From: a virus
Lineage: Duplodnaviria; Caudoviricetes
Length of the DNA stretch: 53,011 nt
Virus record (IMG/VR): IMGVR_UViG_3300011994_000001
Location: 1-53,011 of that record
Reading direction: 5' to 3' (one strand)
The notes under the pieces were generated by a model that was not told where the DNA came from, ran no database searches, and saw nothing but the letters and a program-made list of their open reading frames with translations. This document shows positions 1 through 53,011 of this stretch, piece by piece. A program made the position numbers and the translations under genes. Within the stretch, counting starts at the first letter, position 1, and the number at the start of each line of letters is the position of its first letter.

Positions 1-148
1 GGTAAAAAGCTGATCGCCCGCTTGTAGGTTGAACCGAGATTTTAACCGCTCCAGAGACTAGCTTAATAGCCCCATAGGTGGCCCCAGTAGCATCGTCTTT
101 AGTCATAATAGCATATCCAAAGTTGTCTACATTAATGAAGTTACTCAT
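1..148 (-). CDS. Major tail protein, 5' part (continues at the far end of the window)
   Basis: ATG at 148 after AAGGAGG; MSNFINVDNFGYAIMTKDD... reads through the terminal repeat in frame with 52176..52787. Confidence 0.85.
   Translation of the reverse strand, partial: MSNFINVDNFGYAIMTKDDATGATYGAIKLVSGAVKISVQPTSGRSAFY
2..99. repeat. Terminal direct repeat, left copy (assembly circularisation overlap)
   Basis: Bases 2-99 are identical to 52914-53011; position 1 (g) mismatches 52913 (c). Confidence 0.95.
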
Positions 149-163
149 TACGTTCCTCCTTAT

Positions 164-529
164 TTATTGACTTTCAACTATACCGTAAGTTTGTACGTAG
201 TGGTGTACCCCTGTATCGGGTTCGATAAGGTGTTGGAACCCAGCATCGTACCAGTTCCCGTCAGCTCCGAATGCTAGGTCAACAGCTACGTGAGGACTGG
301 ACGTTACGCCTGTGAGAGGGTCAGGACGCTCCCAGATATCGACCTTAATCTGTACTAGGTCTGCGCTTGCTTTTCCGTCAGCGTAGTTACCGTCTGAGTG
401 ATCGACGTCCATAAAGGTTATACAGGGGAACGCCGTTATCGAGTTTGGATAACTATCAAGAACAGGGCAACTATAGGTCACCCCAATAGGGGCTAGTAAG
501 GCGTAAACCTTTGCCATATTATCTATCAT
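164..529 (-). CDS. Tail terminator/tail-completion protein
   Basis: Lies between the HK97 gp10-like gene and the major tail gene; FPCITF...QIKVDIW pattern. Confidence 0.65.
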   Translation of the reverse strand: MIDNMAKVYALLAPIGVTYSCPVLDSYPNSITAFPCITFMDVDHSDGNYADGKASADLVQIKVDIWERPDPLTGVTSSPHVAVDLAFGADGNWYDAGFQHLIEPDTGVHHYVQTYGIVESQ

Positions 530-939
530 CTGGTGACCTCCTTAATATACTGGGCGTAAATAGCCTTTATTTTCTCCCTGTTCTTGACTATAGAATCTGT
601 GATAATCATCAAAGCTTTTGGATTACGAGAGGTCCCGTACTCAAGCCACTTAGCGTAAGGCACAGTAGCAAATACAATAGCGGTATGGGGCTTTGAAGGA
701 TCCATACCCGAGCCGATACTGGCCTTGTATAGTCCTGTGCGCTTCCAAGCAGACTTGCCGTTCTTACCCATTCTCACGGGTATATTGTAGATTCTCTCCA
801 TAGCAAGTTTCTTTGCTTCTCCTTCGCAGAAGATAGCTGACTTGAGGTTACCCTTGTCTACGTTAAGAATAATCTGTTCTGTCTTAGCGTTCATCCTTCG
901 TATCCAGTCATCGACGGCTACTTGGATTTCATCCGACAT
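526..939 (-). CDS. HK97 gp10-family neck protein
   Basis: RTGLYKASI and YAKWLEYGT motifs. Confidence 0.8.
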   Translation of the reverse strand: MSDEIQVAVDDWIRRMNAKTEQIILNVDKGNLKSAIFCEGEAKKLAMERIYNIPVRMGKNGKSAWKRTGLYKASIGSGMDPSKPHTAIVFATVPYAKWLEYGTSRNPKALMIITDSIVKNREKIKAIYAQYIKEVTR

Positions 940-1244
940 CAGATCACCTTCTCAACGTAAACCTCGTTATGGTTAATATAAGGCACTACGCTAGTGACCT
1001 TATAAACTTGAGGTAGCCCGTTAATTTGGAATCTGCTAAGCTCGTCAATACCAAAATCTTTACAAAAGATTATATGGCTAGCGAGGTTTGTAGTTCCTGC
1101 TTCCTCTCTGTTGTAACGAGTTTGAACAGCTTGAAAGTCTCCTTTGATAGTCCTATTAAGGACGTAAGGAACAACAAGCATTCCTTTGGAGTTAGGAGTA
1201 GCTGACGATGGGGCGAATATGGCGATTGAATCCCTCATCTTCAT
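939..1244 (-). CDS. Head-closure (stopper) protein, SPP1 gp16-like
   Basis: Size, synteny and beta-rich pattern ending YKVTSV...HNEVYVE. Confidence 0.55.
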   Translation of the reverse strand: MKMRDSIAIFAPSSATPNSKGMLVVPYVLNRTIKGDFQAVQTRYNREEAGTTNLASHIIFCKDFGIDELSRFQINGLPQVYKVTSVVPYINHNEVYVEKVI

Positions 1245-1245
1245 A

Positions 1246-1839
1246 TTAGAACCTCACCGCCTTATAACGGTCCAGTACTTCGGAGATACTGGCTGGTATA
1301 GCTGACTCCTTCTTTGAGTAGGTATACTGTACTTGCCCCTCGCGTTCTGCATCTACCCCGAGCCTACCTTCACGGCTGTCCTTGTACTCCAAGGACGCTA
1401 GTTTAAGAGAGGCAAGGACTAGATCAGCAGGCATCGTAGCGTACCCAGCGTGGTAGTCTATGGATACGTACGATTCTTCTTGATTGACGTACCGTAACTT
1501 GCCCGCCATAGTAACGTATTGATAATCTAGCATATCCACGTAACCAGGGAATGTCCGATACCCCGAGATACCACTCGTATCGGGTAGCACGCCCCCCACC
1601 TCAGCGTCATATCGGACGATACTCTCAACCGATATGATGGGGTAGTTGTTAGTGAATATCTTATGGTTAGTCAAGTGCTGTTCTCCTACGTAAGCGGTTA
1701 CGTCAAACTTGCGATGGCAATAATTCTCGACCATAGCTTGTATACTACCAACGAGAAGCCCGAGAAATAAGTCATCACTAGTATCAGCAACGGGTATCTG
1801 GAGATAACTTTTGAGATCGTTTAAGGCGAATAAGGGCAT
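1246..1839 (-). CDS. Head-tail adaptor (gp6/gp15-like)
   Basis: LNDLKSYL..D..DD, ENYCHRKF, YHAGY..P.DL, VLDRYK motifs. Confidence 0.8.
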   Translation of the reverse strand: MPLFALNDLKSYLQIPVADTSDDLFLGLLVGSIQAMVENYCHRKFDVTAYVGEQHLTNHKIFTNNYPIISVESIVRYDAEVGGVLPDTSGISGYRTFPGYVDMLDYQYVTMAGKLRYVNQEESYVSIDYHAGYATMPADLVLASLKLASLEYKDSREGRLGVDAEREGQVQYTYSKKESAIPASISEVLDRYKAVRF

Positions 1840-1849
1840 GACCCATCAC

Positions 1850-2014
1850 CTACTCTTCTTCAATTACGAGGGTATCTTCCAGGTCAATTTCGTCAGCAAA
1901 ACCAGCTTCAATAATCTTGTCCGCCATCTTAGCGTTGAAAGTCGCGCATTGACCCTCGTTGTAGGGAGACATCGGTTTGATAAACTTTACGTGCTTTTCA
2001 GTTACTCTAGCCAT
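1850..2014 (-). CDS. Small head-module protein (54 aa, not in ORF track)
   Basis: AGGAGG then ATG; MARVTEKHVKFIKPMSPYNEGQCATFNAKMADKIIEAGFADEIDLEDTLVIEEE; fills the intergenic gap. Confidence 0.6.
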   Translation of the reverse strand: MARVTEKHVKFIKPMSPYNEGQCATFNAKMADKIIEAGFADEIDLEDTLVIEEE

Positions 2015-2038
2015 AATTAATATTCCTCCTTATTTTTA

Positions 2039-2335
2039 TTATACGACAGGATCAGCGACAACTGTCGCAGTATCGACAGGGGCAGGGGCAGGTTCGACGA
2101 CAGCATCTGTCGGGGGTATTTCTACCGCTACGACAGTATCGACAACAGGTGAGCTTGCAGGAGCCTCAGCAGGCACTCCTCCGAGATTAGAGAAGTCGTA
2201 ATCTGCTAAACCCTGTTCAACTAGCTCATCCGCTACAGCGGGGTCTACTTCTACGCAATCCCCAACCTTTAAATCCGACAGCATACCCGTATTCTTCATA
2301 TTGGCGGGGGCTATAATTTTAATTCGCAAAACCAT
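2039..2335 (-). CDS. Hypothetical head-module protein with Pro/Ala/Val-rich tail
   Basis: AGGAGG RBS; co-oriented in the late operon. Confidence 0.6.
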   Translation of the reverse strand: MVLRIKIIAPANMKNTGMLSDLKVGDCVEVDPAVADELVEQGLADYDFSNLGGVPAEAPASSPVVDTVVAVEIPPTDAVVEPAPAPVDTATVVADPVV

Positions 2336-2342
2336 TTCCTCC

Positions 2343-2834
2343 TTACAGCGATCTTAGTTCAACCATTACGGTTACGCCCGAGAGCGAGGTGAGAACCCCC
2401 GCGTCTTTCAAGGCAAGTCTATCTCCAGTAGCAAGAGTAGTGTTTGTAGCTGATCCTAGCGTTGAAGTTACTACTGTGTTAGCAGTACCCTTTAGATTAA
2501 TAGGAGCAGACAGCGTAGATACTCCAGCATCAAGAGCTTGAGTACCCGTTAGTTTCTCGATGTCCAAGGTAACTGCACCTGCATCAGTACCCGATACAGA
2601 ATGAACTTCTCGCACGCTTGCTATCTGCATAGCGAAGGGGGCTATGAAGAAGATACCAAAGTTTGAGGCGGTAGAAGCGTCTGCTCCTGGTACGCTCTCT
2701 CTAATTAGTATCTCCAGACCTACAATCTTACCTCCTGCGATAGTTAGCTGAGAACCTGGACCGTATACTGACTCGTCACCGCCTTGTTTGCGGTACATCC
2801 CTGTATTATAACTTGAGTTCGCTGGCATTGACAT
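2343..2834 (-). CDS. Putative capsid decoration/head fibre protein
   Basis: Directly after the major capsid gene; YNT..YRKQGGD N-terminus; small-residue beta-rich body. Confidence 0.5.
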   Translation of the reverse strand: MSMPANSSYNTGMYRKQGGDESVYGPGSQLTIAGGKIVGLEILIRESVPGADASTASNFGIFFIAPFAMQIASVREVHSVSGTDAGAVTLDIEKLTGTQALDAGVSTLSAPINLKGTANTVVTSTLGSATNTTLATGDRLALKDAGVLTSLSGVTVMVELRSL

Positions 2835-2852
2835 AACCCCCTATAATTTATT

Positions 2853-2876
2853 TAAGGGGGTTATGTCGCCCCCCTT
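2853..2876 (-). terminator. Hairpin after the major capsid gene
   Basis: AAGGGGG...CCCCCTT inverted repeat. Confidence 0.4.
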
Positions 2877-2894
2877 GTACTTACCTATAAGATA

Positions 2895-4019
2895 TTATTT
2901 CAAGAATCCCGTGAGCAGGGAGAAGGAAGCAGGAATGGAAAGTTTTCCGTCGATACGTTCCCACATCTTAACAAGAGCTTCGTGGTTCTTGAAGGCTTGA
3001 TCTGATTGAGTATTGATCTCAGAGCCCATCTCATTCTTGTCGAATAGATAGTAATAGTCGAGGTTACCAAAGGCAATCTCAGAACAAGTGGCCTTGGCGT
3101 TTACAGTCAAGTTCTCAGGGAAGAGAGCGGAGAACTCAATTACAGGGAATCCACCGAAGGTAGAAGGTTTGGAGTTGAGAACTCCGTTGTCTTGGTTATC
3201 TACCCAGAGGTATCGCCCTTGACCGTCTTTCATTTGACGCATTTGGCGAACAGCTCCTGTGTTTACGAAGTAGCAAGCTCCTGCTCTCCAGTTAACGTCG
3301 ATAGAATACGGAAGACCAACGAGATCGTCAGCAATCAATACGTTAGTGGTAGCCGCATTGGCACTAGCTACGGAGTTGATACCAACAGTACCTACAACAC
3401 CCTTGGGTTGGTTAGTTCCAGAACCGACCATGATAGCTTGGTTCTCTGCCTTAACAAAAGCCTTGGCGTATTGTTTGAGCAGGTATCCGTAAAGGTTGAC
3501 TGGGCTATCTGCCAATAGATCGCGAGCAATAGCAGTGTAACCGTCAAGACGGGATACGCTGTAGGTAAGAGAGGAGAACGTTGGAGCAGTAGCGGTAAGA
3601 GGGTTGGTATCCGATACTTCCCAAGTCAAGTTGATACCCGTAGCGCCTACAGGCCAGGTTCCGTTACGATAGGTTACAGGTACAACGGTACAACGATTAC
3701 GGAGAGCTTCTGGATCTGCGATGATCTTGTCGATAATATCGGTATGGAATTCAGTAGGAAGTAACTCAAGACCAGAACCAGCGGTTCCACCAGACAAGTC
3801 TTTAGCAATACCCCCACAGTATTTTTCTACCTCAGCTCTGTTGTTATCCATTTTAGCTACGAAGTAACGCATGGTCTTTTCTTCTTTGGACATATCGCCA
3901 ATAGGCTTTTCTTGGAAGGTGATCTTACGCATAGCCTTTGTTAATCCTTTGGCCTCCAGCATAGCCTCAACCATTTTCTCTGTTACAGCGTCAAACTCTT
4001 CTTTAGTGAAACGTGCCAT
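2895..4019 (-). CDS. Major capsid protein, HK97 fold
   Basis: G.ELLPTEF..DII, AEN.AIM.GSG..QPKG, MKDGQGRYLW, FGNL..YY, ERIDGK motifs. Confidence 0.95.
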   Translation of the reverse strand: MARFTKEEFDAVTEKMVEAMLEAKGLTKAMRKITFQEKPIGDMSKEEKTMRYFVAKMDNNRAEVEKYCGGIAKDLSGGTAGSGLELLPTEFHTDIIDKIIADPEALRNRCTVVPVTYRNGTWPVGATGINLTWEVSDTNPLTATAPTFSSLTYSVSRLDGYTAIARDLLADSPVNLYGYLLKQYAKAFVKAENQAIMVGSGTNQPKGVVGTVGINSVASANAATTNVLIADDLVGLPYSIDVNWRAGACYFVNTGAVRQMRQMKDGQGRYLWVDNQDNGVLNSKPSTFGGFPVIEFSALFPENLTVNAKATCSEIAFGNLDYYYLFDKNEMGSEINTQSDQAFKNHEALVKMWERIDGKLSIPASFSLLTGFLK

Positions 4020-4022
4020 CGA

Positions 4023-4919
4023 TTATTTCGCCCCTTTCATAATAGCTTCGAGTTTTTCCTCGACAGCTTTTTGGATCTGTTCGTCGGTGTATTCCTTACC
4101 TTCGTCACCGTCTGGCTCTTTACCAGGATCAGGTTGATCCCCAGATACCATAGACTTTAGATTTTTAATATGCTCCATCATACCGTCGCAAGCCTTATTG
4201 ATCTTAGCTTGATTACCAGCAGAGATACTAGCTCCCGATTTTGTTTCAGGCTCCGCAGGAGGTTCAACTGGATCGGCTACCTTTGTCGCTAACCCTGTTA
4301 CGAGGTCGCTGAGAGCTTTGATTTCTTCGGAGTAGTCCTTTTGCTCTGGGAATTGAATTGCCTTGATAGCATCCTCAATCGCTTTTGCTACTTCTTTAGG
4401 ATCCATTATCTCACCACTTTCTTTCATTTGGTCGAATAGACCTTTACTGATTTTACCCTCTTCAAACGCTCTTGCTACCGCATTAGGGTTGCATGGTACC
4501 GTCACCAAAGAAAGCTCCAAAAGCTCCCAACTCGTGAAGTCGTACCCGCCCGCCTTATTGGGCGCGCGTTCGAGAGGAATAAACCCGATGCTTGAGGCTT
4601 TCATATAGCCTTCACTGTAGAGATAGAACCATTCTTTTGCGTTATCTGTTTCCGCAAACTGTATCTTAAATACAAGCTGTTTAGCCTGTATGCTAACCCC
4701 GAGAGCTTTGCCGATGACCGTGGACTTCTCGCCCGCCGAATAGTTATGGTTAGCGAGAATGACTGGGTTCTTTAGGTAGTTTTCAAGCTTGACGCCGTCA
4801 ACCTTCATACTATCTCCAGCCCTGTCTATGTCCTCCGTACTACCGATCATTTCAATAATACGGTTGGCTTTGTCAAGGACTTTGACCTCCCAGGTTAGCT
4901 GTTTTTGAATAGGATCCAT
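4023..4919 (-). CDS. HK97-family prohead protease with C-terminal scaffold-like extension
   Basis: STEDIDRAGD, NPVILANH, SSIGF, ELLELSLVTVPCNPNA; charged C-terminal half. Confidence 0.92.
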   Translation of the reverse strand: MDPIQKQLTWEVKVLDKANRIIEMIGSTEDIDRAGDSMKVDGVKLENYLKNPVILANHNYSAGEKSTVIGKALGVSIQAKQLVFKIQFAETDNAKEWFYLYSEGYMKASSIGFIPLERAPNKAGGYDFTSWELLELSLVTVPCNPNAVARAFEEGKISKGLFDQMKESGEIMDPKEVAKAIEDAIKAIQFPEQKDYSEEIKALSDLVTGLATKVADPVEPPAEPETKSGASISAGNQAKINKACDGMMEHIKNLKSMVSGDQPDPGKEPDGDEGKEYTDEQIQKAVEEKLEAIMKGAK

Positions 4920-4923
4920 GGCC

Positions 4924-5076
4924 TCACCCCCCTTTAGTTATTATCTTGTTAGTCCAGCCTACCCTGAGTATACAAGTACCGCGCCAACTAACGCAAGTAC
5001 CGCAGTTGTACACAGGGTCTACGAACTTAAATTTAACCTTGTTAAATTCGTAGTGTGGGCAGTTCCATCCTGCCAT
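4924..5076 (-). CDS. Small Cys-containing hypothetical protein (50 aa)
   Basis: MAGWNCPHY...NCGTCVSWRGTC; fills the portal-protease gap. Confidence 0.4.
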   Translation of the reverse strand: MAGWNCPHYEFNKVKFKFVDPVYNCGTCVSWRGTCILRVGWTNKIITKGG

Positions 5077-5091
5077 ACTCAACCTTCTTTC

Positions 5092-7251
5092 TTAATCTGG
5101 AACGTTGACTTTAGGACTCATACAACAGTGACAATTTACAACTTCTTCGGCTGGTAGCGAGTCATCCCCAGGACAGTCGCAATCGTAACCTCCAACTACA
5201 AAAGGTTCGTCTACCGAAATAGCGTTTTCCTCTGAATAATCTTCTCCCGCTTGGATATGAGTCTCTCTTGGTTTGAATCCAGAACCTCCGCCAGAGTGTA
5301 GCCAGTACTTACCGTCGATAAGGTCTGAGTTTTGACGATACGTTTCCGAGGTAGCTTGATTAAGCGACGATAAAACCTCTGTTTGAGCTATCATTCTAGC
5401 CCTAACTTCGTCAAATAAATCTCCGAGCATAGAGGTTACATCGGCAATAGTAAACGTCCTACCATCGTTGTACTCCTCTGAGTCATAGGCTTCTTGAATG
5501 AGGTCTTTGACCCGTTGTCGGGTAGTCTCGTTAACATTCGCGATCTTGTTAACTTTACTCTGGATCTTCTTCTGTACCACAGGGTGTTTGAAGTCGAACT
5601 TGATTCCCGTATCCTTATGGATATAGTTACCAATACTCTTGAACTCGTTTACTACCGCTTTACCACCCGTCATAAACGCTTTGTTATATACGGGCGTCAG
5701 TATCTTTTTGAGTTCAGCATCCCAGTCCTTAGGATTGAGAGGGTCTTTACTACCTTGGCTTGCCTTCTCCGCTACCGCTTTGAGTTGCTTATCGAAGTAA
5801 CCGTGGAGCGTTGAAGAGAACTCTTTTACTAAGGGCTCGCCAAGCTTAATAAAATTTTCAGCCCGCTTACTATCTCCTTTAGCGATACCACGTGCAATCT
5901 TCTTCCTAGTAACTCTGTCTAGACCGAGCGTAAGACCTTCAGGCAGGGCTTTATTCGGTTGAGGCTCTTCGGGGGTAAGATTATCCCCGCCCGTCTCATC
6001 CGACACGTTAGAACCGTCATTTTGAGGCGTTGGACTAGGGGGTGCCGTCCCTATAGGCTGTAACGAGGTAGCTTGATATATGGTATCTCCCTCGGGTATG
6101 GGTTTCAACTGCATACCTAGCATCTTGCTTATGATCTCCCGACCTTCGTTAACAGTTAATGTCTTGTTAACTTGAGTATCTAGGACCGCTTTGATAAAGT
6201 CCTTGTTCTCAGGTACGTTATCTGTAAACCTGAGTTCAATGTCTTCTCCGAACATCTGGACAAACTCATTATTAAGCTTGTCTTGAATCATCTTTAGTCG
6301 GGGCTTAATTACGTGGGCTTGGAATACATACTCTGCAGTCTCAGCGTTAGCCCGAGATACATCGTCCGTCAATCCCAATATCGACTTATGAATTCCGAAG
6401 GTCCCCAGGATTTCATCCCTGTTCTGCTGGCGTAAGTTAAAAAAGTCCATATCCTTTTGACTAATCTGGATAGGCGTGTAGGTTACTCCTTCACCCCTAA
6501 CCATAGCAGTCTTCCTAGCGTTGGCTACTCCCTTATGCCTATCCTCCCACGCTTCCTTTAAGCGGTCAAAGTCATCATCGCCAACTTCTGGTAGAGTCAA
6601 TATACCCTGAGGTTCTGCATTATTGTAGAAGAAATTACGATTCCACTCGGCAGAATACTTGTCCGATTCTAGGGCGTTTGCAGATGCTTGAGTCGGTCCA
6701 ACTCCTCCGTACGGATTAAGGAAGTCAGGCATTTGAAAGTAGATAACCTCGTTAGGTTCAAGAGGTATCTGCTCCAGCCCCGCTCTGTAGATATAGCCCT
6801 TGATAAAGTCCTCCTTATCAGGGATAACCCACATATCCATAGGGTTTACAACCCACATTTCCTTTACCCTGCCTACTCCGTCTTTGGATAGATACAAGTA
6901 CGCTTTGCCGGTTAGGTCAAGAAAGCCCGAGATTCTCAAGAGCATCTCATACTTACTAAGATATGGGTTTGGATGATTCAGTACATTAAGAGCAAGACTA
7001 TTCTCAATAACCTTCTCGCCCTTATATGCTTTCCACTCGCTATCTCCCACGTTCTGACTTATCTTGGATACGCAAGCGAACAACCAACCTATCTGACCAT
7101 ACGATCTCAGGTAGTCTCCAGTACCCATAGCAGGAGGAATATGGATAACTTGGGAATAGTACCCGCCGAACTTCTTCTTGACGCTACTAACAGCCTGATT
7201 AACTGCAGAGACTACTTTGTTCCTACTAAATAAACCCAATAGTGTTTTCAC
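5092..7251 (-). CDS. Portal protein fused to MuF/SPP1 gp7-like head morphogenesis domain
   Basis: N-terminal ~400 aa portal (LFACVSKIS, LNHPNPY, DMDF...RDEILGTFGI, SRANAE, LTVNEGR); C-terminal RARMIAQTE...K.W...R.TH...CPGD..LPAEEVVNCHC. Confidence 0.9.
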   Translation of the reverse strand: MKTLLGLFSRNKVVSAVNQAVSSVKKKFGGYYSQVIHIPPAMGTGDYLRSYGQIGWLFACVSKISQNVGDSEWKAYKGEKVIENSLALNVLNHPNPYLSKYEMLLRISGFLDLTGKAYLYLSKDGVGRVKEMWVVNPMDMWVIPDKEDFIKGYIYRAGLEQIPLEPNEVIYFQMPDFLNPYGGVGPTQASANALESDKYSAEWNRNFFYNNAEPQGILTLPEVGDDDFDRLKEAWEDRHKGVANARKTAMVRGEGVTYTPIQISQKDMDFFNLRQQNRDEILGTFGIHKSILGLTDDVSRANAETAEYVFQAHVIKPRLKMIQDKLNNEFVQMFGEDIELRFTDNVPENKDFIKAVLDTQVNKTLTVNEGREIISKMLGMQLKPIPEGDTIYQATSLQPIGTAPPSPTPQNDGSNVSDETGGDNLTPEEPQPNKALPEGLTLGLDRVTRKKIARGIAKGDSKRAENFIKLGEPLVKEFSSTLHGYFDKQLKAVAEKASQGSKDPLNPKDWDAELKKILTPVYNKAFMTGGKAVVNEFKSIGNYIHKDTGIKFDFKHPVVQKKIQSKVNKIANVNETTRQRVKDLIQEAYDSEEYNDGRTFTIADVTSMLGDLFDEVRARMIAQTEVLSSLNQATSETYRQNSDLIDGKYWLHSGGGSGFKPRETHIQAGEDYSEENAISVDEPFVVGGYDCDCPGDDSLPAEEVVNCHCCMSPKVNVPD

Positions 7252-7293
7252 CTCCTTTCTACAATTATCAAGTTCCCTAGGGACAGATTCTGA

Positions 7294-8511
7294 CTATACC
7301 CTATTAACAGGGAGCGATCTATACCTAGGATTAGTTAGACCTTCATAGAATTCATCGATAGTTTGGAAGTCAAACCCCATAGCTATAGCTGTATTAATGA
7401 GTTCTCTAAAGTTAGCTATTGACCAATCGTTTCCAGTAGGCGTAGCAGTTAAGGTATGGAATAAAAACGATACAGGTATACCAAGTTTCTTAGCGGTTGT
7501 TAAATATCCTCTAGCCGTAGCCATGGTAATGGTACTACCCATACTATAACGCCCCAACCTATAAGGCGTATAAAGCGGAAGATATTGCCGGTTATCTCCT
7601 GCGCGTCCTGTTTTCATACCCGAGGCAGACATAGCTAGATCAGTAGAATCGGTGTATGCCCCCAAAGGATACGCAACATGACTTGACGCTCGAGTGTAGC
7701 CCATTGCGTTAATAGCATCCCTAACTCGTTCTAATTCGGCTTGTGCCGTTGATTGAGACGCGGTAACTCCTGCGTCTAACCAACCAATTGGATAGTTTCC
7801 AACTGCCCAACCTTTGGCGTAAGAATCTGCTAACTGTGCCGTTGTTATTCTACCAGCGACATCAATAGCTTCTGGATATGTGTAAATCGTTCCTTTGATT
7901 CCTTTACTTTGAGCATAAACAACACCTTCTGAATAACCCGTGTCGTATCCTGCATCAAACATTATAAGACACTTGGGTTTTCCAGTATACCCTAATTTAA
8001 TACTTCCAAAAGATATACTAGGCGTTTTACCCGCAGCCCCTGTAAATCTAAGAGCTAACTTGATCATGTTAACATCCCAACTTGTCGCTGTATTAACCCA
8101 GTCTTGAGCTTTTATAGGTATCCTGTTCCAGCCCCGTCTTAGGTTATGAGCACTTACGTTTATTTGCTGGTACATATAACTACCCAACGTGCTACTTGCC
8201 GAGATATAAACCCATATACTGCCGTATTCTACGGGGTCCGTGTGCAGATATACGTCCAAGGCAAAGTTTCTATCCTCGTGAAAGAGCCTAGAGGATATAA
8301 CTTTAGCAATAGACACCGCTCCTCCTGCTACCGAGGGCGTAACCTTTATAGATTGAGCTCCTTCAATTACGTGATCTATATCGGCAATAACCGTACCGTC
8401 ACCCATACCGCCTACGTTTGTTACCCACTCCCCAGTCGTTTGAAAGGATTCAAAAACAGCCCCTTCTTTGGATATATAATTTTGTGGTAATATTCCTCTG
8501 GACATATACAC
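7294..8511 (-). CDS. Polysaccharide deacetylase (CE4/NodB)-like protein with N-terminal beta-sandwich; catalytic motifs degenerate
   Basis: IMFDAG, GIKGT.Y, GWAVGNY, AYPLG and FLFH align to NodB motifs 1-5. Confidence 0.7.
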   Translation of the reverse strand: MYMSRGILPQNYISKEGAVFESFQTTGEWVTNVGGMGDGTVIADIDHVIEGAQSIKVTPSVAGGAVSIAKVISSRLFHEDRNFALDVYLHTDPVEYGSIWVYISASSTLGSYMYQQINVSAHNLRRGWNRIPIKAQDWVNTATSWDVNMIKLALRFTGAAGKTPSISFGSIKLGYTGKPKCLIMFDAGYDTGYSEGVVYAQSKGIKGTIYTYPEAIDVAGRITTAQLADSYAKGWAVGNYPIGWLDAGVTASQSTAQAELERVRDAINAMGYTRASSHVAYPLGAYTDSTDLAMSASGMKTGRAGDNRQYLPLYTPYRLGRYSMGSTITMATARGYLTTAKKLGIPVSFLFHTLTATPTGNDWSIANFRELINTAIAMGFDFQTIDEFYEGLTNPRYRSLPVNRV

Positions 8512-8517
8512 AGCTCC

Positions 8518-9009
8518 TTAATTAAACGGTACAACTCTAACTGTTAACGTACCGTCCGTTGTTCTTGTAGCGAGTAATTTAAGGAAATTTACACCGATAT
8601 TAGGGATAACATAACATAATCCTGCGTTGGTACTTATAGGGGGTATACTTACTACAGCAAACGTACCCGCGTCAACCTGTTTGTTAATAGTCCCAAACGT
8701 ACCTCCAGACAAGGCACTTCCCGTAAGGGCCAGAGCAAAGTTTCCAGATGTAAAAGCTGAACCCTCTAAATATAGGGCAACGTGTTTGAATCCGCTAGCT
8801 CCTATTGGTATCTCAGCAGAAGTTGTTGTTGCAACTATTGCGTCAAGAGCTACAGTCATACCGCCATTTGTCATCTTACCTACGTCGATAGAATCCAAAT
8901 CTTTTAGTAAAGGGGTTACCATATTTGTAAAAGCATACGTGTTAGGCATAGGTTTTCCATCCGAAGAATTGATAGCCGTACTTACTTGATAACCGTCTGT
9001 AGACATCAT
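8518..9009 (-). CDS. Hypothetical, probably virion-associated beta-rich protein
   Basis: GGAGG RBS; Thr/Ala/Gly-rich; adjacent to the deacetylase-like gene. Confidence 0.55.
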   Translation of the reverse strand: MMSTDGYQVSTAINSSDGKPMPNTYAFTNMVTPLLKDLDSIDVGKMTNGGMTVALDAIVATTTSAEIPIGASGFKHVALYLEGSAFTSGNFALALTGSALSGGTFGTINKQVDAGTFAVVSIPPISTNAGLCYVIPNIGVNFLKLLATRTTDGTLTVRVVPFN

Positions 9010-9024
9010 ACCATACTACCTCCT

Positions 9025-9111
9025 TTATTTATCCAGCATATTGAATAGATACCATCCCGTAATAGCGATTACAATTAATATAACAATAACTTCAAACAAT
9101 GCCGTAGTCAC
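9025..9111 (-). CDS. Possible single-pass membrane micro-protein (28 aa)
   Basis: GTG overlaps the upstream TGA; MTTALFEVIVILIVIAITGWYLFNMLDK. Confidence 0.35.
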   Translation of the reverse strand: MTTALFEVIVILIVIAITGWYLFNMLDK

Positions 9112-9269
9112 CTTCCGTTGCTACCTGTTAAGTCACGGTACTCTCTTAACCATTCCTCGTTAATAGGTAGTCCAGCTTGAGTATAATCTGATATAGCTCT
9201 TGCTAGGTCTTTCAGTCTCTTCTCAATCCAGAGCCGTCTAGGCATAACTCCAATAGGGGGCTTAATCAA
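9108..9269 (-). CDS. Small phage hypothetical protein (53 aa)
   Basis: TTGA coupling to terL; KPPIGVMPRRLWIEKRLKDLARAISDY...EEW..EY, a pattern I recognise from Firmicutes phages. Confidence 0.55.
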   Translation of the reverse strand: MIKPPIGVMPRRLWIEKRLKDLARAISDYTQAGLPINEEWLREYRDLTGSNGR

Positions 9270-10519
9270 GATATACTCACCGCTTTCCTCATGTCATCTT
9301 CCATAGCGTACCGAGTAGCGTCAATAGTGTGGTTGTCCTTATCTGCTAACCTATTCTTGATCTCTCCGTTGACCCCTGTAGCGTAGTCGATAGCTTCAAA
9401 CTCTTCCGCGATATGAGGAGTTCTAAGAGGATCAATAACAATCTCCGTAAGATCGTCAAGCCACTTCTCTCCGTACTCGACAGACCCTGGTCCCTTCTTA
9501 GCTCCCTTGATTCTTATCTGATAGCCCTTCATCTCAGATACGCTTTTGGGTTCTGCTCCATCTGCTACGGTCAACGACTGGGGAGCTCCGTCTATCTTTT
9601 TGATTGCTATAGACGCTTCCCTATTAGACATCTTTGTCTCATATATTTCATCCATAAAGAATATCGACCGCTTCTTTTTGTCGTAGTGCAACCTAACAAA
9701 AGCGAGAGGGTCAGCAGCATAACCCCAGTCCAGACCCTGACGGATGTTATCAAACGCTTCGTACTCTTCATCGGTTATCCTCCTAAATACTAAGTTTGCG
9801 AACGGCACTACTCCGCTACCTACAGGCTTGCCTAGATATTCGTGATCGTACTTGATCTGACTTCTCTCTCTTACTGCCTCTGCTTCCTCAATAAACGCCT
9901 TACTGCAGTATGTGTTATCGAGGTAAGTCGTGGTATGGACAAAAGTGTTCTTAGGTATTTTATGACCGTTGAACTTCTTGTTAACCCACGATGATTTTCT
10001 ACGCGGGGGGTTGTATGAGTAGTACACTTGATACTGTAACCCGTCAGGAAGTTCTGCCCGCACTATACTATTTACAAGGGTTGATATCTCTTCCTCAGTC
10101 TTGAATTCTGGAAGTTCTTCTACCCATAGTATAGCAATAGGAAACTTACTCATCTTGATAGATTTGATCTTGTCGGGCTTGTCCGCTCCCCTGAATATGA
10201 TCGAGTTACCCGTAGGCGTATATGTCAACTTCAAGGGCGACAAGTTAACCTTCCAGTACGCGCTTACGCCTAACTCATTAATAGCCCACTTAAGTTGTTC
10301 ATACACCGAGGTCTCCAACGTATTGCCGATCTTTCTAATACATAAGGCGTTTACCTCGTACTTCATCATATCCTTGATAATCTTGAGGGCTATGTGACTA
10401 CTCTTGGCCGAGTTACGACCGCCCTTACATACGATGAATAGATGCTTACGCGAATTGCTGGCTACCCAGAAGTCGTCAAAGGCAGGAAGAACTTTCTCAG
10501 ATAATTTAATCTTTTTCAT
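9266..10519 (-). CDS. terL: Terminase large subunit, PBSX/SPP1 family
   Basis: KGGRNSAKS Walker A, FRGADKPDKIKS, WVEE Walker B, SYNPP, GLDWGY..DP, DKDNHTIDATRY. Confidence 0.97.
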   Translation of the reverse strand: MKKIKLSEKVLPAFDDFWVASNSRKHLFIVCKGGRNSAKSSHIALKIIKDMMKYEVNALCIRKIGNTLETSVYEQLKWAINELGVSAYWKVNLSPLKLTYTPTGNSIIFRGADKPDKIKSIKMSKFPIAILWVEELPEFKTEEEISTLVNSIVRAELPDGLQYQVYYSYNPPRRKSSWVNKKFNGHKIPKNTFVHTTTYLDNTYCSKAFIEEAEAVRERSQIKYDHEYLGKPVGSGVVPFANLVFRRITDEEYEAFDNIRQGLDWGYAADPLAFVRLHYDKKKRSIFFMDEIYETKMSNREASIAIKKIDGAPQSLTVADGAEPKSVSEMKGYQIRIKGAKKGPGSVEYGEKWLDDLTEIVIDPLRTPHIAEEFEAIDYATGVNGEIKNRLADKDNHTIDATRYAMEDDMRKAVSIS

Positions 10520-10901
10520 TCAGATCGCCTACAGTAACGCCTGACTTGACTACAGCAAGATACTCCTCTTGAGTCATATCGTGTTTGGCTATCCAGTCAG
10601 CGTGCTCCTGTACACCGCGTTCTATCCGCTTGAGATGCCACTGAAGCTGAATTACGTTCTGCTCTGTAATCTCCAGTGAAGTCTCAATAGTTGTCCTGAT
10701 CTGCTTCTCCAGCGCGTCCATTTCCTTCATCCACGCTTCCATCTGCATGATATAGCATACTTCTTCAGGCGTCACTTTGCCTCCCGCTTCCGCAACTGCC
10801 ATACCGGCTACCCTACCGCAACCCTCGCAAGGATGGGTAACGTGACTCAAACAACCTTTATGGTCACAAGGCTCTCCATCTTTGTATTTATTCATCTTCA
10901 T
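10506..10901 (-). CDS. Hypothetical protein with N-terminal Cys/His motif
   Basis: PCDHKGCLSHVTHPCEGCGR; AGGAGG RBS. Confidence 0.6.
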   Translation of the reverse strand: MKMNKYKDGEPCDHKGCLSHVTHPCEGCGRVAGMAVAEAGGKVTPEEVCYIMQMEAWMKEMDALEKQIRTTIETSLEITEQNVIQLQWHLKRIERGVQEHADWIAKHDMTQEEYLAVVKSGVTVGDLNEKD

Positions 10902-10910
10902 TCTCCTCCT

Positions 10911-11213
10911 CTACTTGAGATAATAAACTTTACGACACTCAGGACATCGACCTATATAAGTAAACAGGTTACCAAGAGCGTACTTGGTTAGGCTAATTGT
11001 CTCATAATCAATACTCGTTGATTCCAGAAGCGAACCGTCAGCGTATATCTGTACGGGAGCTTCGTGTCGGCATTTAATACCCGCTGGATAAGTTACTGCT
11101 ATTGCTTTATTTGGGTCTGCGTCCTTATAACCATAAGCCTCAATTAAGGCTAGCTGAGTTATGCTATTCATCCCGACTTTTGAGTCTACTCGATATGTCA
11201 TCTTCAATAACAA
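10911..11213 (-). CDS. Hypothetical Zn-ribbon protein
   Basis: CRH...CPEC; true start is probably downstream of 11213. Confidence 0.5.
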   Translation of the reverse strand: MLLKMTYRVDSKVGMNSITQLALIEAYGYKDADPNKAIAVTYPAGIKCRHEAPVQIYADGSLLESTSIDYETISLTKYALGNLFTYIGRCPECRKVYYLK

Positions 11214-11643
11214 CTCCCACCGTAACTAGCGTTTGATTATCGTTAAACAGTCCGTGTATCTTAGCAAGCGAATCCATCGCGCCTTTTTGTACCGATCTTG
11301 GAACACGCTTGACTACCTCTATCTCGTCAGGTTCATCGCGACCCATCTTCCTAACTACATAGTTGTCTTCCAGAAGTTCTCCTCTAGCAGCCCGAGTAAG
11401 CAACATAATAACTTCTTCCCGCGAAGCTAATTGAGGAGTCCAGAACGCTATACGTTCAGATTCCAAAAACTCTCGCACCCTAACCTTTTTTAAGAGGTTG
11501 GAACCTAACACTCCAGCACTTTCTCTGTTAGTCGTATCAAAAGCCTTCATATATGCTTTAGTAGCGTTTGGGCTGTTGATATAATACCTAACAAAATTTT
11601 TCTCTCTCGTTGTTATACCGTTGTTTTTTCTCTTTGCTACCAT
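11164..11643 (-). CDS. terS: Terminase small subunit
   Basis: REKNFVRYY..NATKAY.KA...A...GS.LLKK..V; ASREEV..LLT..ARG. Confidence 0.9.
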   Translation of the reverse strand: MVAKRKNNGITTREKNFVRYYINSPNATKAYMKAFDTTNRESAGVLGSNLLKKVRVREFLESERIAFWTPQLASREEVIMLLTRAARGELLEDNYVVRKMGRDEPDEIEVVKRVPRSVQKGAMDSLAKIHGLFNDNQTLVTVGVVIEDDISSRLKSRDE

Positions 11644-11664
11644 ACCTCCTTTTCACCTCTTTCC

Positions 11665-11694
11665 AAAACAAAGGACCAACCGAAGTTAGCCCTG
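11665..11694 (-). terminator. Intrinsic terminator-like hairpin
   Basis: Minus strand AGGGCTAAC-TTCG-GTTGGTCCT followed by TTGTTTT. Confidence 0.55.
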
Positions 11695-11769
11695 TTATTT
11701 ATTTTCTGTTATTCTCGTTGTCCCATTGACTTCCTTTTTGTACCGCAGGATCGCCGAAGTTTCTGCAGA

Positions 11770-12201
11770 TCAACTTCTGATACCGTTTATCCTCTTCCAT
11801 ATAGAATTGACCCCTTCCATCCTTAACATAGATTCTTTACCCTGGGTCCACTTAATCATTTCCCCTCTGACTTCTTCATCTTCCAGCCCCGATATTGCTT
11901 CTTGCATCATTACAACGTTTAGATACCCGAGAGATATTCCATCATCTGTTTTCGTTCCTGAGTTACCGCCATAAGTTCCTTTTTGATCTACGGCATATTC
12001 TCCATCGTCTTCTGGTTCACCAATAGAGAACGTCTCCCAGTTATCTAACCATCCTACGATCATTCCACGACTTATATAATCTTCACCCATTATCGATCTG
12101 CCTTCAAGCTCTTGATTCCTTATCACCCGATCGGTTTCTCCCGCTATCAGCTCTTCAGCTAGGTCTTGATCCCATATTAACTTTCCTACAAAACCGCTCA
12201 T
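11770..12201 (-). CDS. Hypothetical protein, first gene of the leftward arm
   Basis: ORF with GAGGAG RBS. Confidence 0.6.
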   Translation of the reverse strand: MSGFVGKLIWDQDLAEELIAGETDRVIRNQELEGRSIMGEDYISRGMIVGWLDNWETFSIGEPEDDGEYAVDQKGTYGGNSGTKTDDGISLGYLNVVMMQEAISGLEDEEVRGEMIKWTQGKESMLRMEGVNSIWKRINGIRS

Positions 12202-12302
12202 TTCTTGCCACTCTCCTCATTCTCCTCAAAATTAGAGGAGGAAAAATCACGCCCAATAAATAGAGAGGAGACTATTAAAGGGCACGACTTTCCTCAATTC
12301 AT

Positions 12303-12332
12303 ATTCTACCTCTCGCCAACCCCGTTCGTAAA
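12303..12332 (-). promoter_or_regulatory. Putative leftward (late-arm) promoter
   Basis: Minus strand TTTACG-N18-TAGAAT followed by a long leader hairpin. Confidence 0.45.
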
Positions 12333-12459
12333 GCCAGTTTTACGTTTCTTTTAAAAGACACAAAATTATTCGATACCCCAGTAACGCTATTTTACGCCCT
12401 ATATAAAGGAAGCGTTTATTTTTCACGAACTATTATGTATTATTTTACCCGTCGCTAAA

Positions 12460-12915
12460 TTAATTACCGATTTATTACCGCTTTATTTCCAGACAATCGG
12501 TAATTTGCGGTAATTTTTCTCCAGACAAGCGGTAATAAATATAGCAAGGAAATCAGAAAAAATAACCGAAATAACCGATTTCAAAGATAAAAAAACTTTC
12601 TATATAATATAATATAATTACGTTAAACGTATACGTTGATACTATTGCTATATTGCATATTATTATATTATATATATATATACTTTATACTTAAATATAG
12701 TAATAATAGTAATAAAGATTGGATTGTCTGATTCAAAAATTACCCACTTGATGGTCCAGAAATTACCGCATATTACCGATTTTTGGAAAACAAATTACCG
12801 CTTTCAGCTCTCTCAAAGCACCGAAAAACTTACCTTTATAAGTTAAGTCAGAAAATACTTTCACCTAAAAAAACTTTCACTTTTTCCATATTCCTAAAAA
12901 CTTTCACTTTTTTAT
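12460..12915. repeat. Putative replication origin: iteron-like repeats around an AT-rich core
   Basis: ATTACCG at 12463, 12474, 12762, 12772, 12794; inverted at 12498, 12508, 12530; AT-rich 12590-12720; ACTTTCAC x3; upstream of the primase-helicase. Confidence 0.65.
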
Positions 12916-12977
12916 AACAACCTTTTTAAAAACGAAAGTTTTCACCGTCTGATAATTTTAACTTCAAAAGTTATTTC

Positions 12978-13006
12978 TTTACTTACCCGCTATCTTAGTA
13001 TATACT
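12978..13006 (+). promoter_or_regulatory. sigmaA-like promoter (TTTACT family)
   Basis: TTTACT-N17-TATACT. Confidence 0.75.
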
Positions 13007-13032
13007 AGGTTATATAGTGAAAGGAGGACGTT

Positions 13033-13236
13033 ATGGAGGATTTAAAACTATACGCCCGAGGGGAGAGACACCATTCAGCTAAACTAACCAAGGATCAAGT
13101 AATTGAAATTAGGCGACGATATGCTACTAAACTAACGACTATGGTCTCTTTAGCAGAGGAGTTCAAAGTAAGTTATATATCCATATCGGCTATTATCCAC
13201 CGTAAAACTTGGAGACACCTAAAGGAGGAGAGATAA
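13033..13236 (+). CDS. Small HTH DNA-binding protein resembling the C-terminal domain of HNH endonucleases
   Basis: ARGERHHSAKLTKDQVIEIRRRY...LAEEFKVS...IS.I..RKTW.HL. Confidence 0.75.
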   Translation: MEDLKLYARGERHHSAKLTKDQVIEIRRRYATKLTTMVSLAEEFKVSYISISAIIHRKTWRHLKEER

Positions 13237-13239
13237 CAA

Positions 13240-15423
13240 TTGACGTTAGAAGAGTTTGATCAACTAATAGGACATCTAGGTCAGTATGTAAAATGCGGGT
13301 CGCCAACTACGCTCTTGGACAGAGAGTTACCGCTAAATCAGCAGAAACTGTACAAGAAACGTCTTGGGAAGCAGTTTTTCTCTCTGGAGGAATGTCAGAA
13401 GTGGCTAGCAGATTCTACGTTAGACAACGGTAAATGTATCGGTTGGTGGATACCTACAGGATATGTAGTAGCAGACGTGGATCAGAAGGGGCTGGTCTCT
13501 AACAAGATAGCCAAGGCTCTCAATATAAAGACGCTAAAGATCAAGACTTTCAAAGGCGTACACTTTGTATTCTCAACTCCAGACAAATTTGTACAAAACG
13601 CTGGCACGTTCCCATTTGGACTAACAGGAGATTTCAAGATAGGCGGGAGCGGGTATATTACTCTTCCATTTGGAGCTCACGCCCGAGAAATGAATCGTAA
13701 GTTTCTCAACAAGATTCCACCCGTCCCACTACCTCTTGAGTTTACCATATGGCCCAAGTATGATAACTCGTTAGCAGGTAAGATCGAAGGAACTCGAAAC
13801 AACGCCCTATTTGAGCAGATGTGCGAATACAAGGGTAGAGGAGCCTCAGACGATCAGATACGAGCTATGGCTCCTCTTATTAACCGTTATGTATTCGATG
13901 ATCCTTGGCCTGACGATGAAGAAGCCAACGAAATTGCCGAGAAAGTTATTCTCAAGCCTGACGTGACTATGCGACATGTAAAGAATCCATACTTATTTTA
14001 TACGCCGAAGAAAGATGCCGAGGACGTTGCTAGCGGGGTAAATCAACCTGCTATTGTACGGAGGATAATTGAAGACAACGATACTATTGTACTAGGCAAC
14101 GGTCTGGGAGGTTGCTTCAGTTATGTTAACGGTAGATTCATCGACGACAACACTTTGACCCTGGAGGAGAAGGTGGACGCCTTAATAGACAACGAGCGGT
14201 TATGTAAGGCAGGAACTGACGCGGAGGTTATCAAAAAGATACTTAGAAGTAAAGAACTCCAGAAAGATTCTTTTGAGCTAAACACGTTTAAAAAACTTAT
14301 CAACTTCAGGAACGGTATGTGGGACATAACCAAGAAAACCTTAGTTCCCCACGATCCAAAGTATCTATCAACAGTACAGATAGATCGAAACTGTCCTGAG
14401 TCTATAGACAGCATAACTAAGCAACCTTTCTCAGATTACGGTCTTAGACAGGGTCTAACCAAGACGTATATATACAAGATGCTTAATGAGAAATATCTAT
14501 TGGACGGAGCGACTATCAGGGTTATATTTGAGTTTATGGCATATTCTATGACTATTGAGAACGGTCTGAAGACGTCCGTCATATTGCTAGGTCCGAGTAA
14601 CACGGGTAAGACTACCTTGCTCAAAGTATTCTATGGCGTAGTCGGAGGAACCGAGAATTATTCGACGGTAACTATGGAGGATTTGAGCGGTCAGTTCGAT
14701 ACTAGCGCAGTAGTCAATAAGACCTTAAATGCGTCAGGAGAGAACAGCTCCAAGCCCCTAGAGGATATAACCAACTTCAAGATTATTACTGGTAATGATA
14801 CGGGCACGATAGAGCAAAAGTATCGTGCTAAGGTTAAAGCTAAGTTCTTTGCTAAGTGTATATTCTGCTATAATACATTACCTACTCAGAAAGGCGAACC
14901 GTCAGATGCGTTCTTCAACCGCCTGAGAATACTATCTTTGTTAAACGTACTATCCAAAGACTCAGTTCCTCAAAACATAATAGACAGTTTTGAGGAACCT
15001 GATGGAGAACCCATAGTTGAGATTACGCCCTACTTATTGGATATGCTTCCTTTGGAGGTTATATCAAATACAGCTCATAGCAGGAAGAGCGTACAAGAAA
15101 TGCGGAGCGACAGTAACAGCGTGTTCTCCTTCGTAAACCATATGTGTATACTAGGTAGTCAGAAAGAACATCAAATGCCTAAGCAAGAGCTAGAGCAAAG
15201 ATACTCTGCGTATTGTGCAAAGAATTACAAAGAATCGGGGCTAACCCCTAGAGAACTCAAGAAGAAACTAGCAGAATTGGGGGTATTAGCAAAGAAAGAG
15301 ACAGGAACAGGAAGAGCTGTATACAAGGGTATAAGCTTCAAAAAACCTACTGTATTCACTCCTCTTGCTACGGTAACGGATATCCATACCAAGGAGGTAT
15401 TGCTAGACTTTACAAACGCTTGA
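13240..15423 (+). CDS. Prim-Pol primase fused to D5/P4-type SF3 helicase
   Basis: VADVD and T.KG.HF.F (AEP), EG.RNNALF (PriCT-like), INFRNG (D5_N), GPSNTGKTT Walker A, FK.ITG.D...EQKY. Confidence 0.9.
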   Translation: MTLEEFDQLIGHLGQYVKCGSPTTLLDRELPLNQQKLYKKRLGKQFFSLEECQKWLADSTLDNGKCIGWWIPTGYVVADVDQKGLVSNKIAKALNIKTLKIKTFKGVHFVFSTPDKFVQNAGTFPFGLTGDFKIGGSGYITLPFGAHAREMNRKFLNKIPPVPLPLEFTIWPKYDNSLAGKIEGTRNNALFEQMCEYKGRGASDDQIRAMAPLINRYVFDDPWPDDEEANEIAEKVILKPDVTMRHVKNPYLFYTPKKDAEDVASGVNQPAIVRRIIEDNDTIVLGNGLGGCFSYVNGRFIDDNTLTLEEKVDALIDNERLCKAGTDAEVIKKILRSKELQKDSFELNTFKKLINFRNGMWDITKKTLVPHDPKYLSTVQIDRNCPESIDSITKQPFSDYGLRQGLTKTYIYKMLNEKYLLDGATIRVIFEFMAYSMTIENGLKTSVILLGPSNTGKTTLLKVFYGVVGGTENYSTVTMEDLSGQFDTSAVVNKTLNASGENSSKPLEDITNFKIITGNDTGTIEQKYRAKVKAKFFAKCIFCYNTLPTQKGEPSDAFFNRLRILSLLNVLSKDSVPQNIIDSFEEPDGEPIVEITPYLLDMLPLEVISNTAHSRKSVQEMRSDSNSVFSFVNHMCILGSQKEHQMPKQELEQRYSAYCAKNYKESGLTPRELKKKLAELGVLAKKETGTGRAVYKGISFKKPTVFTPLATVTDIHTKEVLLDFTNA

Positions 15424-15443
15424 TTATACCAACAATTTATATC

Positions 15444-15470
15444 AGACCGCTTTGGCGGTCTTTCTTTTTG
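15444..15470 (+). terminator. Intrinsic terminator
   Basis: AGACCGC-TTTG-GCGGTCT then TTCTTTTT. Confidence 0.85.
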
Positions 15471-15501
15471 TAAAATACCCAATAAATATCCAAGATATCT
15501 A

Positions 15502-15530
15502 TTTACTTATCCAAGAAAGTATTATATAAT
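15502..15530 (+). promoter_or_regulatory. sigmaA-like promoter (TTTACT family)
   Basis: TTTACT-N17-TATAAT then AAGGTTGTA. Confidence 0.8.
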
Positions 15531-15535
15531 AAGGT

Positions 15536-15663
15536 TGTAAGAGAGATTGACTTACTAAACCTTAAACTATTAAGACGCGGTCGCAAGGCTTTCCTAACCT
15601 CCTTCTTATAACGGAGAATGGCGCGGTAGCAGTAGATAAAGGGAAGTAAAAAACTCTCTTACA
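15536..15663 (+). ncRNA. Candidate structured 5' leader RNA
   Basis: TGTAAGAGAG/CTCTCTTACA closing stem; inner GGTC-GCAA-GGCT and CTCC...GGAG hairpins. Confidence 0.35.
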
Positions 15664-15680
15664 GAAAGAAGGAATGCAGG

Positions 15681-15947
15681 ATGACAGACGTACAAAGAGT
15701 AAAATTTGAGGCTATGATGGCTAAAGACCGAGCCGAAACTGCTAAACGTCAAGAGGAGTTTGTAGCTAAGAGAGACAATAACATAATCCACGAAGGTAGA
15801 TATGGCGTAGTAAGAAAAGCTCACCTCTGCTCTAACTGCGGTAACAATATAAAGAAGGGTGCTAAAGTTATAATGATAGAGAGAAGAAACAGCAACGGAG
15901 CTATATACACCGACTACTATTGCGGTTGTACCCATATAGAGTATTAG
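15681..15947 (+). CDS. Hypothetical Zn-binding protein
   Basis: RKAHLCSNCG.IKKG...YYCGC; has its own promoter and terminator. Confidence 0.7.
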   Translation: MTDVQRVKFEAMMAKDRAETAKRQEEFVAKRDNNIIHEGRYGVVRKAHLCSNCGNNIKKGAKVIMIERRNSNGAIYTDYYCGCTHIEY

Positions 15948-15968
15948 CCCGAGCGGGCTTTTCTTTTT
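15946..15968 (+). terminator. Intrinsic terminator
   Basis: AGCCC-GAGC-GGGCT then T-tract. Confidence 0.8.
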
Positions 15969-16063
15969 GCCCTTTTCTGAAAATATTTCTTCCTCTGGGT
16001 TCTAATATTGGTACTACAACGTATACTTAGATAGGATTAATTAAAAGAAAGAAGGAAAACCAA

Positions 16064-16369
16064 ATGAACTGTAACGCTAAGATCACAATCAACCAAACAG
16101 GAACCTCAATCATTATTACCGAGCTATCTCCAAGCCCCTCTTTATGTCGTAACTGCTCCCTCGTAACGGTATGCCCTCCTCTCCCGACCCGCGAAGTATT
16201 TGCGTTTACAGGGTTATCCCTGGGTATGCTTCCTGTTACCGACATAACTGATGACGTAGTTACCCTACTCAAGAGGGATGGCAAAGAGATAAAGTTCCAT
16301 ATCTCCTCAGGGTTACAGATTGACCCTAGCAAGCCACGATACGCTAACCATATCAAAGGAGGAGAGTGA
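16064..16369 (+). CDS. Hypothetical protein, first gene of the membrane/ATPase module
   Basis: AAGGA RBS; GTGA-coupled to the next gene. Confidence 0.6.
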   Translation: MNCNAKITINQTGTSIIITELSPSPSLCRNCSLVTVCPPLPTREVFAFTGLSLGMLPVTDITDDVVTLLKRDGKEIKFHISSGLQIDPSKPRYANHIKGGE

Positions 16370-16677
16370 GCGTGAAGAAGCTACTCTTGACTGCTACCCT
16401 ATCTGCTCTTGCCCTCTCGCTTGTAGTTCCTCACGTAGCTCTTGCCGATATCGGTAGTATCCCAGAAGTAGGTAACCAGTTTTACGGTAAGGTAGCTCTG
16501 ATCGGTAAAGTTATTATTCTAATCAAGGGAGGAATTGATATTAGTCAAGCAGCATTATCAAACGACTTCCCGCTCGTCAAGAAGATATTCCTGTACTCAG
16601 CTGGTACCCTACTTGCTCTTGTAACTCTACCTATCTTCCTTACTATGATCGAAGGTGTAGCAAAGGGGCTGAAATAA
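16366..16677 (+). CDS. TrbC/VirB2 pilin-like membrane protein
   Basis: Signal peptide ending VALA-D followed by two hydrophobic helices; 103 aa. Confidence 0.6.
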   Translation: MSVKKLLLTATLSALALSLVVPHVALADIGSIPEVGNQFYGKVALIGKVIILIKGGIDISQAALSNDFPLVKKIFLYSAGTLLALVTLPIFLTMIEGVAKGLK

Positions 16678-16679
16678 CC

Positions 16680-17336
16680 ATGATAGAAGAGCTAACTTAC
16701 AGGATAACTACTCACTTCGGAGAGATAGACCGTGTCCATACCCTACCTCACTCTGGTATTGACTACGCTACCCCGCTCCATACCCTAGCTCAATCACTTA
16801 GTGACGGCGTTGTAGGTAAGATAACCAACGATCCAATTCTAGGAGAGAACGTCAGGATCACGAGCGAAGGAGGAAAGGAATGGGTGTATGGACACCTATC
16901 CCAAGTAGACGTATCTTACGGTCAACACGTTAAGCTGGGAGACCGATTGGGACTAACTGGAGGTCAACCTGGCACGTGGGGAGCTGGTCACAGTACTGGC
17001 CCTCACCTCCATATCTCTCTCCTAGACAAAGGTCACATAATAGACCCTACTCCCTTTGTATCTGATCCGTCCTTCTTGGATAAAGTCAAGAACTTTATGC
17101 TAACTCCTCCGCATATACAAACCCCAGGAGAGATATTCATGAGCGGTCTATCCTCTATATCGCAATCGTTGTACGACTCCTTTGTACACGTTATTCTACC
17201 CCTGTCGCACAGTATTACCCTGGTTGGAGGGGCACTCCTGATAGTCCTATCTGTAGGAGGTTACAAACAAGGACTAAACAAACTTGGTATATTAATAGTC
17301 CTGGATATGACAATACAGACCGTATTCTCAACTTAG
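16680..17336 (+). CDS. M23 metallopeptidase with C-terminal membrane helices
   Basis: HSGID (HxxxD), YGHLS, STGPHLH (HxH); hydrophobic C-terminus. Confidence 0.9.
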   Translation: MIEELTYRITTHFGEIDRVHTLPHSGIDYATPLHTLAQSLSDGVVGKITNDPILGENVRITSEGGKEWVYGHLSQVDVSYGQHVKLGDRLGLTGGQPGTWGAGHSTGPHLHISLLDKGHIIDPTPFVSDPSFLDKVKNFMLTPPHIQTPGEIFMSGLSSISQSLYDSFVHVILPLSHSITLVGGALLIVLSVGGYKQGLNKLGILIVLDMTIQTVFST

Positions 17337-17347
17337 GAGGCAAGAAT

Positions 17348-19669
17348 ATGAAATCTCCGATAACTGTACTCAAGCCCGAGTATTCATACCTGAAGATGAC
17401 TCCTAACAATTCGATAAAGAATATTCATACGGACAAGATCGCTCTAGCAATAGGTTCTCTTCAAACGTCCTTCGCGGTAAGGATAACAGCGGGTTTTGCC
17501 CCGCCTTTTCTTTTCAAGCTTATTCCTTATCGTTGGTCTATTTCTGTTCCTGCTAAGACATCTTTCTATGTGTACCTCCATAACCAATCTGCTGAGTTCT
17601 ACTTCGTTGTTCCTACCCTCTCACTATCGATTATCAAAGAGAAGATCAGGTCTGTATGGCCCACGGTAACAATGTCTATTGTAGATCGTCTTCCGCTCCT
17701 CCCCGATGATTCTACCAAGTATTCTTTGTTATATACCCAAGAGGACGCCTTGTCTTTAGCGTCAAAGCGATCTGATAACGATTTGATAAACTCCTCATTG
17801 AATACTATCTCCTCGCTGGAAGAAGACGATGAGGCGGGAATATTCTACAACTTTATACCGACGTCTCAGAAAGGGTGGAGGGCTAACTATAAGAATACAA
17901 TAAGTAAGATTAAACAGAACCAGCCTACAGACAAGGAGAAGTTTAACCTATCAGACTTTAGGACTTATCTGTATATACTCAGGGTTCTATCATCCATACT
18001 ACAGTCTATATCAAACGATATATCAAACATATCTGCTTATAAAGTTACCAAGACAGCTACCAATTATGACGCTTATCCCCAGAAACTTAATGTATCCGAG
18101 GATACCCGCAAGAAGAACAACCAACACGTAGTTGATACTCAGATAGTTGTTATGTCCAAGTCCTCCTCACCGCTACGTCAACATAACAATGCTAAGTCAC
18201 TGGCTCAGAGCTTTTTGGTACTTAGTGAACCTGAGGGTGGAAACTCCCTTAGATACAAGAGATATCGCAAAAGTTTCAAACCGCTCGCATATTCTCTACC
18301 CGTCGAACGTAACAAGATGTCTACCTCTGAGTGTCAGAGCTTTATATCGTTACCAGGGAGAGAGCTGCTAGAGAGATTCCCTCATATACAGAAAACTGAT
18401 ACTCAAGAAACCCTAGTGCCTATTGACCTACGTCAAGGAGTTATGTGCATAGGTAAGAACAAGTACAGGGGTAGCGAACAAAAGGCGTACTTATCTACAG
18501 ATCAAGAGTACCAGCAGTTAACCCTGGTAGTTGTAGGACCTACCCGAGCGGGTAAAACTACGTTGATTGGATCTCTTGCACAGGACGCTATAAATAATCA
18601 AGAGTGCGTTATTATGTTTGACTTCGTTGAGAACTGCGAATCGTCCTCCGAGGTAGCCCAAAAGTTTACAAAAGACAAAACGCTAGTCATATCCTGTGCC
18701 GATATCGAGTGCCTGCAGGGGCTAGGTTATAATGAATCTGCTTCCGTTAGTAGTAACCCCCTAGATGTGTATATAACCGCTAAGAGACAGACTACGCAGC
18801 TTCTGGCATTAATTAATTCTATTAATACGGAGGATAAAGTACTGCCTCCTAAAATGGAGCGGTATCTTACCTGTGCGTCATTGATAACTTTCTGCCAAAA
18901 TGGCAGTATCAAGGATGTATTTGACGTATTGACTAATCACCTCGTAAGAGCGAGATACGTCAGACATAATAGCTCCGATCAAAAAGAGAACCTGGAGGAA
19001 TACGTTATGGGTCTTAGAGAGCTTGACGAAGTAGATAAGACTGGAGAGGTAACAGGAACCAAGTTCAGTGCTATAGCGGGCGTAATGGATAGACTTCAAA
19101 AGTTAAAGAGCAACCCTTATATGGAGCTTATGCTAAAGAAAGATACCCAGGGTAACCTAAACTTAATCGAGGAGATACAGAAGCCCCAGTTGATCGTATT
19201 ACAAATGCCCGAGAAGATGTTTGGGACAGATGAGGAACGAGACACGTACTGTATATATTGGATGACTAAGATATGGCTTGCCTTACAGTTACGAGCCGAT
19301 ATACTCAAGGATAAATCAACCCGTACCAAAGTCAATCTTTTTATCGATGAGCTGTATCAAGTACATCATACAGAGGAGTTTCTCAAAGAAAAGTTGTCCA
19401 GACTTGCTAAATTCCGCTTGAAACCAATTATCTCCTGCCACTATCTTAATCAAATCAAGATTATTCGCGACGAACTCCGATCTGCTAATGCGTCCTACAT
19501 GCTGATATCGGGTTGCGATAAGAAGAACTTCCAGGAATTAAAGGAGGAGCTGTACCCATTTGATACAGAGGATTTATTGTCGTTACCAAGATTTCATAGC
19601 ATGAACCTAATCAAGTCAAAAGGCGGGTACGAGCGGTTTATCACGGATTTGACGAATATTGGAAAATAA
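17348..19669 (+). CDS. FtsK/HerA-superfamily (VirB4/VirD4-like) ATPase
   Basis: GPTRAGKT Walker A, LFIDE Walker B, LAKFRLKPIISCHYLNQI. Confidence 0.75.
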   Translation: MKSPITVLKPEYSYLKMTPNNSIKNIHTDKIALAIGSLQTSFAVRITAGFAPPFLFKLIPYRWSISVPAKTSFYVYLHNQSAEFYFVVPTLSLSIIKEKIRSVWPTVTMSIVDRLPLLPDDSTKYSLLYTQEDALSLASKRSDNDLINSSLNTISSLEEDDEAGIFYNFIPTSQKGWRANYKNTISKIKQNQPTDKEKFNLSDFRTYLYILRVLSSILQSISNDISNISAYKVTKTATNYDAYPQKLNVSEDTRKKNNQHVVDTQIVVMSKSSSPLRQHNNAKSLAQSFLVLSEPEGGNSLRYKRYRKSFKPLAYSLPVERNKMSTSECQSFISLPGRELLERFPHIQKTDTQETLVPIDLRQGVMCIGKNKYRGSEQKAYLSTDQEYQQLTLVVVGPTRAGKTTLIGSLAQDAINNQECVIMFDFVENCESSSEVAQKFTKDKTLVISCADIECLQGLGYNESASVSSNPLDVYITAKRQTTQLLALINSINTEDKVLPPKMERYLTCASLITFCQNGSIKDVFDVLTNHLVRARYVRHNSSDQKENLEEYVMGLRELDEVDKTGEVTGTKFSAIAGVMDRLQKLKSNPYMELMLKKDTQGNLNLIEEIQKPQLIVLQMPEKMFGTDEERDTYCIYWMTKIWLALQLRADILKDKSTRTKVNLFIDELYQVHHTEEFLKEKLSRLAKFRLKPIISCHYLNQIKIIRDELRSANASYMLISGCDKKNFQELKEELYPFDTEDLLSLPRFHSMNLIKSKGGYERFITDLTNIGK

Positions 19670-19702
19670 TTAAAATTCTTTTGGAATTTATCAATAAAAG
19701 GC

Positions 19703-19731
19703 TTTACTTTGTATCCAAGATATAGTATGAT
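19703..19731 (+). promoter_or_regulatory. sigmaA-like promoter (TTTACT family)
   Basis: TTTACT-N17-TATGAT then AAGGTTGTA. Confidence 0.8.
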
Positions 19732-19771
19732 AAGGTTGTAGAGATAAATAAACGAGAGCGAGGAAACAAAA

Positions 19772-19942
19772 ATGAAAAAGTTTAAAGTGGGATACATGAG
19801 TAGTGGAACCAACAAGGGTCAAAGAACCGTAACCGCTAACAATGCTAACGAAGCGGAAGCACGATTGCTCCGTACTCTTAGAAAAGAAGGAAAGAATGTA
19901 TACTCAGTACTGGTTATAAGGGAAATAGTCGAGGAGCGGTAA
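19772..19942 (+). CDS. Small basic hypothetical protein (56 aa, not in ORF track)
   Basis: MKKFKVGYMSSGTNKGQRTVTANNANEAEARLLRTLRKEGKNVYSVLVIREIVEER between a promoter and a terminator. Confidence 0.7.
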   Translation: MKKFKVGYMSSGTNKGQRTVTANNANEAEARLLRTLRKEGKNVYSVLVIREIVEER

Positions 19943-19960
19943 AACGCTCCTTTTCTTTCT
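19932..19960 (+). terminator. Intrinsic terminator
   Basis: AGGAGCG-GTAAAA-CGCTCCT then T-tract. Confidence 0.8.
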
Positions 19961-20129
19961 TCCTATATAGATTCTAGCTCAGTCTCTTACTGAGCTATTT
20001 TCTATTATAGGCGTGTACCCCTTATAATCTTACCTCCGAGAGGTCTGCGGGGCTTAGAGACACCATTCTGTCGCTCATATATCGCAATCTTGACGTATTA
20101 AATATGTGAAAATAAAGGTAAAATAATCC

Positions 20130-20158
20130 TTTACTTTTCGCGGAAACAGGTATATTAT
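20130..20158 (+). promoter_or_regulatory. sigmaA-like promoter (TTTACT family)
   Basis: TTTACT-N17-TATTAT. Confidence 0.7.
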
Positions 20159-20205
20159 AAAGATGTCGAACGTATACTATTAAGTTTGGGAGGAGGAAAC
20201 AGATT

Positions 20206-20373
20206 ATGCTGATAGCGGTATTCTGCGCTATTGTAACTTACTTTTCTTATAAGGTAACTCAAGAGTATATCGAGAAAAGTAAAAAGCCCCTTGAGATTGC
20301 GGTCTCAGGAGGTATCACTGGATTTTCTCTAGCTCTGACGATTCTTCAAATTCTTCAAATCAAGATTTATTAA
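20206..20373 (+). CDS. Small two-helix membrane protein (55 aa, not in ORF track)
   Basis: GGAGGAGG RBS; MLIAVFCAIVTYFSY...GGITGFSLALTILQIL. Confidence 0.6.
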   Translation: MLIAVFCAIVTYFSYKVTQEYIEKSKKPLEIAVSGGITGFSLALTILQILQIKIY

Positions 20374-20528
20374 TTTTTTCTCTATCTATTTCAGGGTCAG
20401 ACCTCGCCTATGGTCGTTACTTTGTTCCTAAAGTAACTGTATTCCACGAAAATCGAGTTTAGAACCAAATTAGCCTTGCACCCTGATTATTCAAAAAATA
20501 AATATTTTGAACGGGGGAATCTGTATCT

Positions 20529-20792
20529 ATGATCAGCGAAGGAGATCACCTATTCTGGGACAAAGTTAGAAAGAAAGAGAACGGTTGCTGGATCTGGTTA
20601 GCGGGTTGCGGAAGTCCTAGACATTTTGGGTACTTCACTTACAACGGTAGGACTGTAAGTGCTTCCAGATTAGCTTGGGAATCCAAGAACGGTAAACTGG
20701 ATATCAAAAAGCGTCTGCGGCATAGTTGCCAAAACGCTAAATGCGTTAACCCCGACCATATGTTCGTTATAGATCGGGGGGCTAGGAAATGA
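20529..20792 (+). CDS. Truncated HNH endonuclease domain
   Basis: FWDKV...GCWIW..G...GYF...RLAW...HSCQN.KCVNPDH; ends before the usual final helix. Confidence 0.75.
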   Translation: MISEGDHLFWDKVRKKENGCWIWLAGCGSPRHFGYFTYNGRTVSASRLAWESKNGKLDIKKRLRHSCQNAKCVNPDHMFVIDRGARK

Positions 20793-21004
20793 TGCGTTCT
20801 CATAAGAACAGGGTCAAGACCTATGCTTCTCTCAAGTATCTTAACTGGAAGAAGCGCAAAGTTGTAAAGTGCTTCGATCAATCGGACTGTGACCGACCAA
20901 ATTTAAACTGCCAAGATTGCAATAACTGGCTAGAGGAAGAACGCGAATTTGTACCTCAGACAGATAGACCTGTTGTACAGGACTTTTGGGTTGGGGGAAT
21001 ATAA
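20789..21004 (+). CDS. Hypothetical Cys-rich protein
   Basis: ATGA coupling; C...C...CQDC. Confidence 0.45.
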   Translation: MMRSHKNRVKTYASLKYLNWKKRKVVKCFDQSDCDRPNLNCQDCNNWLEEEREFVPQTDRPVVQDFWVGGI

Positions 21005-21018
21005 GAGGAGGGACCTGA

Positions 21019-21528
21019 ATGTTAATATGCGCGAGGGCTTATACAGGTAAACAGCAAAGGAGTATGATACAGCCAAAGATATTTTGTAACCTATCTGGGT
21101 GCTACTGCCAGTATACCGAATGGTCAAGAGGTACCTACGACCAAGCTGAATCTTGTATAGAGTGCCCGAGATACCTTGGTGAGGAAGAGCTTGATTATGC
21201 TGATGTAGCGTTACAGAAAAAGTGCAGACTTATTATGGAGGACGCAACAAGTTTAGTAGCCTCCCTTAACAGTAATCCTACGCCAAAGATAAAGCGACCA
21301 AGCTTTAACTCAGTTATCCAAGGAAACGCCGATAACTTGAGTGCGCTCACCGGAGAGCTTATGGCGTCAAAGTCTAAACAGCGGAAAGAAGAACACACAA
21401 AGGAGAAACTTAATGTGCAAGAGTTGAGGGAAGTACAAGATGCGGAGTTGTGCAAAGGAGAGTCAAGAAACTTCTACCCAACAAGGACTACCGCCAAAAG
21501 TCGTTACGCAGAGGGCGAGTATTCATGA
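21019..21528 (+). CDS. Hypothetical protein
   Basis: GAGGAGG RBS; ATGA-coupled to the downstream kinase gene. Confidence 0.55.
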   Translation: MLICARAYTGKQQRSMIQPKIFCNLSGCYCQYTEWSRGTYDQAESCIECPRYLGEEELDYADVALQKKCRLIMEDATSLVASLNSNPTPKIKRPSFNSVIQGNADNLSALTGELMASKSKQRKEEHTKEKLNVQELREVQDAELCKGESRNFYPTRTTAKSRYAEGEYS

Positions 21529-22517
21529 AGAATAGACCTGCGGATGTTCCTTATTGCGGGGTAAGAGAGGATAAGATCAAGAACGCAAAGCCCGTATTGA
21601 ACGAGACCAACTTCAAGTACTTGTTCGATTTCATAACGCGTAGGTATCGTATCCATAAAAAGAAAGACGTCAAGAAGTTACCCGCTCCGTGGACGAAAGA
21701 CCCGATACTGCGAGACTACAAGTTCACGAATGTTCGGAGAGAACACGACAGAGAATCTTTATGGCTTATCAAGAACATAGCCGAAAATGACTATCTTAGC
21801 TACGAAGACAAGCTGATGAATATTATCCTCTTTAGGATGTTTAACAAGTCGGACACCTCCTCAATAATCGGTCTGATACAATTCTCTACGTTTGATATTA
21901 TCAAGAAGAGTATCGAGGACAGGTTGAGACGGAAAGCGGAGAATACGCCTGACTATATATTCTTTACCAACGCCTTTCTTACCTGCGGTCTCAAAGTAGC
22001 TCTTGGGAATAACCCCGAAACTACTGACGAGTTTATGCCTATGAGGGTTATCAAGTTTATCGAGGTCTTGTACAAGGACGGTATCGTGGATAAGATCAAG
22101 AAAGCTAAAGATCAAAAAGCGGTCTTTGAGGTAGTCAAGAGCTACAAGGGGTTAGGAGAGTTTCTGAGCTATCAAATATTTGTAGATTTCACTTATATCC
22201 ACGACTTCCCATTCTCAGAGAATGAGTTTACAATATCGGGTCCAGGATGTATACGAGGGCTAGACAACGTCTTTGACGATAGGGACGGGATGACTCACGA
22301 CGAATGTTTATTCTGGTTACGGGATAACTTACACATGGAGTTCTTCGATAGAGGTTACAAATATGACCCTATCAAGCTATATAGCGACCTGCCGATGAGC
22401 GACAGGAGAACAAACGTAATGTCCTTGGAGAACATTCACTGTGAGTTGAGTAAGTATATCCGAGCGAGGAACGGCACGGGCGGTCCAAGAAACCGCTATA
22501 AACCGAGAGGATTATAA
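21525..22517 (+). CDS. 5-hmdU DNA kinase, helical type (aGPT-Pplase1 family)
   Basis: RYRI.KKK....P.PWTKDPIL..YKFTNVRRE.DR, LFRMFNK, GLGEFLSYQI..D, GPGC.RGL, EN..CELSKY. Confidence 0.88.
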   Translation: MKNRPADVPYCGVREDKIKNAKPVLNETNFKYLFDFITRRYRIHKKKDVKKLPAPWTKDPILRDYKFTNVRREHDRESLWLIKNIAENDYLSYEDKLMNIILFRMFNKSDTSSIIGLIQFSTFDIIKKSIEDRLRRKAENTPDYIFFTNAFLTCGLKVALGNNPETTDEFMPMRVIKFIEVLYKDGIVDKIKKAKDQKAVFEVVKSYKGLGEFLSYQIFVDFTYIHDFPFSENEFTISGPGCIRGLDNVFDDRDGMTHDECLFWLRDNLHMEFFDRGYKYDPIKLYSDLPMSDRRTNVMSLENIHCELSKYIRARNGTGGPRNRYKPRGL

Positions 22518-22645
22518 TATGTGGATAATCGAGGATGCTATACTGTTTGTTGAAGTATTCTGTTTAACCTGGGTTGCGATTTTCTTATTATGCTGTATTA
22601 AGTAGAAGGACTGACTAAGTCAGCGATCAAGAGGAGGAGAACTAT

Positions 22646-23119
22646 ATGAAAAGGGCAAAGTCTGCTATAAGTTACCTGCGTTTGGCTAGTTTCTATGCTA
22701 AAGAGAACTCAGGATGTTTAAAAGTTAAGGTAGGAGCGGTTATTGTAAAGAACGGTAAAGTTGTTGGTCTTGGAGCTAATCAAGCTGATCTAAACTTATG
22801 TTTGAGCGATAGAGGTTGCTTGCGTATAGAGAAGTATGGCGAGTCTTCCAAAGATCACCGACTTCCTGCCGATTGCAGGGCTGTACACTCCGAGGTCGAT
22901 GCTATCAGCTCTAGCCCCGTAGACCTAGAGGGAGCGACGATATATGTGACAAGATACCCCTGCGAATCTTGCGCCCGAGCTATTATATCTGCGGGTATAT
23001 CCAGAGTAGTCTACGGAAGGGAACAAAGTATAACGCCATATACGGACAGACTATTCGACTTCAACAATATTGAGGTATCTCACATAAGGGAGTACGCTGA
23101 AGAAGATGTTGTTGTATGA
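22646..23119 (+). CDS. dCMP deaminase
   Basis: S.C.K.KVGAVIVK, HSE and YPCESC zinc motifs. Confidence 0.9.
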   Translation: MKRAKSAISYLRLASFYAKENSGCLKVKVGAVIVKNGKVVGLGANQADLNLCLSDRGCLRIEKYGESSKDHRLPADCRAVHSEVDAISSSPVDLEGATIYVTRYPCESCARAIISAGISRVVYGREQSITPYTDRLFDFNNIEVSHIREYAEEDVVV

Positions 23120-23334
23120 AGGGCGGGAGGCATATGGGGCTAAACTCTGACGAGAAAATATGTAAGGTATGTGGCAAAATGTTTATCTTATTTGACGTTG
23201 CTAATTACGCTTACAAGATAGCGAGGATAAACGGAGCTCACGATTGGTACTGCGGGTATAGCCACTTTAGAATCGGTCAAAAAGAGCATGAGGCTAGAAT
23301 CAAGAAAAGCAGAGAGAGGAAGAGCAGAGTATGA
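23116..23334 (+). CDS. Hypothetical Zn-finger protein
   Basis: CKVCGK.F...WYCGY.H. Confidence 0.55.
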   Translation: MKGGRHMGLNSDEKICKVCGKMFILFDVANYAYKIARINGAHDWYCGYSHFRIGQKEHEARIKKSRERKSRV

Positions 23335-23759
23335 AAGACGCAGAAATGAAAGATATTCTTGTAAGAGCTCAAGAGGCATATGGATTCAAAAACCAAGTAT
23401 CGGTAGCAACGGAGGAGTTATGTGAGCTTGCTTGCGTACTATCTAAGTATGTACGATACCCAGATCACGATACCGCTTCTGAGGCACTCCGAGATAAGAT
23501 ACTGGACGAAGTAGCCGATGTTAATGTAATTCTAAATCACCTGTATATCATGTTCGGGTTCTCTTATGACGAGATAGTCAAAGCAATGGAGCCCAAACTC
23601 CTCAGATTAAAACGCTGGTTGGATACCAATTCTGAGTTCGTTCAAACTACCCGAGATAGAACGGTCAGAACTTGCGATAATTGCGCGTATACTATGACGG
23701 GAGACATAACGTGCATGAGTTGCGTAGACAAGAGTAAATGGCTTCACGTAGAGGGGTAA
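23331..23759 (+). CDS. MazG-like NTP pyrophosphohydrolase
   Basis: YG..NQ..VATEEL.EL...L.K...DEVADV. Confidence 0.8.
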   Translation: MKDAEMKDILVRAQEAYGFKNQVSVATEELCELACVLSKYVRYPDHDTASEALRDKILDEVADVNVILNHLYIMFGFSYDEIVKAMEPKLLRLKRWLDTNSEFVQTTRDRTVRTCDNCAYTMTGDITCMSCVDKSKWLHVEG

Positions 23760-23763
23760 GAAT

Positions 23764-25503
23764 GTGAGCAGATTTAAGTACGCTATGATAGATATCGAAG
23801 CTACTGGGTTGAGTAGATTCAAAAACGAGATAACCTATATTGGGGCTGGTCTAGCGGAGGAGATCGGTCAGCCCCTCTCCAAGTCCTATATATTTAATAT
23901 GTTCAAACCCAAGGACGTAGCTAGGTTCAAGAAGTTCTGTACCTGGATGAGAGCTAACAAAATCAAGATCGTATGGCAAAACGGTAAGTTTGATACGCTA
24001 TTTATAGAATGGAAACTTGGCGTAGTTCTACCTATCCATCACGATGTAATGCTACTTGGTACGGCATACGATATGGCGGCAAGCCATAAATTGAAGGATA
24101 TGGGACCAACCTATCTTGGAGTACCTAATTGGGATATACCGCTCAAGGAGAAGATAAAGCCCAATAACCCTATTGTAGAAAAGTACCTAGAGAGTGACTT
24201 GAGCGTACCCTGGGAACTGTTTAACTTCTTCCACGCTAGGATAACAGATAAGCAATGGCTTATCTACAACCAACTTTTAAAGCCTGCCTACCTTATGTAC
24301 AGAAGAGTGGAACGAACAGGTATATACTTGGACCGAAAGAAACTTGCGACCGTTAAGAAAGAGTATAAGCATCAGGAGGTTACCAAGTTAGCTGAGCTTA
24401 ACAGTATTCACCCTATCAACTGGAATAGCCCAGTACAAGTATCCAAAGCCCTATTCAATCAAAACGTAGCCAACGCCCTTCCTGTATTAAAGAGGTCAGG
24501 CAAGACGGGATTGCCTTCTGCCGACGCTAAAGTTCTGAAGAGACTATCCGCTCAGGGTCACGACCTTCCTCAAAAACTATTGGACTATAAGTTCTATTAC
24601 GGAGCAAATACCAAGTTCTTGAATAAGTGGGGAATATTCGCCAGCTATGATGGAAGAATCCACCCGAGCTTTAATCTGTCGATAGCGCGAACGGGTAGAA
24701 CGAGTTGTAGTGATCCTAACCTTCAACAGGTTCCTCGTAATAAAGAACTCAGAACTATGTTTACTGCCGAAGAGGGACGGGTAATGCTAGAAGCTGACTA
24801 CTCTCAAATCGAATTGAGGATTGCGGCAGACTACTCCAACGACCCTACTATGATTAAGGTTTATCATACTCCAGGAGGAGATATCCATACCGAGACTGGA
24901 TGCAGTCTAGCGGGATGTTCTCCAGAGAATCTAAGTAAGGACGATAGATCAAAAGCCAAGCCTGTAAACTTTGGGTTCTTATTTGGAATGATGGCTAAAG
25001 GCTTTGTAGATTATGCTTACGACAACTACGGAGTAATATTCACGCTCAAAGAAGCTCAGAGGTATCGAGAGTTGTTCTTTGCTAAGTACGGTAGGCTGTT
25101 GCCCTGGCATGAAGAAATGGGCAAACTATGCGAACGCGACGGCGGGGTAGAGAACCGCTGGGGTCAATTCCGAGCCTTACCCGATATTTACAGTCGCGAT
25201 TGGGGAGAGAAGTCTGGCGCTCAGAGAAGGGCAATAAACACCCCTGTACAGAGTACCGCGTCAGGGTTACTACTATTAGCAGCTGTCGAGATCGACCATA
25301 CTCTAAGAAAGGAAATGGACCTCAAGATAGTGGGTACAGTACACGATGCTGTCCTCCTAGATATTCCAGCCGATTGCGTTAAGGATGCTACTAGAGAAGT
25401 AAAGAGGATTATGGCTCACCCTTCCGCTATGGATATATTCGGGGTAGAATTCAAAGTTCCAATTATCGCAGACGTAGGCGTAGGTGCTTGGGGCGCCAAG
25501 TAA
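23764..25503 (+). CDS. DNA polymerase, family A, with 3'-5' exonuclease
   Basis: DIEATG, NGKFD, RTGRTS..DPNLQQ, ADYSQIELR, KPVNFG, NTPVQ, VHDA. Confidence 0.96.
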   Translation: MSRFKYAMIDIEATGLSRFKNEITYIGAGLAEEIGQPLSKSYIFNMFKPKDVARFKKFCTWMRANKIKIVWQNGKFDTLFIEWKLGVVLPIHHDVMLLGTAYDMAASHKLKDMGPTYLGVPNWDIPLKEKIKPNNPIVEKYLESDLSVPWELFNFFHARITDKQWLIYNQLLKPAYLMYRRVERTGIYLDRKKLATVKKEYKHQEVTKLAELNSIHPINWNSPVQVSKALFNQNVANALPVLKRSGKTGLPSADAKVLKRLSAQGHDLPQKLLDYKFYYGANTKFLNKWGIFASYDGRIHPSFNLSIARTGRTSCSDPNLQQVPRNKELRTMFTAEEGRVMLEADYSQIELRIAADYSNDPTMIKVYHTPGGDIHTETGCSLAGCSPENLSKDDRSKAKPVNFGFLFGMMAKGFVDYAYDNYGVIFTLKEAQRYRELFFAKYGRLLPWHEEMGKLCERDGGVENRWGQFRALPDIYSRDWGEKSGAQRRAINTPVQSTASGLLLLAAVEIDHTLRKEMDLKIVGTVHDAVLLDIPADCVKDATREVKRIMAHPSAMDIFGVEFKVPIIADVGVGAWGAK

Positions 25504-25555
25504 TCAAGTTTGACGGATACTGAAAAATTATTTTTAAAAAAGTTCTATTTTTGGC

Positions 25556-25584
25556 TTTACTTTAATAGGTATATAGGTTATACT
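25556..25584 (+). promoter_or_regulatory. sigmaA-like promoter (TTTACT family)
   Basis: TTTACT-N17-TATACT. Confidence 0.75.
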
Positions 25585-25633
25585 AAGTTTAGTTAAGAAC
25601 CGCCAAGGCGGAAAACGAAGGAGATAAAATATT

Positions 25634-26134
25634 ATGAGTATTAAAGCTAAAAAAGGCGAACTGGTAGCCCTTATCGGATTTACAGGAATTTACTTATCGG
25701 ATAAAGAGGTTCACTCAGCTACCAAAACCGAGATTACCCTGCTCCACGCGGATGGACGAGAATTGACTTTTGATCGCAAAACTGGTAAGCAAACGAACTT
25801 GGTAGCTGGTAAGGAGCAATACGCTAACAAGATTATGAATCTGGACGAAGCTCCTGAGAAGCCCGTTAAGAAAGCCCGAACACCTAAAGCCAAACCTGTT
25901 AAATCCAAAAAGCCCGCCCCAGTAGTTGACGAAGAAGATGAGGATGACGAGGACGAGGACGAAGCGCCTGCTCCAAAACCTAAAAAAGGTAAAAAACCAG
26001 CTCCAGTAGTCGAAGATGACGACGATGAGGATGAAGATGAGCCAGTCGCTCCTCCGAAGAAAGCCAAGAAAGCCAAAAAGCCAGTCGAAATCGTTGAAGA
26101 TGACGACGATGACGACGATGACGACGAAGACTAA
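25634..26134 (+). CDS. Hypothetical protein with alternating Lys/Pro and Asp/Glu blocks
   Basis: Globular N-domain (GRELTFDRKTGKQTN) plus three KKP..VE-DDD repeats. Confidence 0.8.
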   Translation: MSIKAKKGELVALIGFTGIYLSDKEVHSATKTEITLLHADGRELTFDRKTGKQTNLVAGKEQYANKIMNLDEAPEKPVKKARTPKAKPVKSKKPAPVVDEEDEDDEDEDEAPAPKPKKGKKPAPVVEDDDDEDEDEPVAPPKKAKKAKKPVEIVEDDDDDDDDDED

Positions 26135-26233
26135 GCAGAGTAGCCTGGGGGTGACTACCCCCTCGTTAATGCGCCAGCTAGCCCCGTTACAAGTCGGGGA
26201 GCATAAGCCAGATTCACGAAGGCTGGCGCATTA
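26135..26233 (+). ncRNA. Candidate structured RNA with twister-like elements
   Basis: GGGGGT-GACT-ACCCCC; 12-bp TAATGCGCCAGC/GCTGGCGCATTA; CCCCG-TTACAAGT-CGGGG. Confidence 0.35.
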
Positions 26234-26251
26234 GAGGAGGAAAAAATACTT

Positions 26252-26611
26252 ATGACTAAACCAGAAAAACTCAACGAGGATACCCGAATTGATGCCTTAG
26301 ACCCCGAACAAGTTAAGCTCTCGTCAACCCAAGTTCTGGAATCTGCTCTGGAAGCTGTAAAGAGCGGAAAAATCACCCAAGTAGTTGTACTTGGACTTCA
26401 AGAAGCCCCTGACGAGGATACGATGAGTTACGCAGTAATGTCGGGTATGGCCCTAGTGAACCAAGCTAGAATATCCGCTGGATTCGCTGAAAAGGTCCAT
26501 AAAATGGTTGTTAACCAGTTTGTAGATCGTAAACTCGATTGCGACGGGGACTGCGATAACTGCGACCCTGAGGATAAAGAACGGTTACACCGCGAAGCGG
26601 GTATGCACTGA
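26252..26611 (+). CDS. Hypothetical protein
   Basis: GAGGAGG RBS; C-terminal CDGDCDNC. Confidence 0.65.
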   Translation: MTKPEKLNEDTRIDALDPEQVKLSSTQVLESALEAVKSGKITQVVVLGLQEAPDEDTMSYAVMSGMALVNQARISAGFAEKVHKMVVNQFVDRKLDCDGDCDNCDPEDKERLHREAGMH

Positions 26612-27549
26612 AAGTAAGTTACTCCAGATCGTCAACCTACCAGGGTTGTCCGAACGCTCACTATCTTGGGTATGTAGAGTGTCTAACGACTAACAAGGTT
26701 GTTAGACCTCTATCCTTCGGATCAGATATGCACACTCTTCTCCAATACCGAATTAAGCCAAAGAAACTAATCAAGGCTAAAAAGGAAATTGAGAAGGTGT
26801 ACCGCGCCCTGAAACCCCGAGAGCAGGAGGAGTTAGGACAAAACTATCTATCTGACGTCTTCACCGTGTTTGGGGATTATCAGGAGGTCTGGAAGGGTAA
26901 GGAGTTACCCCGAGAAACGGAACACGATTTTGAAATACCTATGGGAAAGATCAAGGGCGAACCTGTTATTTTCAAGGGTATTATTGACGAGGTGTACGAT
27001 TCCAAGGTACTAGGAGAGCATAAGACCTTTACTATAGCCCCCAAGATGAGTATCCTAGCTATGAATACCCAAGTATGCTTATATGCAAAGGCTCACGAGT
27101 TGGAGACGGGGGAAGTCCTTGAGAGGGTACGCTGGGATTATATCCGAAGTTCTCCAGCGTTGGAACCGCTCTGGCTACCGAAGTCTAACCGATTCAGCGA
27201 AGCTTCTAACTCTAAAATCACGAATTTGAGTTGGCTAAGAGCCTGCCAGAGCCGTGGGATTACCGACCCCCTAGTATTAGCCAAGGCGAACAATTACAAG
27301 CCTAATTTGTCTGACTCTTTCTTCCGTTGCGACGTTGAACTTATACCAGAAATGGTAGATTCTGTTTGGGAAGACTTTAAGTTTGTAGCCAAGGATATCG
27401 TTAACAGGGGTAAGACTAACAAAATCAAGCGTATAACCCGAGATTGCGATTGGTGTAACTTCCGACCTATATGCTATGCCGAATTCACGGGGGCGGATGT
27501 AGACTATATCAAAAAACACGATTATGTATACAGAGAAAGAAAGGATTGA
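26608..27549 (+). CDS. Cas4/RecB-like PD-(D/E)XK exonuclease with Fe-S staple; probable CTG start
   Basis: SYS...Y..CP..HYL upstream of ATG 26728; GIID, EHKT, Q..LY; C-terminal CDWCNFRPIC. Confidence 0.85.
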   Translation: MKVSYSRSSTYQGCPNAHYLGYVECLTTNKVVRPLSFGSDMHTLLQYRIKPKKLIKAKKEIEKVYRALKPREQEELGQNYLSDVFTVFGDYQEVWKGKELPRETEHDFEIPMGKIKGEPVIFKGIIDEVYDSKVLGEHKTFTIAPKMSILAMNTQVCLYAKAHELETGEVLERVRWDYIRSSPALEPLWLPKSNRFSEASNSKITNLSWLRACQSRGITDPLVLAKANNYKPNLSDSFFRCDVELIPEMVDSVWEDFKFVAKDIVNRGKTNKIKRITRDCDWCNFRPICYAEFTGADVDYIKKHDYVYRERKD

Positions 27550-27920
27550 TTATTTTGGATAAATCAACTATGACGGGACAATCTAAGGAGAGCTTGGACG
27601 CTTTCAAAGAAAATAGGAGTAAACTTCTTGGAACGCCTATCGACGCTCTTGATAAACCCCCTACTATCCAGTTAAAGTTTACCCTGAGAACTCCCGAGGG
27701 AGATAAAGTTCAAGAGTCCGAGGGAGACTGCTTCGTTGGTATCTGCTTAGCGGAGGAACCTGGTAGGTTCAAAGTTAATATGCTGGGTGGCGGGGCGTTC
27801 AATATGGATAGAACTCTTGCGATGCTACAAGCTCTTGACCAGATGAAGGAGAAACTTATCAAGGATATGATTTCTAATGATCCTCTTGTAGCGTTACGCG
27901 GAATGATGGGTAGCCTGTAG
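27546..27920 (+). CDS. Hypothetical protein
   Basis: TTGA-coupled start; fills the operon gap. Confidence 0.55.
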   Translation: MIILDKSTMTGQSKESLDAFKENRSKLLGTPIDALDKPPTIQLKFTLRTPEGDKVQESEGDCFVGICLAEEPGRFKVNMLGGGAFNMDRTLAMLQALDQMKEKLIKDMISNDPLVALRGMMGSL

Positions 27921-28654
27921 TGGGCGACGTACTAGACCGAGCAGTCGATATCAGCGAGTTAGGACAGAGAAATCTCTGGGTTATATACGGGAAAAGTACA
28001 AGCGGTAAAACTGGTCTGCTAGCCACTTTCCCAAAGCCCATTCTCTATTTACAGATAGGTGATGACGGTAGCAATACCATATCCGAAGTAGACGGTATAA
28101 AAGCCATACGAATAACCGAGATTGCCGACCTCAACTCAGCCCTTATCGAAGCAAGGTTGGATACCTACTACAAGACCGTTGCAGTGGACACTTTCTCCCT
28201 CCTAGTAAACGAATGGACGGATGTAAACGCTATCCAAAAGAAGAAGAAAATGTCTATGAATATGTGGGGAGACTTGAAGACCGATACTGAGGAATTAGTC
28301 AAGCTAGCCCATATTCTAGCCCTCAAAAAGATCGTGGTTCTAACTTGCCACGAGGTATCTGATTCCATAGAAGGTTTTGAGGATGAGATCACTCCTGACG
28401 TTCGACCTAGCGTAAGTAAGGGGGCTAGAACCTATCTTGAGGGTATGGCAAATTACGGTATCCATACTACTCTTATAACCAAAGATAAACAACAGCCCGA
28501 TGGTTCTATAGCCGAAGTGGTATTGCACGCAGCTCACCTAGGACCAAACCCGTACTACTGGAATAAAACTCAAAAGTCTACTAGTATCAAGCTTCCAAAG
28601 ATTATGATTAATCCAACGTACGCTAAAATTATGAAAAAAATTAAGGGGGAATAA
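27920..28654 (+). CDS. Sak4-like (AAA_24) recombination ATPase
   Basis: YGKSTSGKT, YKTVAVDT, WG, VLTCHE; between exonuclease and SSB. Confidence 0.85.
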   Translation: MGDVLDRAVDISELGQRNLWVIYGKSTSGKTGLLATFPKPILYLQIGDDGSNTISEVDGIKAIRITEIADLNSALIEARLDTYYKTVAVDTFSLLVNEWTDVNAIQKKKKMSMNMWGDLKTDTEELVKLAHILALKKIVVLTCHEVSDSIEGFEDEITPDVRPSVSKGARTYLEGMANYGIHTTLITKDKQQPDGSIAEVVLHAAHLGPNPYYWNKTQKSTSIKLPKIMINPTYAKIMKKIKGE

Positions 28655-28660
28655 TTAATT

Positions 28661-29380
28661 ATGGCAAAGATTAAATTGGATTTTACAGGGGTAGAAAGCT
28701 ATATCAAGTGTGCTGAGGGAGAACATATCTGCGTACTCAAAGAGGTTGAGGAAGTCAAAGCCAAGTCTTCAGGAGCCGATATGCTCAAGTGTGTCTTTGA
28801 AGTATCCAAGGGTAGCTCTACGGGTGCGATCTTGTACGATAACTTCGTGTTAACTCAAAAGGCTTTATGGAAGCTCAAGGGGTTCTTGGAGATTATGGGA
28901 CAGAAGGTAGCAGACGGTAAGATGTCTCTTGACCTATCCAAATTAGTAGGACGAGCCTGTATTGTAAGCGTCAAATACGAAATGTACGAGGGTAAGGAAC
29001 AATCCCGAGTTGACTCGTATCGTAAACTTGAACTGGAACCTTCTGGGGACGAAGATGACGAGGACATCGATGACGAGGACGATGAAGAAGATGATGAGCC
29101 TGTAGAAACTCCTAAGCAAAAGAAAGCGCGTCTTGCGGCTGAGGCAGAAGCTAAGGCAAAAGAACTAGCCAAGAAGAAAGCCAAAAAGAAACCCGAGCCT
29201 GAGCCTGAAGATGAAGATGAAGATGAAGAGGAAGAAGATGACGAAGAACCTGCCGAGACGCCTAAGCAGAAAAAAGCTAGGGAGAAAGCAGAAGCTGAAG
29301 CCAAAGCTAAAAAGAAACCTAAGAAGAAACCTCCTGTCGAGGAAGATGAGGATGAGGAGTGGGACGAAGAGGACGAATAA
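28661..29380 (+). CDS. DUF669-type single-stranded DNA-binding protein with long acidic/basic tail
   Basis: LDFTGVE...EG.H...SSG..ML...F...DNF.L..KALWKLK. Confidence 0.8.
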   Translation: MAKIKLDFTGVESYIKCAEGEHICVLKEVEEVKAKSSGADMLKCVFEVSKGSSTGAILYDNFVLTQKALWKLKGFLEIMGQKVADGKMSLDLSKLVGRACIVSVKYEMYEGKEQSRVDSYRKLELEPSGDEDDEDIDDEDDEEDDEPVETPKQKKARLAAEAEAKAKELAKKKAKKKPEPEPEDEDEDEEEEDDEEPAETPKQKKAREKAEAEAKAKKKPKKKPPVEEDEDEEWDEEDE

Positions 29381-29396
29381 TCAAGGACTACTTGGG

Positions 29397-29421
29397 GGAG
29401 CGGTGACGCTCCTCTATTTTT
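29397..29421 (+). terminator. Intrinsic terminator
   Basis: GGAGCG-GTGA-CGCTCC then TCTATTTTT. Confidence 0.7.
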
Positions 29422-29431
29422 AAAATAAGTG

Positions 29432-29460
29432 TTTACTTTTTGAAGAAAGTATAGTATACT
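29432..29460 (+). promoter_or_regulatory. sigmaA-like promoter for the dehydrogenase-AADT-glycosyltransferase-HAD operon
   Basis: TTTACT-N17-TATACT. Confidence 0.75.
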
Positions 29461-29503
29461 ATTACTGTAGGGCGAATACACTAGTAAGTTGAGGAGGAGA
29501 GTT

Positions 29504-30505
29504 ATGTTAAATGTTAGATCCATCGAACACGGCAGAGGTACTATCCAGGGTATAAAATTTCTGATTGAGGGCAAGGATACGTTGGTAATTACCAGTCAAT
29601 CCGCTTGGTCATCGCTTAGAAAACTGTTGGCTTTTGGACCCGTAAATGTATTTTCAGCTACCTCTGTATCTCAGAAGAGTTTGGACGAGTTACTCGCTAT
29701 GTCTAAGAGGTTCAAGACCATTATCGGTATCGGGGGAGGTATGGTAATTGACTCAGCTAAGTACGTTGCTTGGATTACTGGAGCTAGACTTGTTCTTGTT
29801 CCTACTGTGTTATCAACTAACGCGTTTGCTACGGAAGCAATAGGCGTTCGTACCGAGGAAGGCAAAGTAGTGTATGTAGGTAACTCTCGTGCTGATAAGC
29901 TTATTGTAGACTTCGATCTGTTGAGAATGTCTCCCCCAGCGTTAAACTACTCAGGTACAGTAGACGTACTATCTTGCCATACAGCTACCCGAGATTGGGA
30001 GATAGCGGTTGAAGACGGAGTACTGAGTCACCCCTTAGACCTTCAGGCAGGTCGCAAAGCCCGCCAATTAGTGAACCGTATAGATAACTACTCTGAAGAC
30101 ATTAGAGAGCTTACGGACATCGGTTTGAAGGTCTTATTAGACTGCTTGCTAGATACCGCTGAGATATGTCAACCGCTAGGACACTACCGAGCGGAGGAAG
30201 GATCAGAACACTTCTTATTTTACGCTATCGAGAAGATACTCAAAAGACCGTTTATCCACGGTCAGATAGTAGGCCTGGGAATACAGATTATGAGTAGTCT
30301 ACAGGTAAACAGTACCAACGATATATCCTGTGTTATGAAGGATATCGGTCTTAATATAACCCCTAAGTCAATGGGTATTACCAAGGACGTTCTTAGACAA
30401 GCTTTGGTTGATCTTAGGACGTATCCTCAACCCTGGCATACGATTATTGATAGGGGTATATCAGATAGTTTTATCGAGCAAACGTTGTATTATTTGGAAT
30501 TCTAG
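29504..30505 (+). CDS. Glycerol-1-phosphate dehydrogenase-like (EgsA/AraM, DHQS/Fe-ADH superfamily)
   Basis: GIGGGMVIDSAKY, VPTVLST, SG..DVLS..TA..DW..A, GSEH, HGQIVGLG; ATG 29504 after GAGGAGG. Confidence 0.82.
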   Translation: MLNVRSIEHGRGTIQGIKFLIEGKDTLVITSQSAWSSLRKLLAFGPVNVFSATSVSQKSLDELLAMSKRFKTIIGIGGGMVIDSAKYVAWITGARLVLVPTVLSTNAFATEAIGVRTEEGKVVYVGNSRADKLIVDFDLLRMSPPALNYSGTVDVLSCHTATRDWEIAVEDGVLSHPLDLQAGRKARQLVNRIDNYSEDIRELTDIGLKVLLDCLLDTAEICQPLGHYRAEEGSEHFLFYAIEKILKRPFIHGQIVGLGIQIMSSLQVNSTNDISCVMKDIGLNITPKSMGITKDVLRQALVDLRTYPQPWHTIIDRGISDSFIEQTLYYLEF

Positions 30506-30516
30506 GAGGTTGTGTT

Positions 30517-31470
30517 ATGGATCTGTATAATATACACGGGGATACGGGCGGGGATTGGAGAATGAACAAGTTCAAAGAGTATTGCGACGGAGATATTGAC
30601 GACACGCTTGCTCCTATGAACTGGTTACTCAAAAAGGCGGGGGCTAATCGAGGAGATAGAATATGGGCGTCATTTCTCTATTCTACCTGCTATTGCCTAG
30701 GAACAACGATGTTTATGTATAACGAGTTATTCTATGGTACGCTGACACCCAGGAAATTAGACGAATTCTGGGAGGACTACAAAAAAGATCTGGTATTCCA
30801 AACAGACCGTAAGTACGCGAAGAATCTAAACTGGTTTGTGCCTATGGTAGTTCAGTTTATGGCTAAGACCAAGAGAGACCCAGAAAAGTACTTCAGACCG
30901 CTTCTAACAGGTACGCCCGAGGAAGTATACCGTAAGATGTACAAAGAGGTTTCAGGATGGAAGTTCTTTGGACGATTCTCCACGATACTATTCCTCAAGA
31001 CCCTCATATCTATTCTCCCTATCGAAATGGACTTTGATACAGAGTACGATTGGGCTAATGGAGAAACCACTACCGCGGGGGCTCTTATCTTACACTACCG
31101 CGACGAAGAAGCCAAACAGTTTCTCCTAGATCATAAGATCACGCCTGACATGAAGAAGTATTTTGACGAGTTACTGGAAGAGTGTAAAGGCAAGATAGCG
31201 GGTAATATGCTCCATACCTCATCCGCTTTTTGTAGTCACTTTAAATTATACAAAGAGCAAAGGTACCTTGGATATTACGTTGATCGAGGTCAACACGAAC
31301 TTAGAACTCTACAAAAGAACCTACCTCAAGCTCACGAGCTGTGGGACCGAATATGGATAGCCCGAAGAAGGACTATTGATTGGAAGTATCTTGGGGAGAT
31401 CAACGGTTGGGCTGGTACAAGACCTGAGAAGTGTCATGACTTTATGAAAACTGGAAGGATGTATGAATAA
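30517..31470 (+). CDS. Amino acid:DNA transferase (AADT, aGPT-Pplase2 family)
   Basis: DID..L, W..FLY..CY...T, L.FQTDRKY, FGRFS...FL, C..K...RY.GYY.DR. Confidence 0.82.
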   Translation: MDLYNIHGDTGGDWRMNKFKEYCDGDIDDTLAPMNWLLKKAGANRGDRIWASFLYSTCYCLGTTMFMYNELFYGTLTPRKLDEFWEDYKKDLVFQTDRKYAKNLNWFVPMVVQFMAKTKRDPEKYFRPLLTGTPEEVYRKMYKEVSGWKFFGRFSTILFLKTLISILPIEMDFDTEYDWANGETTTAGALILHYRDEEAKQFLLDHKITPDMKKYFDELLEECKGKIAGNMLHTSSAFCSHFKLYKEQRYLGYYVDRGQHELRTLQKNLPQAHELWDRIWIARRRTIDWKYLGEINGWAGTRPEKCHDFMKTGRMYE

Positions 31471-31643
31471 TGACAGACGCTATAAAAGATACCAAAATTA
31501 ATCTTTGTTCTACTTGCGCGTTTGAGATTCCTTCTTGCGAAGCTAGTCCTGAAGATATTGAGTTCGGCGACGGTCTGAGTAATGATAATGTAATACTTTG
31601 TAAGCATTATGAGCTGGAAGAAGGAATTGTTTATGAGCAATAA
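31470..31643 (+). CDS. Small Cys-rich protein (57 aa, not in ORF track)
   Basis: TAATG coupling to AADT; NLCSTC.FEIPSC...IEFGDG..NDNVILC..Y. Confidence 0.65.
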   Translation: MTDAIKDTKINLCSTCAFEIPSCEASPEDIEFGDGLSNDNVILCKHYELEEGIVYEQ

Positions 31644-32601
31644 TGAATGGCAAGAAGGCAAGCCTTATCGAACTGAGAAAATTAGCAGAAAGGTAGCGGG
31701 ACGAAAGCTTGAGATTCCAATTTGTATCCCGTCCTACGGTAGACCCGACTCAGCTATGTTCAAGATTTTAGAGAAAGAACCCGATCTGCCTATGGTTTTC
31801 TTTATCCGAGAGGAGCAGAAAGAGCTGTATGCAGGATTGAAGGGCAAAGCCCGTATAGTTACTCTAAAGAACGTGGATAACATAGGACAGACCCGAGCTA
31901 AGATTGTAAAGTGGGCTCATAAGCAGGGTTACGAGAATATATTTATGTTTGACGATAAAGTAACCGCTGTAAATGCCCTCGCTCCTAGACTTAGCAGGAA
32001 CGATAATTGGTCGATGAGCAAGTTTACTACGACGATGTATCAAGCTCTTCAAGTTTGGGAATACCTTATCAGAAAGTACAAACCCTGCATGTCAGGAGGT
32101 CTCCACAAAGGATTCAGTTTCTCCCCAGGTAACATCAACGCTGAGCCTGAGATAGCCCCGGGTATATGGTGCGCTATACAACTTAACGTCGATATGTTGT
32201 CTGAGAATGATATTAACTACCGAGACAGTAATATATACGGTCACGAGGATAACATAATGGAGATAGAGGTTATGCAGAAGCGTCTAAAGCATATTTGCTT
32301 CAAGGATATCGAGTTTGATAACATACCTTCCTCCGACAAGTATACGGGCGGGATTCAGGATACGTGCCCCGAGAGCGAGACTAGACTGGAACGGGTAAGT
32401 AGACTATCTGATCTTGTAGAGAAGTTCGTAGGCAAGGGTCACCCTGGAATAATATTTTATACTTGGAAAGACGGAGCGAGATATGTGCGCATGAATTGGA
32501 AATACTGGAGAAAGCATTACTCCGAAGAACCTAAATTGACTAAGAAACAAATCGATCGTTTTAACGTATTGAAATTGTCGGAGGTATCCAAGGATGAGTA
32601 G
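31633..32601 (+). CDS. GT-A fold DNA glycosyltransferase (TET/J-associated, TAGT-like)
   Basis: ICIPSYGRP, IGQTR..I, FMFDD, HED motifs. Confidence 0.75.
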   Translation: MSNNEWQEGKPYRTEKISRKVAGRKLEIPICIPSYGRPDSAMFKILEKEPDLPMVFFIREEQKELYAGLKGKARIVTLKNVDNIGQTRAKIVKWAHKQGYENIFMFDDKVTAVNALAPRLSRNDNWSMSKFTTTMYQALQVWEYLIRKYKPCMSGGLHKGFSFSPGNINAEPEIAPGIWCAIQLNVDMLSENDINYRDSNIYGHEDNIMEIEVMQKRLKHICFKDIEFDNIPSSDKYTGGIQDTCPESETRLERVSRLSDLVEKFVGKGHPGIIFYTWKDGARYVRMNWKYWRKHYSEEPKLTKKQIDRFNVLKLSEVSKDE

Positions 32602-32992
32602 AATATTGGATCAAGCAGAGTACGATTCTCTCCCTAAAATTGCGGCGGTAGACTTCGATGGAACCCTGGCTATTGTAAAAAACTATCGAGGAACTGGCGT
32701 TGCTAATCGCCTAGTAATGGATAGGGTCAAGAGACTGCAGAAAGAGGGCTGGAAGCTTATCCTATGGACCTGTAGAGACGATGAGAACGAGGACATGGAG
32801 TTGACGTCTGCGGTACTATTCTGTGCAAAACACGGGCTATTCTTCGATGCGGTCAACGAGAATATCAAGGAAGTTCAAGACCTTATGGAAGGAGATACGC
32901 GAAAGATATATGCTAACGTGTACATTGACGATAAGTCAATAGTAGACTGGGATAAAATATTACCTTTACTTTTAGAGGAAAGAGTAGTATAA
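32594..32992 (+). CDS. HAD-superfamily phosphatase (copy 1)
   Basis: AVDFDGTL, ILWTCR, FDAVNEN, RK..A.VYIDDK. Confidence 0.88.
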   Translation: MSRILDQAEYDSLPKIAAVDFDGTLAIVKNYRGTGVANRLVMDRVKRLQKEGWKLILWTCRDDENEDMELTSAVLFCAKHGLFFDAVNENIKEVQDLMEGDTRKIYANVYIDDKSIVDWDKILPLLLEERVV

Positions 32993-32993
32993 T
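32965..32993 (+). promoter_or_regulatory. sigmaA-like promoter embedded in the HAD gene 3' end
   Basis: TTTACT-N17-TATAAT. Confidence 0.7.
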
Positions 32994-33036
32994 TGAGTTG
33001 TTGAGGGAATAGAATATAGGTTAGAGAGGAGCGAAC

Positions 33037-33654
33037 ATGAAACTACTTGTAAATATACGCGGGACAAACGGAGCGGGAAAATCCACGATACCTATGGCTA
33101 TGCTAGACGATCCAAAGATGCACGTTGTAGGATGCGGGTACAAGGCTGAGAAGCCCTGTGCCCCGTGGCTAACTGTATTTCCTACCTACGGATGGGTTGC
33201 CTTGGGTACGTACCGAGCTAAGACGGGCGGGATGGATACTATGTCGACCAACGCTGATATAGCCTTTGCTCTAGCTACCGCTTGGGATAGATACCCAGAG
33301 AGAGATATACTAATGGAGGGTATCATAGCCTCAACGATTAAGTCCACTTATGCCGAGCTTTTTGGTAATTACCAGTCTATGGTAGACGCGGAGGAAGTTA
33401 CCCCGAGGAAGATCGTAATTATGTCGTTTGTACCGCCCTTGGAGGTATGCCTATCCCGAGTTCAGGAGCGTAACGGGGGAAAACCTGTTAAAGAGGACGC
33501 AATAGCTGGTAAGTGGAGAACGGTAGACCGAAACGTGCAGTACTTCAAAGATATGGGATTTACATCCTTGCGGATAGATAACTCCAATATCAAGAAGGAA
33601 AGTATGTTCAAGAACTTCTTGCGAACTTGTGATAAGTACCGAGAGGAGGACTAG
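33037..33654 (+). CDS. P-loop kinase, 5-hmdU DNA kinase-like
   Basis: NIRGTNGAGKST, LG.Y....GG.DT, MEG, PLEVCL.RV.ERNG. Confidence 0.82.
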   Translation: MKLLVNIRGTNGAGKSTIPMAMLDDPKMHVVGCGYKAEKPCAPWLTVFPTYGWVALGTYRAKTGGMDTMSTNADIAFALATAWDRYPERDILMEGIIASTIKSTYAELFGNYQSMVDAEEVTPRKIVIMSFVPPLEVCLSRVQERNGGKPVKEDAIAGKWRTVDRNVQYFKDMGFTSLRIDNSNIKKESMFKNFLRTCDKYREED

Positions 33655-33874
33655 ACTTGAGAGTTTGTTCTAACTGTACGCGCTCTTGGTATTGCGAATA
33701 TGCTACTAACCAGATAATATGCTTTAAATACGAGTCAACTCGTAAGTACCGTGTGTAAGCACGAATGGTCCTCTCTTGGAGGTAACCGACCTAAACGCTG
33801 TATACTCTGCGGAGAGTACGAGCAGAAGCCTAAAAACAACTTCCATATAGGTAATAAGAGGAGGAGAGTAATAC

Positions 33875-34282
33875 ATGATAGCCTACCAAGAAACTCCCGA
33901 GCAACAGACGCGAGTAGAAGCCCAAGCACTAGAGGAGCTAGCTCTTACCATGATTAGTCAATTTGAAAAGAAGAATGTTGCGTACGGCAACGCTTTTGGT
34001 AATCAGTTTCAGAAGTACGGTCCCATAGCAGGTCTTCAAAGGCTAGCTGATAAGTTCTCCCGTATTGAAGCTCTTATGCTAGGAGCTCAGAACGGAGTTC
34101 CAGATGAGAGCTTGGAGGATACGCTAATGGATAGTGCTTGCTACGCTCTTATGGTTATCTACGAGCTACGGAGAAAGAAGAAGCTTGAGGAAGAAGATTC
34201 CTTTGTTCCAAACCGCGCTAAACAACCTCCCAAGCCCGCTAAACAACCTTGGGTGGAGAGAATGGAAAACGGCGAACTGTAG
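33875..34282 (+). CDS. DUF1599 / nucleotide-modification-associated domain protein
   Basis: KKN.AYGNAF...RL.DK..RI...ESLEDTL.D.A.YALM. Confidence 0.8.
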   Translation: MIAYQETPEQQTRVEAQALEELALTMISQFEKKNVAYGNAFGNQFQKYGPIAGLQRLADKFSRIEALMLGAQNGVPDESLEDTLMDSACYALMVIYELRRKKKLEEEDSFVPNRAKQPPKPAKQPWVERMENGEL

Positions 34283-34304
34283 AAGATAAGAGGAGGGAAT
34301 AAAC

Positions 34305-35009
34305 ATGGGGTATTTAATTGCTAATAACGCTACTCAAGCTTGGGAAAGTTTGTATTATCAACTAAAAAATCAAGCTAGAAACGGGTTTTTACAACCGTCC
34401 CGAGCGGGAAATGTAGTAGGAGAAATCATAAACGCTGTAACAGTAATCAAGAACCCTCGCCAGGGTATCGTAGAATCCAAGATAAGAAATATGTCTATAA
34501 AATACGCTCTTGGAGAGTTACTTTGGTATATGTCGGGCAGTAACCGCTTGAGCGATATCTCTCCTTACTCTAAAGCTTGGGAAGGTCTATCAGACGATGG
34601 GGAGACGGTAAACTCAGCGTATGGGTACAGAATAGGTTCTATGTTTGGATTTGATCAGTACTCCTACGTGAGAGATATGCTACACAGAGACCCTTTATCG
34701 CGTCAGGCTATTATCCATATTAAAGACCCTAGTGAGAAGATAACTAAAGACACTCCTTGTACCCTGTCACTCCAATACCTCTTGCGGGACGGAAAACTGC
34801 ACGCTACCACGGTAATGCGATCAAACGATATTTGGCTTGGGTTCCCTTATGACGTATTCGCTTTTACCTCTCTACAGGTGATGATGGCTATGGAGCTAGG
34901 GGTAGACGTGGGAGAGTATACCCATATAGCTGGATCGCTACACTTGTACGAACGAGATTTGAAAGGGGCTGTAAACGTTGGAACTACACAAGATAGCGAT
35001 AAAAGTTGA
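34305..35009 (+). CDS. Thymidylate-synthase-family pyrimidine (hydroxy)methylase, dCMP-type Asp
   Basis: YALGELLWY, SDDG..VNSAYG.R, SRQA, DTPCT (catalytic Cys), MRSNDIWLGFPYD, GSLHLY. Confidence 0.88.
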   Translation: MGYLIANNATQAWESLYYQLKNQARNGFLQPSRAGNVVGEIINAVTVIKNPRQGIVESKIRNMSIKYALGELLWYMSGSNRLSDISPYSKAWEGLSDDGETVNSAYGYRIGSMFGFDQYSYVRDMLHRDPLSRQAIIHIKDPSEKITKDTPCTLSLQYLLRDGKLHATTVMRSNDIWLGFPYDVFAFTSLQVMMAMELGVDVGEYTHIAGSLHLYERDLKGAVNVGTTQDSDKS

Positions 35010-35313
35010 AGGCAGAAAAGGAGATAAGAACTGGGTTCACTTCTGCTATATCCCGCCCGAGCTAAAGGACGAGTTTGACTCCAAAGTTGAGGCGGACCCT
35101 AGATGGGTTATTAAATGGGCAAACGAGGATTTTGGTATGGGCATAGGCGAAGTTATGACCGAGATAGAACTGGATCAACTCCGAGAGCTTATCAAGGAAC
35201 GGTATCAACGATTGTACCCTGATCTTTATATCGAAAGTCAGACCGATAATCAAGGTTGGGTACGAGTTTGGATGATATCTAATATGAGGAGCGAGATCGC
35301 CAAGCGCGGTTAA
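34978..35313 (+). CDS. Hypothetical protein
   Basis: TTG start after AAAGGGG; overlaps the end of the synthase gene. Confidence 0.5.
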   Translation: MELHKIAIKVEGRKGDKNWVHFCYIPPELKDEFDSKVEADPRWVIKWANEDFGMGIGEVMTEIELDQLRELIKERYQRLYPDLYIESQTDNQGWVRVWMISNMRSEIAKRG

Positions 35314-35363
35314 ACTACCAGGGTACAGGGCACGAATATGTAGCCCAAGAGGAGGAAATAAGT

Positions 35364-36011
35364 ATGACATGCGGTAATACTATTGATTGTAGAGACTGTG
35401 AGGATAGATATAAATGCGGGCCAGCTGTGGGTATGATAGGAGATTACACAACTAAAGAGTATGAAAAAATGAAAGCCCGTAAATCGTCTGTTAGTACTGA
35501 TATCGATTATTCAAGACGCTGCGGAGAGTTTGGACATTCTGATGCTATGAATAGGGCTAGTTGCGTATCTTGCAGTATGCACGCGATAGAGTTGTACAAA
35601 GCTTGCTTAAATAAAAAACACGCTGGGGTTACCCCGAAAACGTACAAAGATAAACCCAAAGTTGAGAAACAACATATGGATAAGCTACCAAGTATATTAG
35701 CGGTAGACTTCGATGGAACTCTCGTTCACGATGACTATCCCTTGATTGGTAAGGCTAGAACGGAGGTATTTGACCTTGTAAGAACGTATATCCACAGAGG
35801 TTGGAAAGTTATCTTATGGACTTGTAGGGATCACGAATGGTTAGCTAGTGCCGTTGACTATTGTAGGAACCAGGGTCTAGAGTTTGACGCTGTTAACGAG
35901 AATATCAAAGAGGTCAAGGAAATGTTCGACAACGATACCCGTAAGGTGTTTGCTAATATTTATATTGACGATAAATTTTTGTTTGTAGAAGGTGTTAATA
36001 ATGCCTCTTGA
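35364..36011 (+). CDS. Cys-rich N-domain fused to HAD phosphatase (copy 2)
   Basis: CRDC..C, CVSC; AVDFDGTL, ILWTCRD, FDAVNENIKEV, YIDDK. Confidence 0.85.
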   Translation: MTCGNTIDCRDCEDRYKCGPAVGMIGDYTTKEYEKMKARKSSVSTDIDYSRRCGEFGHSDAMNRASCVSCSMHAIELYKACLNKKHAGVTPKTYKDKPKVEKQHMDKLPSILAVDFDGTLVHDDYPLIGKARTEVFDLVRTYIHRGWKVILWTCRDHEWLASAVDYCRNQGLEFDAVNENIKEVKEMFDNDTRKVFANIYIDDKFLFVEGVNNAS

Positions 36012-36378
36012 AACATCTATAACCGCTAGTATTATGAAGTATCTCAACGGTCTACCTGAGTGCGTAGCGGAGAAAGTAATGGGCAACGCTTATCAATTCG
36101 GTAGACCCGATATCAACGCTTGTTACCAAGGTAAGACCTACCGAATAGAGGTCAAAACCGCAGACAACGGTAACAAACCTAGTAAGTCCCAAGAGCTTAA
36201 TCTCAAGAAGTGGGCGAAAGCAGGTGCTATCTGTATTGCTGTATGGTCCCTCGATGATGTTAAGAATATTATTGAGCATCACGGTTGTTACAACTCTTCA
36301 TTCCGGGGTTGGTACTTCACTGAGGACAAGAAAATAATTAAGTGTAGAGAAGGAGAGAGCTGCTGTGATGAGTCCTGA
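36001..36378 (+). CDS. VRR-NUC nuclease
   Basis: E..I...I..YL, GRPDI, IEVK, PS..Q...L. Confidence 0.88.
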   Translation: MPLETSITASIMKYLNGLPECVAEKVMGNAYQFGRPDINACYQGKTYRIEVKTADNGNKPSKSQELNLKKWAKAGAICIAVWSLDDVKNIIEHHGCYNSSFRGWYFTEDKKIIKCREGESCCDES

Positions 36379-36474
36379 GGTAGACCTTATATGGGCAACT
36401 CTTGAGTCAATAAGGACTAGCGAGAACGGGGCTATTATTGATACGTTACAGACAAAATTAGAGGGGGAAGAATT

Positions 36475-37398
36475 ATGAAATGTTTTTATCATGAGGACGA
36501 TGACGGACGTTGCGCGGGGTATCTAGTTAATAAGAACGATAAAGGTCACCACGGCATCCAAGGACGAGAATTCGTAGCAATAAACTACGGACACAGGTTC
36601 CCGCTCGAAACCATACTACCAGACGAAGTAGTATATATAGTTGACTTCTCGATAAGCCCCCGAGAAATGGAACAACTACTGGATATTACTCCAAACGTAA
36701 TCTGGATAGATCATCACAAGACGGCTATTGATAAATACAAGGACTTCAAACAGCCTATTGAGGGGCTTAGAATTGATGGAGTTGCTGGTTGTATGCTGAC
36801 ATACTTGTACCTAGTAAAGAAACTAAATCAAATTTTGCTGCCTGAGTGGGGGGATGCAGATTTGGCTGTGTGGATGAGTGGTGCTCCTAAGTTTGTTAGA
36901 CTTATTGCCGACTGGGATACCTGCACAGACAGAGACAACTTCAAGTACGGGGAAAATACAACGTGTTTCCACCTAGGGTTCGACGCTTACGATTTCAACC
37001 CCGAGTCTTATCTCTGGAACTTGTTAGATAACAAGGACGGGAAAATGGTAACCGATATGCTTGTAAGGGGCTCAGTTATTCAAGATTATAAGGACACATG
37101 GGCAAAGAATTATCTTGCACAGTTCGGGTTTGAGGTTTGGTTCGACGGGTTAAAGTGTTTTGCTCTTAATCTAGGTAATGCGGGAAGTGACTACTTCAAA
37201 AGTCTCCCGCCAGACCTCGATTATGATGCGTTTATTGGGTTTGCTTTTAACGGAGATACCTTCAAAGTTAGTATGAGATCTGCTAAGCCCGATGAAGTTG
37301 ACGTTTCTGAGGTTTGCCTAAAGTATGGGGGCGGTGGTCACAGAGGTGCTGCTGGATTCAATATAGCATCACTACCCTTCTCAAGGAGCTACGAATGA
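36475..37398 (+). CDS. DHH/DHHA1 phosphoesterase
   Basis: YHEDDDG, IVDFS, WIDHHKT, YGGGGHRGAAGF. Confidence 0.92.
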   Translation: MKCFYHEDDDGRCAGYLVNKNDKGHHGIQGREFVAINYGHRFPLETILPDEVVYIVDFSISPREMEQLLDITPNVIWIDHHKTAIDKYKDFKQPIEGLRIDGVAGCMLTYLYLVKKLNQILLPEWGDADLAVWMSGAPKFVRLIADWDTCTDRDNFKYGENTTCFHLGFDAYDFNPESYLWNLLDNKDGKMVTDMLVRGSVIQDYKDTWAKNYLAQFGFEVWFDGLKCFALNLGNAGSDYFKSLPPDLDYDAFIGFAFNGDTFKVSMRSAKPDEVDVSEVCLKYGGGGHRGAAGFNIASLPFSRSYE

Positions 37399-38786
37399 GG
37401 TTCTTCACCTCTCCCTGGAAGCATCAAGTCAAAGCCCTGAAATACCTTATAACAAGGTCCTTCGGGGCTTTGTTCCTTGATATGGGCGCGGGTAAGACAA
37501 AAATAATGGTAGACTTGATAGTTAACAGAGGTTTCAAGAGAACCCTGATTATAGCTCCGAAGAGAGTTTGCCGAGTTTGGGCTCCTGAATTCCAGAAACA
37601 CGCTCCTAGCGAGAATATACGTGTCTTAGACGTGAGTGAAGTGTCGGGCGGGGCGAGAAGTCGATGGCTTAAATCTAACCTAACTGGCAGCGAAATAGAC
37701 CAACAAGTTATCATATGTAACTACGAATCTGTGTGGCGCGAACCGCTCCGCTCCTACTTATTAAGTAAGAAGGGACAAATGGACTGTGTAATATGCGATG
37801 AGTCCCATAGGATTAAGACCCCTGGTAGTAAGGTATCCCGCTTTCTTCAGCTCCTTGGAAGGAGAGTTGAGAACCGATTCCTGATGACGGGTACGCCCCT
37901 GGCACAGTCTCCCTTGGATATATACGCTCAATACAGATTCCTCAAAGAAACTATCTTTGGTACGAGCTACGGTAGATTTACAAATGAGTTTGCTAATTTC
38001 ATTCAGACTTCGGGCGGGTTCCCAATGCTAGACCCCAAGACCCCCTACAAGAACCTCGATGAGCTTCATGATCGTATGTTCTCCTGCGCGTTTTGCGTAG
38101 AAGTTGACTTGAATCTCCCACCTACCCAGGATATACAAATTGAGTTTGACCTTCCTCCGAAGGTTCAAAAGATGTATAAAGAACTGGAGAAGGAAGGTTG
38201 CTTGACTCTCAAAGATGGAACCTTAGAAACTGGTAATATACTGACGGTTATCATGAGACTACAACAGCTCACCTCAGGTTATATACCGCTTGAAGATGCG
38301 GGCGGCAATAGTAAGTTAACAACGGTAGATGACTCTCGTCAACTAGCCTTGAAAGAGCTACTGGAGGGTATACCTGAGGATGAGCCCGTAGTTATATTTT
38401 GTAGGTTCAGAAAGGACATAAATAACATCCGATCTCTTGTTAAGAGTATCGGACGTAAATCATCCGAACTATCTGGAGCTAGAGATACCCTACACCGATG
38501 GCAAGCGGGTAAAACCACGGTTCTTGTCGTTCAGATAGCGTCAGGAGCCGAAGGCAACGACTTCACCCGAGCTAAGTATTGTATATATTATACCTTGGCA
38601 CACTCCCTAGCAAAGTATAAGCAAAGCCGAAAGAGGATACACCGCCCTGGGCAAACCCGTCCCGTGATCTACTATACCCTGGTAGCTAAACTCGACAAGG
38701 GACTAACTATTGACGAGAAGATCGTGGAGAGCCTACGAACTAATCAGAACCTAGTTGATATAATCATGCGAGAAAGAAAAATATAA
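37395..38786 (+). CDS. SNF2-family helicase
   Basis: HQ, DMGAGKT, NYE, DESH, TGTP, Q...RIHRPGQ. Confidence 0.93.
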   Translation: MRFFTSPWKHQVKALKYLITRSFGALFLDMGAGKTKIMVDLIVNRGFKRTLIIAPKRVCRVWAPEFQKHAPSENIRVLDVSEVSGGARSRWLKSNLTGSEIDQQVIICNYESVWREPLRSYLLSKKGQMDCVICDESHRIKTPGSKVSRFLQLLGRRVENRFLMTGTPLAQSPLDIYAQYRFLKETIFGTSYGRFTNEFANFIQTSGGFPMLDPKTPYKNLDELHDRMFSCAFCVEVDLNLPPTQDIQIEFDLPPKVQKMYKELEKEGCLTLKDGTLETGNILTVIMRLQQLTSGYIPLEDAGGNSKLTTVDDSRQLALKELLEGIPEDEPVVIFCRFRKDINNIRSLVKSIGRKSSELSGARDTLHRWQAGKTTVLVVQIASGAEGNDFTRAKYCIYYTLAHSLAKYKQSRKRIHRPGQTRPVIYYTLVAKLDKGLTIDEKIVESLRTNQNLVDIIMRERKI

Positions 38787-38793
38787 TTTCCTC

Positions 38794-38822
38794 TTTACTT
38801 TTGTAGGAAATAGGAGTATACT
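38794..38822 (+). promoter_or_regulatory. sigmaA-like promoter (TTTACT family)
   Basis: TTTACT-N17-TATACT. Confidence 0.75.
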
Positions 38823-38858
38823 CAAGGTAGTTAATAAACACAGAAAGAGGTTGTTAAA

Positions 38859-39119
38859 ATGGAAAAGAAATTAGCAGTAACAAACGGTATTCCTGAAGAG
38901 GTTCTATCCTTCGCTCGCGGCGTATCCCAATTAAGAAGAGACACGGGGGTAGAAAGTTTCAGTTTTGATTGGAGCGAACCAATGATTCAACTAGGCGACA
39001 AAGTATACTTCCTAACTTGGGATTCAGATTCTCAGGAGTATGCCGTTGACGAGGAGTGGAGACAACAGCTGGAGAGGTTGGCTAAAGAAGAACAATTGAC
39101 TAAAGAATCTAATCTTTAA
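38859..39119 (+). CDS. Hypothetical protein
   Basis: AGAGG RBS; followed by a GGGGGC-GAAA-GCCCCC hairpin. Confidence 0.65.
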   Translation: MEKKLAVTNGIPEEVLSFARGVSQLRRDTGVESFSFDWSEPMIQLGDKVYFLTWDSDSQEYAVDEEWRQQLERLAKEEQLTKESNL

Positions 39120-39165
39120 ATACTAGGGGGCGAAAGCCCCCGATAATAAAAGGAGGAAATGCGGT

Positions 39166-39438
39166 ATGAAAACCAAGATGATAAACTGTATATTTGAGAA
39201 ACGGGTTTGTAGTTACGCTAGAATGAACAAGGGTTGCTTTTCCTGCGAAGCTCCGTCCGATTGGGACATGACTTGCCGAAACTTTCCCGAGGTTACGCTG
39301 GTTACTGGAGACACTCTTACCCTGAGCGGTTTGGTAGAAACAGCCCTAGCTTATGGAATAAAGATACCCAAGTCTGTATCGGTTACGCAGTTGGCTCGCA
39401 GGGTGAACAGGCGTATAGAGGAGGAGCGGATGTTTTGA
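39166..39438 (+). CDS. Hypothetical protein (paralogue of 39786..39953)
   Basis: AGGAGG RBS; LVTGDT.....LV.TA..YGI...VNR.IE.ER. Confidence 0.65.
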   Translation: MKTKMINCIFEKRVCSYARMNKGCFSCEAPSDWDMTCRNFPEVTLVTGDTLTLSGLVETALAYGIKIPKSVSVTQLARRVNRRIEEERMF

Positions 39439-39602
39439 AAGACAAAGGTTGCCTTGGATACTCAACATTTAACGGAGAGAGCACCGAGTATGAGTGCGGG
39501 TATGAATTTGCTGGGGATATAGACTGCGAAGACTGTATGTTTGGATCGTGTGGAGGAATGATGGATCCAAGTGTTGACCCTAGAGAGGACGATGAAGATT
39601 GA
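39435..39602 (+). CDS. Small Cys-rich acidic protein
   Basis: TTGA coupling; C.G...ECGY...DCEDCMF. Confidence 0.5.
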   Translation: MKDKGCLGYSTFNGESTEYECGYEFAGDIDCEDCMFGSCGGMMDPSVDPREDDED

Positions 39603-39808
39603 GTCAACGTAAGAAAATGGACAAGCTCGCAAAGGCAGGGTATCGTATAGGGTTCAGCGATGCCTGCGAGTTCTGGGACTTAGCACTGAAGAACACTAAG
39701 TACATTGGCCCCAAAAGGCAGAAGGCAATCATGGATACAGTAACTCACTTAATCAAGAACGCAAATACAAAGGAGGAAATCAGTCATGAGCAAGTTAAAA
39801 ATGTATGA
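39599..39808 (+). CDS. Hypothetical protein
   Basis: Coupled ORF; TK.IGPKR motif. Confidence 0.5.
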   Translation: MSQRKKMDKLAKAGYRIGFSDACEFWDLALKNTKYIGPKRQKAIMDTVTHLIKNANTKEEISHEQVKNV

Positions 39809-39953
39809 GCTGGTAACTGGTGATACAGTAAGTCTTGATGATTTAGTGCACACAGCTAGAACCTATGGTATACTATGGGGAGGGATGAGCGCATCTCTGT
39901 TACTTGAAGAAGTTAATAGGTGTATAGAGGCAGAGAGAGAAAATGGCTGTTAG
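39786..39953 (+). CDS. Small hypothetical protein (55 aa, not in ORF track)
   Basis: AAGGAGG RBS; MSKLKMYELVTGDTVSLDDLVHTARTYGI...VNRCIEAER. Confidence 0.65.
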   Translation: MSKLKMYELVTGDTVSLDDLVHTARTYGILWGGMSASLLLEEVNRCIEAERENGC

Positions 39954-40212
39954 GCGCACTAAGTGCATGTTTCAACGTAAACAATATGGGCGTTGGGAGT
40001 ATGGGACCCTGGTAGAAGGCAAGCGCAAGCGGGTGGTTGATAAAGAGGGCGAAACAGTTGAGATAGTACATGCCTATGTAAAATACATCATATCCACCAG
40101 AAGCTGTAACAACTGTAAGTTCTGGAGAGAGTACAAGAGGATCAAGTGTAAGAAGAAGCAACCAGAACAGCAGAGTCTGTATGGAGCCAACCGATGCAAG
40201 GAATGGGGCTGA
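39943..40212 (+). CDS. Hypothetical basic Cys-rich protein
   Basis: CNNCKFW...C...C. Confidence 0.5.
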   Translation: MAVRRTKCMFQRKQYGRWEYGTLVEGKRKRVVDKEGETVEIVHAYVKYIISTRSCNNCKFWREYKRIKCKKKQPEQQSLYGANRCKEWG

Positions 40213-40267
40213 TCTTATCAGCTCTTTCTTTTTGTAAAAATTCTTTTGGAAAAACCATCAAAAGGGC

Positions 40268-40296
40268 TTTACTTTCCAGTCAAGATATAGTATGAT
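40268..40296 (+). promoter_or_regulatory. sigmaA-like promoter (TTTACT family)
   Basis: TTTACT-N17-TATGAT then AAGGTTGTA. Confidence 0.8.
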
Positions 40297-40341
40297 AAGG
40301 TTGTAGGAGAGCTACGAACGATAAGAAAGAGGTAATGCAGG

Positions 40342-40926
40342 ATGAAAAAGTTAACCGCGTTTGAAGTATCAGTTATGGAGTGTATCCCTAAAGAGTGTTT
40401 TTACGAAAATGGATTTGACTCCGTACTCTGGATGGATTGCTTCCTGGATACGGTACTAAGAGAAGCCAAGATCGAAAACAAAAAATCCCGAGCGGTAGTT
40501 GTTAACTTGGAGAAGAAGGGGCTTTTGACTATAGCCTTTGAGAAAAGAGATATTGACGGTAGCGGAGGAACGACCTTTGTACTAGCTCAAGACGGGAAAG
40601 ACTACCTAGTCAAAAAAGGTCTTGTAGAAGCGGGAACAGGTTACGTAGTAAGACAGAAAGTCAAAACTGAGGTATCGCCAAAGGTACTAGATATGGCGAA
40701 TAGAATATCAAAACTGAAGTCCCCAATTCCCGAGGAAGTCAAGGGTACAGTAGTCCTCCGAGCGTTCACGAACTTGGTTCTTGGTAAGTACCCTGAGTAC
40801 GCCGAACTGGACGGAATAGTTTCTATAGTAATAGGGAGCGGAAGAGAATTGACCTTCGACAAAGAAACTGGAAAACAAACCAACGCTCTGAAACCTAAGT
40901 TCGCTAATAAGATCACCTGGGAATAG
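40342..40926 (+). CDS. Hypothetical protein: winged-helix-like N-domain plus C-domain shared with 25634..26134
   Basis: RAVVVNLEKKGLL...L.QDGK; GRELTFDKETGKQTN..KFANKI. Confidence 0.7.
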   Translation: MKKLTAFEVSVMECIPKECFYENGFDSVLWMDCFLDTVLREAKIENKKSRAVVVNLEKKGLLTIAFEKRDIDGSGGTTFVLAQDGKDYLVKKGLVEAGTGYVVRQKVKTEVSPKVLDMANRISKLKSPIPEEVKGTVVLRAFTNLVLGKYPEYAELDGIVSIVIGSGRELTFDKETGKQTNALKPKFANKITWE

Positions 40927-40972
40927 GGCGCAAGCCCTCTCCCCGTTGGGGAAAATAATTTTTTCAAGGGGC

Positions 40973-41001
40973 TTTACTTATTGAAGTAATGGGTATATAC
41001 T
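40973..41001 (+). promoter_or_regulatory. sigmaA-like promoter (TTTACT family)
   Basis: TTTACT-N17-TATACT. Confidence 0.75.
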
Positions 41002-41041
41002 AAGGGTGTAGAGAGATTATCAAGGAAAGAAGGACTGCGGG

Positions 41042-41851
41042 ATGAAGTACTCAACGATCCAGACAAAAGACGGATGGAACGCTAAGATTCAGGAATTTGA
41101 TTCGATAGGGGATTTAAGAGGTCATATGGCTTCGATGCCTGAGAAGAGTACGCTCTGGATAAACGTATCCAAGGAGAGTCTAGTCAAAGGGTCAAGTTGG
41201 GCGGGTACTTACGATTATGAAGAAGCTGATTACCTCCTAACTCACGGATGGCAGGAAAAAGCAGAAAAGCTAGCCAAGAAGCTGCCGATCAAAGTAGTAT
41301 CCAGCGAAGTACGGAAAACAACCCCGAGCTACGGAATGGTAGGACACCAAGCTTCTGTACCCCGATATATAATGGGAGTACCTCAGAATATGATTAATAG
41401 CAAGCCCGTAACGGTACAGCAGAAGATAATCACGATAAACAAAAGTATCAGCGTCAACTGTAGAGTAACCGCAGAACAAATAGAGGAGGAAGGTATCAAG
41501 GCTCTTCAAATAATACAAGCTCTTGAGGGCAAAGGGTATCGAGTCAAGTTGAATATATTCTGGTTATCTCTTGTTACTAACGAAATGGCGATATGCAAAG
41601 TATGTATCAAAAAGCCCGAGGAGAGGTTGAGCCTTATCAAGGTAGCTTTCCCGATAGCTCACCCATCGATGTTACGAAGGATTATGCTTAACTGGATGGA
41701 GCGATTCGAGGAATTGACAGATAGGAGCTTCACCTATGGATACGGCAGAGCGAACGGGACCCAATACTCAAGCCTACTCAAGAAAGGAGAATACCTGCTA
41801 CCAGAGTTTATACCGAACGTTGACGAGTTCGTAAAAAAGATGGGGCTGTAA
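41042..41851 (+). CDS. VWA-like partner of the MoxR/CobS ATPase
   Basis: VPRYI.G.P.NM, LE..GYRVKL, IK.P.E.L.....AFP.AHPSMLRR; adjacent to an AAA+ gene. Confidence 0.6.
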   Translation: MKYSTIQTKDGWNAKIQEFDSIGDLRGHMASMPEKSTLWINVSKESLVKGSSWAGTYDYEEADYLLTHGWQEKAEKLAKKLPIKVVSSEVRKTTPSYGMVGHQASVPRYIMGVPQNMINSKPVTVQQKIITINKSISVNCRVTAEQIEEEGIKALQIIQALEGKGYRVKLNIFWLSLVTNEMAICKVCIKKPEERLSLIKVAFPIAHPSMLRRIMLNWMERFEELTDRSFTYGYGRANGTQYSSLLKKGEYLLPEFIPNVDEFVKKMGL

Positions 41852-41900
41852 GCCCCTTCCGCGCTCCTGAAAATAATTTTAAATTCTTTTGTAAAAACGC

Positions 41901-41929
41901 TTTACTTCTTGAAGTAAAAGTAGTATGAT
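41901..41929 (+). promoter_or_regulatory. sigmaA-like promoter (TTTACT family)
   Basis: TTTACT-N17-TATGAT. Confidence 0.75.
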
Positions 41930-41968
41930 AAGAATGTAGAGAGATTACAAAGAAAGAAGGAACGCGGA

Positions 41969-43009
41969 ATGAAACCTGTATACTTAACTCCTGAACTAGC
42001 TAAAGAGATTGGGGTCCAAAAGATCACGAGAGTTGAAACTAAGTATCTGGAGATAACAGTCGGAGGTAAACCAGTAATCAGAACTCTCTCCCTTAACAAG
42101 GATGGATCGGGATACTTTAACTTTAACAAAGTCGGATACTTGATCGAGAATTGCCTGAGAGTTGTTCCTGAGTTAGAAGGTAAGACCGTAACAAAAACGG
42201 TAGAAATAGCCCCTAGAATCAAGGAAGTGGATTTCTCCCCCGTTGTACCCGAGGTAGATAAAACTAAACACGCGAAACACGAGAAAATTAAAATCTGCGT
42301 TAAAAACGATATTCCTGTATACTTAGTAGGCGAAGCAGGAACTGGTAAGAACTATACCCTGGAGCTTATCGCTAAAGAGCTGGACCTAGACTTCTACTTC
42401 ACTAATAGCGTCCAACAAGAGTATAAGATCACTGGATTTATCGACGCTGGCGGTAAGTACCACGAAACTGAATTCTACAAAGCTTTTACGAAGGGCGGAC
42501 TTTTCTTCCTTGACGAGATTGACGCTAGTATCCCCGAGGTTCTGGTTCTACTAAATGCGGCAATAGCTAATCGCTACTTTGAATTTCCTACTGGTAAAGT
42601 AAACGCTCACCCAGACTTCCGAGTAGTATCCGCTGGTAATACCTCAGGGTCAGGATCAAACGAGCTATACACGGGAAGACTGGTATTGGATTCCGCTACC
42701 CTGGACCGTTTCGTAATTATCGACTTTGATTACGATAAGAACGTGGAACTGCACTTAGCAAAAGGAGATACTCACCTGGTAAACTTCGTGAGATCGCTCC
42801 GAGAGTTCTCAAAGAAATCTGGAATCAGAGCTACCTTCTCTTACCGCTGTATAATGACCGTAGTCAAGCTAGAAAGAGCGGGAATGGACCTCAAGAGTAT
42901 ACTGGAGATTGCGGTAGTCAAGGGAATGGATCAAGATACGATTAGCACTCTCAAAGTAGTTGACGCTGGAAAATATTTCTTCGCTTTAAAAGAGCTTCAA
43001 GTTGCTTAG
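41969..43009 (+). CDS. MoxR/CobS-like AAA+ ATPase
   Basis: GEAGTGKN, FLDEID, HPDFR...AGNT, Y.GR..LD.ATLDRF. Confidence 0.88.
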   Translation: MKPVYLTPELAKEIGVQKITRVETKYLEITVGGKPVIRTLSLNKDGSGYFNFNKVGYLIENCLRVVPELEGKTVTKTVEIAPRIKEVDFSPVVPEVDKTKHAKHEKIKICVKNDIPVYLVGEAGTGKNYTLELIAKELDLDFYFTNSVQQEYKITGFIDAGGKYHETEFYKAFTKGGLFFLDEIDASIPEVLVLLNAAIANRYFEFPTGKVNAHPDFRVVSAGNTSGSGSNELYTGRLVLDSATLDRFVIIDFDYDKNVELHLAKGDTHLVNFVRSLREFSKKSGIRATFSYRCIMTVVKLERAGMDLKSILEIAVVKGMDQDTISTLKVVDAGKYFFALKELQVA

Positions 43010-43017
43010 TAGAATAG

Positions 43018-43037
43018 GCGGGAGCAATCCCGCTTTT
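43018..43037 (+). terminator. Intrinsic terminator
   Basis: GCGGGA-GCAA-TCCCGC then TTTT. Confidence 0.75.
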
Positions 43038-43051
43038 CTCTAAAATAACTC

Positions 43052-43080
43052 TTTACTTCTTGAGGAAAATATTATATACT
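43052..43080 (+). promoter_or_regulatory. sigmaA-like promoter (TTTACT family)
   Basis: TTTACT-N17-TATACT. Confidence 0.75.
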
Positions 43081-43102
43081 TGTGTTGGGGGGAGGTGAGA
43101 TT

Positions 43103-43261
43103 ATGAAATACAAAGAAACTACTTGTCCCAAGTGTGGAGTATCCCATGCAACTGAAGACTACTTATTTGACCATACTGATGTGGACGGGTATGAAACTGG
43201 TGACGTAGACTGGTATGCATGTCCTACTTGTAATCAATTATTTAATGACCTAGAATGTTAA
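43103..43261 (+). CDS. Zn-ribbon micro-protein (52 aa, not in ORF track)
   Basis: GGAGGTG RBS; CPKCG...CPTC. Confidence 0.65.
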   Translation: MKYKETTCPKCGVSHATEDYLFDHTDVDGYETGDVDWYACPTCNQLFNDLEC

Positions 43262-43277
43262 GAGGAGGAAATATATT

Positions 43278-43817
43278 ATGAAAAAACGTTGGTATGTACT
43301 TGGAGCGGTCATTATTATCGGAGCGGTAGCGGGTTCTCAAGGAGGTACGACAACCCCAAATCCAGCCCCCGTAGCTACGCAAACTTCAAGCCCCGTAGCT
43401 AGTGCGCCAGTAGCCCTCTCAAAAACTGGCGTGTCGAGCAACGTAACAATCGAGGTAACTGGATTTGATTCTACCGATACTGTTGGGAATAACCCGTACT
43501 CAAACTCCAAAGCCAAGGGCGTATTCAAGGTTGTTGGTCTTACTCTTACGAATAACCAAAAGGATGCTATAACAGTAACAAGCGGGAGCTTTAAACTGTA
43601 TGATAGCAAAGACCGAGAGTTCACTGATTCAACGGATGCTGGAATGTCTCTTACGTTGAACGATCCAAAGATTGAATCCTTTATGGCTACTACGGTGAAC
43701 CCTGGGATGAGCGTATCGGGAGAGGTCGTATTTGACGTACCGAAGGACGCTACAGGATTCTACTTGAAAGCCTCAGGAGGAATGGTGGGTACTCCTATCA
43801 AACTAGCGGTACAATAA
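43278..43817 (+). CDS. DUF4352-like membrane-anchored surface protein (possible superinfection exclusion)
   Basis: MKKRWY + TM helix + Thr/Pro linker; A.G.F..V.LT.TN, F.L.D...REF, VNPG....GEVVFDVP. Confidence 0.78.
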   Translation: MKKRWYVLGAVIIIGAVAGSQGGTTTPNPAPVATQTSSPVASAPVALSKTGVSSNVTIEVTGFDSTDTVGNNPYSNSKAKGVFKVVGLTLTNNQKDAITVTSGSFKLYDSKDREFTDSTDAGMSLTLNDPKIESFMATTVNPGMSVSGEVVFDVPKDATGFYLKASGGMVGTPIKLAVQ

Positions 43818-43834
43818 GGAAGGAGAGAGTAAGT

Positions 43835-44116
43835 ATGAAGATGAAAAGTCCTGCCAAAATAAAGGTTAATGTAATAGACGTAATAAACAAACACGAGGGT
43901 ATGGTCAAAAATGTTAAAGACCTTGAAGTTGGTATATGTGGATTGAGAGATTACAAAAAGTTCTCTGACGCTACCTATGATATTGACGATGATGAGAGGT
44001 TGTCTGTGATACTTCTTTGGGGGGAATACCAAGAACGATCCAAAGCCCTCGCTAGGTATCTTAATCAGGAGATTATCGTTGATAGTGACGAGGAGGAAGA
44101 CGTTGACTTGGGATAA
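43835..44116 (+). CDS. Hypothetical protein
   Basis: AAGGAG RBS; co-oriented. Confidence 0.55.
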   Translation: MKMKSPAKIKVNVIDVINKHEGMVKNVKDLEVGICGLRDYKKFSDATYDIDDDERLSVILLWGEYQERSKALARYLNQEIIVDSDEEEDVDLG

Positions 44117-44393
44117 GAACGATCATCTGGCGATAGTCAATAGGCTGAGACGGAATATCATCGTACATTCGGTTATCTATTATGTATTCAACAGGAATTT
44201 AATCTCAGATTCTGACTACGATAAGATGTGCCAGAAGTTAGCTAGGATTCATAAAAAGTACCCGAAGTTATGTTCTCAAGCGGTATTCCCAAAAGCCTTT
44301 AAAAACTATGATCCTAGTACGGGAATGAACTTTATCAACCATAAGTGGGGGAACAGGGCTGCCGAGCGGTTACTGAAATCCCATAATAAGTGA
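44103..44393 (+). CDS. Stand-alone NAD-ligase N-terminal (Ia)-like domain protein
   Basis: HS..YY......ISD.DYD...KL motif of LigA domain Ia. Confidence 0.7.
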   Translation: MTWDKNDHLAIVNRLRRNIIVHSVIYYVFNRNLISDSDYDKMCQKLARIHKKYPKLCSQAVFPKAFKNYDPSTGMNFINHKWGNRAAERLLKSHNK

Positions 44394-44395
44394 AA

Positions 44396-44440
44396 GAAAA
44401 ATAACCCCGCCTTTACAGCGGGGTATCTTTCTGCCCTTTT
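44396..44440. terminator. Bidirectional terminator between the converging arms
   Basis: ACCCCGC-CTTTACA-GCGGGGT flanked by A- and T-rich tracts. Confidence 0.75.
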
Positions 44441-44445
44441 ATATC

Positions 44446-44901
44446 CTATACGGGAATAGGGGCGGGAGTGTCCTCTGAAGCGTTTGAAGGTACATTTGAA
44501 GCGGGTGCGGTGACTTCGGGGGTAACTATAGGGGTAGGGATCACCGCAGGGCTTATAGGGGCGAAAACTACAGTATTCATTTTAGATAGCGAGTCGTTAA
44601 GGATAACTTTAACCCCTGCCATAATATCGTCAACGGGAATAGGAGTTTTGAACTTGACCAATTCGGTCTGTAAGAGGTTTGAAACTGCGTCGGTTACGTC
44701 TCCTACAGGGAGCACCGTGGAAGGTTGCTGTTTGGCGTCTACATAGCCCTGACCTAGGATATACGATGCCGATAACCCGAGGAGATACAAGAGAGACTGT
44801 TCAGGGAGCTTTAAGTCAAACAACGAGTTAGCTACCACTACCAGGAACGAAACAACGAACGCCCAAAGTTTACGGGATTTGAGTCTTGGTGAGATTGTCA
44901 T
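44446..44901 (-). CDS. Holin
   Basis: RLKSRKLW, two TM helices, YILGQG.VDAK; next to the endolysin. Confidence 0.8.
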   Translation of the reverse strand: MTISPRLKSRKLWAFVVSFLVVVANSLFDLKLPEQSLLYLLGLSASYILGQGYVDAKQQPSTVLPVGDVTDAVSNLLQTELVKFKTPIPVDDIMAGVKVILNDSLSKMNTVVFAPISPAVIPTPIVTPEVTAPASNVPSNASEDTPAPIPV

Positions 44902-44934
44902 AATTTTATCCTCCTCAAATTTACTTAAATTTAC

Positions 44935-45702
44935 TTAGCAAAGGGGTAAGACCTTACATGCAAAACCGAGTTTGTTAATATCCAGGATAGCTTGGGGGGC
45001 TTTGTCTTTAGTTACCCTTACGCACAGGTAGATATCGTCGGGAGATATCGAGGTCACTCCTGGGGCGATACTAACGATAGACTTGATAGTATCCAACGTA
45101 ACCGCTCCTTTCTCTTTGTATGGTAAGTTGAATATCTGGCATAAACCCTTGGTATGGGCTACAGCTAGGGCTTGACGGAAGTTTGGATCGCGAAGTCGAT
45201 CTGTATCTCCAACGTTGTTGATAAACCCATTTTCGGTTAAAATAGCGGGCATATCTGTTTCGCGAAGAACCTCTACGTTTTGTACTTTTACGCCCCTTGA
45301 GCGCCATCCTCCGACTGCGGAGAGAAGAGGTAACATAATATTAGCGAAGTCTCCTGCGCGACCTCCCGAGCCTTGGATGAGAATCTCTTCGCCCTCACCC
45401 CCCGCTCCAGCGTTGATGTGAACAGACATCATCGCGTCTACTTTGCTGTCGTTAGCTATTCGACAACGCTCTCCAAGTTCTTTATTAAGATCGCCCTCAA
45501 AGTGTCCTGGAGCATAGTCTCCGCTCCTAGTCAGTACAACGTCTATTCCGCAATATTCCGCTAGAGGTTTGATACGTAAGCAGATATCCAGGGTTAGGTC
45601 CTTCTCTTGTAGACCGTTACCGCAAGCTCCTGGGTCGTAACCTCCGTGACCAGGGTCTAAACATAATTTGGGTCTTGATCCGAGATAGATTATAATACCC
45701 AC
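44935..45702 (-). CDS. Endolysin, N-acetylmuramoyl-L-alanine amidase (Amidase_3)
   Basis: LDPGHGG.DPGA..NGL.EKD, SVH.NA, VLR.T.MPAIL.ENGF. Confidence 0.95.
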   Translation of the reverse strand: MGIIIYLGSRPKLCLDPGHGGYDPGACGNGLQEKDLTLDICLRIKPLAEYCGIDVVLTRSGDYAPGHFEGDLNKELGERCRIANDSKVDAMMSVHINAGAGGEGEEILIQGSGGRAGDFANIMLPLLSAVGGWRSRGVKVQNVEVLRETDMPAILTENGFINNVGDTDRLRDPNFRQALAVAHTKGLCQIFNLPYKEKGAVTLDTIKSIVSIAPGVTSISPDDIYLCVRVTKDKAPQAILDINKLGFACKVLPLC

Positions 45703-45715
45703 GGTCTTAATCCTC

Positions 45716-46102
45716 CTATTGTCCTAGTATCTTTGGAGCAAAGGTCTTAACAAGGCTTAATAGGCTACCGAGCACATAAGTTAATCCAAAGCCCCACAAT
45801 AGAACTTTGTAATACTTATAACTTGCCGCACTCTCTCTAACAGGCTTGTCCTTCAATTCTTGGAGAGACTCCATCATACGAATTTGATTTTCTTTCATTT
45901 CCTTCTGATTATCCTTCGTTTCCTGTGCCATATTACTCTGGGATTCTTGGATCTGCCTAATGAAAATTTTTGTCTCGATATGAGAGTCTCTCATGCTTAG
46001 CATATCCTTACTTTGCTCCTTAGCAGTAGCGCGAATGTCTGACATATCCGACTTAATATGGTCGAACTCCAGCTTCATTACGCAAACGTGATCATCAGGC
46101 AT
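45716..46102 (-). CDS. Coiled-coil plus C-terminal TM protein (XhlA/holin-like lysis accessory)
   Basis: ATG 46102 after AGGGGGTG; coiled coil then one TM helix; first gene of the lysis cassette. Confidence 0.6.
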   Translation of the reverse strand: MPDDHVCVMKLEFDHIKSDMSDIRATAKEQSKDMLSMRDSHIETKIFIRQIQESQSNMAQETKDNQKEMKENQIRMMESLQELKDKPVRESAASYKYYKVLLWGFGLTYVLGSLLSLVKTFAPKILGQ

Positions 46103-46131
46103 AAGTATCTTCCACCCCCTTTTGTTCACAC

Positions 46132-46157
46132 AAAAAAGCAGGATTATTTCGCCCGCT
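46132..46157 (-). terminator. Terminator (candidate attenuator) upstream of the lysis cassette
   Basis: Minus strand AGCGGG-CGAAATAAT-CCTGCT then T-run. Confidence 0.6.
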
Positions 46158-46195
46158 CCGCTATGCAAACTATTTAAGAATTCATAGTATCTGCT

Positions 46196-46228
46196 TTATT
46201 GGGTATCGAAAAACCACCACCACCACAT
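46196..46228 (-). CDS. Candidate leader peptide MWWWWFFDTQ
   Basis: Strong RBS GGAGGTGAGG; ATG TGG TGG TGG TGG TTT TTC GAT ACC CAA TAA. Confidence 0.6.
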   Translation of the reverse strand: MWWWWFFDTQ

Positions 46229-46258
46229 AGTCCTCACCTCCTCTCCCCTGAAGGCTAA

Positions 46259-46522
46259 TTAGGAGGTAGTTATCATAGCATCAGGTCTATGTTGAGGGTC
46301 TTCTGGACCTTTAAGGGCTAGAGTATCAGCGTGTTCTTGAGAGGTTATCCAGCCTTTTGTTAATGCATCGTCAATGTCTTCGATGTAATAGTGATCCGCT
46401 CCGCGTTGCATAACAGGCGTTACGTAGTCAGGACGGGTAAGAGCGATATTGGAGAGTGTATTTATTCCTACCATATATACATTCAGAGCATAAGAGTTAA
46501 CTAAAATTTGATTAACGCTCAT
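46259..46522 (-). CDS. Small tail-end protein (XkdX-like position)
   Basis: Synteny between tail fibre and lysis genes; GWIT..E motif. Confidence 0.5.
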   Translation of the reverse strand: MSVNQILVNSYALNVYMVGINTLSNIALTRPDYVTPVMQRGADHYYIEDIDDALTKGWITSQEHADTLALKGPEDPQHRPDAMITTS

Positions 46523-46523
46523 A

Positions 46524-46853
46524 TTAAATTACCCCCGCTTCAATTAGTGCTTCCAGTAAGTCTTGACTAGTTTGACTATTATCTGAGTTTACTCGCTCCG
46601 CTTGAGCTAACCTGTCTTGGAGAGCTTGATTATCAGCTTGTAGAATCTCAAGCGGGGCTGGCTCTGAAACTTGAATCTCTTCGGTATAGACAACGGGAAG
46701 ATCTGCATCTGCATATAGGTGACTAAGTGCTGATGGTATACCTTGCGCTATCTCAGCAACGCCGTTATCATTGGCCATTTGTAAAAAATCCTCTACTTTA
46801 CCGTCGGGAGGAATAATAAGTATCTTTCTCAAGTCGCTACCTCCATTACTCAA
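46524..46853 (-). CDS. Small tail-end protein with C-terminal coiled coil (fibre chaperone-like)
   Basis: Synteny; LE.LQ.DN..LQ.RLAQ. Confidence 0.5.
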   Translation of the reverse strand: MSNGGSDLRKILIIPPDGKVEDFLQMANDNGVAEIAQGIPSALSHLYADADLPVVYTEEIQVSEPAPLEILQADNQALQDRLAQAERVNSDNSQTSQDLLEALIEAGVI

Positions 46854-47700
46854 TTAATAGGTCAGTAACTACGCCGACAGAGCCTGTTACTCCTGTGGCA
46901 TACCCTGTTCCCCCTGTACCAGCATTAACAAGGATGGTTCCTCGGGTAGTTATTAGTCGGTAGGCTAGTAGGATAAAGCCACCACCGCCTCCGCCTCCTC
47001 CTCCACCATATCCCGTGTAACCCGTTCCTCCAGTACCTCCGTTTGCTTTGATAGTTCCGTTATTTACGATGTTCTTAGCAATGATATATAATCTGCCACC
47101 ACCGCCACCGCCTCCACCGCCAGTTCCTCCTGCGCTACCTGGGGTACCGCCAGCACCACCGCCTCCGCCTCCAAAGGTAGAAGTGCATAGTAATTGATAT
47201 AATGCTAGGGATATGTTTAAGGATGTAACGCTAGCAGTTCCTGCTAACCCTATACCAGCGTTACCGTTACCTGGTGCCCCATTACCACCAGCACCGCCTC
47301 CGCCTCCATTAGCCCCAGCGCCCCCACTACCGCTTGCAGGAGAGCTTCCCCCAGTACCTCCGCCAATACCAGCAGCCCCTCCTGCAGCACTGGTGCCAGC
47401 AGGTCCATTGACTCCAGCCTGCCCGCTGTTATCTATGGTTCCGTTGTTTGTTAGGGTATTTTTAACAAATATCTTGTACCCTGCTGTGCTAAGAGTTATA
47501 CCGCTGTTTACTGTTAGGTTGTCGTAGTACATATCCCTCGTTAGAGTTGTGTTACCTGCGATAGTGACCGTTCCGTCACAGCCTGTTCCAAATAGTAATT
47601 TAGTCTGAGCATCCAATACTCCTTGCTCTAGGTTATTTAGATTGGTGGCTGATACAGGAGTTACGTTATCAACCCAAGTAGTTCTTCCATAAATACTCAC
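46846..47700 (-). CDS. Glycine-rich tail fibre/receptor-binding protein
   Basis: TTWVD..TP.SA.NLNNLE.G N-terminus; FG.G.DG; poly-Gly blocks. Confidence 0.75.
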   Translation of the reverse strand: MSIYGRTTWVDNVTPVSATNLNNLEQGVLDAQTKLLFGTGCDGTVTIAGNTTLTRDMYYDNLTVNSGITLSTAGYKIFVKNTLTNNGTIDNSGQAGVNGPAGTSAAGGAAGIGGGTGGSSPASGSGGAGANGGGGGAGGNGAPGNGNAGIGLAGTASVTSLNISLALYQLLCTSTFGGGGGGAGGTPGSAGGTGGGGGGGGGRLYIIAKNIVNNGTIKANGGTGGTGYTGYGGGGGGGGGGFILLAYRLITTRGTILVNAGTGGTGYATGVTGSVGVVTDLLIE

Positions 47701-48032
47701 TGAGTCACCTCCACGGTCCAGATTATAGTTAGACTGTTAGTGTTGTCTTTAACGATAGTTACGGGTTGAGTTGCTATCTCCGTACCCGTACCCAAGGTAG
47801 CTGTAGCCCCGTTACCGTACAAGGAAAGAGTAACCAACGCTCCGTTACCCTCGAAAGTATCAATCCAAAAGGTGAATACCTTCTTTTGAGGAACGCTAGT
47901 GTCTACGCTTGTGGGTATCTTTCGGAACAGCTCCCCTCCTGCGGTCTTCAACGATATTACAGATATAGAATTCATAGTTGACGCTAGTACCGAGTTGAGA
48001 GCTAGTGAGTTACCAGCAGAAGTTATGCTCAT
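47697..48032 (-). CDS. Tail tip/baseplate small protein
   Basis: ELFRK...GNG....L.LYGNGAT...GTG...K....SLTI.W. Confidence 0.6.
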   Translation of the reverse strand: MSITSAGNSLALNSVLASTMNSISVISLKTAGGELFRKIPTSVDTSVPQKKVFTFWIDTFEGNGALVTLSLYGNGATATLGTGTEIATQPVTIVKDNTNSLTIIWTVEVTQ

Positions 48033-49441
48033 ATTAGAACCCCCGTCCCACAGTTAAATGTACCGCATAAACGGTACTGATGTAGAAACCAAGTCAGCCC
48101 GTCGTCAACTACTACAGGACAAACTACAGTGTCGCTATAGGCTAGATAGTTCTCAACAGCTCCGTCCTGATCGTTGAAAGTAAGTTTCTCTAGCTTGGCT
48201 AATCTGCTATTCATATCCATTAGGATACTAACAGCATCACGTTCTTGGCTAACTAGGACCAAAGACCGATCTACCCAGTTTTCCTCGCCCGAGCTATCGC
48301 ACTGTACCGAATATATCTGCATAAAATCGTCAATATTCAAGTCAGGTATCGTAATCTTGATAAGTTCGCCAGGTTTGTAAGTCCCGTGGAAGGGGCTTAT
48401 TTTACCCTTGATTACGGGGTTGGAGTACTGCGCTAGGTACTGTAAACCCTGGTCCCTAGCAAGAATCTTATCGTCAGTTTCTACCTTCAGAACATCCTCA
48501 AATAGCCCGTACTTAGCTTGAGAAACAGTATCCTCCAAGAGTAACTTGATTGGGTATTGGTAGCTGTAAACTATGGTACCGCTCCCTGTAGTAGTCAAGT
48601 CAGGAATAAGAAGTTTCTCAGCGCAGTTTAACAAGAAGTCCTTGGTGCCAGCCTTGTCTATATTCTGAATACCTACTGTTTTGGCTACTCCCCCAATAGT
48701 TACTGTTACGCCCGAACCGTCTGGAGATAATGGGGTATAAAAGAGCGGTATGGGTATTACTCCGCTAACCGTTATGGCTTGAGTAAATGGTAGTGACGTT
48801 GCCTTACCGCCTTTAACCCATAGCTTGTTTACTAGCTTAGTAGCGTCAGGGGTAAAACTAGCAGAACCTATCTTGTAGTTGTTAAGGGCTTGACTTAGAG
48901 TTATTGGATTGACCCTGGTAGCTCCGTCGAAGAAGTTAACATCCAAGTTCTCGTCAATAAACCAGTCGTACTGAGATATTTGACAAAGTTGATCCATAAC
49001 GTCCCAGAGGTATAAATCCCCAAAGCGTATTGTGATAAGTTTAGTACACGATTGTACGTTTACAACAGTAGCCCAAGGAACGTACTTGCTAAATACGTCA
49101 AGAACGATAGAACTAACAGAAGCGTTTGTATAGCTCTCTGTTACGATTATCTTTTGAGTACGAGCAGTATAAGTAGCCCCGCTTAATTCCACGATCTTGC
49201 TTATACCGTTTACACTCTTAGGAGGGCTAATGACCCAACCCCTGAATACGTTACCGTCTTGGTTGACTTGAACGTCTGTACCGACAGGAAATTGATCTAC
49301 CAACGCAGAGTTCTTAGCAGGTACAGAAATAGTAAAAGACCCCGCCCTGTCTGTCTTAGATAGGGTCATAGAGCACGATTCATACGATTTTAGTTGAACT
49401 TGAGCCCCGCCAGGGGGCGTAACTAATATTGTAGTCGTCAT
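48029..49441 (-). CDS. Tail hub/baseplate protein
   Basis: Directly after the tape measure gene; F.G.V, YDWFID, LVNKLWV.GG, S.AKYG..E. Confidence 0.7.
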   Translation of the reverse strand: MTTTILVTPPGGAQVQLKSYESCSMTLSKTDRAGSFTISVPAKNSALVDQFPVGTDVQVNQDGNVFRGWVISPPKSVNGISKIVELSGATYTARTQKIIVTESYTNASVSSIVLDVFSKYVPWATVVNVQSCTKLITIRFGDLYLWDVMDQLCQISQYDWFIDENLDVNFFDGATRVNPITLSQALNNYKIGSASFTPDATKLVNKLWVKGGKATSLPFTQAITVSGVIPIPLFYTPLSPDGSGVTVTIGGVAKTVGIQNIDKAGTKDFLLNCAEKLLIPDLTTTGSGTIVYSYQYPIKLLLEDTVSQAKYGLFEDVLKVETDDKILARDQGLQYLAQYSNPVIKGKISPFHGTYKPGELIKITIPDLNIDDFMQIYSVQCDSSGEENWVDRSLVLVSQERDAVSILMDMNSRLAKLEKLTFNDQDGAVENYLAYSDTVVCPVVVDDGLTWFLHQYRLCGTFNCGTGVLI

Positions 49442-51639
49442 TAGAACGAACCCCCCGTACTTAATCCGAATTTACTTCCCATAGACCTACTCATCATATC
49501 GGAGAACTCTTTCATACCTCCAGAACCTACAAGAGTACCCTTGTTAACCACTGTAACCGAGTATTGATTAGTTACCTTGGAACCTCCTGAAACAGAACCT
49601 CCTGAGGCAATACTTGCTAGTGCGCTACCTGTTAATTTTACTTTGGCGTTAAGATCAGGAGCGGTTATGACGCTAGCCATCAAGTTCTTGAGGTCTGGTA
49701 TCTTAGATTTTATACCGTCTGAGAAACCGTTGATCATACCTGCTCCCCACTCTACGATATGTCTGCCTTCCCCTTCTTCCGAGGGAGATTTGAATCCAAT
49801 CAACTTCGCAGCTGCCTTCATTACCTGACTAACAGCATCTTTTACAGCTCCTATTTTACTCAGAATACCGTCGATGAATCCCTGTATCATATGCTCGCCC
49901 CAGCCTAGGGCGCTATTGATAACATCAGCGAATATAGCAGCGATACTATGGATAATATCTTGGATAATCTTAATAGCTCCTGAAAAAATACGCTTAACCG
50001 CATCGCAAACTTTCTGCCAAGCTTCTCCCCACTTACCGTTGATAACTAGCATGACGGCAGAGATAAGATCAAGAACAACGTGTATAACTGTATCTACTAT
50101 TGTCTTGATTATATCCCACGTGCTCTTTAGAACAGAGGATATAGTAGTCCAGTGATCTTTCCAGAAATCCATAATATACCCGCACACCGTTTGTATTATA
50201 ACAAATACTACTCCAATAATCGTTTCTACAACGGACTTAACCGCGTCAAATACAATTTTGATAGTGTCGCTAATTAAGGGCCAATTTGCCTTCACCCAGG
50301 CTACTATTACACCAAGTTCTTGAGTTATAAAGAGGAGTACGGGCTTGAGTACGGTATCCCAGTAACCTTTTATCGCGTCAAACACCACTTTAAAAGTAGC
50401 TTCGATAGCAGGCCAGTTTGCCTTAACCCAGTCTACTACTTGACCTACGATAACCAAAAGGTCTAAAAAGATAGGCTTGAGAACGCTGTTCCAGAACCCT
50501 TTGATGGCGTTAAACACGGCAAGAAACGTTGCTTGTATAGTGGGCCAGTTAGCTACCACCCAAGCTTGTACGTCTGCCATAATCTGTTGAAGTACTTTCA
50601 TGCTTCCAGCTATAAACCCATCTACAGCGGTCTTCATACCCCCGAAGTTCTTAGCGTAAGCTACCCCGAGGAGAGCTATGATCGCAATAATAGCTGCTAC
50701 GGGAAGAACCATACCCTCAAGCGCAACAGCGGCACCCTTAACAACGGGTCCAAGTACTCCCATAATCTTTTGGACTAAACTAGCTCCCCCTACGAAGGTT
50801 CCAAACCCCGCCGTTAGAGATAAAATAACCGCGGCAAGTTTTGAATTAGTCTTGATAAAGTCTGCTATAGGGTTGATTACCTTTTGGATACCCTCTACCA
50901 TCATCTGAAGATACGGTAAAACTGCGGTACCGATAGAGGTCTTTATACCTCCGAGACTTTTGGTCATCATCTGAATTTGACCGTCATAAGTCTTGGTTGC
51001 CGCAAGAGCCTGACCACCAAACTCGTTATTAAGCTCTCCGAGTATAATCTTTTGCGCTCCTGCTACGTCTCCTGTCTTTACCAGCGACGCAATAACTTCT
51101 TTTTGAGAAGCTGAGAAGGTTACCCCAACTCTTGATAAAGCTCCGACACCCTTAATAGGATCATTGAGAGCCTTTCCCAATTGCATTGCCGCTTGAGTTG
51201 GGTCAGTTCCCATCTTTTGAGATAAATCAAGCATAGCCTGGGTAGCCATAGGAAACACGTCTTTACCAATATTAGTAAAGGTTAGCAACATCGCTTCCCC
51301 AGACTTAATCGCGTTACCTCCTTGAAGAGATACTTTGCTAAACCCTAAGGCCATATCCTCCGCTTGCTTAGCAGTTATTCCAGCTGCACCGCCCGTAGAC
51401 TTGATAGTTGTCTCTAGGTTTGAGTTGGCTTTTTGAGCCTCAGAAGCGTTCTTAATAGCCCCTTCTAAGTACCCCGCTGCCATTACTCCTACCGCTCCAA
51501 ACGACGCTTTGACGTTAGCCAGGGAGCTTCTGACTCCCTCAGTACTAGCAGATACGCTAGTCTGTATTACGTTCATAGCTGTTCTAAAAGGGTTAGTGTC
51601 GGCTGTTATGGGTATTACTAATCCTACATCGTCAGCCAC
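49441..51639 (-). CDS. Tape measure protein
   Basis: A.QLGKALNDP..G..AL.R.G; Trp-periodic helical repeats; SPS.EG. Confidence 0.93.
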   Translation of the reverse strand: MADDVGLVIPITADTNPFRTAMNVIQTSVSASTEGVRSSLANVKASFGAVGVMAAGYLEGAIKNASEAQKANSNLETTIKSTGGAAGITAKQAEDMALGFSKVSLQGGNAIKSGEAMLLTFTNIGKDVFPMATQAMLDLSQKMGTDPTQAAMQLGKALNDPIKGVGALSRVGVTFSASQKEVIASLVKTGDVAGAQKIILGELNNEFGGQALAATKTYDGQIQMMTKSLGGIKTSIGTAVLPYLQMMVEGIQKVINPIADFIKTNSKLAAVILSLTAGFGTFVGGASLVQKIMGVLGPVVKGAAVALEGMVLPVAAIIAIIALLGVAYAKNFGGMKTAVDGFIAGSMKVLQQIMADVQAWVVANWPTIQATFLAVFNAIKGFWNSVLKPIFLDLLVIVGQVVDWVKANWPAIEATFKVVFDAIKGYWDTVLKPVLLFITQELGVIVAWVKANWPLISDTIKIVFDAVKSVVETIIGVVFVIIQTVCGYIMDFWKDHWTTISSVLKSTWDIIKTIVDTVIHVVLDLISAVMLVINGKWGEAWQKVCDAVKRIFSGAIKIIQDIIHSIAAIFADVINSALGWGEHMIQGFIDGILSKIGAVKDAVSQVMKAAAKLIGFKSPSEEGEGRHIVEWGAGMINGFSDGIKSKIPDLKNLMASVITAPDLNAKVKLTGSALASIASGGSVSGGSKVTNQYSVTVVNKGTLVGSGGMKEFSDMMSRSMGSKFGLSTGGSF

Positions 51640-51641
51640 GT

Positions 51642-52126
51642 TTACACCCCCATACTGTCGTACTCTTTGATCTTTTTGAGCTCTTCAGCTTCTTCGCGGT
51701 AGATAAGAATATCAAAATAGTACATAATATCCATCTCATCTATGGACGGCATACTATGACCGTTATCCATCAACCCCGAGTAGACCGAGCACATGAAATC
51801 GTGGGGGGTGAGCTCCTCCCCCGTTACGCGTTTGGGCCAGCTAGTGCCGTCAACTTCGCGTCAAGTTTACCCGTTACTCCTTCAAGGGTAGCTTGGAAAG
51901 TAGAAATAACCGCGTCAGAAGCCGTACCATCCAGAAATTGATCTGCAGTAAACTGTTTACCGTATACCATCGCCACATAATCGGCCATAACGTCAATTAG
52001 TTTACCATCAACGTTTTTCAGTTCTTCCGATGCAGATAGTTCAATCGTGGTCTTTAAAGTACGTCCCGAGATAAACGGAGTTGTAAAAGTTTTAGTTTCT
52101 CCGTCAATAAATAGATCAAGTTTCAT
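51642..52126 (-). CDS. Tail assembly chaperone G (51824..52126) and -1 frameshift product GT (to 51642)
   Basis: Slippery C-CCA-AAC at 51830-51836; the -1 frame is open for 62 codons (EELTPHDF...IDEMDIMYY) up to the tape measure start. Confidence 0.85.
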
Positions 52127-52149
52127 AATGCAACCTCCTCAGATTTTAA

Positions 52150-52171
52150 ACAGGGGGCGTGAGCCCCCTTT
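52150..52171 (-). terminator. Hairpin after the major tail gene
   Basis: AGGGGGC-TCAC-GCCCCCT then GTTT on the minus strand. Confidence 0.55.
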
Positions 52172-52175
52172 ACGC

Positions 52176-53011
52176 TTATGCCGTGGTAAAGATACGAGTG
52201 TTAGTAACAAGAGAGTTACCAGCTAGGTCAGTAGTATCGTTGTCGGATACCGCAAGATACTTCGTTGCCGCAGTCAACGCAGAAGCTGGTGTCAAAGTAA
52301 CTGTCTTAGCTGCGTCATTGTAAACTACAGAGCTAGAAGCCACTATGCTACCATCCGTGTCCTTGATAAGGTAGAAGTTCTTGGAGTTGACCGTCGATGG
52401 GTTAAGAGACTCAGAGAACGTCCATACATACGTTGTACCGACTACTACAGCTGTAGCTCCCGTAGTAGGAACAGACAACGTAATCGTAGGAGGAGTTACG
52501 TCAACAGCTCCCTCAATAGAAGCAAACCAAGTAGCAGAAACGTCAACATAGCCTACTTCATCGGCATCAGCGTATTTACGCCACATAGTATCAAATGTAC
52601 GTGGAAGAGCTACGCCATCAAATTGATCGTTCTGGAACTTAGGAGTAGCTACGGCTGTTTCTGCATCGTCTTTAGATTCTCCAAATAGAGCTTTAAGAAC
52701 TTTTACATAGCGGAATTTGCCGTTGGCTTTCTTTCTTCGATAGAAGAAACCAACGTAAGGAGCCACGTCAGTAGCCTTACACGTCATTCCTCCTAAACCG
52801 TCGAGAGTATGACCAAGTAGGTCTGCTTGTACTGCTAGAGATACCGTGCTTAGGTCAACCGATATTTTAATCTCCCCAAGAACTTGACCGTACTCAGTAA
52901 TAACTCCGTCAGCGTAAAAAGCTGATCGCCCGCTTGTAGGTTGAACCGAGATTTTAACCGCTCCAGAGACTAGCTTAATAGCCCCATAGGTGGCCCCAGT
53001 AGCATCGTCTT
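52176..53011 (-). CDS. Major tail protein (phi13-like family) with C-terminal Ig-like domain, 3' part
   Basis: FYAD, DLLGH, APYV...RKKANGK.RY...K; C-terminal DVTPPT...TFSE.L...TV.LTP...L...TKY...DLAGN. Confidence 0.88.
   Translation of the reverse strand, partial: DDATGATYGAIKLVSGAVKISVQPTSGRSAFYADGVITEYGQVLGEIKISVDLSTVSLAVQADLLGHTLDGLGGMTCKATDVAPYVGFFYRRKKANGKFRYVKVLKALFGESKDDAETAVATPKFQNDQFDGVALPRTFDTMWRKYADADEVGYVDVSATWFASIEGAVDVTPPTITLSVPTTGATAVVVGTTYVWTFSESLNPSTVNSKNFYLIKDTDGSIVASSSVVYNDAAKTVTLTPASALTAATKYLAVSDNDTTDLAGNSLVTNTRIFTTA
52914..53011. repeat. Terminal direct repeat, right copy
   Basis: Identical to 2-99. Confidence 0.95.

Follow-up and report, generated by a model that had tools for sequence, protein, structure and literature searches.

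What does a G1PDH-like dehydrogenase do in a phage cassette for DNA modification? The question is raised by the stretch of 53,011 nucleotides analysed here (the window), a complete genome of 53 kb from an uncultured phage, in which the cassette sits inside the replication module. Five ORFs, all on the plus strand and closely packed, follow one another: the dehydrogenase (29504..30505), an AADT (30517..31470), a 57-aa putative ORF with four Cys residues (31470..31643), a glycosyltransferase (31633..32601) and a HAD phosphatase-like protein, HAD1 (32594..32992). The intergenic distances are 11, -1, -11 and -8 nt in gene order, followed by 44 nt to a kinase gene, and the tight five-gene run claimed in the preliminary description was borne out. 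The cassette is bounded upstream by a terminator-like hairpin on the plus strand, located 3' of a DUF669-like gene (29393..29416; a 10-pair stem with 6 G-C pairs and then a T run, a consensus match only). Downstream of the hairpin lies a promoter-like site on the same strand (29432..29460, TTTACT-17-TATACT). The promoter that had been placed at 29432 is thus present as a site with 9/12 consensus matches, but it is weak evidence because the scanned 7.9-kb region holds 21 such sites against 14.7 +/- 3.6 expected; another one, at 32965-32993, precedes the P-loop kinase gene. The family assignments made for the cassette and its neighbours hold in profile and PDB searches, the Cys ORF alone being without a family. 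This ORF (CxxC...C...C) fills the gap between the AADT and glycosyltransferase genes with overlapping start and stop, and it gave no family match and no tblastn relative in 240 loci. Except for the dehydrogenase, the Cys ORF and a 111-aa ORF (34978-35313) for which profile searches gave no family match, all cassette genes scanned match families of nucleotide or DNA modification.

The AADT (aGPT-Pplase) was matched by PF18724 with 32.7 bits (cut-off 26.2). Alignment by hhalign with gp204 of the ViI-like Guerrero gave a probability of 99% (E 7e-18, 273 columns), no similarity to M6 gp51 was found, and by these sequence comparisons the protein is a member of the ViI clade. In the accessible text of Lee 2022, ViI gp247 yields 5-O-serinylthymidine, which corresponds to attack by a hydroxyl group and an ether bond. 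Two kinases, both with profile scores above the cut-offs, are encoded on the plus strand: a P-loop 5-hydroxymethylpyrimidine DNA kinase (HMUDK_HMUD1; 33037..33654; PF18748, 9.6e-24) and a helical-type 5-hmdU DNA kinase (HMUDK_hel; 21450..22517; PF18723, 5e-68). No match to PLP, radical-SAM or flavin tailoring families was obtained among about 35 ORFs scanned between 13.2 and 43.8 kb, in agreement with the first description of the locus.

The dehydrogenase ORF has alternative starts at 29489 and 29504 and ends at 30505; ATG 29504 is the likely start because an AGGAGG box lies upstream and the homologues begin with MLNI. The predicted product of 333 aa was assigned as a G1PDH/GldA-like NAD(P)-dependent enzyme of Fe-ADH_2 clade I by Pfam (Fe-ADH_2, 6.8e-12), by PDB matches (the 'glycerol dehydrogenase' 3ce9, 1.7e-23; the G1PDH entries 5fb3 and 4rgq, ~3e-16) and by alignment. 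As in EgsA/AraM and GldA, which belong to the same Fe-ADH_2/DHQS-like family, the alignments to 3ce9 and 5fb3 show the DHQS-like fold, a glycine-rich motif for NAD and Asp, His and His as metal ligands. It differs from these enzymes in that the identity is ~25-30% over the aligned stretches (read by eye), that ST[DN]AF stands in place of SHDG, and that it comes from an uncharacterised family of ~340-aa proteins with other gene neighbours. The score against the G1PDH equivalog NF002022 (NCBIfam) was 111.8 bits, below the cut-off of 413, and the substrate-site motif PTxASHDG of G1PDH is not matched, the window having PTVLSTNAFATE. The two departures from G1PDH pointed out earlier, STNA for SHDG and EGSEH for SGSEH, do occur in the window sequence, but the phage copy is not special in this: ST[DN]AFATE and EEGSEHF are motifs of the whole family (603 homologues). 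The protein keeps all 52 invariant columns of the family alignment A1, among them GGGG, the Asp in GTVDVLS and the His residues in SEH and IHG, and the predicted structure (Atlas) has a pTM of 0.91 and a TM of 0.93 to Fe-ADH_2 clusters. Being full length with all invariant residues, the putative enzyme looks active. Its closest relative in the tree is a sister sequence, P0016 (SH-aLRT 96). The genes next to clade I members (permeases, GH30, ceramidase-like, M20 or Opp genes) point to a catabolic, perhaps non-phosphorylated substrate and not to DHAP.

A second phage ties a dehydrogenase to an AADT. This relative of 47 kb (G001/L163) is collinear with the window (identities: PolA 54%, AADT 38%, P-loop kinase 49%, TS 55%), and directly upstream of its AADT it encodes a 542-aa fusion of an Fe-ADH_2 dehydrogenase with a HAD-IA domain, the gene of which overlaps the AADT start by 4 nt. 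In the family tree the L163 enzyme and the window enzyme fall in different deep clades, so that two different dehydrogenases occupy one slot. A third dehydrogenase/AADT pair probably lies on one 16,090-bp contig: P0016 and the closest relative of the window AADT, P0122 (62% identity), come from the same source, and the pairing is read solely from the equal figure of 16,090 bp for the longest contig of both. The HAD phosphatase is also tied to the dehydrogenase, by the L163 fusion and by dehydrogenase/HAD_2 fusions, in either domain order, in 7/10 long homologues examined from a library of 1.84 billion proteins; on the viral contig L270 the two are neighbouring separate genes. The fused HAD domains are similar to hexitol phosphatase and to the HAD portion of the bifunctional mannitol-1-phosphate dehydrogenase/phosphatase (NF046057 of NCBIfam, 2e-12 to 2e-22). 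In that enzyme a dehydrogenase is likewise fused to HAD-IA, an architecture yielding a free polyol, but its dehydrogenase has another fold, so that the analogy is one of architecture only, and the window enzyme is unfused.

These ties, together with the ViI-clade AADT, the intact dehydrogenase and the lack of tailoring-enzyme matches among the ORFs scanned, are consistent with the earlier proposal that the dehydrogenase supplies a polyol or polyol-phosphate nucleophile to the AADT, a reading that we favour tentatively, at a little short of an even chance. If it is true, the phage would make a hypermodified DNA base of a kind so far undescribed. On the other side, tblastn found no AADT, kinase, glycosyltransferase or TS gene at any of 160 other dehydrogenase-homologue loci in genomes and metagenomes. 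The preliminary description had itself named a lack of such linkage as evidence against the proposal; we read it as the phage having recruited a cellular enzyme. The gene neighbours in clade I, the low score against G1PDH with the missing SHDG motif, the single dehydrogenase among 80 AADT-bearing viral loci and the lack of a HAD-IA domain in the window count against the proposal as well.

The 160 loci also speak for a different explanation, in which the dehydrogenase has an auxiliary metabolic role unconnected with DNA modification, for example in host redox or glycerol metabolism, and merely lies in a variable hot spot. The marks on the DNA would then all be of known kinds, an adduct with an amino acid and a hydroxymethyl base bearing a sugar. 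Relatives differ greatly in what lies between the DUF669-like gene and TS, and two putative phage records (unverified, 'Bacteriophage sp.') hold dehydrogenase-like genes with no AADT found nearby. However, two subfamilies occupy the same AADT-adjacent position in two phages, one of them with overlapping stop and start, the third pair is probable, and the other scanned cassette genes, save the Cys ORF and the 111-aa ORF, match modification families, all of which makes an auxiliary role unlikely.

Alternatively, the AADT would add an ordinary amino acid, for instance serine, and the side chain of the DNA-bound adduct would then be oxidised or reduced by the dehydrogenase, which would take the role of the PLP, radical-SAM and flavin enzymes in ViI, M6 and PaMx11. 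In known systems the genes adjoining the AADT encode tailoring enzymes, e.g. M6 gp51-gp53 (accessible text of Lee 2022). AADT relatives without the dehydrogenase exist (L162 and L249; only L163 has it among 80 AADT-bearing viral loci), and in L249 the slot upstream of the AADT is filled by a second glycosyltransferase, a DNA-acting enzyme. On the other hand, in many homologues the dehydrogenase is joined to, or encoded next to, a HAD-IA phosphatase for small molecules, which suggests a small-molecule substrate. The characterised relatives found (G1PDH, glycerol dehydrogenase and DHQ synthase) are all small-molecule enzymes, and the DHQS-like dehydrogenase fold buries the active site between two domains. 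Tailoring of a DNA-bound adduct is therefore, in our estimation, decidedly unlikely. Very improbable is a scheme in which the dehydrogenase and HAD make glycerol-2-phosphate, or a polyol activated as an NDP derivative, for teichoic-acid-style addition to a sugar or hydroxyl group that the DNA already carries, the dehydrogenase product not being the AADT nucleophile: in two homologues (P0200 and P0240) the dehydrogenase is joined to a domain resembling cytidylyl/adenylyl-transferases, and one of them also has a HAD, and the DNA of SP-15 and Carin-5 bears phosphorylated, glycosylated side chains according to the accessible parts of the sources, but no nucleotidyltransferase or glycerophosphotransferase was matched among the window ORFs scanned, and L163 has the dehydrogenase-HAD fusion yet no glycosyltransferase.

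Under the favoured reading, with the dehydrogenase as supplier of the nucleophile, two further steps had been proposed, addition of a sugar to the adduct by the glycosyltransferase and its dephosphorylation by HAD1; neither was supported. The glycosyltransferase (alternative start 31609) was assigned as a TAGT-like GT-A DNA glycosyltransferase by phrog_842 (1e-9) and its motifs. It scored 25.7 bits against TAGT PF20691 in hmmscan, just below the cut-off of 27.5; in precomputed Pfam annotation this protein carries PF20691, and its relative in L162 passes with 41.1 bits. In the alignment A4, R37, D107-D108 and D206 are invariant and E205 occurs in at least 90% of the rows, and R...DD(D)...ED is given as the GT-A active-site motif in the accessible text of bioRxiv 2023.12.21.572611. 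Like the phage GT-A DNA glycosyltransferases linked to 5mYOX/ThyS (Burke et al. 2021; bioRxiv 2023.12.21.572611; accessible text of both), it is TAGT-like with R..DD(D)..ED and adjoins a TS homologue and a dCMP deaminase. Unlike them, it stands in one operon with an AADT and a dehydrogenase, an arrangement not found in the accessible text of these two sources. Because the glycosyltransferase is kept in complete relatives (G005 and G007) that lack the AADT, the P-loop kinase and the dehydrogenase, it probably acts directly on the hydroxymethyl base as an independent module; glycosylation of the adduct is possible but unsupported. HAD1 is a small capless BT0820-like protein (DFDGT motif; PDB 2obb, 2e-12) that matches the BT0820 family NF046079 (NCBIfam) at 1.5e-22 with 80.4 bits, below the cut-off of 165. 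The window contains no HAD-IA domain, and HAD1 is a window-specific copy of a core gene, 53% identical to HAD2 (35364..36011, plus strand; a Cys-rich N-terminus and a BT0820-like HAD by profile matches). Every relative examined has a HAD2 copy close to its TS gene, even where the dehydrogenase or AADT is absent, so that any role of HAD1 on the adduct is a guess.

Judged by its gene content, the window cassette is a variant of the kinase/AADT hypermodification pathway that has not been described before. By homology, the TS-family hydroxymethylase, dCMP deaminase and MazG-like enzyme would remodel the nucleotide pool, phosphorylation of the hydroxymethyl group in DNA would fall to the two kinase families, and the AADT would swap the phosphate for a nucleophile. 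The dehydrogenase encoded upstream of the AADT would reduce a keto precursor with NAD(P)H to this nucleophile, which would be a small polyol or its phosphate; the simplest candidates are glycerol and glycerol phosphate, made from DHAP or dihydroxyacetone. The phosphorylation state of the compound would be set by a HAD phosphatase, which in L163 is fused to the dehydrogenase and whose part in the window HAD1 may play, and the AADT would join the compound to the base by an ether bond. The ViI 5-NeOmdU pathway (Lee et al. 2018, 2022) shares the hydroxymethylase, the P-loop DNA kinase, an AADT of the same clade and a post-replicative route via phosphorylated hydroxymethyl, and its AADT product is O-linked through an ether. 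The window differs in that the PLP decarboxylase of ViI has no counterpart among the ORFs scanned and a G1PDH-like dehydrogenase (with HAD) stands beside the AADT instead, and in the added helical kinase and GT-A glycosyltransferase.

Compared with the kinase/AADT systems of the ViI, M6, PaMx11, SP10 and PhiW-14 type, the kinase and the AADT were found, but not an Asn-type dUMP hydroxymethylase. The TS homologue (34305..35009, plus strand; TS profile, 2.2e-27) has the CMP 5-hydroxymethylase MilA as its best PDB match (1.1e-31), and at the position equivalent to Asn177 of TS it carries Asp (PYD), not the Asn of dUMP enzymes. At this position Asn gives specificity for dUMP, and Asp for dCMP or CMP. 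Asp was found in 7/7 members examined of the window's phage lineage, in T4 gp42 and in MilA, whereas Asn was found in 4/4 hmdU-type phages (SP-10, the ViI-like Guerrero, LysYB1 and M6) and in B. subtilis ThyA. The TS homologue is predicted to act on dCMP, and because of its cytosine-type Asp, 5-hmC may take the place of 5-hmU as the hydroxymethyl base that serves as the handle. Three further genes that had been noted nearby, all on the plus strand, were confirmed by profile matches: a dCMP deaminase (22646..23119; PF00383, 1.7e-17), a MazG-like NTP pyrophosphohydrolase (23331..23759; phrog_2245, 9.4e-16) and a DUF1599-like 'nucleotide modification associated domain 1' protein (33875..34282; phrog_1485, 1.1e-22; Pfam 0.002, below the cut-off). 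An Asp-type hydroxymethylase, a dCMP deaminase, an NTP pyrophosphohydrolase and a DNA glycosyltransferase are shared with the glucosyl-5-hmC system of T4 (the dCMP hydroxymethylase gp42, dCTPase, dCMP deaminase, DNA glucosyltransferases), and the relative G007 has exactly this set. The T4 DNA glucosyltransferases are of the GT-B type, whereas the window has the TAGT-like GT-A enzyme and, in addition, the kinases, AADT and dehydrogenase. The Asp of the TS homologue had been overlooked in the first reading of the sequence.

In the window (an entire IMG/VR virus record of 53,011 bp with a completeness rating of 100%), five closely packed ORFs on the + strand occupy 29.4-33.0 kb. The ORF map and the profile and PDB matches bore out both this tight run and the gene families assigned in the preliminary description. 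The first ORF, with an ATG start at 29504 after an AGGAGG box, encodes a 333-aa dehydrogenase (Fe-ADH_2, 6.8e-12), whose best solved relatives were 3ce9, a 'glycerol dehydrogenase' (1.7e-23), and then G1PDHs (~3e-16). It is followed by a 317-aa amino acid:DNA transferase (AADT; PF18724 score exceeding the cut-off), a putative gene of 57 aa with four Cys, a 322-aa glycosyltransferase starting at 31633 (TAGT slightly under the cut-off; phrog_842, 1e-9), and HAD1 (132 aa, BT0820-like, 32594-32992). Kinases of two families, HMUDK P-loop (33037-33654) and HMUDK_hel (21450-22517), a TS homologue, a dCMP deaminase, DUF1599 and a MazG-like pyrophosphohydrolase were present around the cassette, as had been stated. 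A terminator-like hairpin (29393-29416) and then a promoter-like site (29432-29460) lie upstream of the dehydrogenase gene. The promoter proposed at 29432 coincides with such a site, but hairpin and site are consensus matches, and sites of this kind are only slightly above chance in the region. The operon gave no nucleotide match by blastn against phages.

For the 57-aa Cys ORF, no family matched and none of the fetched loci contained a relative. Several further short ORFs, or extensions, rich in Cys and with CxxC pairs occur in the same module, at 33657-33758, at 33751-33957 and in the N-terminus of 35364-36011, and these had no family matches. The DUF669-like protein (phrog_3724) at 28661-29380 carries a long repetitive tail rich in Asp/Glu/Lys, opposite which a spurious Ser-rich ORF of 239 aa is read. 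A 773-aa ORF lies at 17348-19669, and its sole match was weak (AAA_14, 2.2e-5, under the cut-off).

Against the NCBIfam G1PDH equivalog, for which the cut-off is 413, the dehydrogenase scored 112 bits and so does not count as a strict G1PDH. The enzyme belongs to a family of ~340-aa uncharacterised proteins (603 matches, the best 120 of which are 37-53% identical). The preliminary description had pointed out departures from G1PDH near the substrate site; these are real, but not phage-specific, as they sit in the family-wide motifs PT(I/V)IST(D/N)AFATEA and RAEEGSEHF. In the phage enzyme all 52 invariant columns are kept, among them those of the glycine-rich NAD motif and of an Asp/His/His set aligned with the metal ligands in solved relatives. 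Relatives numbered 277 in species-representative genomes and 416 in metagenomes, and 80 loci were kept from each. Neighbours were counted at 59 genome loci, 21 of the 80 having been dropped before the count, with each neighbour annotated from one representative. An APC-type permease was found at 21 of the 59, a GH30 hydrolase and a 668-aa protein without Pfam match at 13 each, a ceramidase-like protein at 10, a GFO/IDH/MocA oxidoreductase and a DegT aminotransferase at 8 each, and a PIG-L deacetylase at 7. At L082, a locus of the window's nearer subclade, the dehydrogenase comes after an M20 peptidase and Opp-type permeases. The clade to which the window enzyme belongs (clade I) is uncharacterised and apparently catabolic, and its neighbourhoods hint at other substrates, perhaps amino-alcohol-like. 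The hosts of clade I enzymes include Planctomycetota, Verrucomicrobiota, Acidobacteriota, Poribacteria and Bacteroidota, among others (L002-L081), and the genes often lie directly downstream of an APC permease, GH30 hydrolase or ceramidase-like gene.

Eleven further proteins of the window (AADT, the glycosyltransferase, the two HADs, the two kinases, TS, DUF1599, the deaminase, PolA and the Cys ORF) were used as tblastn queries, and none of them matched any of the 160 dehydrogenase loci (80 genome and 80 metagenome). Therefore, the homologues retrieved from genomes and metagenomes are without AADT linkage, which, read literally, is the outcome that the preliminary description had named as refuting its proposal. 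The dehydrogenase, AADT or glycosyltransferase alone gave no match as a query of viral contigs, nor did a clade I dehydrogenase alignment. An AADT alignment found 565 viral relatives, and among the 80 loci kept, one (L163) contained a dehydrogenase-like gene. This locus lies in G001, a 100% complete record of 47,351 bp that runs collinear with the window from primase through SNF2 helicase, with identities of 50% for HMUDK_hel, 54% for PolA, 58% for AAA_24, 38% for AADT, 49% for the P-loop kinase, 55% for TS and 55% for HAD2, the HAD encoded near the TS gene. In the slot between its DUF669-like gene and AADT, G001 encodes a 542-aa protein, with an N-terminal Fe-ADH_2 and a C-terminal HAD-IA hydrolase, whose stop codon lies 4 nt within the AADT start. 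The window and L163 dehydrogenases fell into two deep clades when 79 family members were placed in a quick maximum-likelihood tree. Since these separate clades share one slot, two different dehydrogenases adjoin AADT at an equivalent position in related phages, and this synteny independently supports a tie between dehydrogenase and AADT. The window dehydrogenase pairs in the tree with the library protein P0016 (SH-aLRT 96), and the closest relative of its AADT is P0122 (62% identity). For both proteins, which share a source, the longest contig measures 16,090 bp, and judged from these equal lengths, they probably represent a third phage with the pair. Phages with a dehydrogenase/AADT pair would thus number two to three.

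A search of the L163 fusion against 1.84 billion representative proteins yielded 1,294 matches, and ten long ones were examined. Fe-ADH_2 was joined to HAD_2, in either domain order, in seven of the ten; a cytidylyl/adenylyl-transferase-like domain was present in two, one of which is also among these seven, and NADAR and PIG-L in one each. The fused HADs are similar to hexitol phosphatase, to hydrolases of the beta-phosphoglucomutase type and to the HAD portion of the bifunctional mannitol-1-phosphate dehydrogenase/phosphatase, whose architecture converts a keto-sugar phosphate to a free polyol. Gene fusion thus independently supports a tie between dehydrogenase and phosphatase. Dehydrogenase and HAD genes are also adjacent in the viral contig L270, which ends just downstream of them; among the genes upstream of the pair, hhalign found no AADT and nothing matched the PDB, and L270 is neutral on the AADT link because the contig end cuts the downstream side. 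As homologues are fused or adjacent to HADs, the comparison supports a small-molecule role for the dehydrogenase, which would produce a polyol(-phosphate) by reduction and dephosphorylation or phosphotransfer. In the simplest case, DHAP or dihydroxyacetone would be the putative substrate, and glycerol or glycerol phosphate the product. The larger fusions of the L163 clade (clade II; P0200, P0240, P0177 and P0228) comprise HAD + cytidylyl/adenylyl-transferase-like + dehydrogenase (~1030 aa), NADAR + dehydrogenase, and dehydrogenase + PIG-L, and suggest NDP-polyol or related pathways. Dihydroxypentyl-uracil systems of the SP-15, YerA41 and Carin-5 type were rejected as relatives: compared by description, their gene sets consist of nucleotide-sugar and teichoic-type enzymes, and neither an AADT nor a DNA kinase appears in the descriptions available.

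A profile of the window's AADT clade matched the ViI-like Kuttervirus AADT over 273 columns (hhalign probability 99%, E 7e-18) and gave no match to M6 gp51 (hhalign probability 0.5%). According to the main text of Lee et al. 2022 (PMC8989533), the product of ViI gp247 is 5-O-serinylthymidine, and that of M6 gp51 is N-linked glycinylthymidine. An ether-forming AADT clade and an adjoining, putatively polyol-making enzyme would form a coherent pair, and the assignment fits a hydroxyl nucleophile. When the AADT alignment was compared with PDB profiles, no AADT structure was found, the single match (E 0.8) being unrelated, and a similarity to PaMx11 gp46 is therefore not demonstrable by sequence. 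In the main text of the same paper, 'glycerol' does not occur and 'dehydrogenase' is used a single time, of the flavin enzyme gp47. The literature, at the level of titles, abstract openings and some full text, yielded no Fe-ADH/G1PDH-type enzyme in a DNA hypermodification pathway; supplementary neighbourhood tables may bear on this point.

An alignment of 13 relatives of the glycosyltransferase led to five viral loci. The presence of modules was scored by whole-record tblastn, and the family scan for TAGT was set aside, as it missed the glycosyltransferase that hmmscan detects in L162 (record G002). G007 (46 kb, 100% complete) has TS, deaminase, MazG-like protein, glycosyltransferase and HAD2, without both kinases, AADT and dehydrogenase. 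G005 (L250; 61 kb with terminal repeats) adds HMUDK_hel and DUF1599 to this set, and is without P-loop kinase, AADT and dehydrogenase. L162 (40 kb, 100% complete) encodes AADT, P-loop kinase, glycosyltransferase, a dTMP-kinase-like gene, TS and a HAD, and L249 (in G004; 29 kb, 55% complete) a second TAGT-like glycosyltransferase, AADT, glycosyltransferase, P-loop kinase, TS and HAD2; the dehydrogenase is absent from L162 and, within the locus, from L249. Two contigs, of 52,663 and 51,364 bp, probably also combine AADT and glycosyltransferase. Relatives with the glycosyltransferase but without AADT indicate that this enzyme works without AADT, and it most likely glycosylates a hydroxymethyl base directly. 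The same has been proposed (bioRxiv 2023.12.21.572611) for phage GT-A enzymes with R..DD(D)..ED motifs, which the window enzyme shares. HAD2 (BT0820-like, 35364-36011) lies near the TS gene in every relative examined, and HAD1 is a window-specific paralogue of it (53% identical). A nucleotide-pool role for HAD2 is at least as likely as a role on the adduct; phage dTMPases occur in hmdU phages, as the text of Lee 2022 (PMC8989533) describes. HAD1 may have assumed the function that the fused HAD-IA has in G001. In the pathway suggested by the preliminary description, the dehydrogenase supplied a polyol(-phosphate) as AADT nucleophile or reduced an adduct, after which HAD dephosphorylated it and the glycosyltransferase added a sugar. 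This interpretation is supported in part: the ties of the dehydrogenase to AADT and to a phosphatase gain support, but the order of HAD and then glycosyltransferase on the adduct does not, given the glycosyltransferase in relatives without AADT and the kinship of HAD1 to HAD2.

The cassette between the DUF669-like gene and the TS gene varies among L163, L162, L249, L250, L252, G001, G002, G005 and G007. Its variants are glycosyltransferase only; HMUDK_hel + glycosyltransferase; AADT + kinase + glycosyltransferase; glycosyltransferase + AADT + glycosyltransferase + kinase; and dehydrogenase-HAD + AADT + kinase. The second glycosyltransferase of L249 (3-908), truncated where the contig begins, is encoded upstream of AADT, at the position that the dehydrogenase takes in the window. 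The HMUDK_hel of the complete 61-kb relative (G005:C1:9701-10768, 44-48% identical) is encoded without P-loop kinase or AADT. Taken by family membership, the cassette appears to encode a kinase/AADT hypermodification pathway with combinatorial modules in a small phage lineage. Since each module is naturally 'knocked in' or 'knocked out' among members of the lineage, the module roles are directly testable. The enzymes could also serve as tools for labelling DNA at specific sites and for the study of restriction-system evasion.

The best PDB match of the TS homologue (34305-35009) was the CMP 5-hydroxymethylase MilA (1.1e-31), and bacterial TS matched at 7e-21. It has Asp (PYD; RSNDIWLGFPYDVF) at the position of the Asn (PFN) in B. 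subtilis ThyA, and MilA and T4 gp42 also have Asp. Asp was found in all seven lineage members examined (the window, L163, L162, L249, L250, L252 and Agathobaculum phage AB434P2), and Asn in all four phages of hmdU-type lineages (SP-10, ViI-like Guerrero, LysYB1 and M6). We take this position (Asn177 of E. coli TS, Asp179 of T4 gp42) to set the preference for uracil or cytosine; on that assumption the TS homologue is predicted to be dCMP-specific and would make 5-hm-dCMP, and the modified base may be 5-hmC. The DNA may then contain 5-hmC as the kinase/AADT substrate, or the phage deaminase may turn 5-hm-dCMP into 5-hm-dUMP. Kinase/AADT action on 5-hmC is an idea raised for TET contigs, without demonstration, in the text seen of Burke et al. 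2021 (PMC8256090).

The most far-reaching scheme, which we consider unlikely, starts from 5-hmC. The Asp-type hydroxymethylase would put in 5-hmC ahead of replication, and after replication the kinases and the ViI-clade AADT would convert a part of it to an ether-linked glyceryl or phosphoglyceryl cytosine. The G1PDH-like dehydrogenase, together with a HAD, would make the nucleophile in place, and the leftover 5-hmC would be glycosylated. The module swaps among relatives (glycosyltransferase only; kinase + glycosyltransferase; dehydrogenase-HAD + AADT) would then represent an arms-race toolkit. To our knowledge, all characterised AADT pathways attach an amino acid or polyamine to 5-hmdU, followed by trimming. 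If true, the 5-hmC scheme would be the first AADT-type cytosine hypermodification and the first non-amino-acid polyol side chain. A dedicated polyol-making dehydrogenase and phosphatase feeding AADT would extend natural DNA-base chemistry to polyol ethers and show that AADT enzymes can use non-amino-acid nucleophiles. Should the Asp of the hydroxymethylase indeed point to 5-hmC, the logic of kinase and AADT would reach from thymine to cytosine. The closest TS homologue from a cultured phage (58% identical) is that of Agathobaculum phage AB434P2 (OP172633.1; L254), whose host is a gut Clostridia; it is annotated as a dUMP hydroxymethyltransferase, yet carries the cytosine-type Asp.

Follow-up and report, generated by a model that had tools for sequence, protein, structure and literature searches.

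The leader and the lysis cassette

The DNA analysed here (the window) is the whole of a 53,011-nt record of an uncultivated tailed phage, IMGVR_UViG_3300011994_000001. On its minus strand, the lysis genes are preceded by a 10-codon open reading frame that possesses its own extended Shine–Dalgarno site (table 1). This mini-ORF consists of ATG (46228-46226), four tandem TGG codons (46225-46214) and TTT, TTC, GAT, ACC and CAA, followed by TAA (46198-46196), and a spacer of 93 nt separates its stop codon from the first lysis gene. Within this leader, the heptamer AAAGCAG (46197-46191), which starts inside the stop codon, is the exact reverse complement of CTGCTTT (46141-46135), and a terminator-like hairpin is formed by the arms AGCGGG (46157-46152) and CCTGCT (46142-46137), with a T-run at 46137-46132. 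The first-pass annotation, made from the sequence of the window, had located the ribosome-binding site, the Trp-run ORF, the hairpin and AAAGCAG correctly on the minus strand.

Table 1. Features of the leader and lysis region of the window, in order of transcription.
Feature	Position	Strand	Basis or remark
Upstream ORF, 87 aa, last gene before the leader	46259..46522	(-)	ORF list; no Pfam or PHROG match
Extended Shine–Dalgarno site, GGAGGTG	46235..46241	(-)	6-nt spacer to mini-ORF start; read from sequence
Leader mini-ORF MWWWWFFDTQ, 10 codons + TAA	46196..46228	(-)	Sequence; equivalents in relatives
Predicted local hairpin, GCAGAUACUAU..AUAGUUUGC	46165..46194	(-)	Minimum-free-energy structure
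Weak intrinsic-terminator-like hairpin, GGAGCGGG / 9-nt loop / CCUGCUUU, then U-run	46132..46159	(-)	
Ribosome-binding site of first lysis gene, AGGGGGTGGA	46120-46111	(-)	
First lysis-cassette gene, 128 aa	45716..46102	(-)	Coiled-coil-like N-terminus, C-terminal hydrophobic anchor
Endolysin, N-acetylmuramoyl-L-alanine amidase	44935..45702	(-)	Pfam Amidase_3, E 5e-39; phrog_435 endolysin, E 1.6e-43
Holin-like membrane protein, 151 aa	44446..44901	(-)	phrog_9987 holin, E 1.4e-6
Strong terminator closing the late/lysis transcription unit	44404..44424	(-)	8-bp stem, 6 G-C pairs, then T-run

The mini-ORF exceeds what chance would place in the window. Indeed, the 53 kb contain this occurrence only of TGGTGGTGG, with two overlapping matches versus 0.12 expected, and among the 12 sites (both strands, 106 kb) where at least four of the six codons following AT(G/C/T) are aromatic, the mini-ORF alone has all six. 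A small ORF resembling the upstream 87-aa ORF (ALAKGYISQEHYD versus ALTKGWITSQEHAD) also precedes the leader in two related loci, L266 and L305.

Downstream, the order of endolysin and holin given by the first-pass annotation stands, as does its label of ‘XhlA-like’ for the architecture of the first lysis protein but not for its family. This protein is XhlA-like in architecture only: it matches no Pfam and no PHROG family, and among the 39 members of its homologue alignment (from a family of 57 representatives at E up to 0.001) none matches Pfam XhlA, which we take to be PF10779, or any other family consistently. Homologues of the holin-like protein follow the endolysin in L001, L275 and L313, judging by an N-terminal similarity seen by eye and unaligned. 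No tRNA gene was found in the window, and thus the phage supplies no tRNA-Trp. Likewise, Rfam leader and riboswitch families gave no relevant match in positions 45500-46900 at E up to 10, no T-box preceding the mini-ORF in that scan, and the sole match among 11 related loci compared with Rfam at E up to 0.1 was an unrelated tRNA.

Conservation of the mini-ORF in relatives

Relatives were fetched by homology of the first lysis protein. Of 14 distinct relatives, 13 carry a Trp/Phe/Tyr-run mini-ORF of 6-15 codons, the assembly of Shine–Dalgarno site, AT(G/C/T) and aromatic-run ORF sitting 39-145 nt upstream of the homologous first lysis gene; the mini-ORF is lacking in L314, which is the weakest homologue (E 3.4e-5). 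The remaining intergenic DNA of these relatives displays no visible likeness (by eye, unaligned), and the upstream context varies from tail genes in the window to a repressor/integrase module in L001.

An exhaustive pattern scan of IMG/VR that was blind to the downstream gene (AGGTG-N5-9-ATGTGGTGGTGG) returned 48 stretches, eight of them intergenic with an ORF of at most 15 codons. All seven of these that were examined lie 12-124 nt before a small gene encoding a coiled coil and a membrane anchor, and the gene following it is a Pfam-confirmed amidase in L266, L275 and L290 and endolysin-like by eye in L280. As for the other 40 stretches, 39 are located within open frames of at least 115 codons, and L292 (81 codons) is placed inside an open frame from the identical L304. 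The type of endolysin downstream varies, being Amidase_3 or Amidase_2, and the membrane-anchor gene is the constant partner of the mini-ORF. The L256-type downstream protein was rejected as a family homologue, since hhalign gave a probability of 3%; it has the architecture alone in common. Conserved Trp-run upstream ORFs in front of related lysis cassettes, which the first-pass annotation had offered as a check of its own reading, were retrieved through homology and through pattern alike.

Across 18 loci, an (A/G)GGTG-type site is found 5-9 nt before the start position in 16 cases (upstream strings read by eye). The start position itself is ATG in 13 loci, ATC in three and ATT in two, so that variation is confined to the third base; in the ATC/ATT loci, a +2-frame GTG or TTG could yield a Val/Leu peptide instead (by eye). 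By hand count, 93 of the 107 codons at positions 2-7 are aromatic. Trp gives way to Phe or Tyr by changes of two bases (TGG to TTT or TAC), as in L001, L005, L007, L264 and L313, and this suggests selection on the amino acid, possibly on a peptide product, rather than tRNA-Trp sensing alone. U-first codons, reading out the modification of tRNA position 37, were also considered in place of aromatic residues and set aside: U-first codons number 97 of the 107 versus 93 aromatic ones (hand count), which leaves the two readings indistinguishable, and Leu is UUR three times and CUN five times. The peptides are varied and include members poor in TGG repeats (MFWFWWF.., MWYFLWWL); the shortest have 6-7 residues (MWWWWWF, (I)WWWWL), and the tails have neither length nor sequence in common. 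L266 and L305 are 100% identical over a block of 93 nt that contains the complete mini-ORF with its ribosome-binding site and the start of the next gene; the flanking coding DNA is visibly more diverged, about three quarters identical by eye (alignment-wide mean 87%).

As read from these sequences, a translated-looking Trp-run leader ORF belongs with the lysis cassette across diverged phages and differing contexts. Because it recurs before the lysis genes of related uncultivated phages, the mini-ORF probably has a genuine role in the control of lysis.

Range of the element

The clade carrying the mini-ORF is probably one of uncultivated phages of Gram-positive anaerobes. Its known range is narrow and comprises uncultivated metagenome phages, one relative located in a genome bin of Desulfosporosinus, and a further genome from that class. 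Isolated phages in GenBank gave no match at the DNA (blastn) or protein (tblastn) level. No further relatives were returned by a search of viral contigs with ORF87, nor by searches of genome contigs with a two-sequence alignment and with the KIRTE subgroup; one further scan returned the Desulfosporosinus contig again and nothing else, and the 39-sequence alignment proved too diverse to serve as a search query.

Several candidate occurrences elsewhere were discarded. The nine exact 18-mer matches in IMG/VR all come without a ribosome-binding site, and several are visibly in Gly-rich genes, for example at Rossmann-fold N-termini. Loose ATN patterns also hit mostly Gly-rich genes, L256 and L168 alone being informative among the matches listed. 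Mimicry of a host element was rejected as well. Indeed, the Desulfosporosinus bin has ATGTGGTGGTGG at its own mini-ORF locus only, and a pattern including the ribosome-binding site found one chance site, uvrB-type helicase-like by eye, in 112 genomes of the class; this is a narrow test, as the pattern misses the bin's own GGGTGGTG-type site.

RNA structure of the leader

The first-pass annotation had proposed a switch in which AAAGCAG, left free or masked according to the position of the ribosome, would prevent or permit the terminator. Structure prediction speaks against it. In none of the ribosome states considered, namely on the Trp codons (masked), on the stop codon or absent, does the predicted probability of AAAGCAG:CUGCUUU pairing exceed 0.04, and the terminator pairs remain at 0.86-0.99 throughout (0.39-0.49 for the outermost G-U pair). 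The predicted structure is the competing hairpin, GCAG..UUGC, which the same annotation had mentioned as a complication: this local hairpin (table 1) is found in the free state and with the ribosome on the Trp codons, and it sequesters the GCAG of the antiterminator arm. Compared with shuffled sequence, the leader as a whole shows no gain in folding (z = -0.05).

The intrinsic terminator of that annotation is present as a hairpin with a T-run, but a weak one. It lies 37 nt after the stop codon, and its stem amounts to -7.9 kcal/mol with three G-U pairs; it is missed by a consensus terminator scan and called by a looser one (dG -7.2). A terminator-like hairpin between the mini-ORF and the first lysis gene occurs in only eight of 18 loci, 7-44 nt past the stop codon, and L001 and L002 have hairpins that lack a U-run. 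Thus, no common attenuator geometry emerges. On the other side of the mini-ORF, the scan identified a terminator-like hairpin ending 20-41 nt before the start in nine of 18 loci, the window having none, and L001 has a nearer upstream hairpin seen by eye. Hairpins flank the mini-ORF on both sides in L003, L004, L009, L010 and L016, and more doubtfully in L275.

Structure-mediated control of the next ribosome-binding site was also rejected, since its predicted accessibility shows no consistent change with ribosome position: the shift is at most 0.15 and of inconsistent sign in 15 of 17 loci, and the rise in L266 and L290 merely reflects a mask overlapping the scored window. In these two loci of the 17, the spacers are short (12 nt in L266, 21 nt in L290), and a terminating ribosome would cover the next ribosome-binding site. 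In the L266 type, the stop codon lies 2 nt before the site of the next gene. Such occlusion is impossible in the window because of its 93-nt spacer.

Comparison with known leader systems

No description of an aromatic-run leader element in a lysis cassette was found in the literature. The trpL and pheL leaders resemble the mini-ORF in being short ORFs at the head of an operon, with their own ribosome-binding site and early tandem Trp or Phe codons, and in the window a weak U-run hairpin comes after the leader. However, those leaders precede biosynthesis genes, whereas the genes here encode an anchor protein, an Amidase_3 endolysin and a holin-like protein; moreover, no mutually exclusive antiterminator is predicted, the terminator is absent from 10 of 18 loci, and Trp, Phe and Tyr are mixed. 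The attenuator layout noted in the first pass is therefore recognizable in its leader ORF and tandem codons, and fails for the excluding antiterminator and for the nature of the genes, which are lysis and not Trp genes.

A closer parallel in size is rtpLP of the Bacillus subtilis anti-TRAP (rtpA) operon, reportedly described by Chen and Yanofsky in 2003 and 2004, which is said to have about 10 codons with three consecutive Trp and to act through a terminating ribosome that covers the ribosome-binding site belonging to the next gene. The window mini-ORF likewise has about 10 codons, with four consecutive Trp, and the occlusion geometry is common to the L266 type and to the L290 type with its 21-nt spacer; it differs in its 93-nt spacer, in the lack of a T-box before the mini-ORF and in the downstream lysis protein. 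Concerning the cassette itself, that of PBSX in Bacillus has the gene order xhlA-xhlB-xlyA. Like XhlA, the first lysis protein here is small, has a coiled-coil-like N-terminus and a C-terminal anchor, and is encoded by the first gene of a set with an amidase and a holin, but its family does not belong with XhlA by sequence in Pfam (0 of 39) or PHROG.

In mycobacteria, polycysteine short ORFs are described as ribosome-pausing sensors for the genes of their operons; they are leaderless, they control cysteine metabolism, and a stalled ribosome opens a duplex that hides the ribosome-binding site (Canestrari et al., bioRxiv 10.1101/834739). They share with the present element runs of codons for one rare amino acid and the lack of a classical terminator, but no duplex hiding the ribosome-binding site is predicted at the mini-ORF loci. 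Translation of a leader also controls downstream genes for PepNL (PMC11890864), BmrB (PMC4191407) and YfmH (10.1101/2020.04.20.051573) in Escherichia coli or B. subtilis. The PepNL and YfmH leaders have 14-23 codons, BmrB being given as a small ORF only, and the 14-residue nascent chain of PepNL can arrest the ribosome; they differ from our case in that none is a Trp run or belongs to the lysis cassette of a phage. Arrest in yeast required more than 11 Trp in a row (PMC7913769). Three to five Trp may therefore be too few for arrest based on the exit tunnel, and we discarded poly-Trp tunnel arrest as a doubtful signal.

Origin and possible function of the leader

The explanation that we favour, at slightly less than an even chance, is a translated, cis-acting leader in which ribosome dwell on the aromatic run would tune expression of the lysis genes, with a read-out differing from locus to locus. 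A ribosome would load at the extended Shine–Dalgarno site and decode the Trp/Phe/Tyr run at positions 2-7; its dwell time or position on these codons would act in cis to set the output of the first lysis gene, the endolysin and the holin. The read-out does not seem to be fixed: the one partner visible in the window is the weak, apparently constitutive terminator, in the L266 and L290 types a terminating ribosome would cover the next ribosome-binding site, in other loci a hairpin begins 7 nt past the stop codon, and several loci show nothing. Sequence directly shows that the element exists, is conserved, is linked to the lysis cassette and has the features of a translation start; we infer cis action, dwell on aromatic codons as the signal and the direction of effect. 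Against such a leader stand the lack of any predicted RNA structure tying ribosome position to a read-out, the 10 loci of 18 that have no downstream terminator-like hairpin, and the five loci with ATC or ATT, which are expected to initiate poorly.

A more specific form, which we regard as rather unlikely, is a putative ribosome sensor carried by the phage, which would make the lysis cassette depend on the host's supply of charged tRNA-Trp or, more widely, of aromatic amino acids. The time of lysis would in this way be tied to the running out of the scarcest amino acid as infection nears its end, and one conserved sensor, made up of the ribosome-binding site and the aromatic-codon run, could be fitted with any of several read-outs (a terminator, the covering of the next ribosome-binding site or the stability of the mRNA), much as riboswitch aptamers are joined to varied expression platforms.

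Two other readings start from the same conserved features. The micro-peptide may itself be the product, a very hydrophobic, formyl-Met-Trp/Phe-rich chain of 6-15 residues that would take part in lysis in trans, for instance at the membrane or alongside the first lysis protein with its membrane anchor. The constraint on codons 2-7 does resemble one on aromaticity at the amino-acid level, Trp and Phe/Tyr being exchanged by two-base changes; neither RNA structure nor read-out is conserved; the mini-ORF is always paired with the same membrane-anchor gene, whether the endolysin is Amidase_3 or Amidase_2; and the five loci with hairpins on both sides look like a separate small unit. However, peptides of 6-7 residues with tails lacking a common length or sequence would be unusual for a functional product, the starts are weak in five of 18 loci, and no gene for a modifying enzyme or exporter was seen in the ORF lists around the examined loci. 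We regard this explanation as a serious rival of rather low probability. Still a little less probable in our judgement is a constitutive ribosome-loading element, whose strong binding site and slowly read mini-ORF would sense nothing and would, after an upstream hairpin, keep decay from entering the lysis mRNA at its 5' end or restore the coupling between translation and transcription. Known 5' stabilisers consist of a hairpin and a ribosome-binding site, and stalling stabilises erm mRNAs in Bacillus, which provides a precedent. An extended site complementary to the 3' end of 16S rRNA in 16 of 18 loci (by eye), the upstream hairpin of half the loci, and the tolerance of ATC/ATT, as if ribosome binding outweighed the product, are all consistent with it. 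It nevertheless leaves the aromaticity of codons 2-7 unexplained, and the window has no upstream hairpin and carries its leader at the tail of a late operon of roughly 21 kb, apparently away from any 5' end.

The classical attenuator, in which stalling on Trp would free AAAGCAG to pair with CUGCUUU and a ribosome at the stop codon would mask it and cause termination, seems very improbable, even though the Trp run, the exact 7-nt complementarity and the U-run hairpin are all there and AAAGCAG starting inside the stop codon is permitted by footprint geometry. The predicted pairing is insensitive to ribosome state and the local hairpin occupies GCAG; moreover, chance alone would supply a 7-nt A/U-rich complement over some 60 nt with an expectation of a few percent (rough estimate), relatives show no equivalent complement by eye, the downstream hairpin is found in a minority of loci, L001 and L002 have hairpins with no U-run, and Rfam leader families are unmatched. 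We give the least credence, barely any, to a chance ORF or a GGU-repeat RNA/DNA motif unrelated to translation. Such an origin would fit the simple repeat (TGG)n, the occurrence of the same letters inside Gly- or Val-rich genes (all nine 18-mer matches and 40 of the 48 pattern matches) and a leader structure that is not unusual. Yet the spacing from ribosome-binding site to start is fixed, Phe and Tyr continue in frame past the repeat, a stop follows within 15 codons everywhere, the members low in TGG favour a reading frame, and the linkage to the lysis cassette holds in both the homology and the pattern loci.

Implications for lysis timing

The timing of lysis is central to the fitness of phages and, to our knowledge, has been explained almost entirely by holin/antiholin protein clocks and late-promoter control. 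A conserved leader read by ribosomes before the lysis genes would, if true, add a translational and possibly metabolic input to this timing, and the leader-peptide principle would be put to a new use, beyond amino-acid and resistance operons. Should the aromatic peptide of 6-15 residues itself be active, it would be one of the smallest functional gene products of phages. The element is short, has sharp limits and is easily mutated, and the mini-ORF may also help annotators to recognize lysis cassettes in which the first gene belongs to no family.

Genomic setting of the leader

The ten-codon mini-ORF of the window, MWWWWFFDTQ, very probably belongs to the lysis cassette as a functional, ribosome-read element, as judged from sequence comparison. 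The layout described in the first-pass annotation (ribosome-binding site, Trp-run ORF, hairpin and the AAAGCAG complement) matches the minus-strand sequence. The annotation had also placed XhlA-like, endolysin and holin genes downstream: the endolysin and a holin-like gene stand, but no Pfam or PHROG family was found for the first product, so that 'XhlA-like' refers to nothing beyond its build, with a coiled-coil-like N-terminal part and a hydrophobic anchor at the C-terminus. Within the window, a virus record of 53,011 bases, TGGTGGTGG is unique to the leader (expected 0.12), and among the twelve sites with at least four aromatic codons in the six after ATG, ATC or ATT, only the mini-ORF has six.

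Minus-strand Pfam families comprise terminase, portal, protease, capsid, tape-measure chaperone and tail genes. These late genes run down from approximately 12.2 kb to 1 and, resuming at 53 kb, end at 44.4 kb; the lysis cassette therefore closes a long late unit, with the mini-ORF at the junction where the last tail-region gene gives way to the lysis genes. The plus strand carries replication and thymidine-hypermodification genes, and thymine in the phage DNA is probably hypermodified. No integrase family was matched among the window ORFs scanned with Pfam.

Features of the lysis region and other loci of the window
Feature	Position	Strand	Remarks
Upstream 87-aa ORF	ends 46259	-	from sequence
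Ribosome-binding site GGAGGTG	46241-46235	-	6 nt ahead of ATG 46228
Mini-ORF MWWWWFFDTQ	46228-46196	-	ATG TGG TGG TGG TGG TTT TTC GAT ACC CAA TAA
Possible Val-run ORF, +2 frame	46228-46184	-	from GTG inside ATGTGG; 14 codons, MVVVVFRYPIKQIL, read by eye; TGA stop ~10 nt past the Trp-frame stop
Proposed antiterminator arm AAAGCAG	46197-46191	-	exact complement of CTGCTTT (46141-46135)
Local competing hairpin	46194-46165	-	predicted by folding
Terminator-like hairpin	46157-46132	-	AGCGGG / 9-nt loop / CCTGCT + six-T run; from sequence
First lysis gene (128 aa)	ATG 46102	-	ribosome-binding sequence AGGGGGTGGA ahead
Endolysin, second cassette gene		-	Amidase_3, E 5e-39 (Pfam)
Holin-like protein gene		-	3' of endolysin; phrog_9987, E 1.4e-6
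Strong terminator closing the lysis unit	44424-44404	-
284-aa tail-region protein	46846-47700	-	long Gly runs (GGGGGAGG.., GGGGGGGGG); sole match phrog_13336, function not assigned there
405-aa ORF	7297-8511	-	polysaccharide deacetylase domain; in head-morphogenesis module, portal/terminase genes either side
Thymidine-hypermodification cluster	21450-35006	+	5-hmdU DNA kinase domains in two ORFs; amino acid:DNA transferase, TET-associated glycosyltransferase-like, thymidylate-synthase-like, dCMP deaminase

Conservation across lysis cassettes

The family of the first lysis protein is small (12 clusters in one search, 57 representatives at E up to 0.001 in another), and the homologous loci were drawn from IMG/VR and JGI metagenomes, plus one Desulfosporosinus genome bin and a further genome of its class. 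All relatives are uncultivated; judged solely from the bin and the same-class genome, the hosts would be Gram-positive anaerobes. The first-pass annotation had proposed a search for Trp-run ORFs before the lysis cassettes of related phages, and indeed, once identical leaders were merged, an equivalent mini-ORF lay 39-145 nt 5' of the first lysis gene in 13 of the 14 distinct relatives. Because the loci are mutually related, such counts do not represent independent events. The exception, L314, is the weakest match (E 3.4e-5, 60/113 profile positions); its protein has no anchor and its locus lies outside a lysis context. By eye, the remaining intergenic DNA shows no likeness, and upstream neighbours vary: tail-region genes (window), repressor and integrase (contig L001) or a His-rich secreted protein (contigs L005-L008). 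The gene for this last protein, which is small, looks secreted, begins like a signal peptide and contains a His-rich stretch (..HSRHHHHHFFQKHH..), is placed between an upstream terminator and the leader, approximately 100-330 nt 5' of the mini-ORF.

An exhaustive IMG/VR scan with the pattern AGGTG-N5-9-ATGTGGTGGTGG, ignoring the downstream protein, returned 48 stretches. Forty were set aside: 39 lie within open frames of at least 115 codons, and the other (L292; 81 codons in a truncated locus) is identical in sequence to L304, with a 264-codon frame. The eight others fall between genes, their ORFs spanning 10-15 codons, and the seven examined (all but L269) lie 12-124 nt 5' of a small coiled-coil and anchor gene. 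An amidase endolysin 3' of the anchor gene was Pfam-confirmed in all five loci tested (L266, L275, L290, L313, L001), spanning two families, Amidase_3 and Amidase_2. Homology of the L256-type first gene to the window's family was undetectable (hhalign probability 3%); thus, the link between leader and cassette reaches past one protein family. L266 also has a tRNA gene (4055-4128, minus strand; Rfam RF00005, 63.9 bits) approximately 3 kb 3' of its lysis cassette.

Mini-ORF peptides of related loci (identical leaders merged; non-ATG starts in brackets)
Locus	Peptide	Retrieved by
L001 (= L011)	MFWFWWFVSMASF	protein
L002	MFWFWRLMSTVTSL	protein
L003	MGWWWWFLMVNVIKL	protein
L004	MWWWFFAMLV	protein
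L005	(ATC)WWWYWFYR	protein
L006	MWWWWWF	protein
L007 (= L012, L013, L014)	(ATC)WWWYFFYR	protein
L008 (= L015)	(ATC)WWWWWFMSIMNTL	protein
L009	(ATT)WWWWL	protein
L010	(ATT)WWWFLSFMMMI	protein
L016 (= L263, L312)	MWWWWFFITSM	protein
L264	MWYFLWWL	protein
L313	MWWYWWLFTVAIR	protein
L266, L305, L269	MWWWFWSMLVNL	pattern
L275	MWWWLWLSVVSVVGM	pattern
L256	MWWWYLYWWRY	pattern
L290, L168, L280	MWWWYTWWWR	pattern

Over the 18 distinct leaders, Trp, Phe or Tyr occupies codons 2-7 in 93 of 107 cases (hand count). Trp is replaced mostly by Phe or Tyr, which requires two base changes, and leaders such as MFWFWWF and MWYFLWWL contain little TGG repetition; both points argue for a reading frame in which aromatic residues, or the codons for them, are selected, rather than for a GGU-repeat RNA motif. 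The start varies only in its third base (ATG in 13 loci, ATC in three, ATT in two), and in 16 of 18 loci an (A/G)GGTG-type ribosome-binding site, read by eye, precedes it by 5-9 nt. Past the aromatic run, tails have neither length nor sequence in common. L266 and L305 share, without a mismatch, a 93-nt block that comprises the ribosome-binding site, the entire mini-ORF and the next start codon, whereas flanking coding DNA is more diverged (about three quarters identical by eye; whole-alignment mean 87%). The five loci with ATC or ATT could instead initiate at a GTG or TTG of the +2 frame, read by eye, which would open a Val/Leu mini-ORF; AUGUG is reported to be able to start two frames in E. 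coli (PMC9841429).

Folding of the leader and flanking hairpins

According to the first-pass annotation, a ribosome stalled on the Trp codons would free AAAGCAG to pair with CUGCUUU and so prevent the terminator. We folded the window leader through the last base of the terminator stem while holding the positions under the ribosome unpaired (a thermodynamic treatment with an assumed footprint, ignoring kinetics), and the predictions run against this switch. The inner seven terminator pairs stayed at 0.87-0.93 with no ribosome, 0.90-0.96 with a ribosome on the Trp codons and 0.86-0.99 with one at the stop codon (the outermost G-U pair at 0.39-0.49 throughout), and AAAGCAG:CUGCUUU pairs reached at most 0.03, at most 0.04 and 0, respectively. 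The competing hairpin that the annotation had flagged was recovered, capturing the GCAG within the proposed arm. At -7.9 kcal/mol the terminator stem is weak, and a consensus terminator scan passed over it; the whole leader shows no more structure than shuffled sequences (z = -0.05).

Across 18 loci, a permissive, home-made scan found eight with a terminator-like hairpin ahead of the first gene, beginning 7 to 44 nt past the mini-ORF stop codon. Of the ten others, L001 and L002 have hairpins that lack a U-run, and L005-L008, L256, L266, L290 and L313 have none. No Rfam leader family matched the leader region or the related loci. Given the folding, the hairpin count and the Rfam result, a classical attenuator is not the common mechanism on these models, nor is one predicted in the window itself.

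In 9 of the 18 loci, the same scan placed a terminator-like hairpin ending 20-41 nt 5' of the mini-ORF start, and none in the window; L001 has one closer to the start, seen by eye. In the ten loci concerned (L001, L002, L003, L004, L009, L010, L016, L266, L275, L313), the hairpin with its T-run lies 20-45 nt 5' of the start, at a rather constant distance from the leader. In several of them ..TTTATGC follows, and hairpins thus often enclose the leader from both sides. Separately, L256, L290, L168 and L280 share a conserved, GC-rich long hairpin approximately 100-190 nt 5' of their mini-ORFs, with arms CAGGCC.. / ..GGCCTG around GGGGGTGG and CACCACC stretches, then a T-run and a conserved stretch with GGGGGTGGGATGACATATGGATGGATGG. 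It matched nothing in Rfam and may be a structured RNA or complex terminator.

Possible roles of the leader

In open-access papers and bioRxiv full text, no account was found of a Trp-run leader preceding lysis genes in phages. Arrest in yeast requires more than 11 consecutive Trp residues, according to one report (PMC7913769); polycysteine short ORFs of mycobacteria (10.1101/834739), the short leader or arrest peptides PepNL (PMC11890864) and BmrB (PMC4191407), and the YfmH leader (10.1101/2020.04.20.051573) offer comparisons.

With the frame and its aromatic codons so conserved, chance or a non-translated motif is highly improbable, and the folding results leave the attenuator of the first-pass annotation very unlikely, even though its elements are present in the window. 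Pure sensing of tRNA-Trp sits poorly with the exchange of Trp for Phe and Tyr. That constraint resembles one on aromaticity at the amino-acid level, as would be expected were the micro-peptide itself the active product; however, products of only 6-7 residues, variable tails and five loci with weak starts make this rather doubtful. We also consider a constitutive ribosome-loading or stabilising element unlikely; known mRNA stabilisers of Bacillus include erm leaders and strong ribosome-binding-site stabilisers.

Where a terminating ribosome does not overlap the next gene's ribosome-binding site (15 of 17 loci), predicted accessibility of that site shifted by at most 0.15, with inconsistent sign, across the three ribosome states. 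In the other two, the L266 type (12-nt spacer) and the L290 type (21-nt), such a ribosome would occupy the site, and the rise in accessibility there is an artefact of the mask overlapping the scored window. Both types have the geometry of rtpLP, the leader peptide of the B. subtilis anti-TRAP (rtpA) operon studied by Chen and Yanofsky (2003, 2004). In that leader, the terminating ribosome reportedly covers the next gene's ribosome-binding site. The downstream hairpin begins 7 nt past the stop codon in L003 and within approximately 7 nt in L001 and L002, so near that a terminating ribosome would melt it.

We tentatively favour, as a possible mechanism, a translated leader acting in cis: ribosome dwell on the run of aromatic codons would tune expression of the downstream lysis genes, with a read-out specific to each locus.
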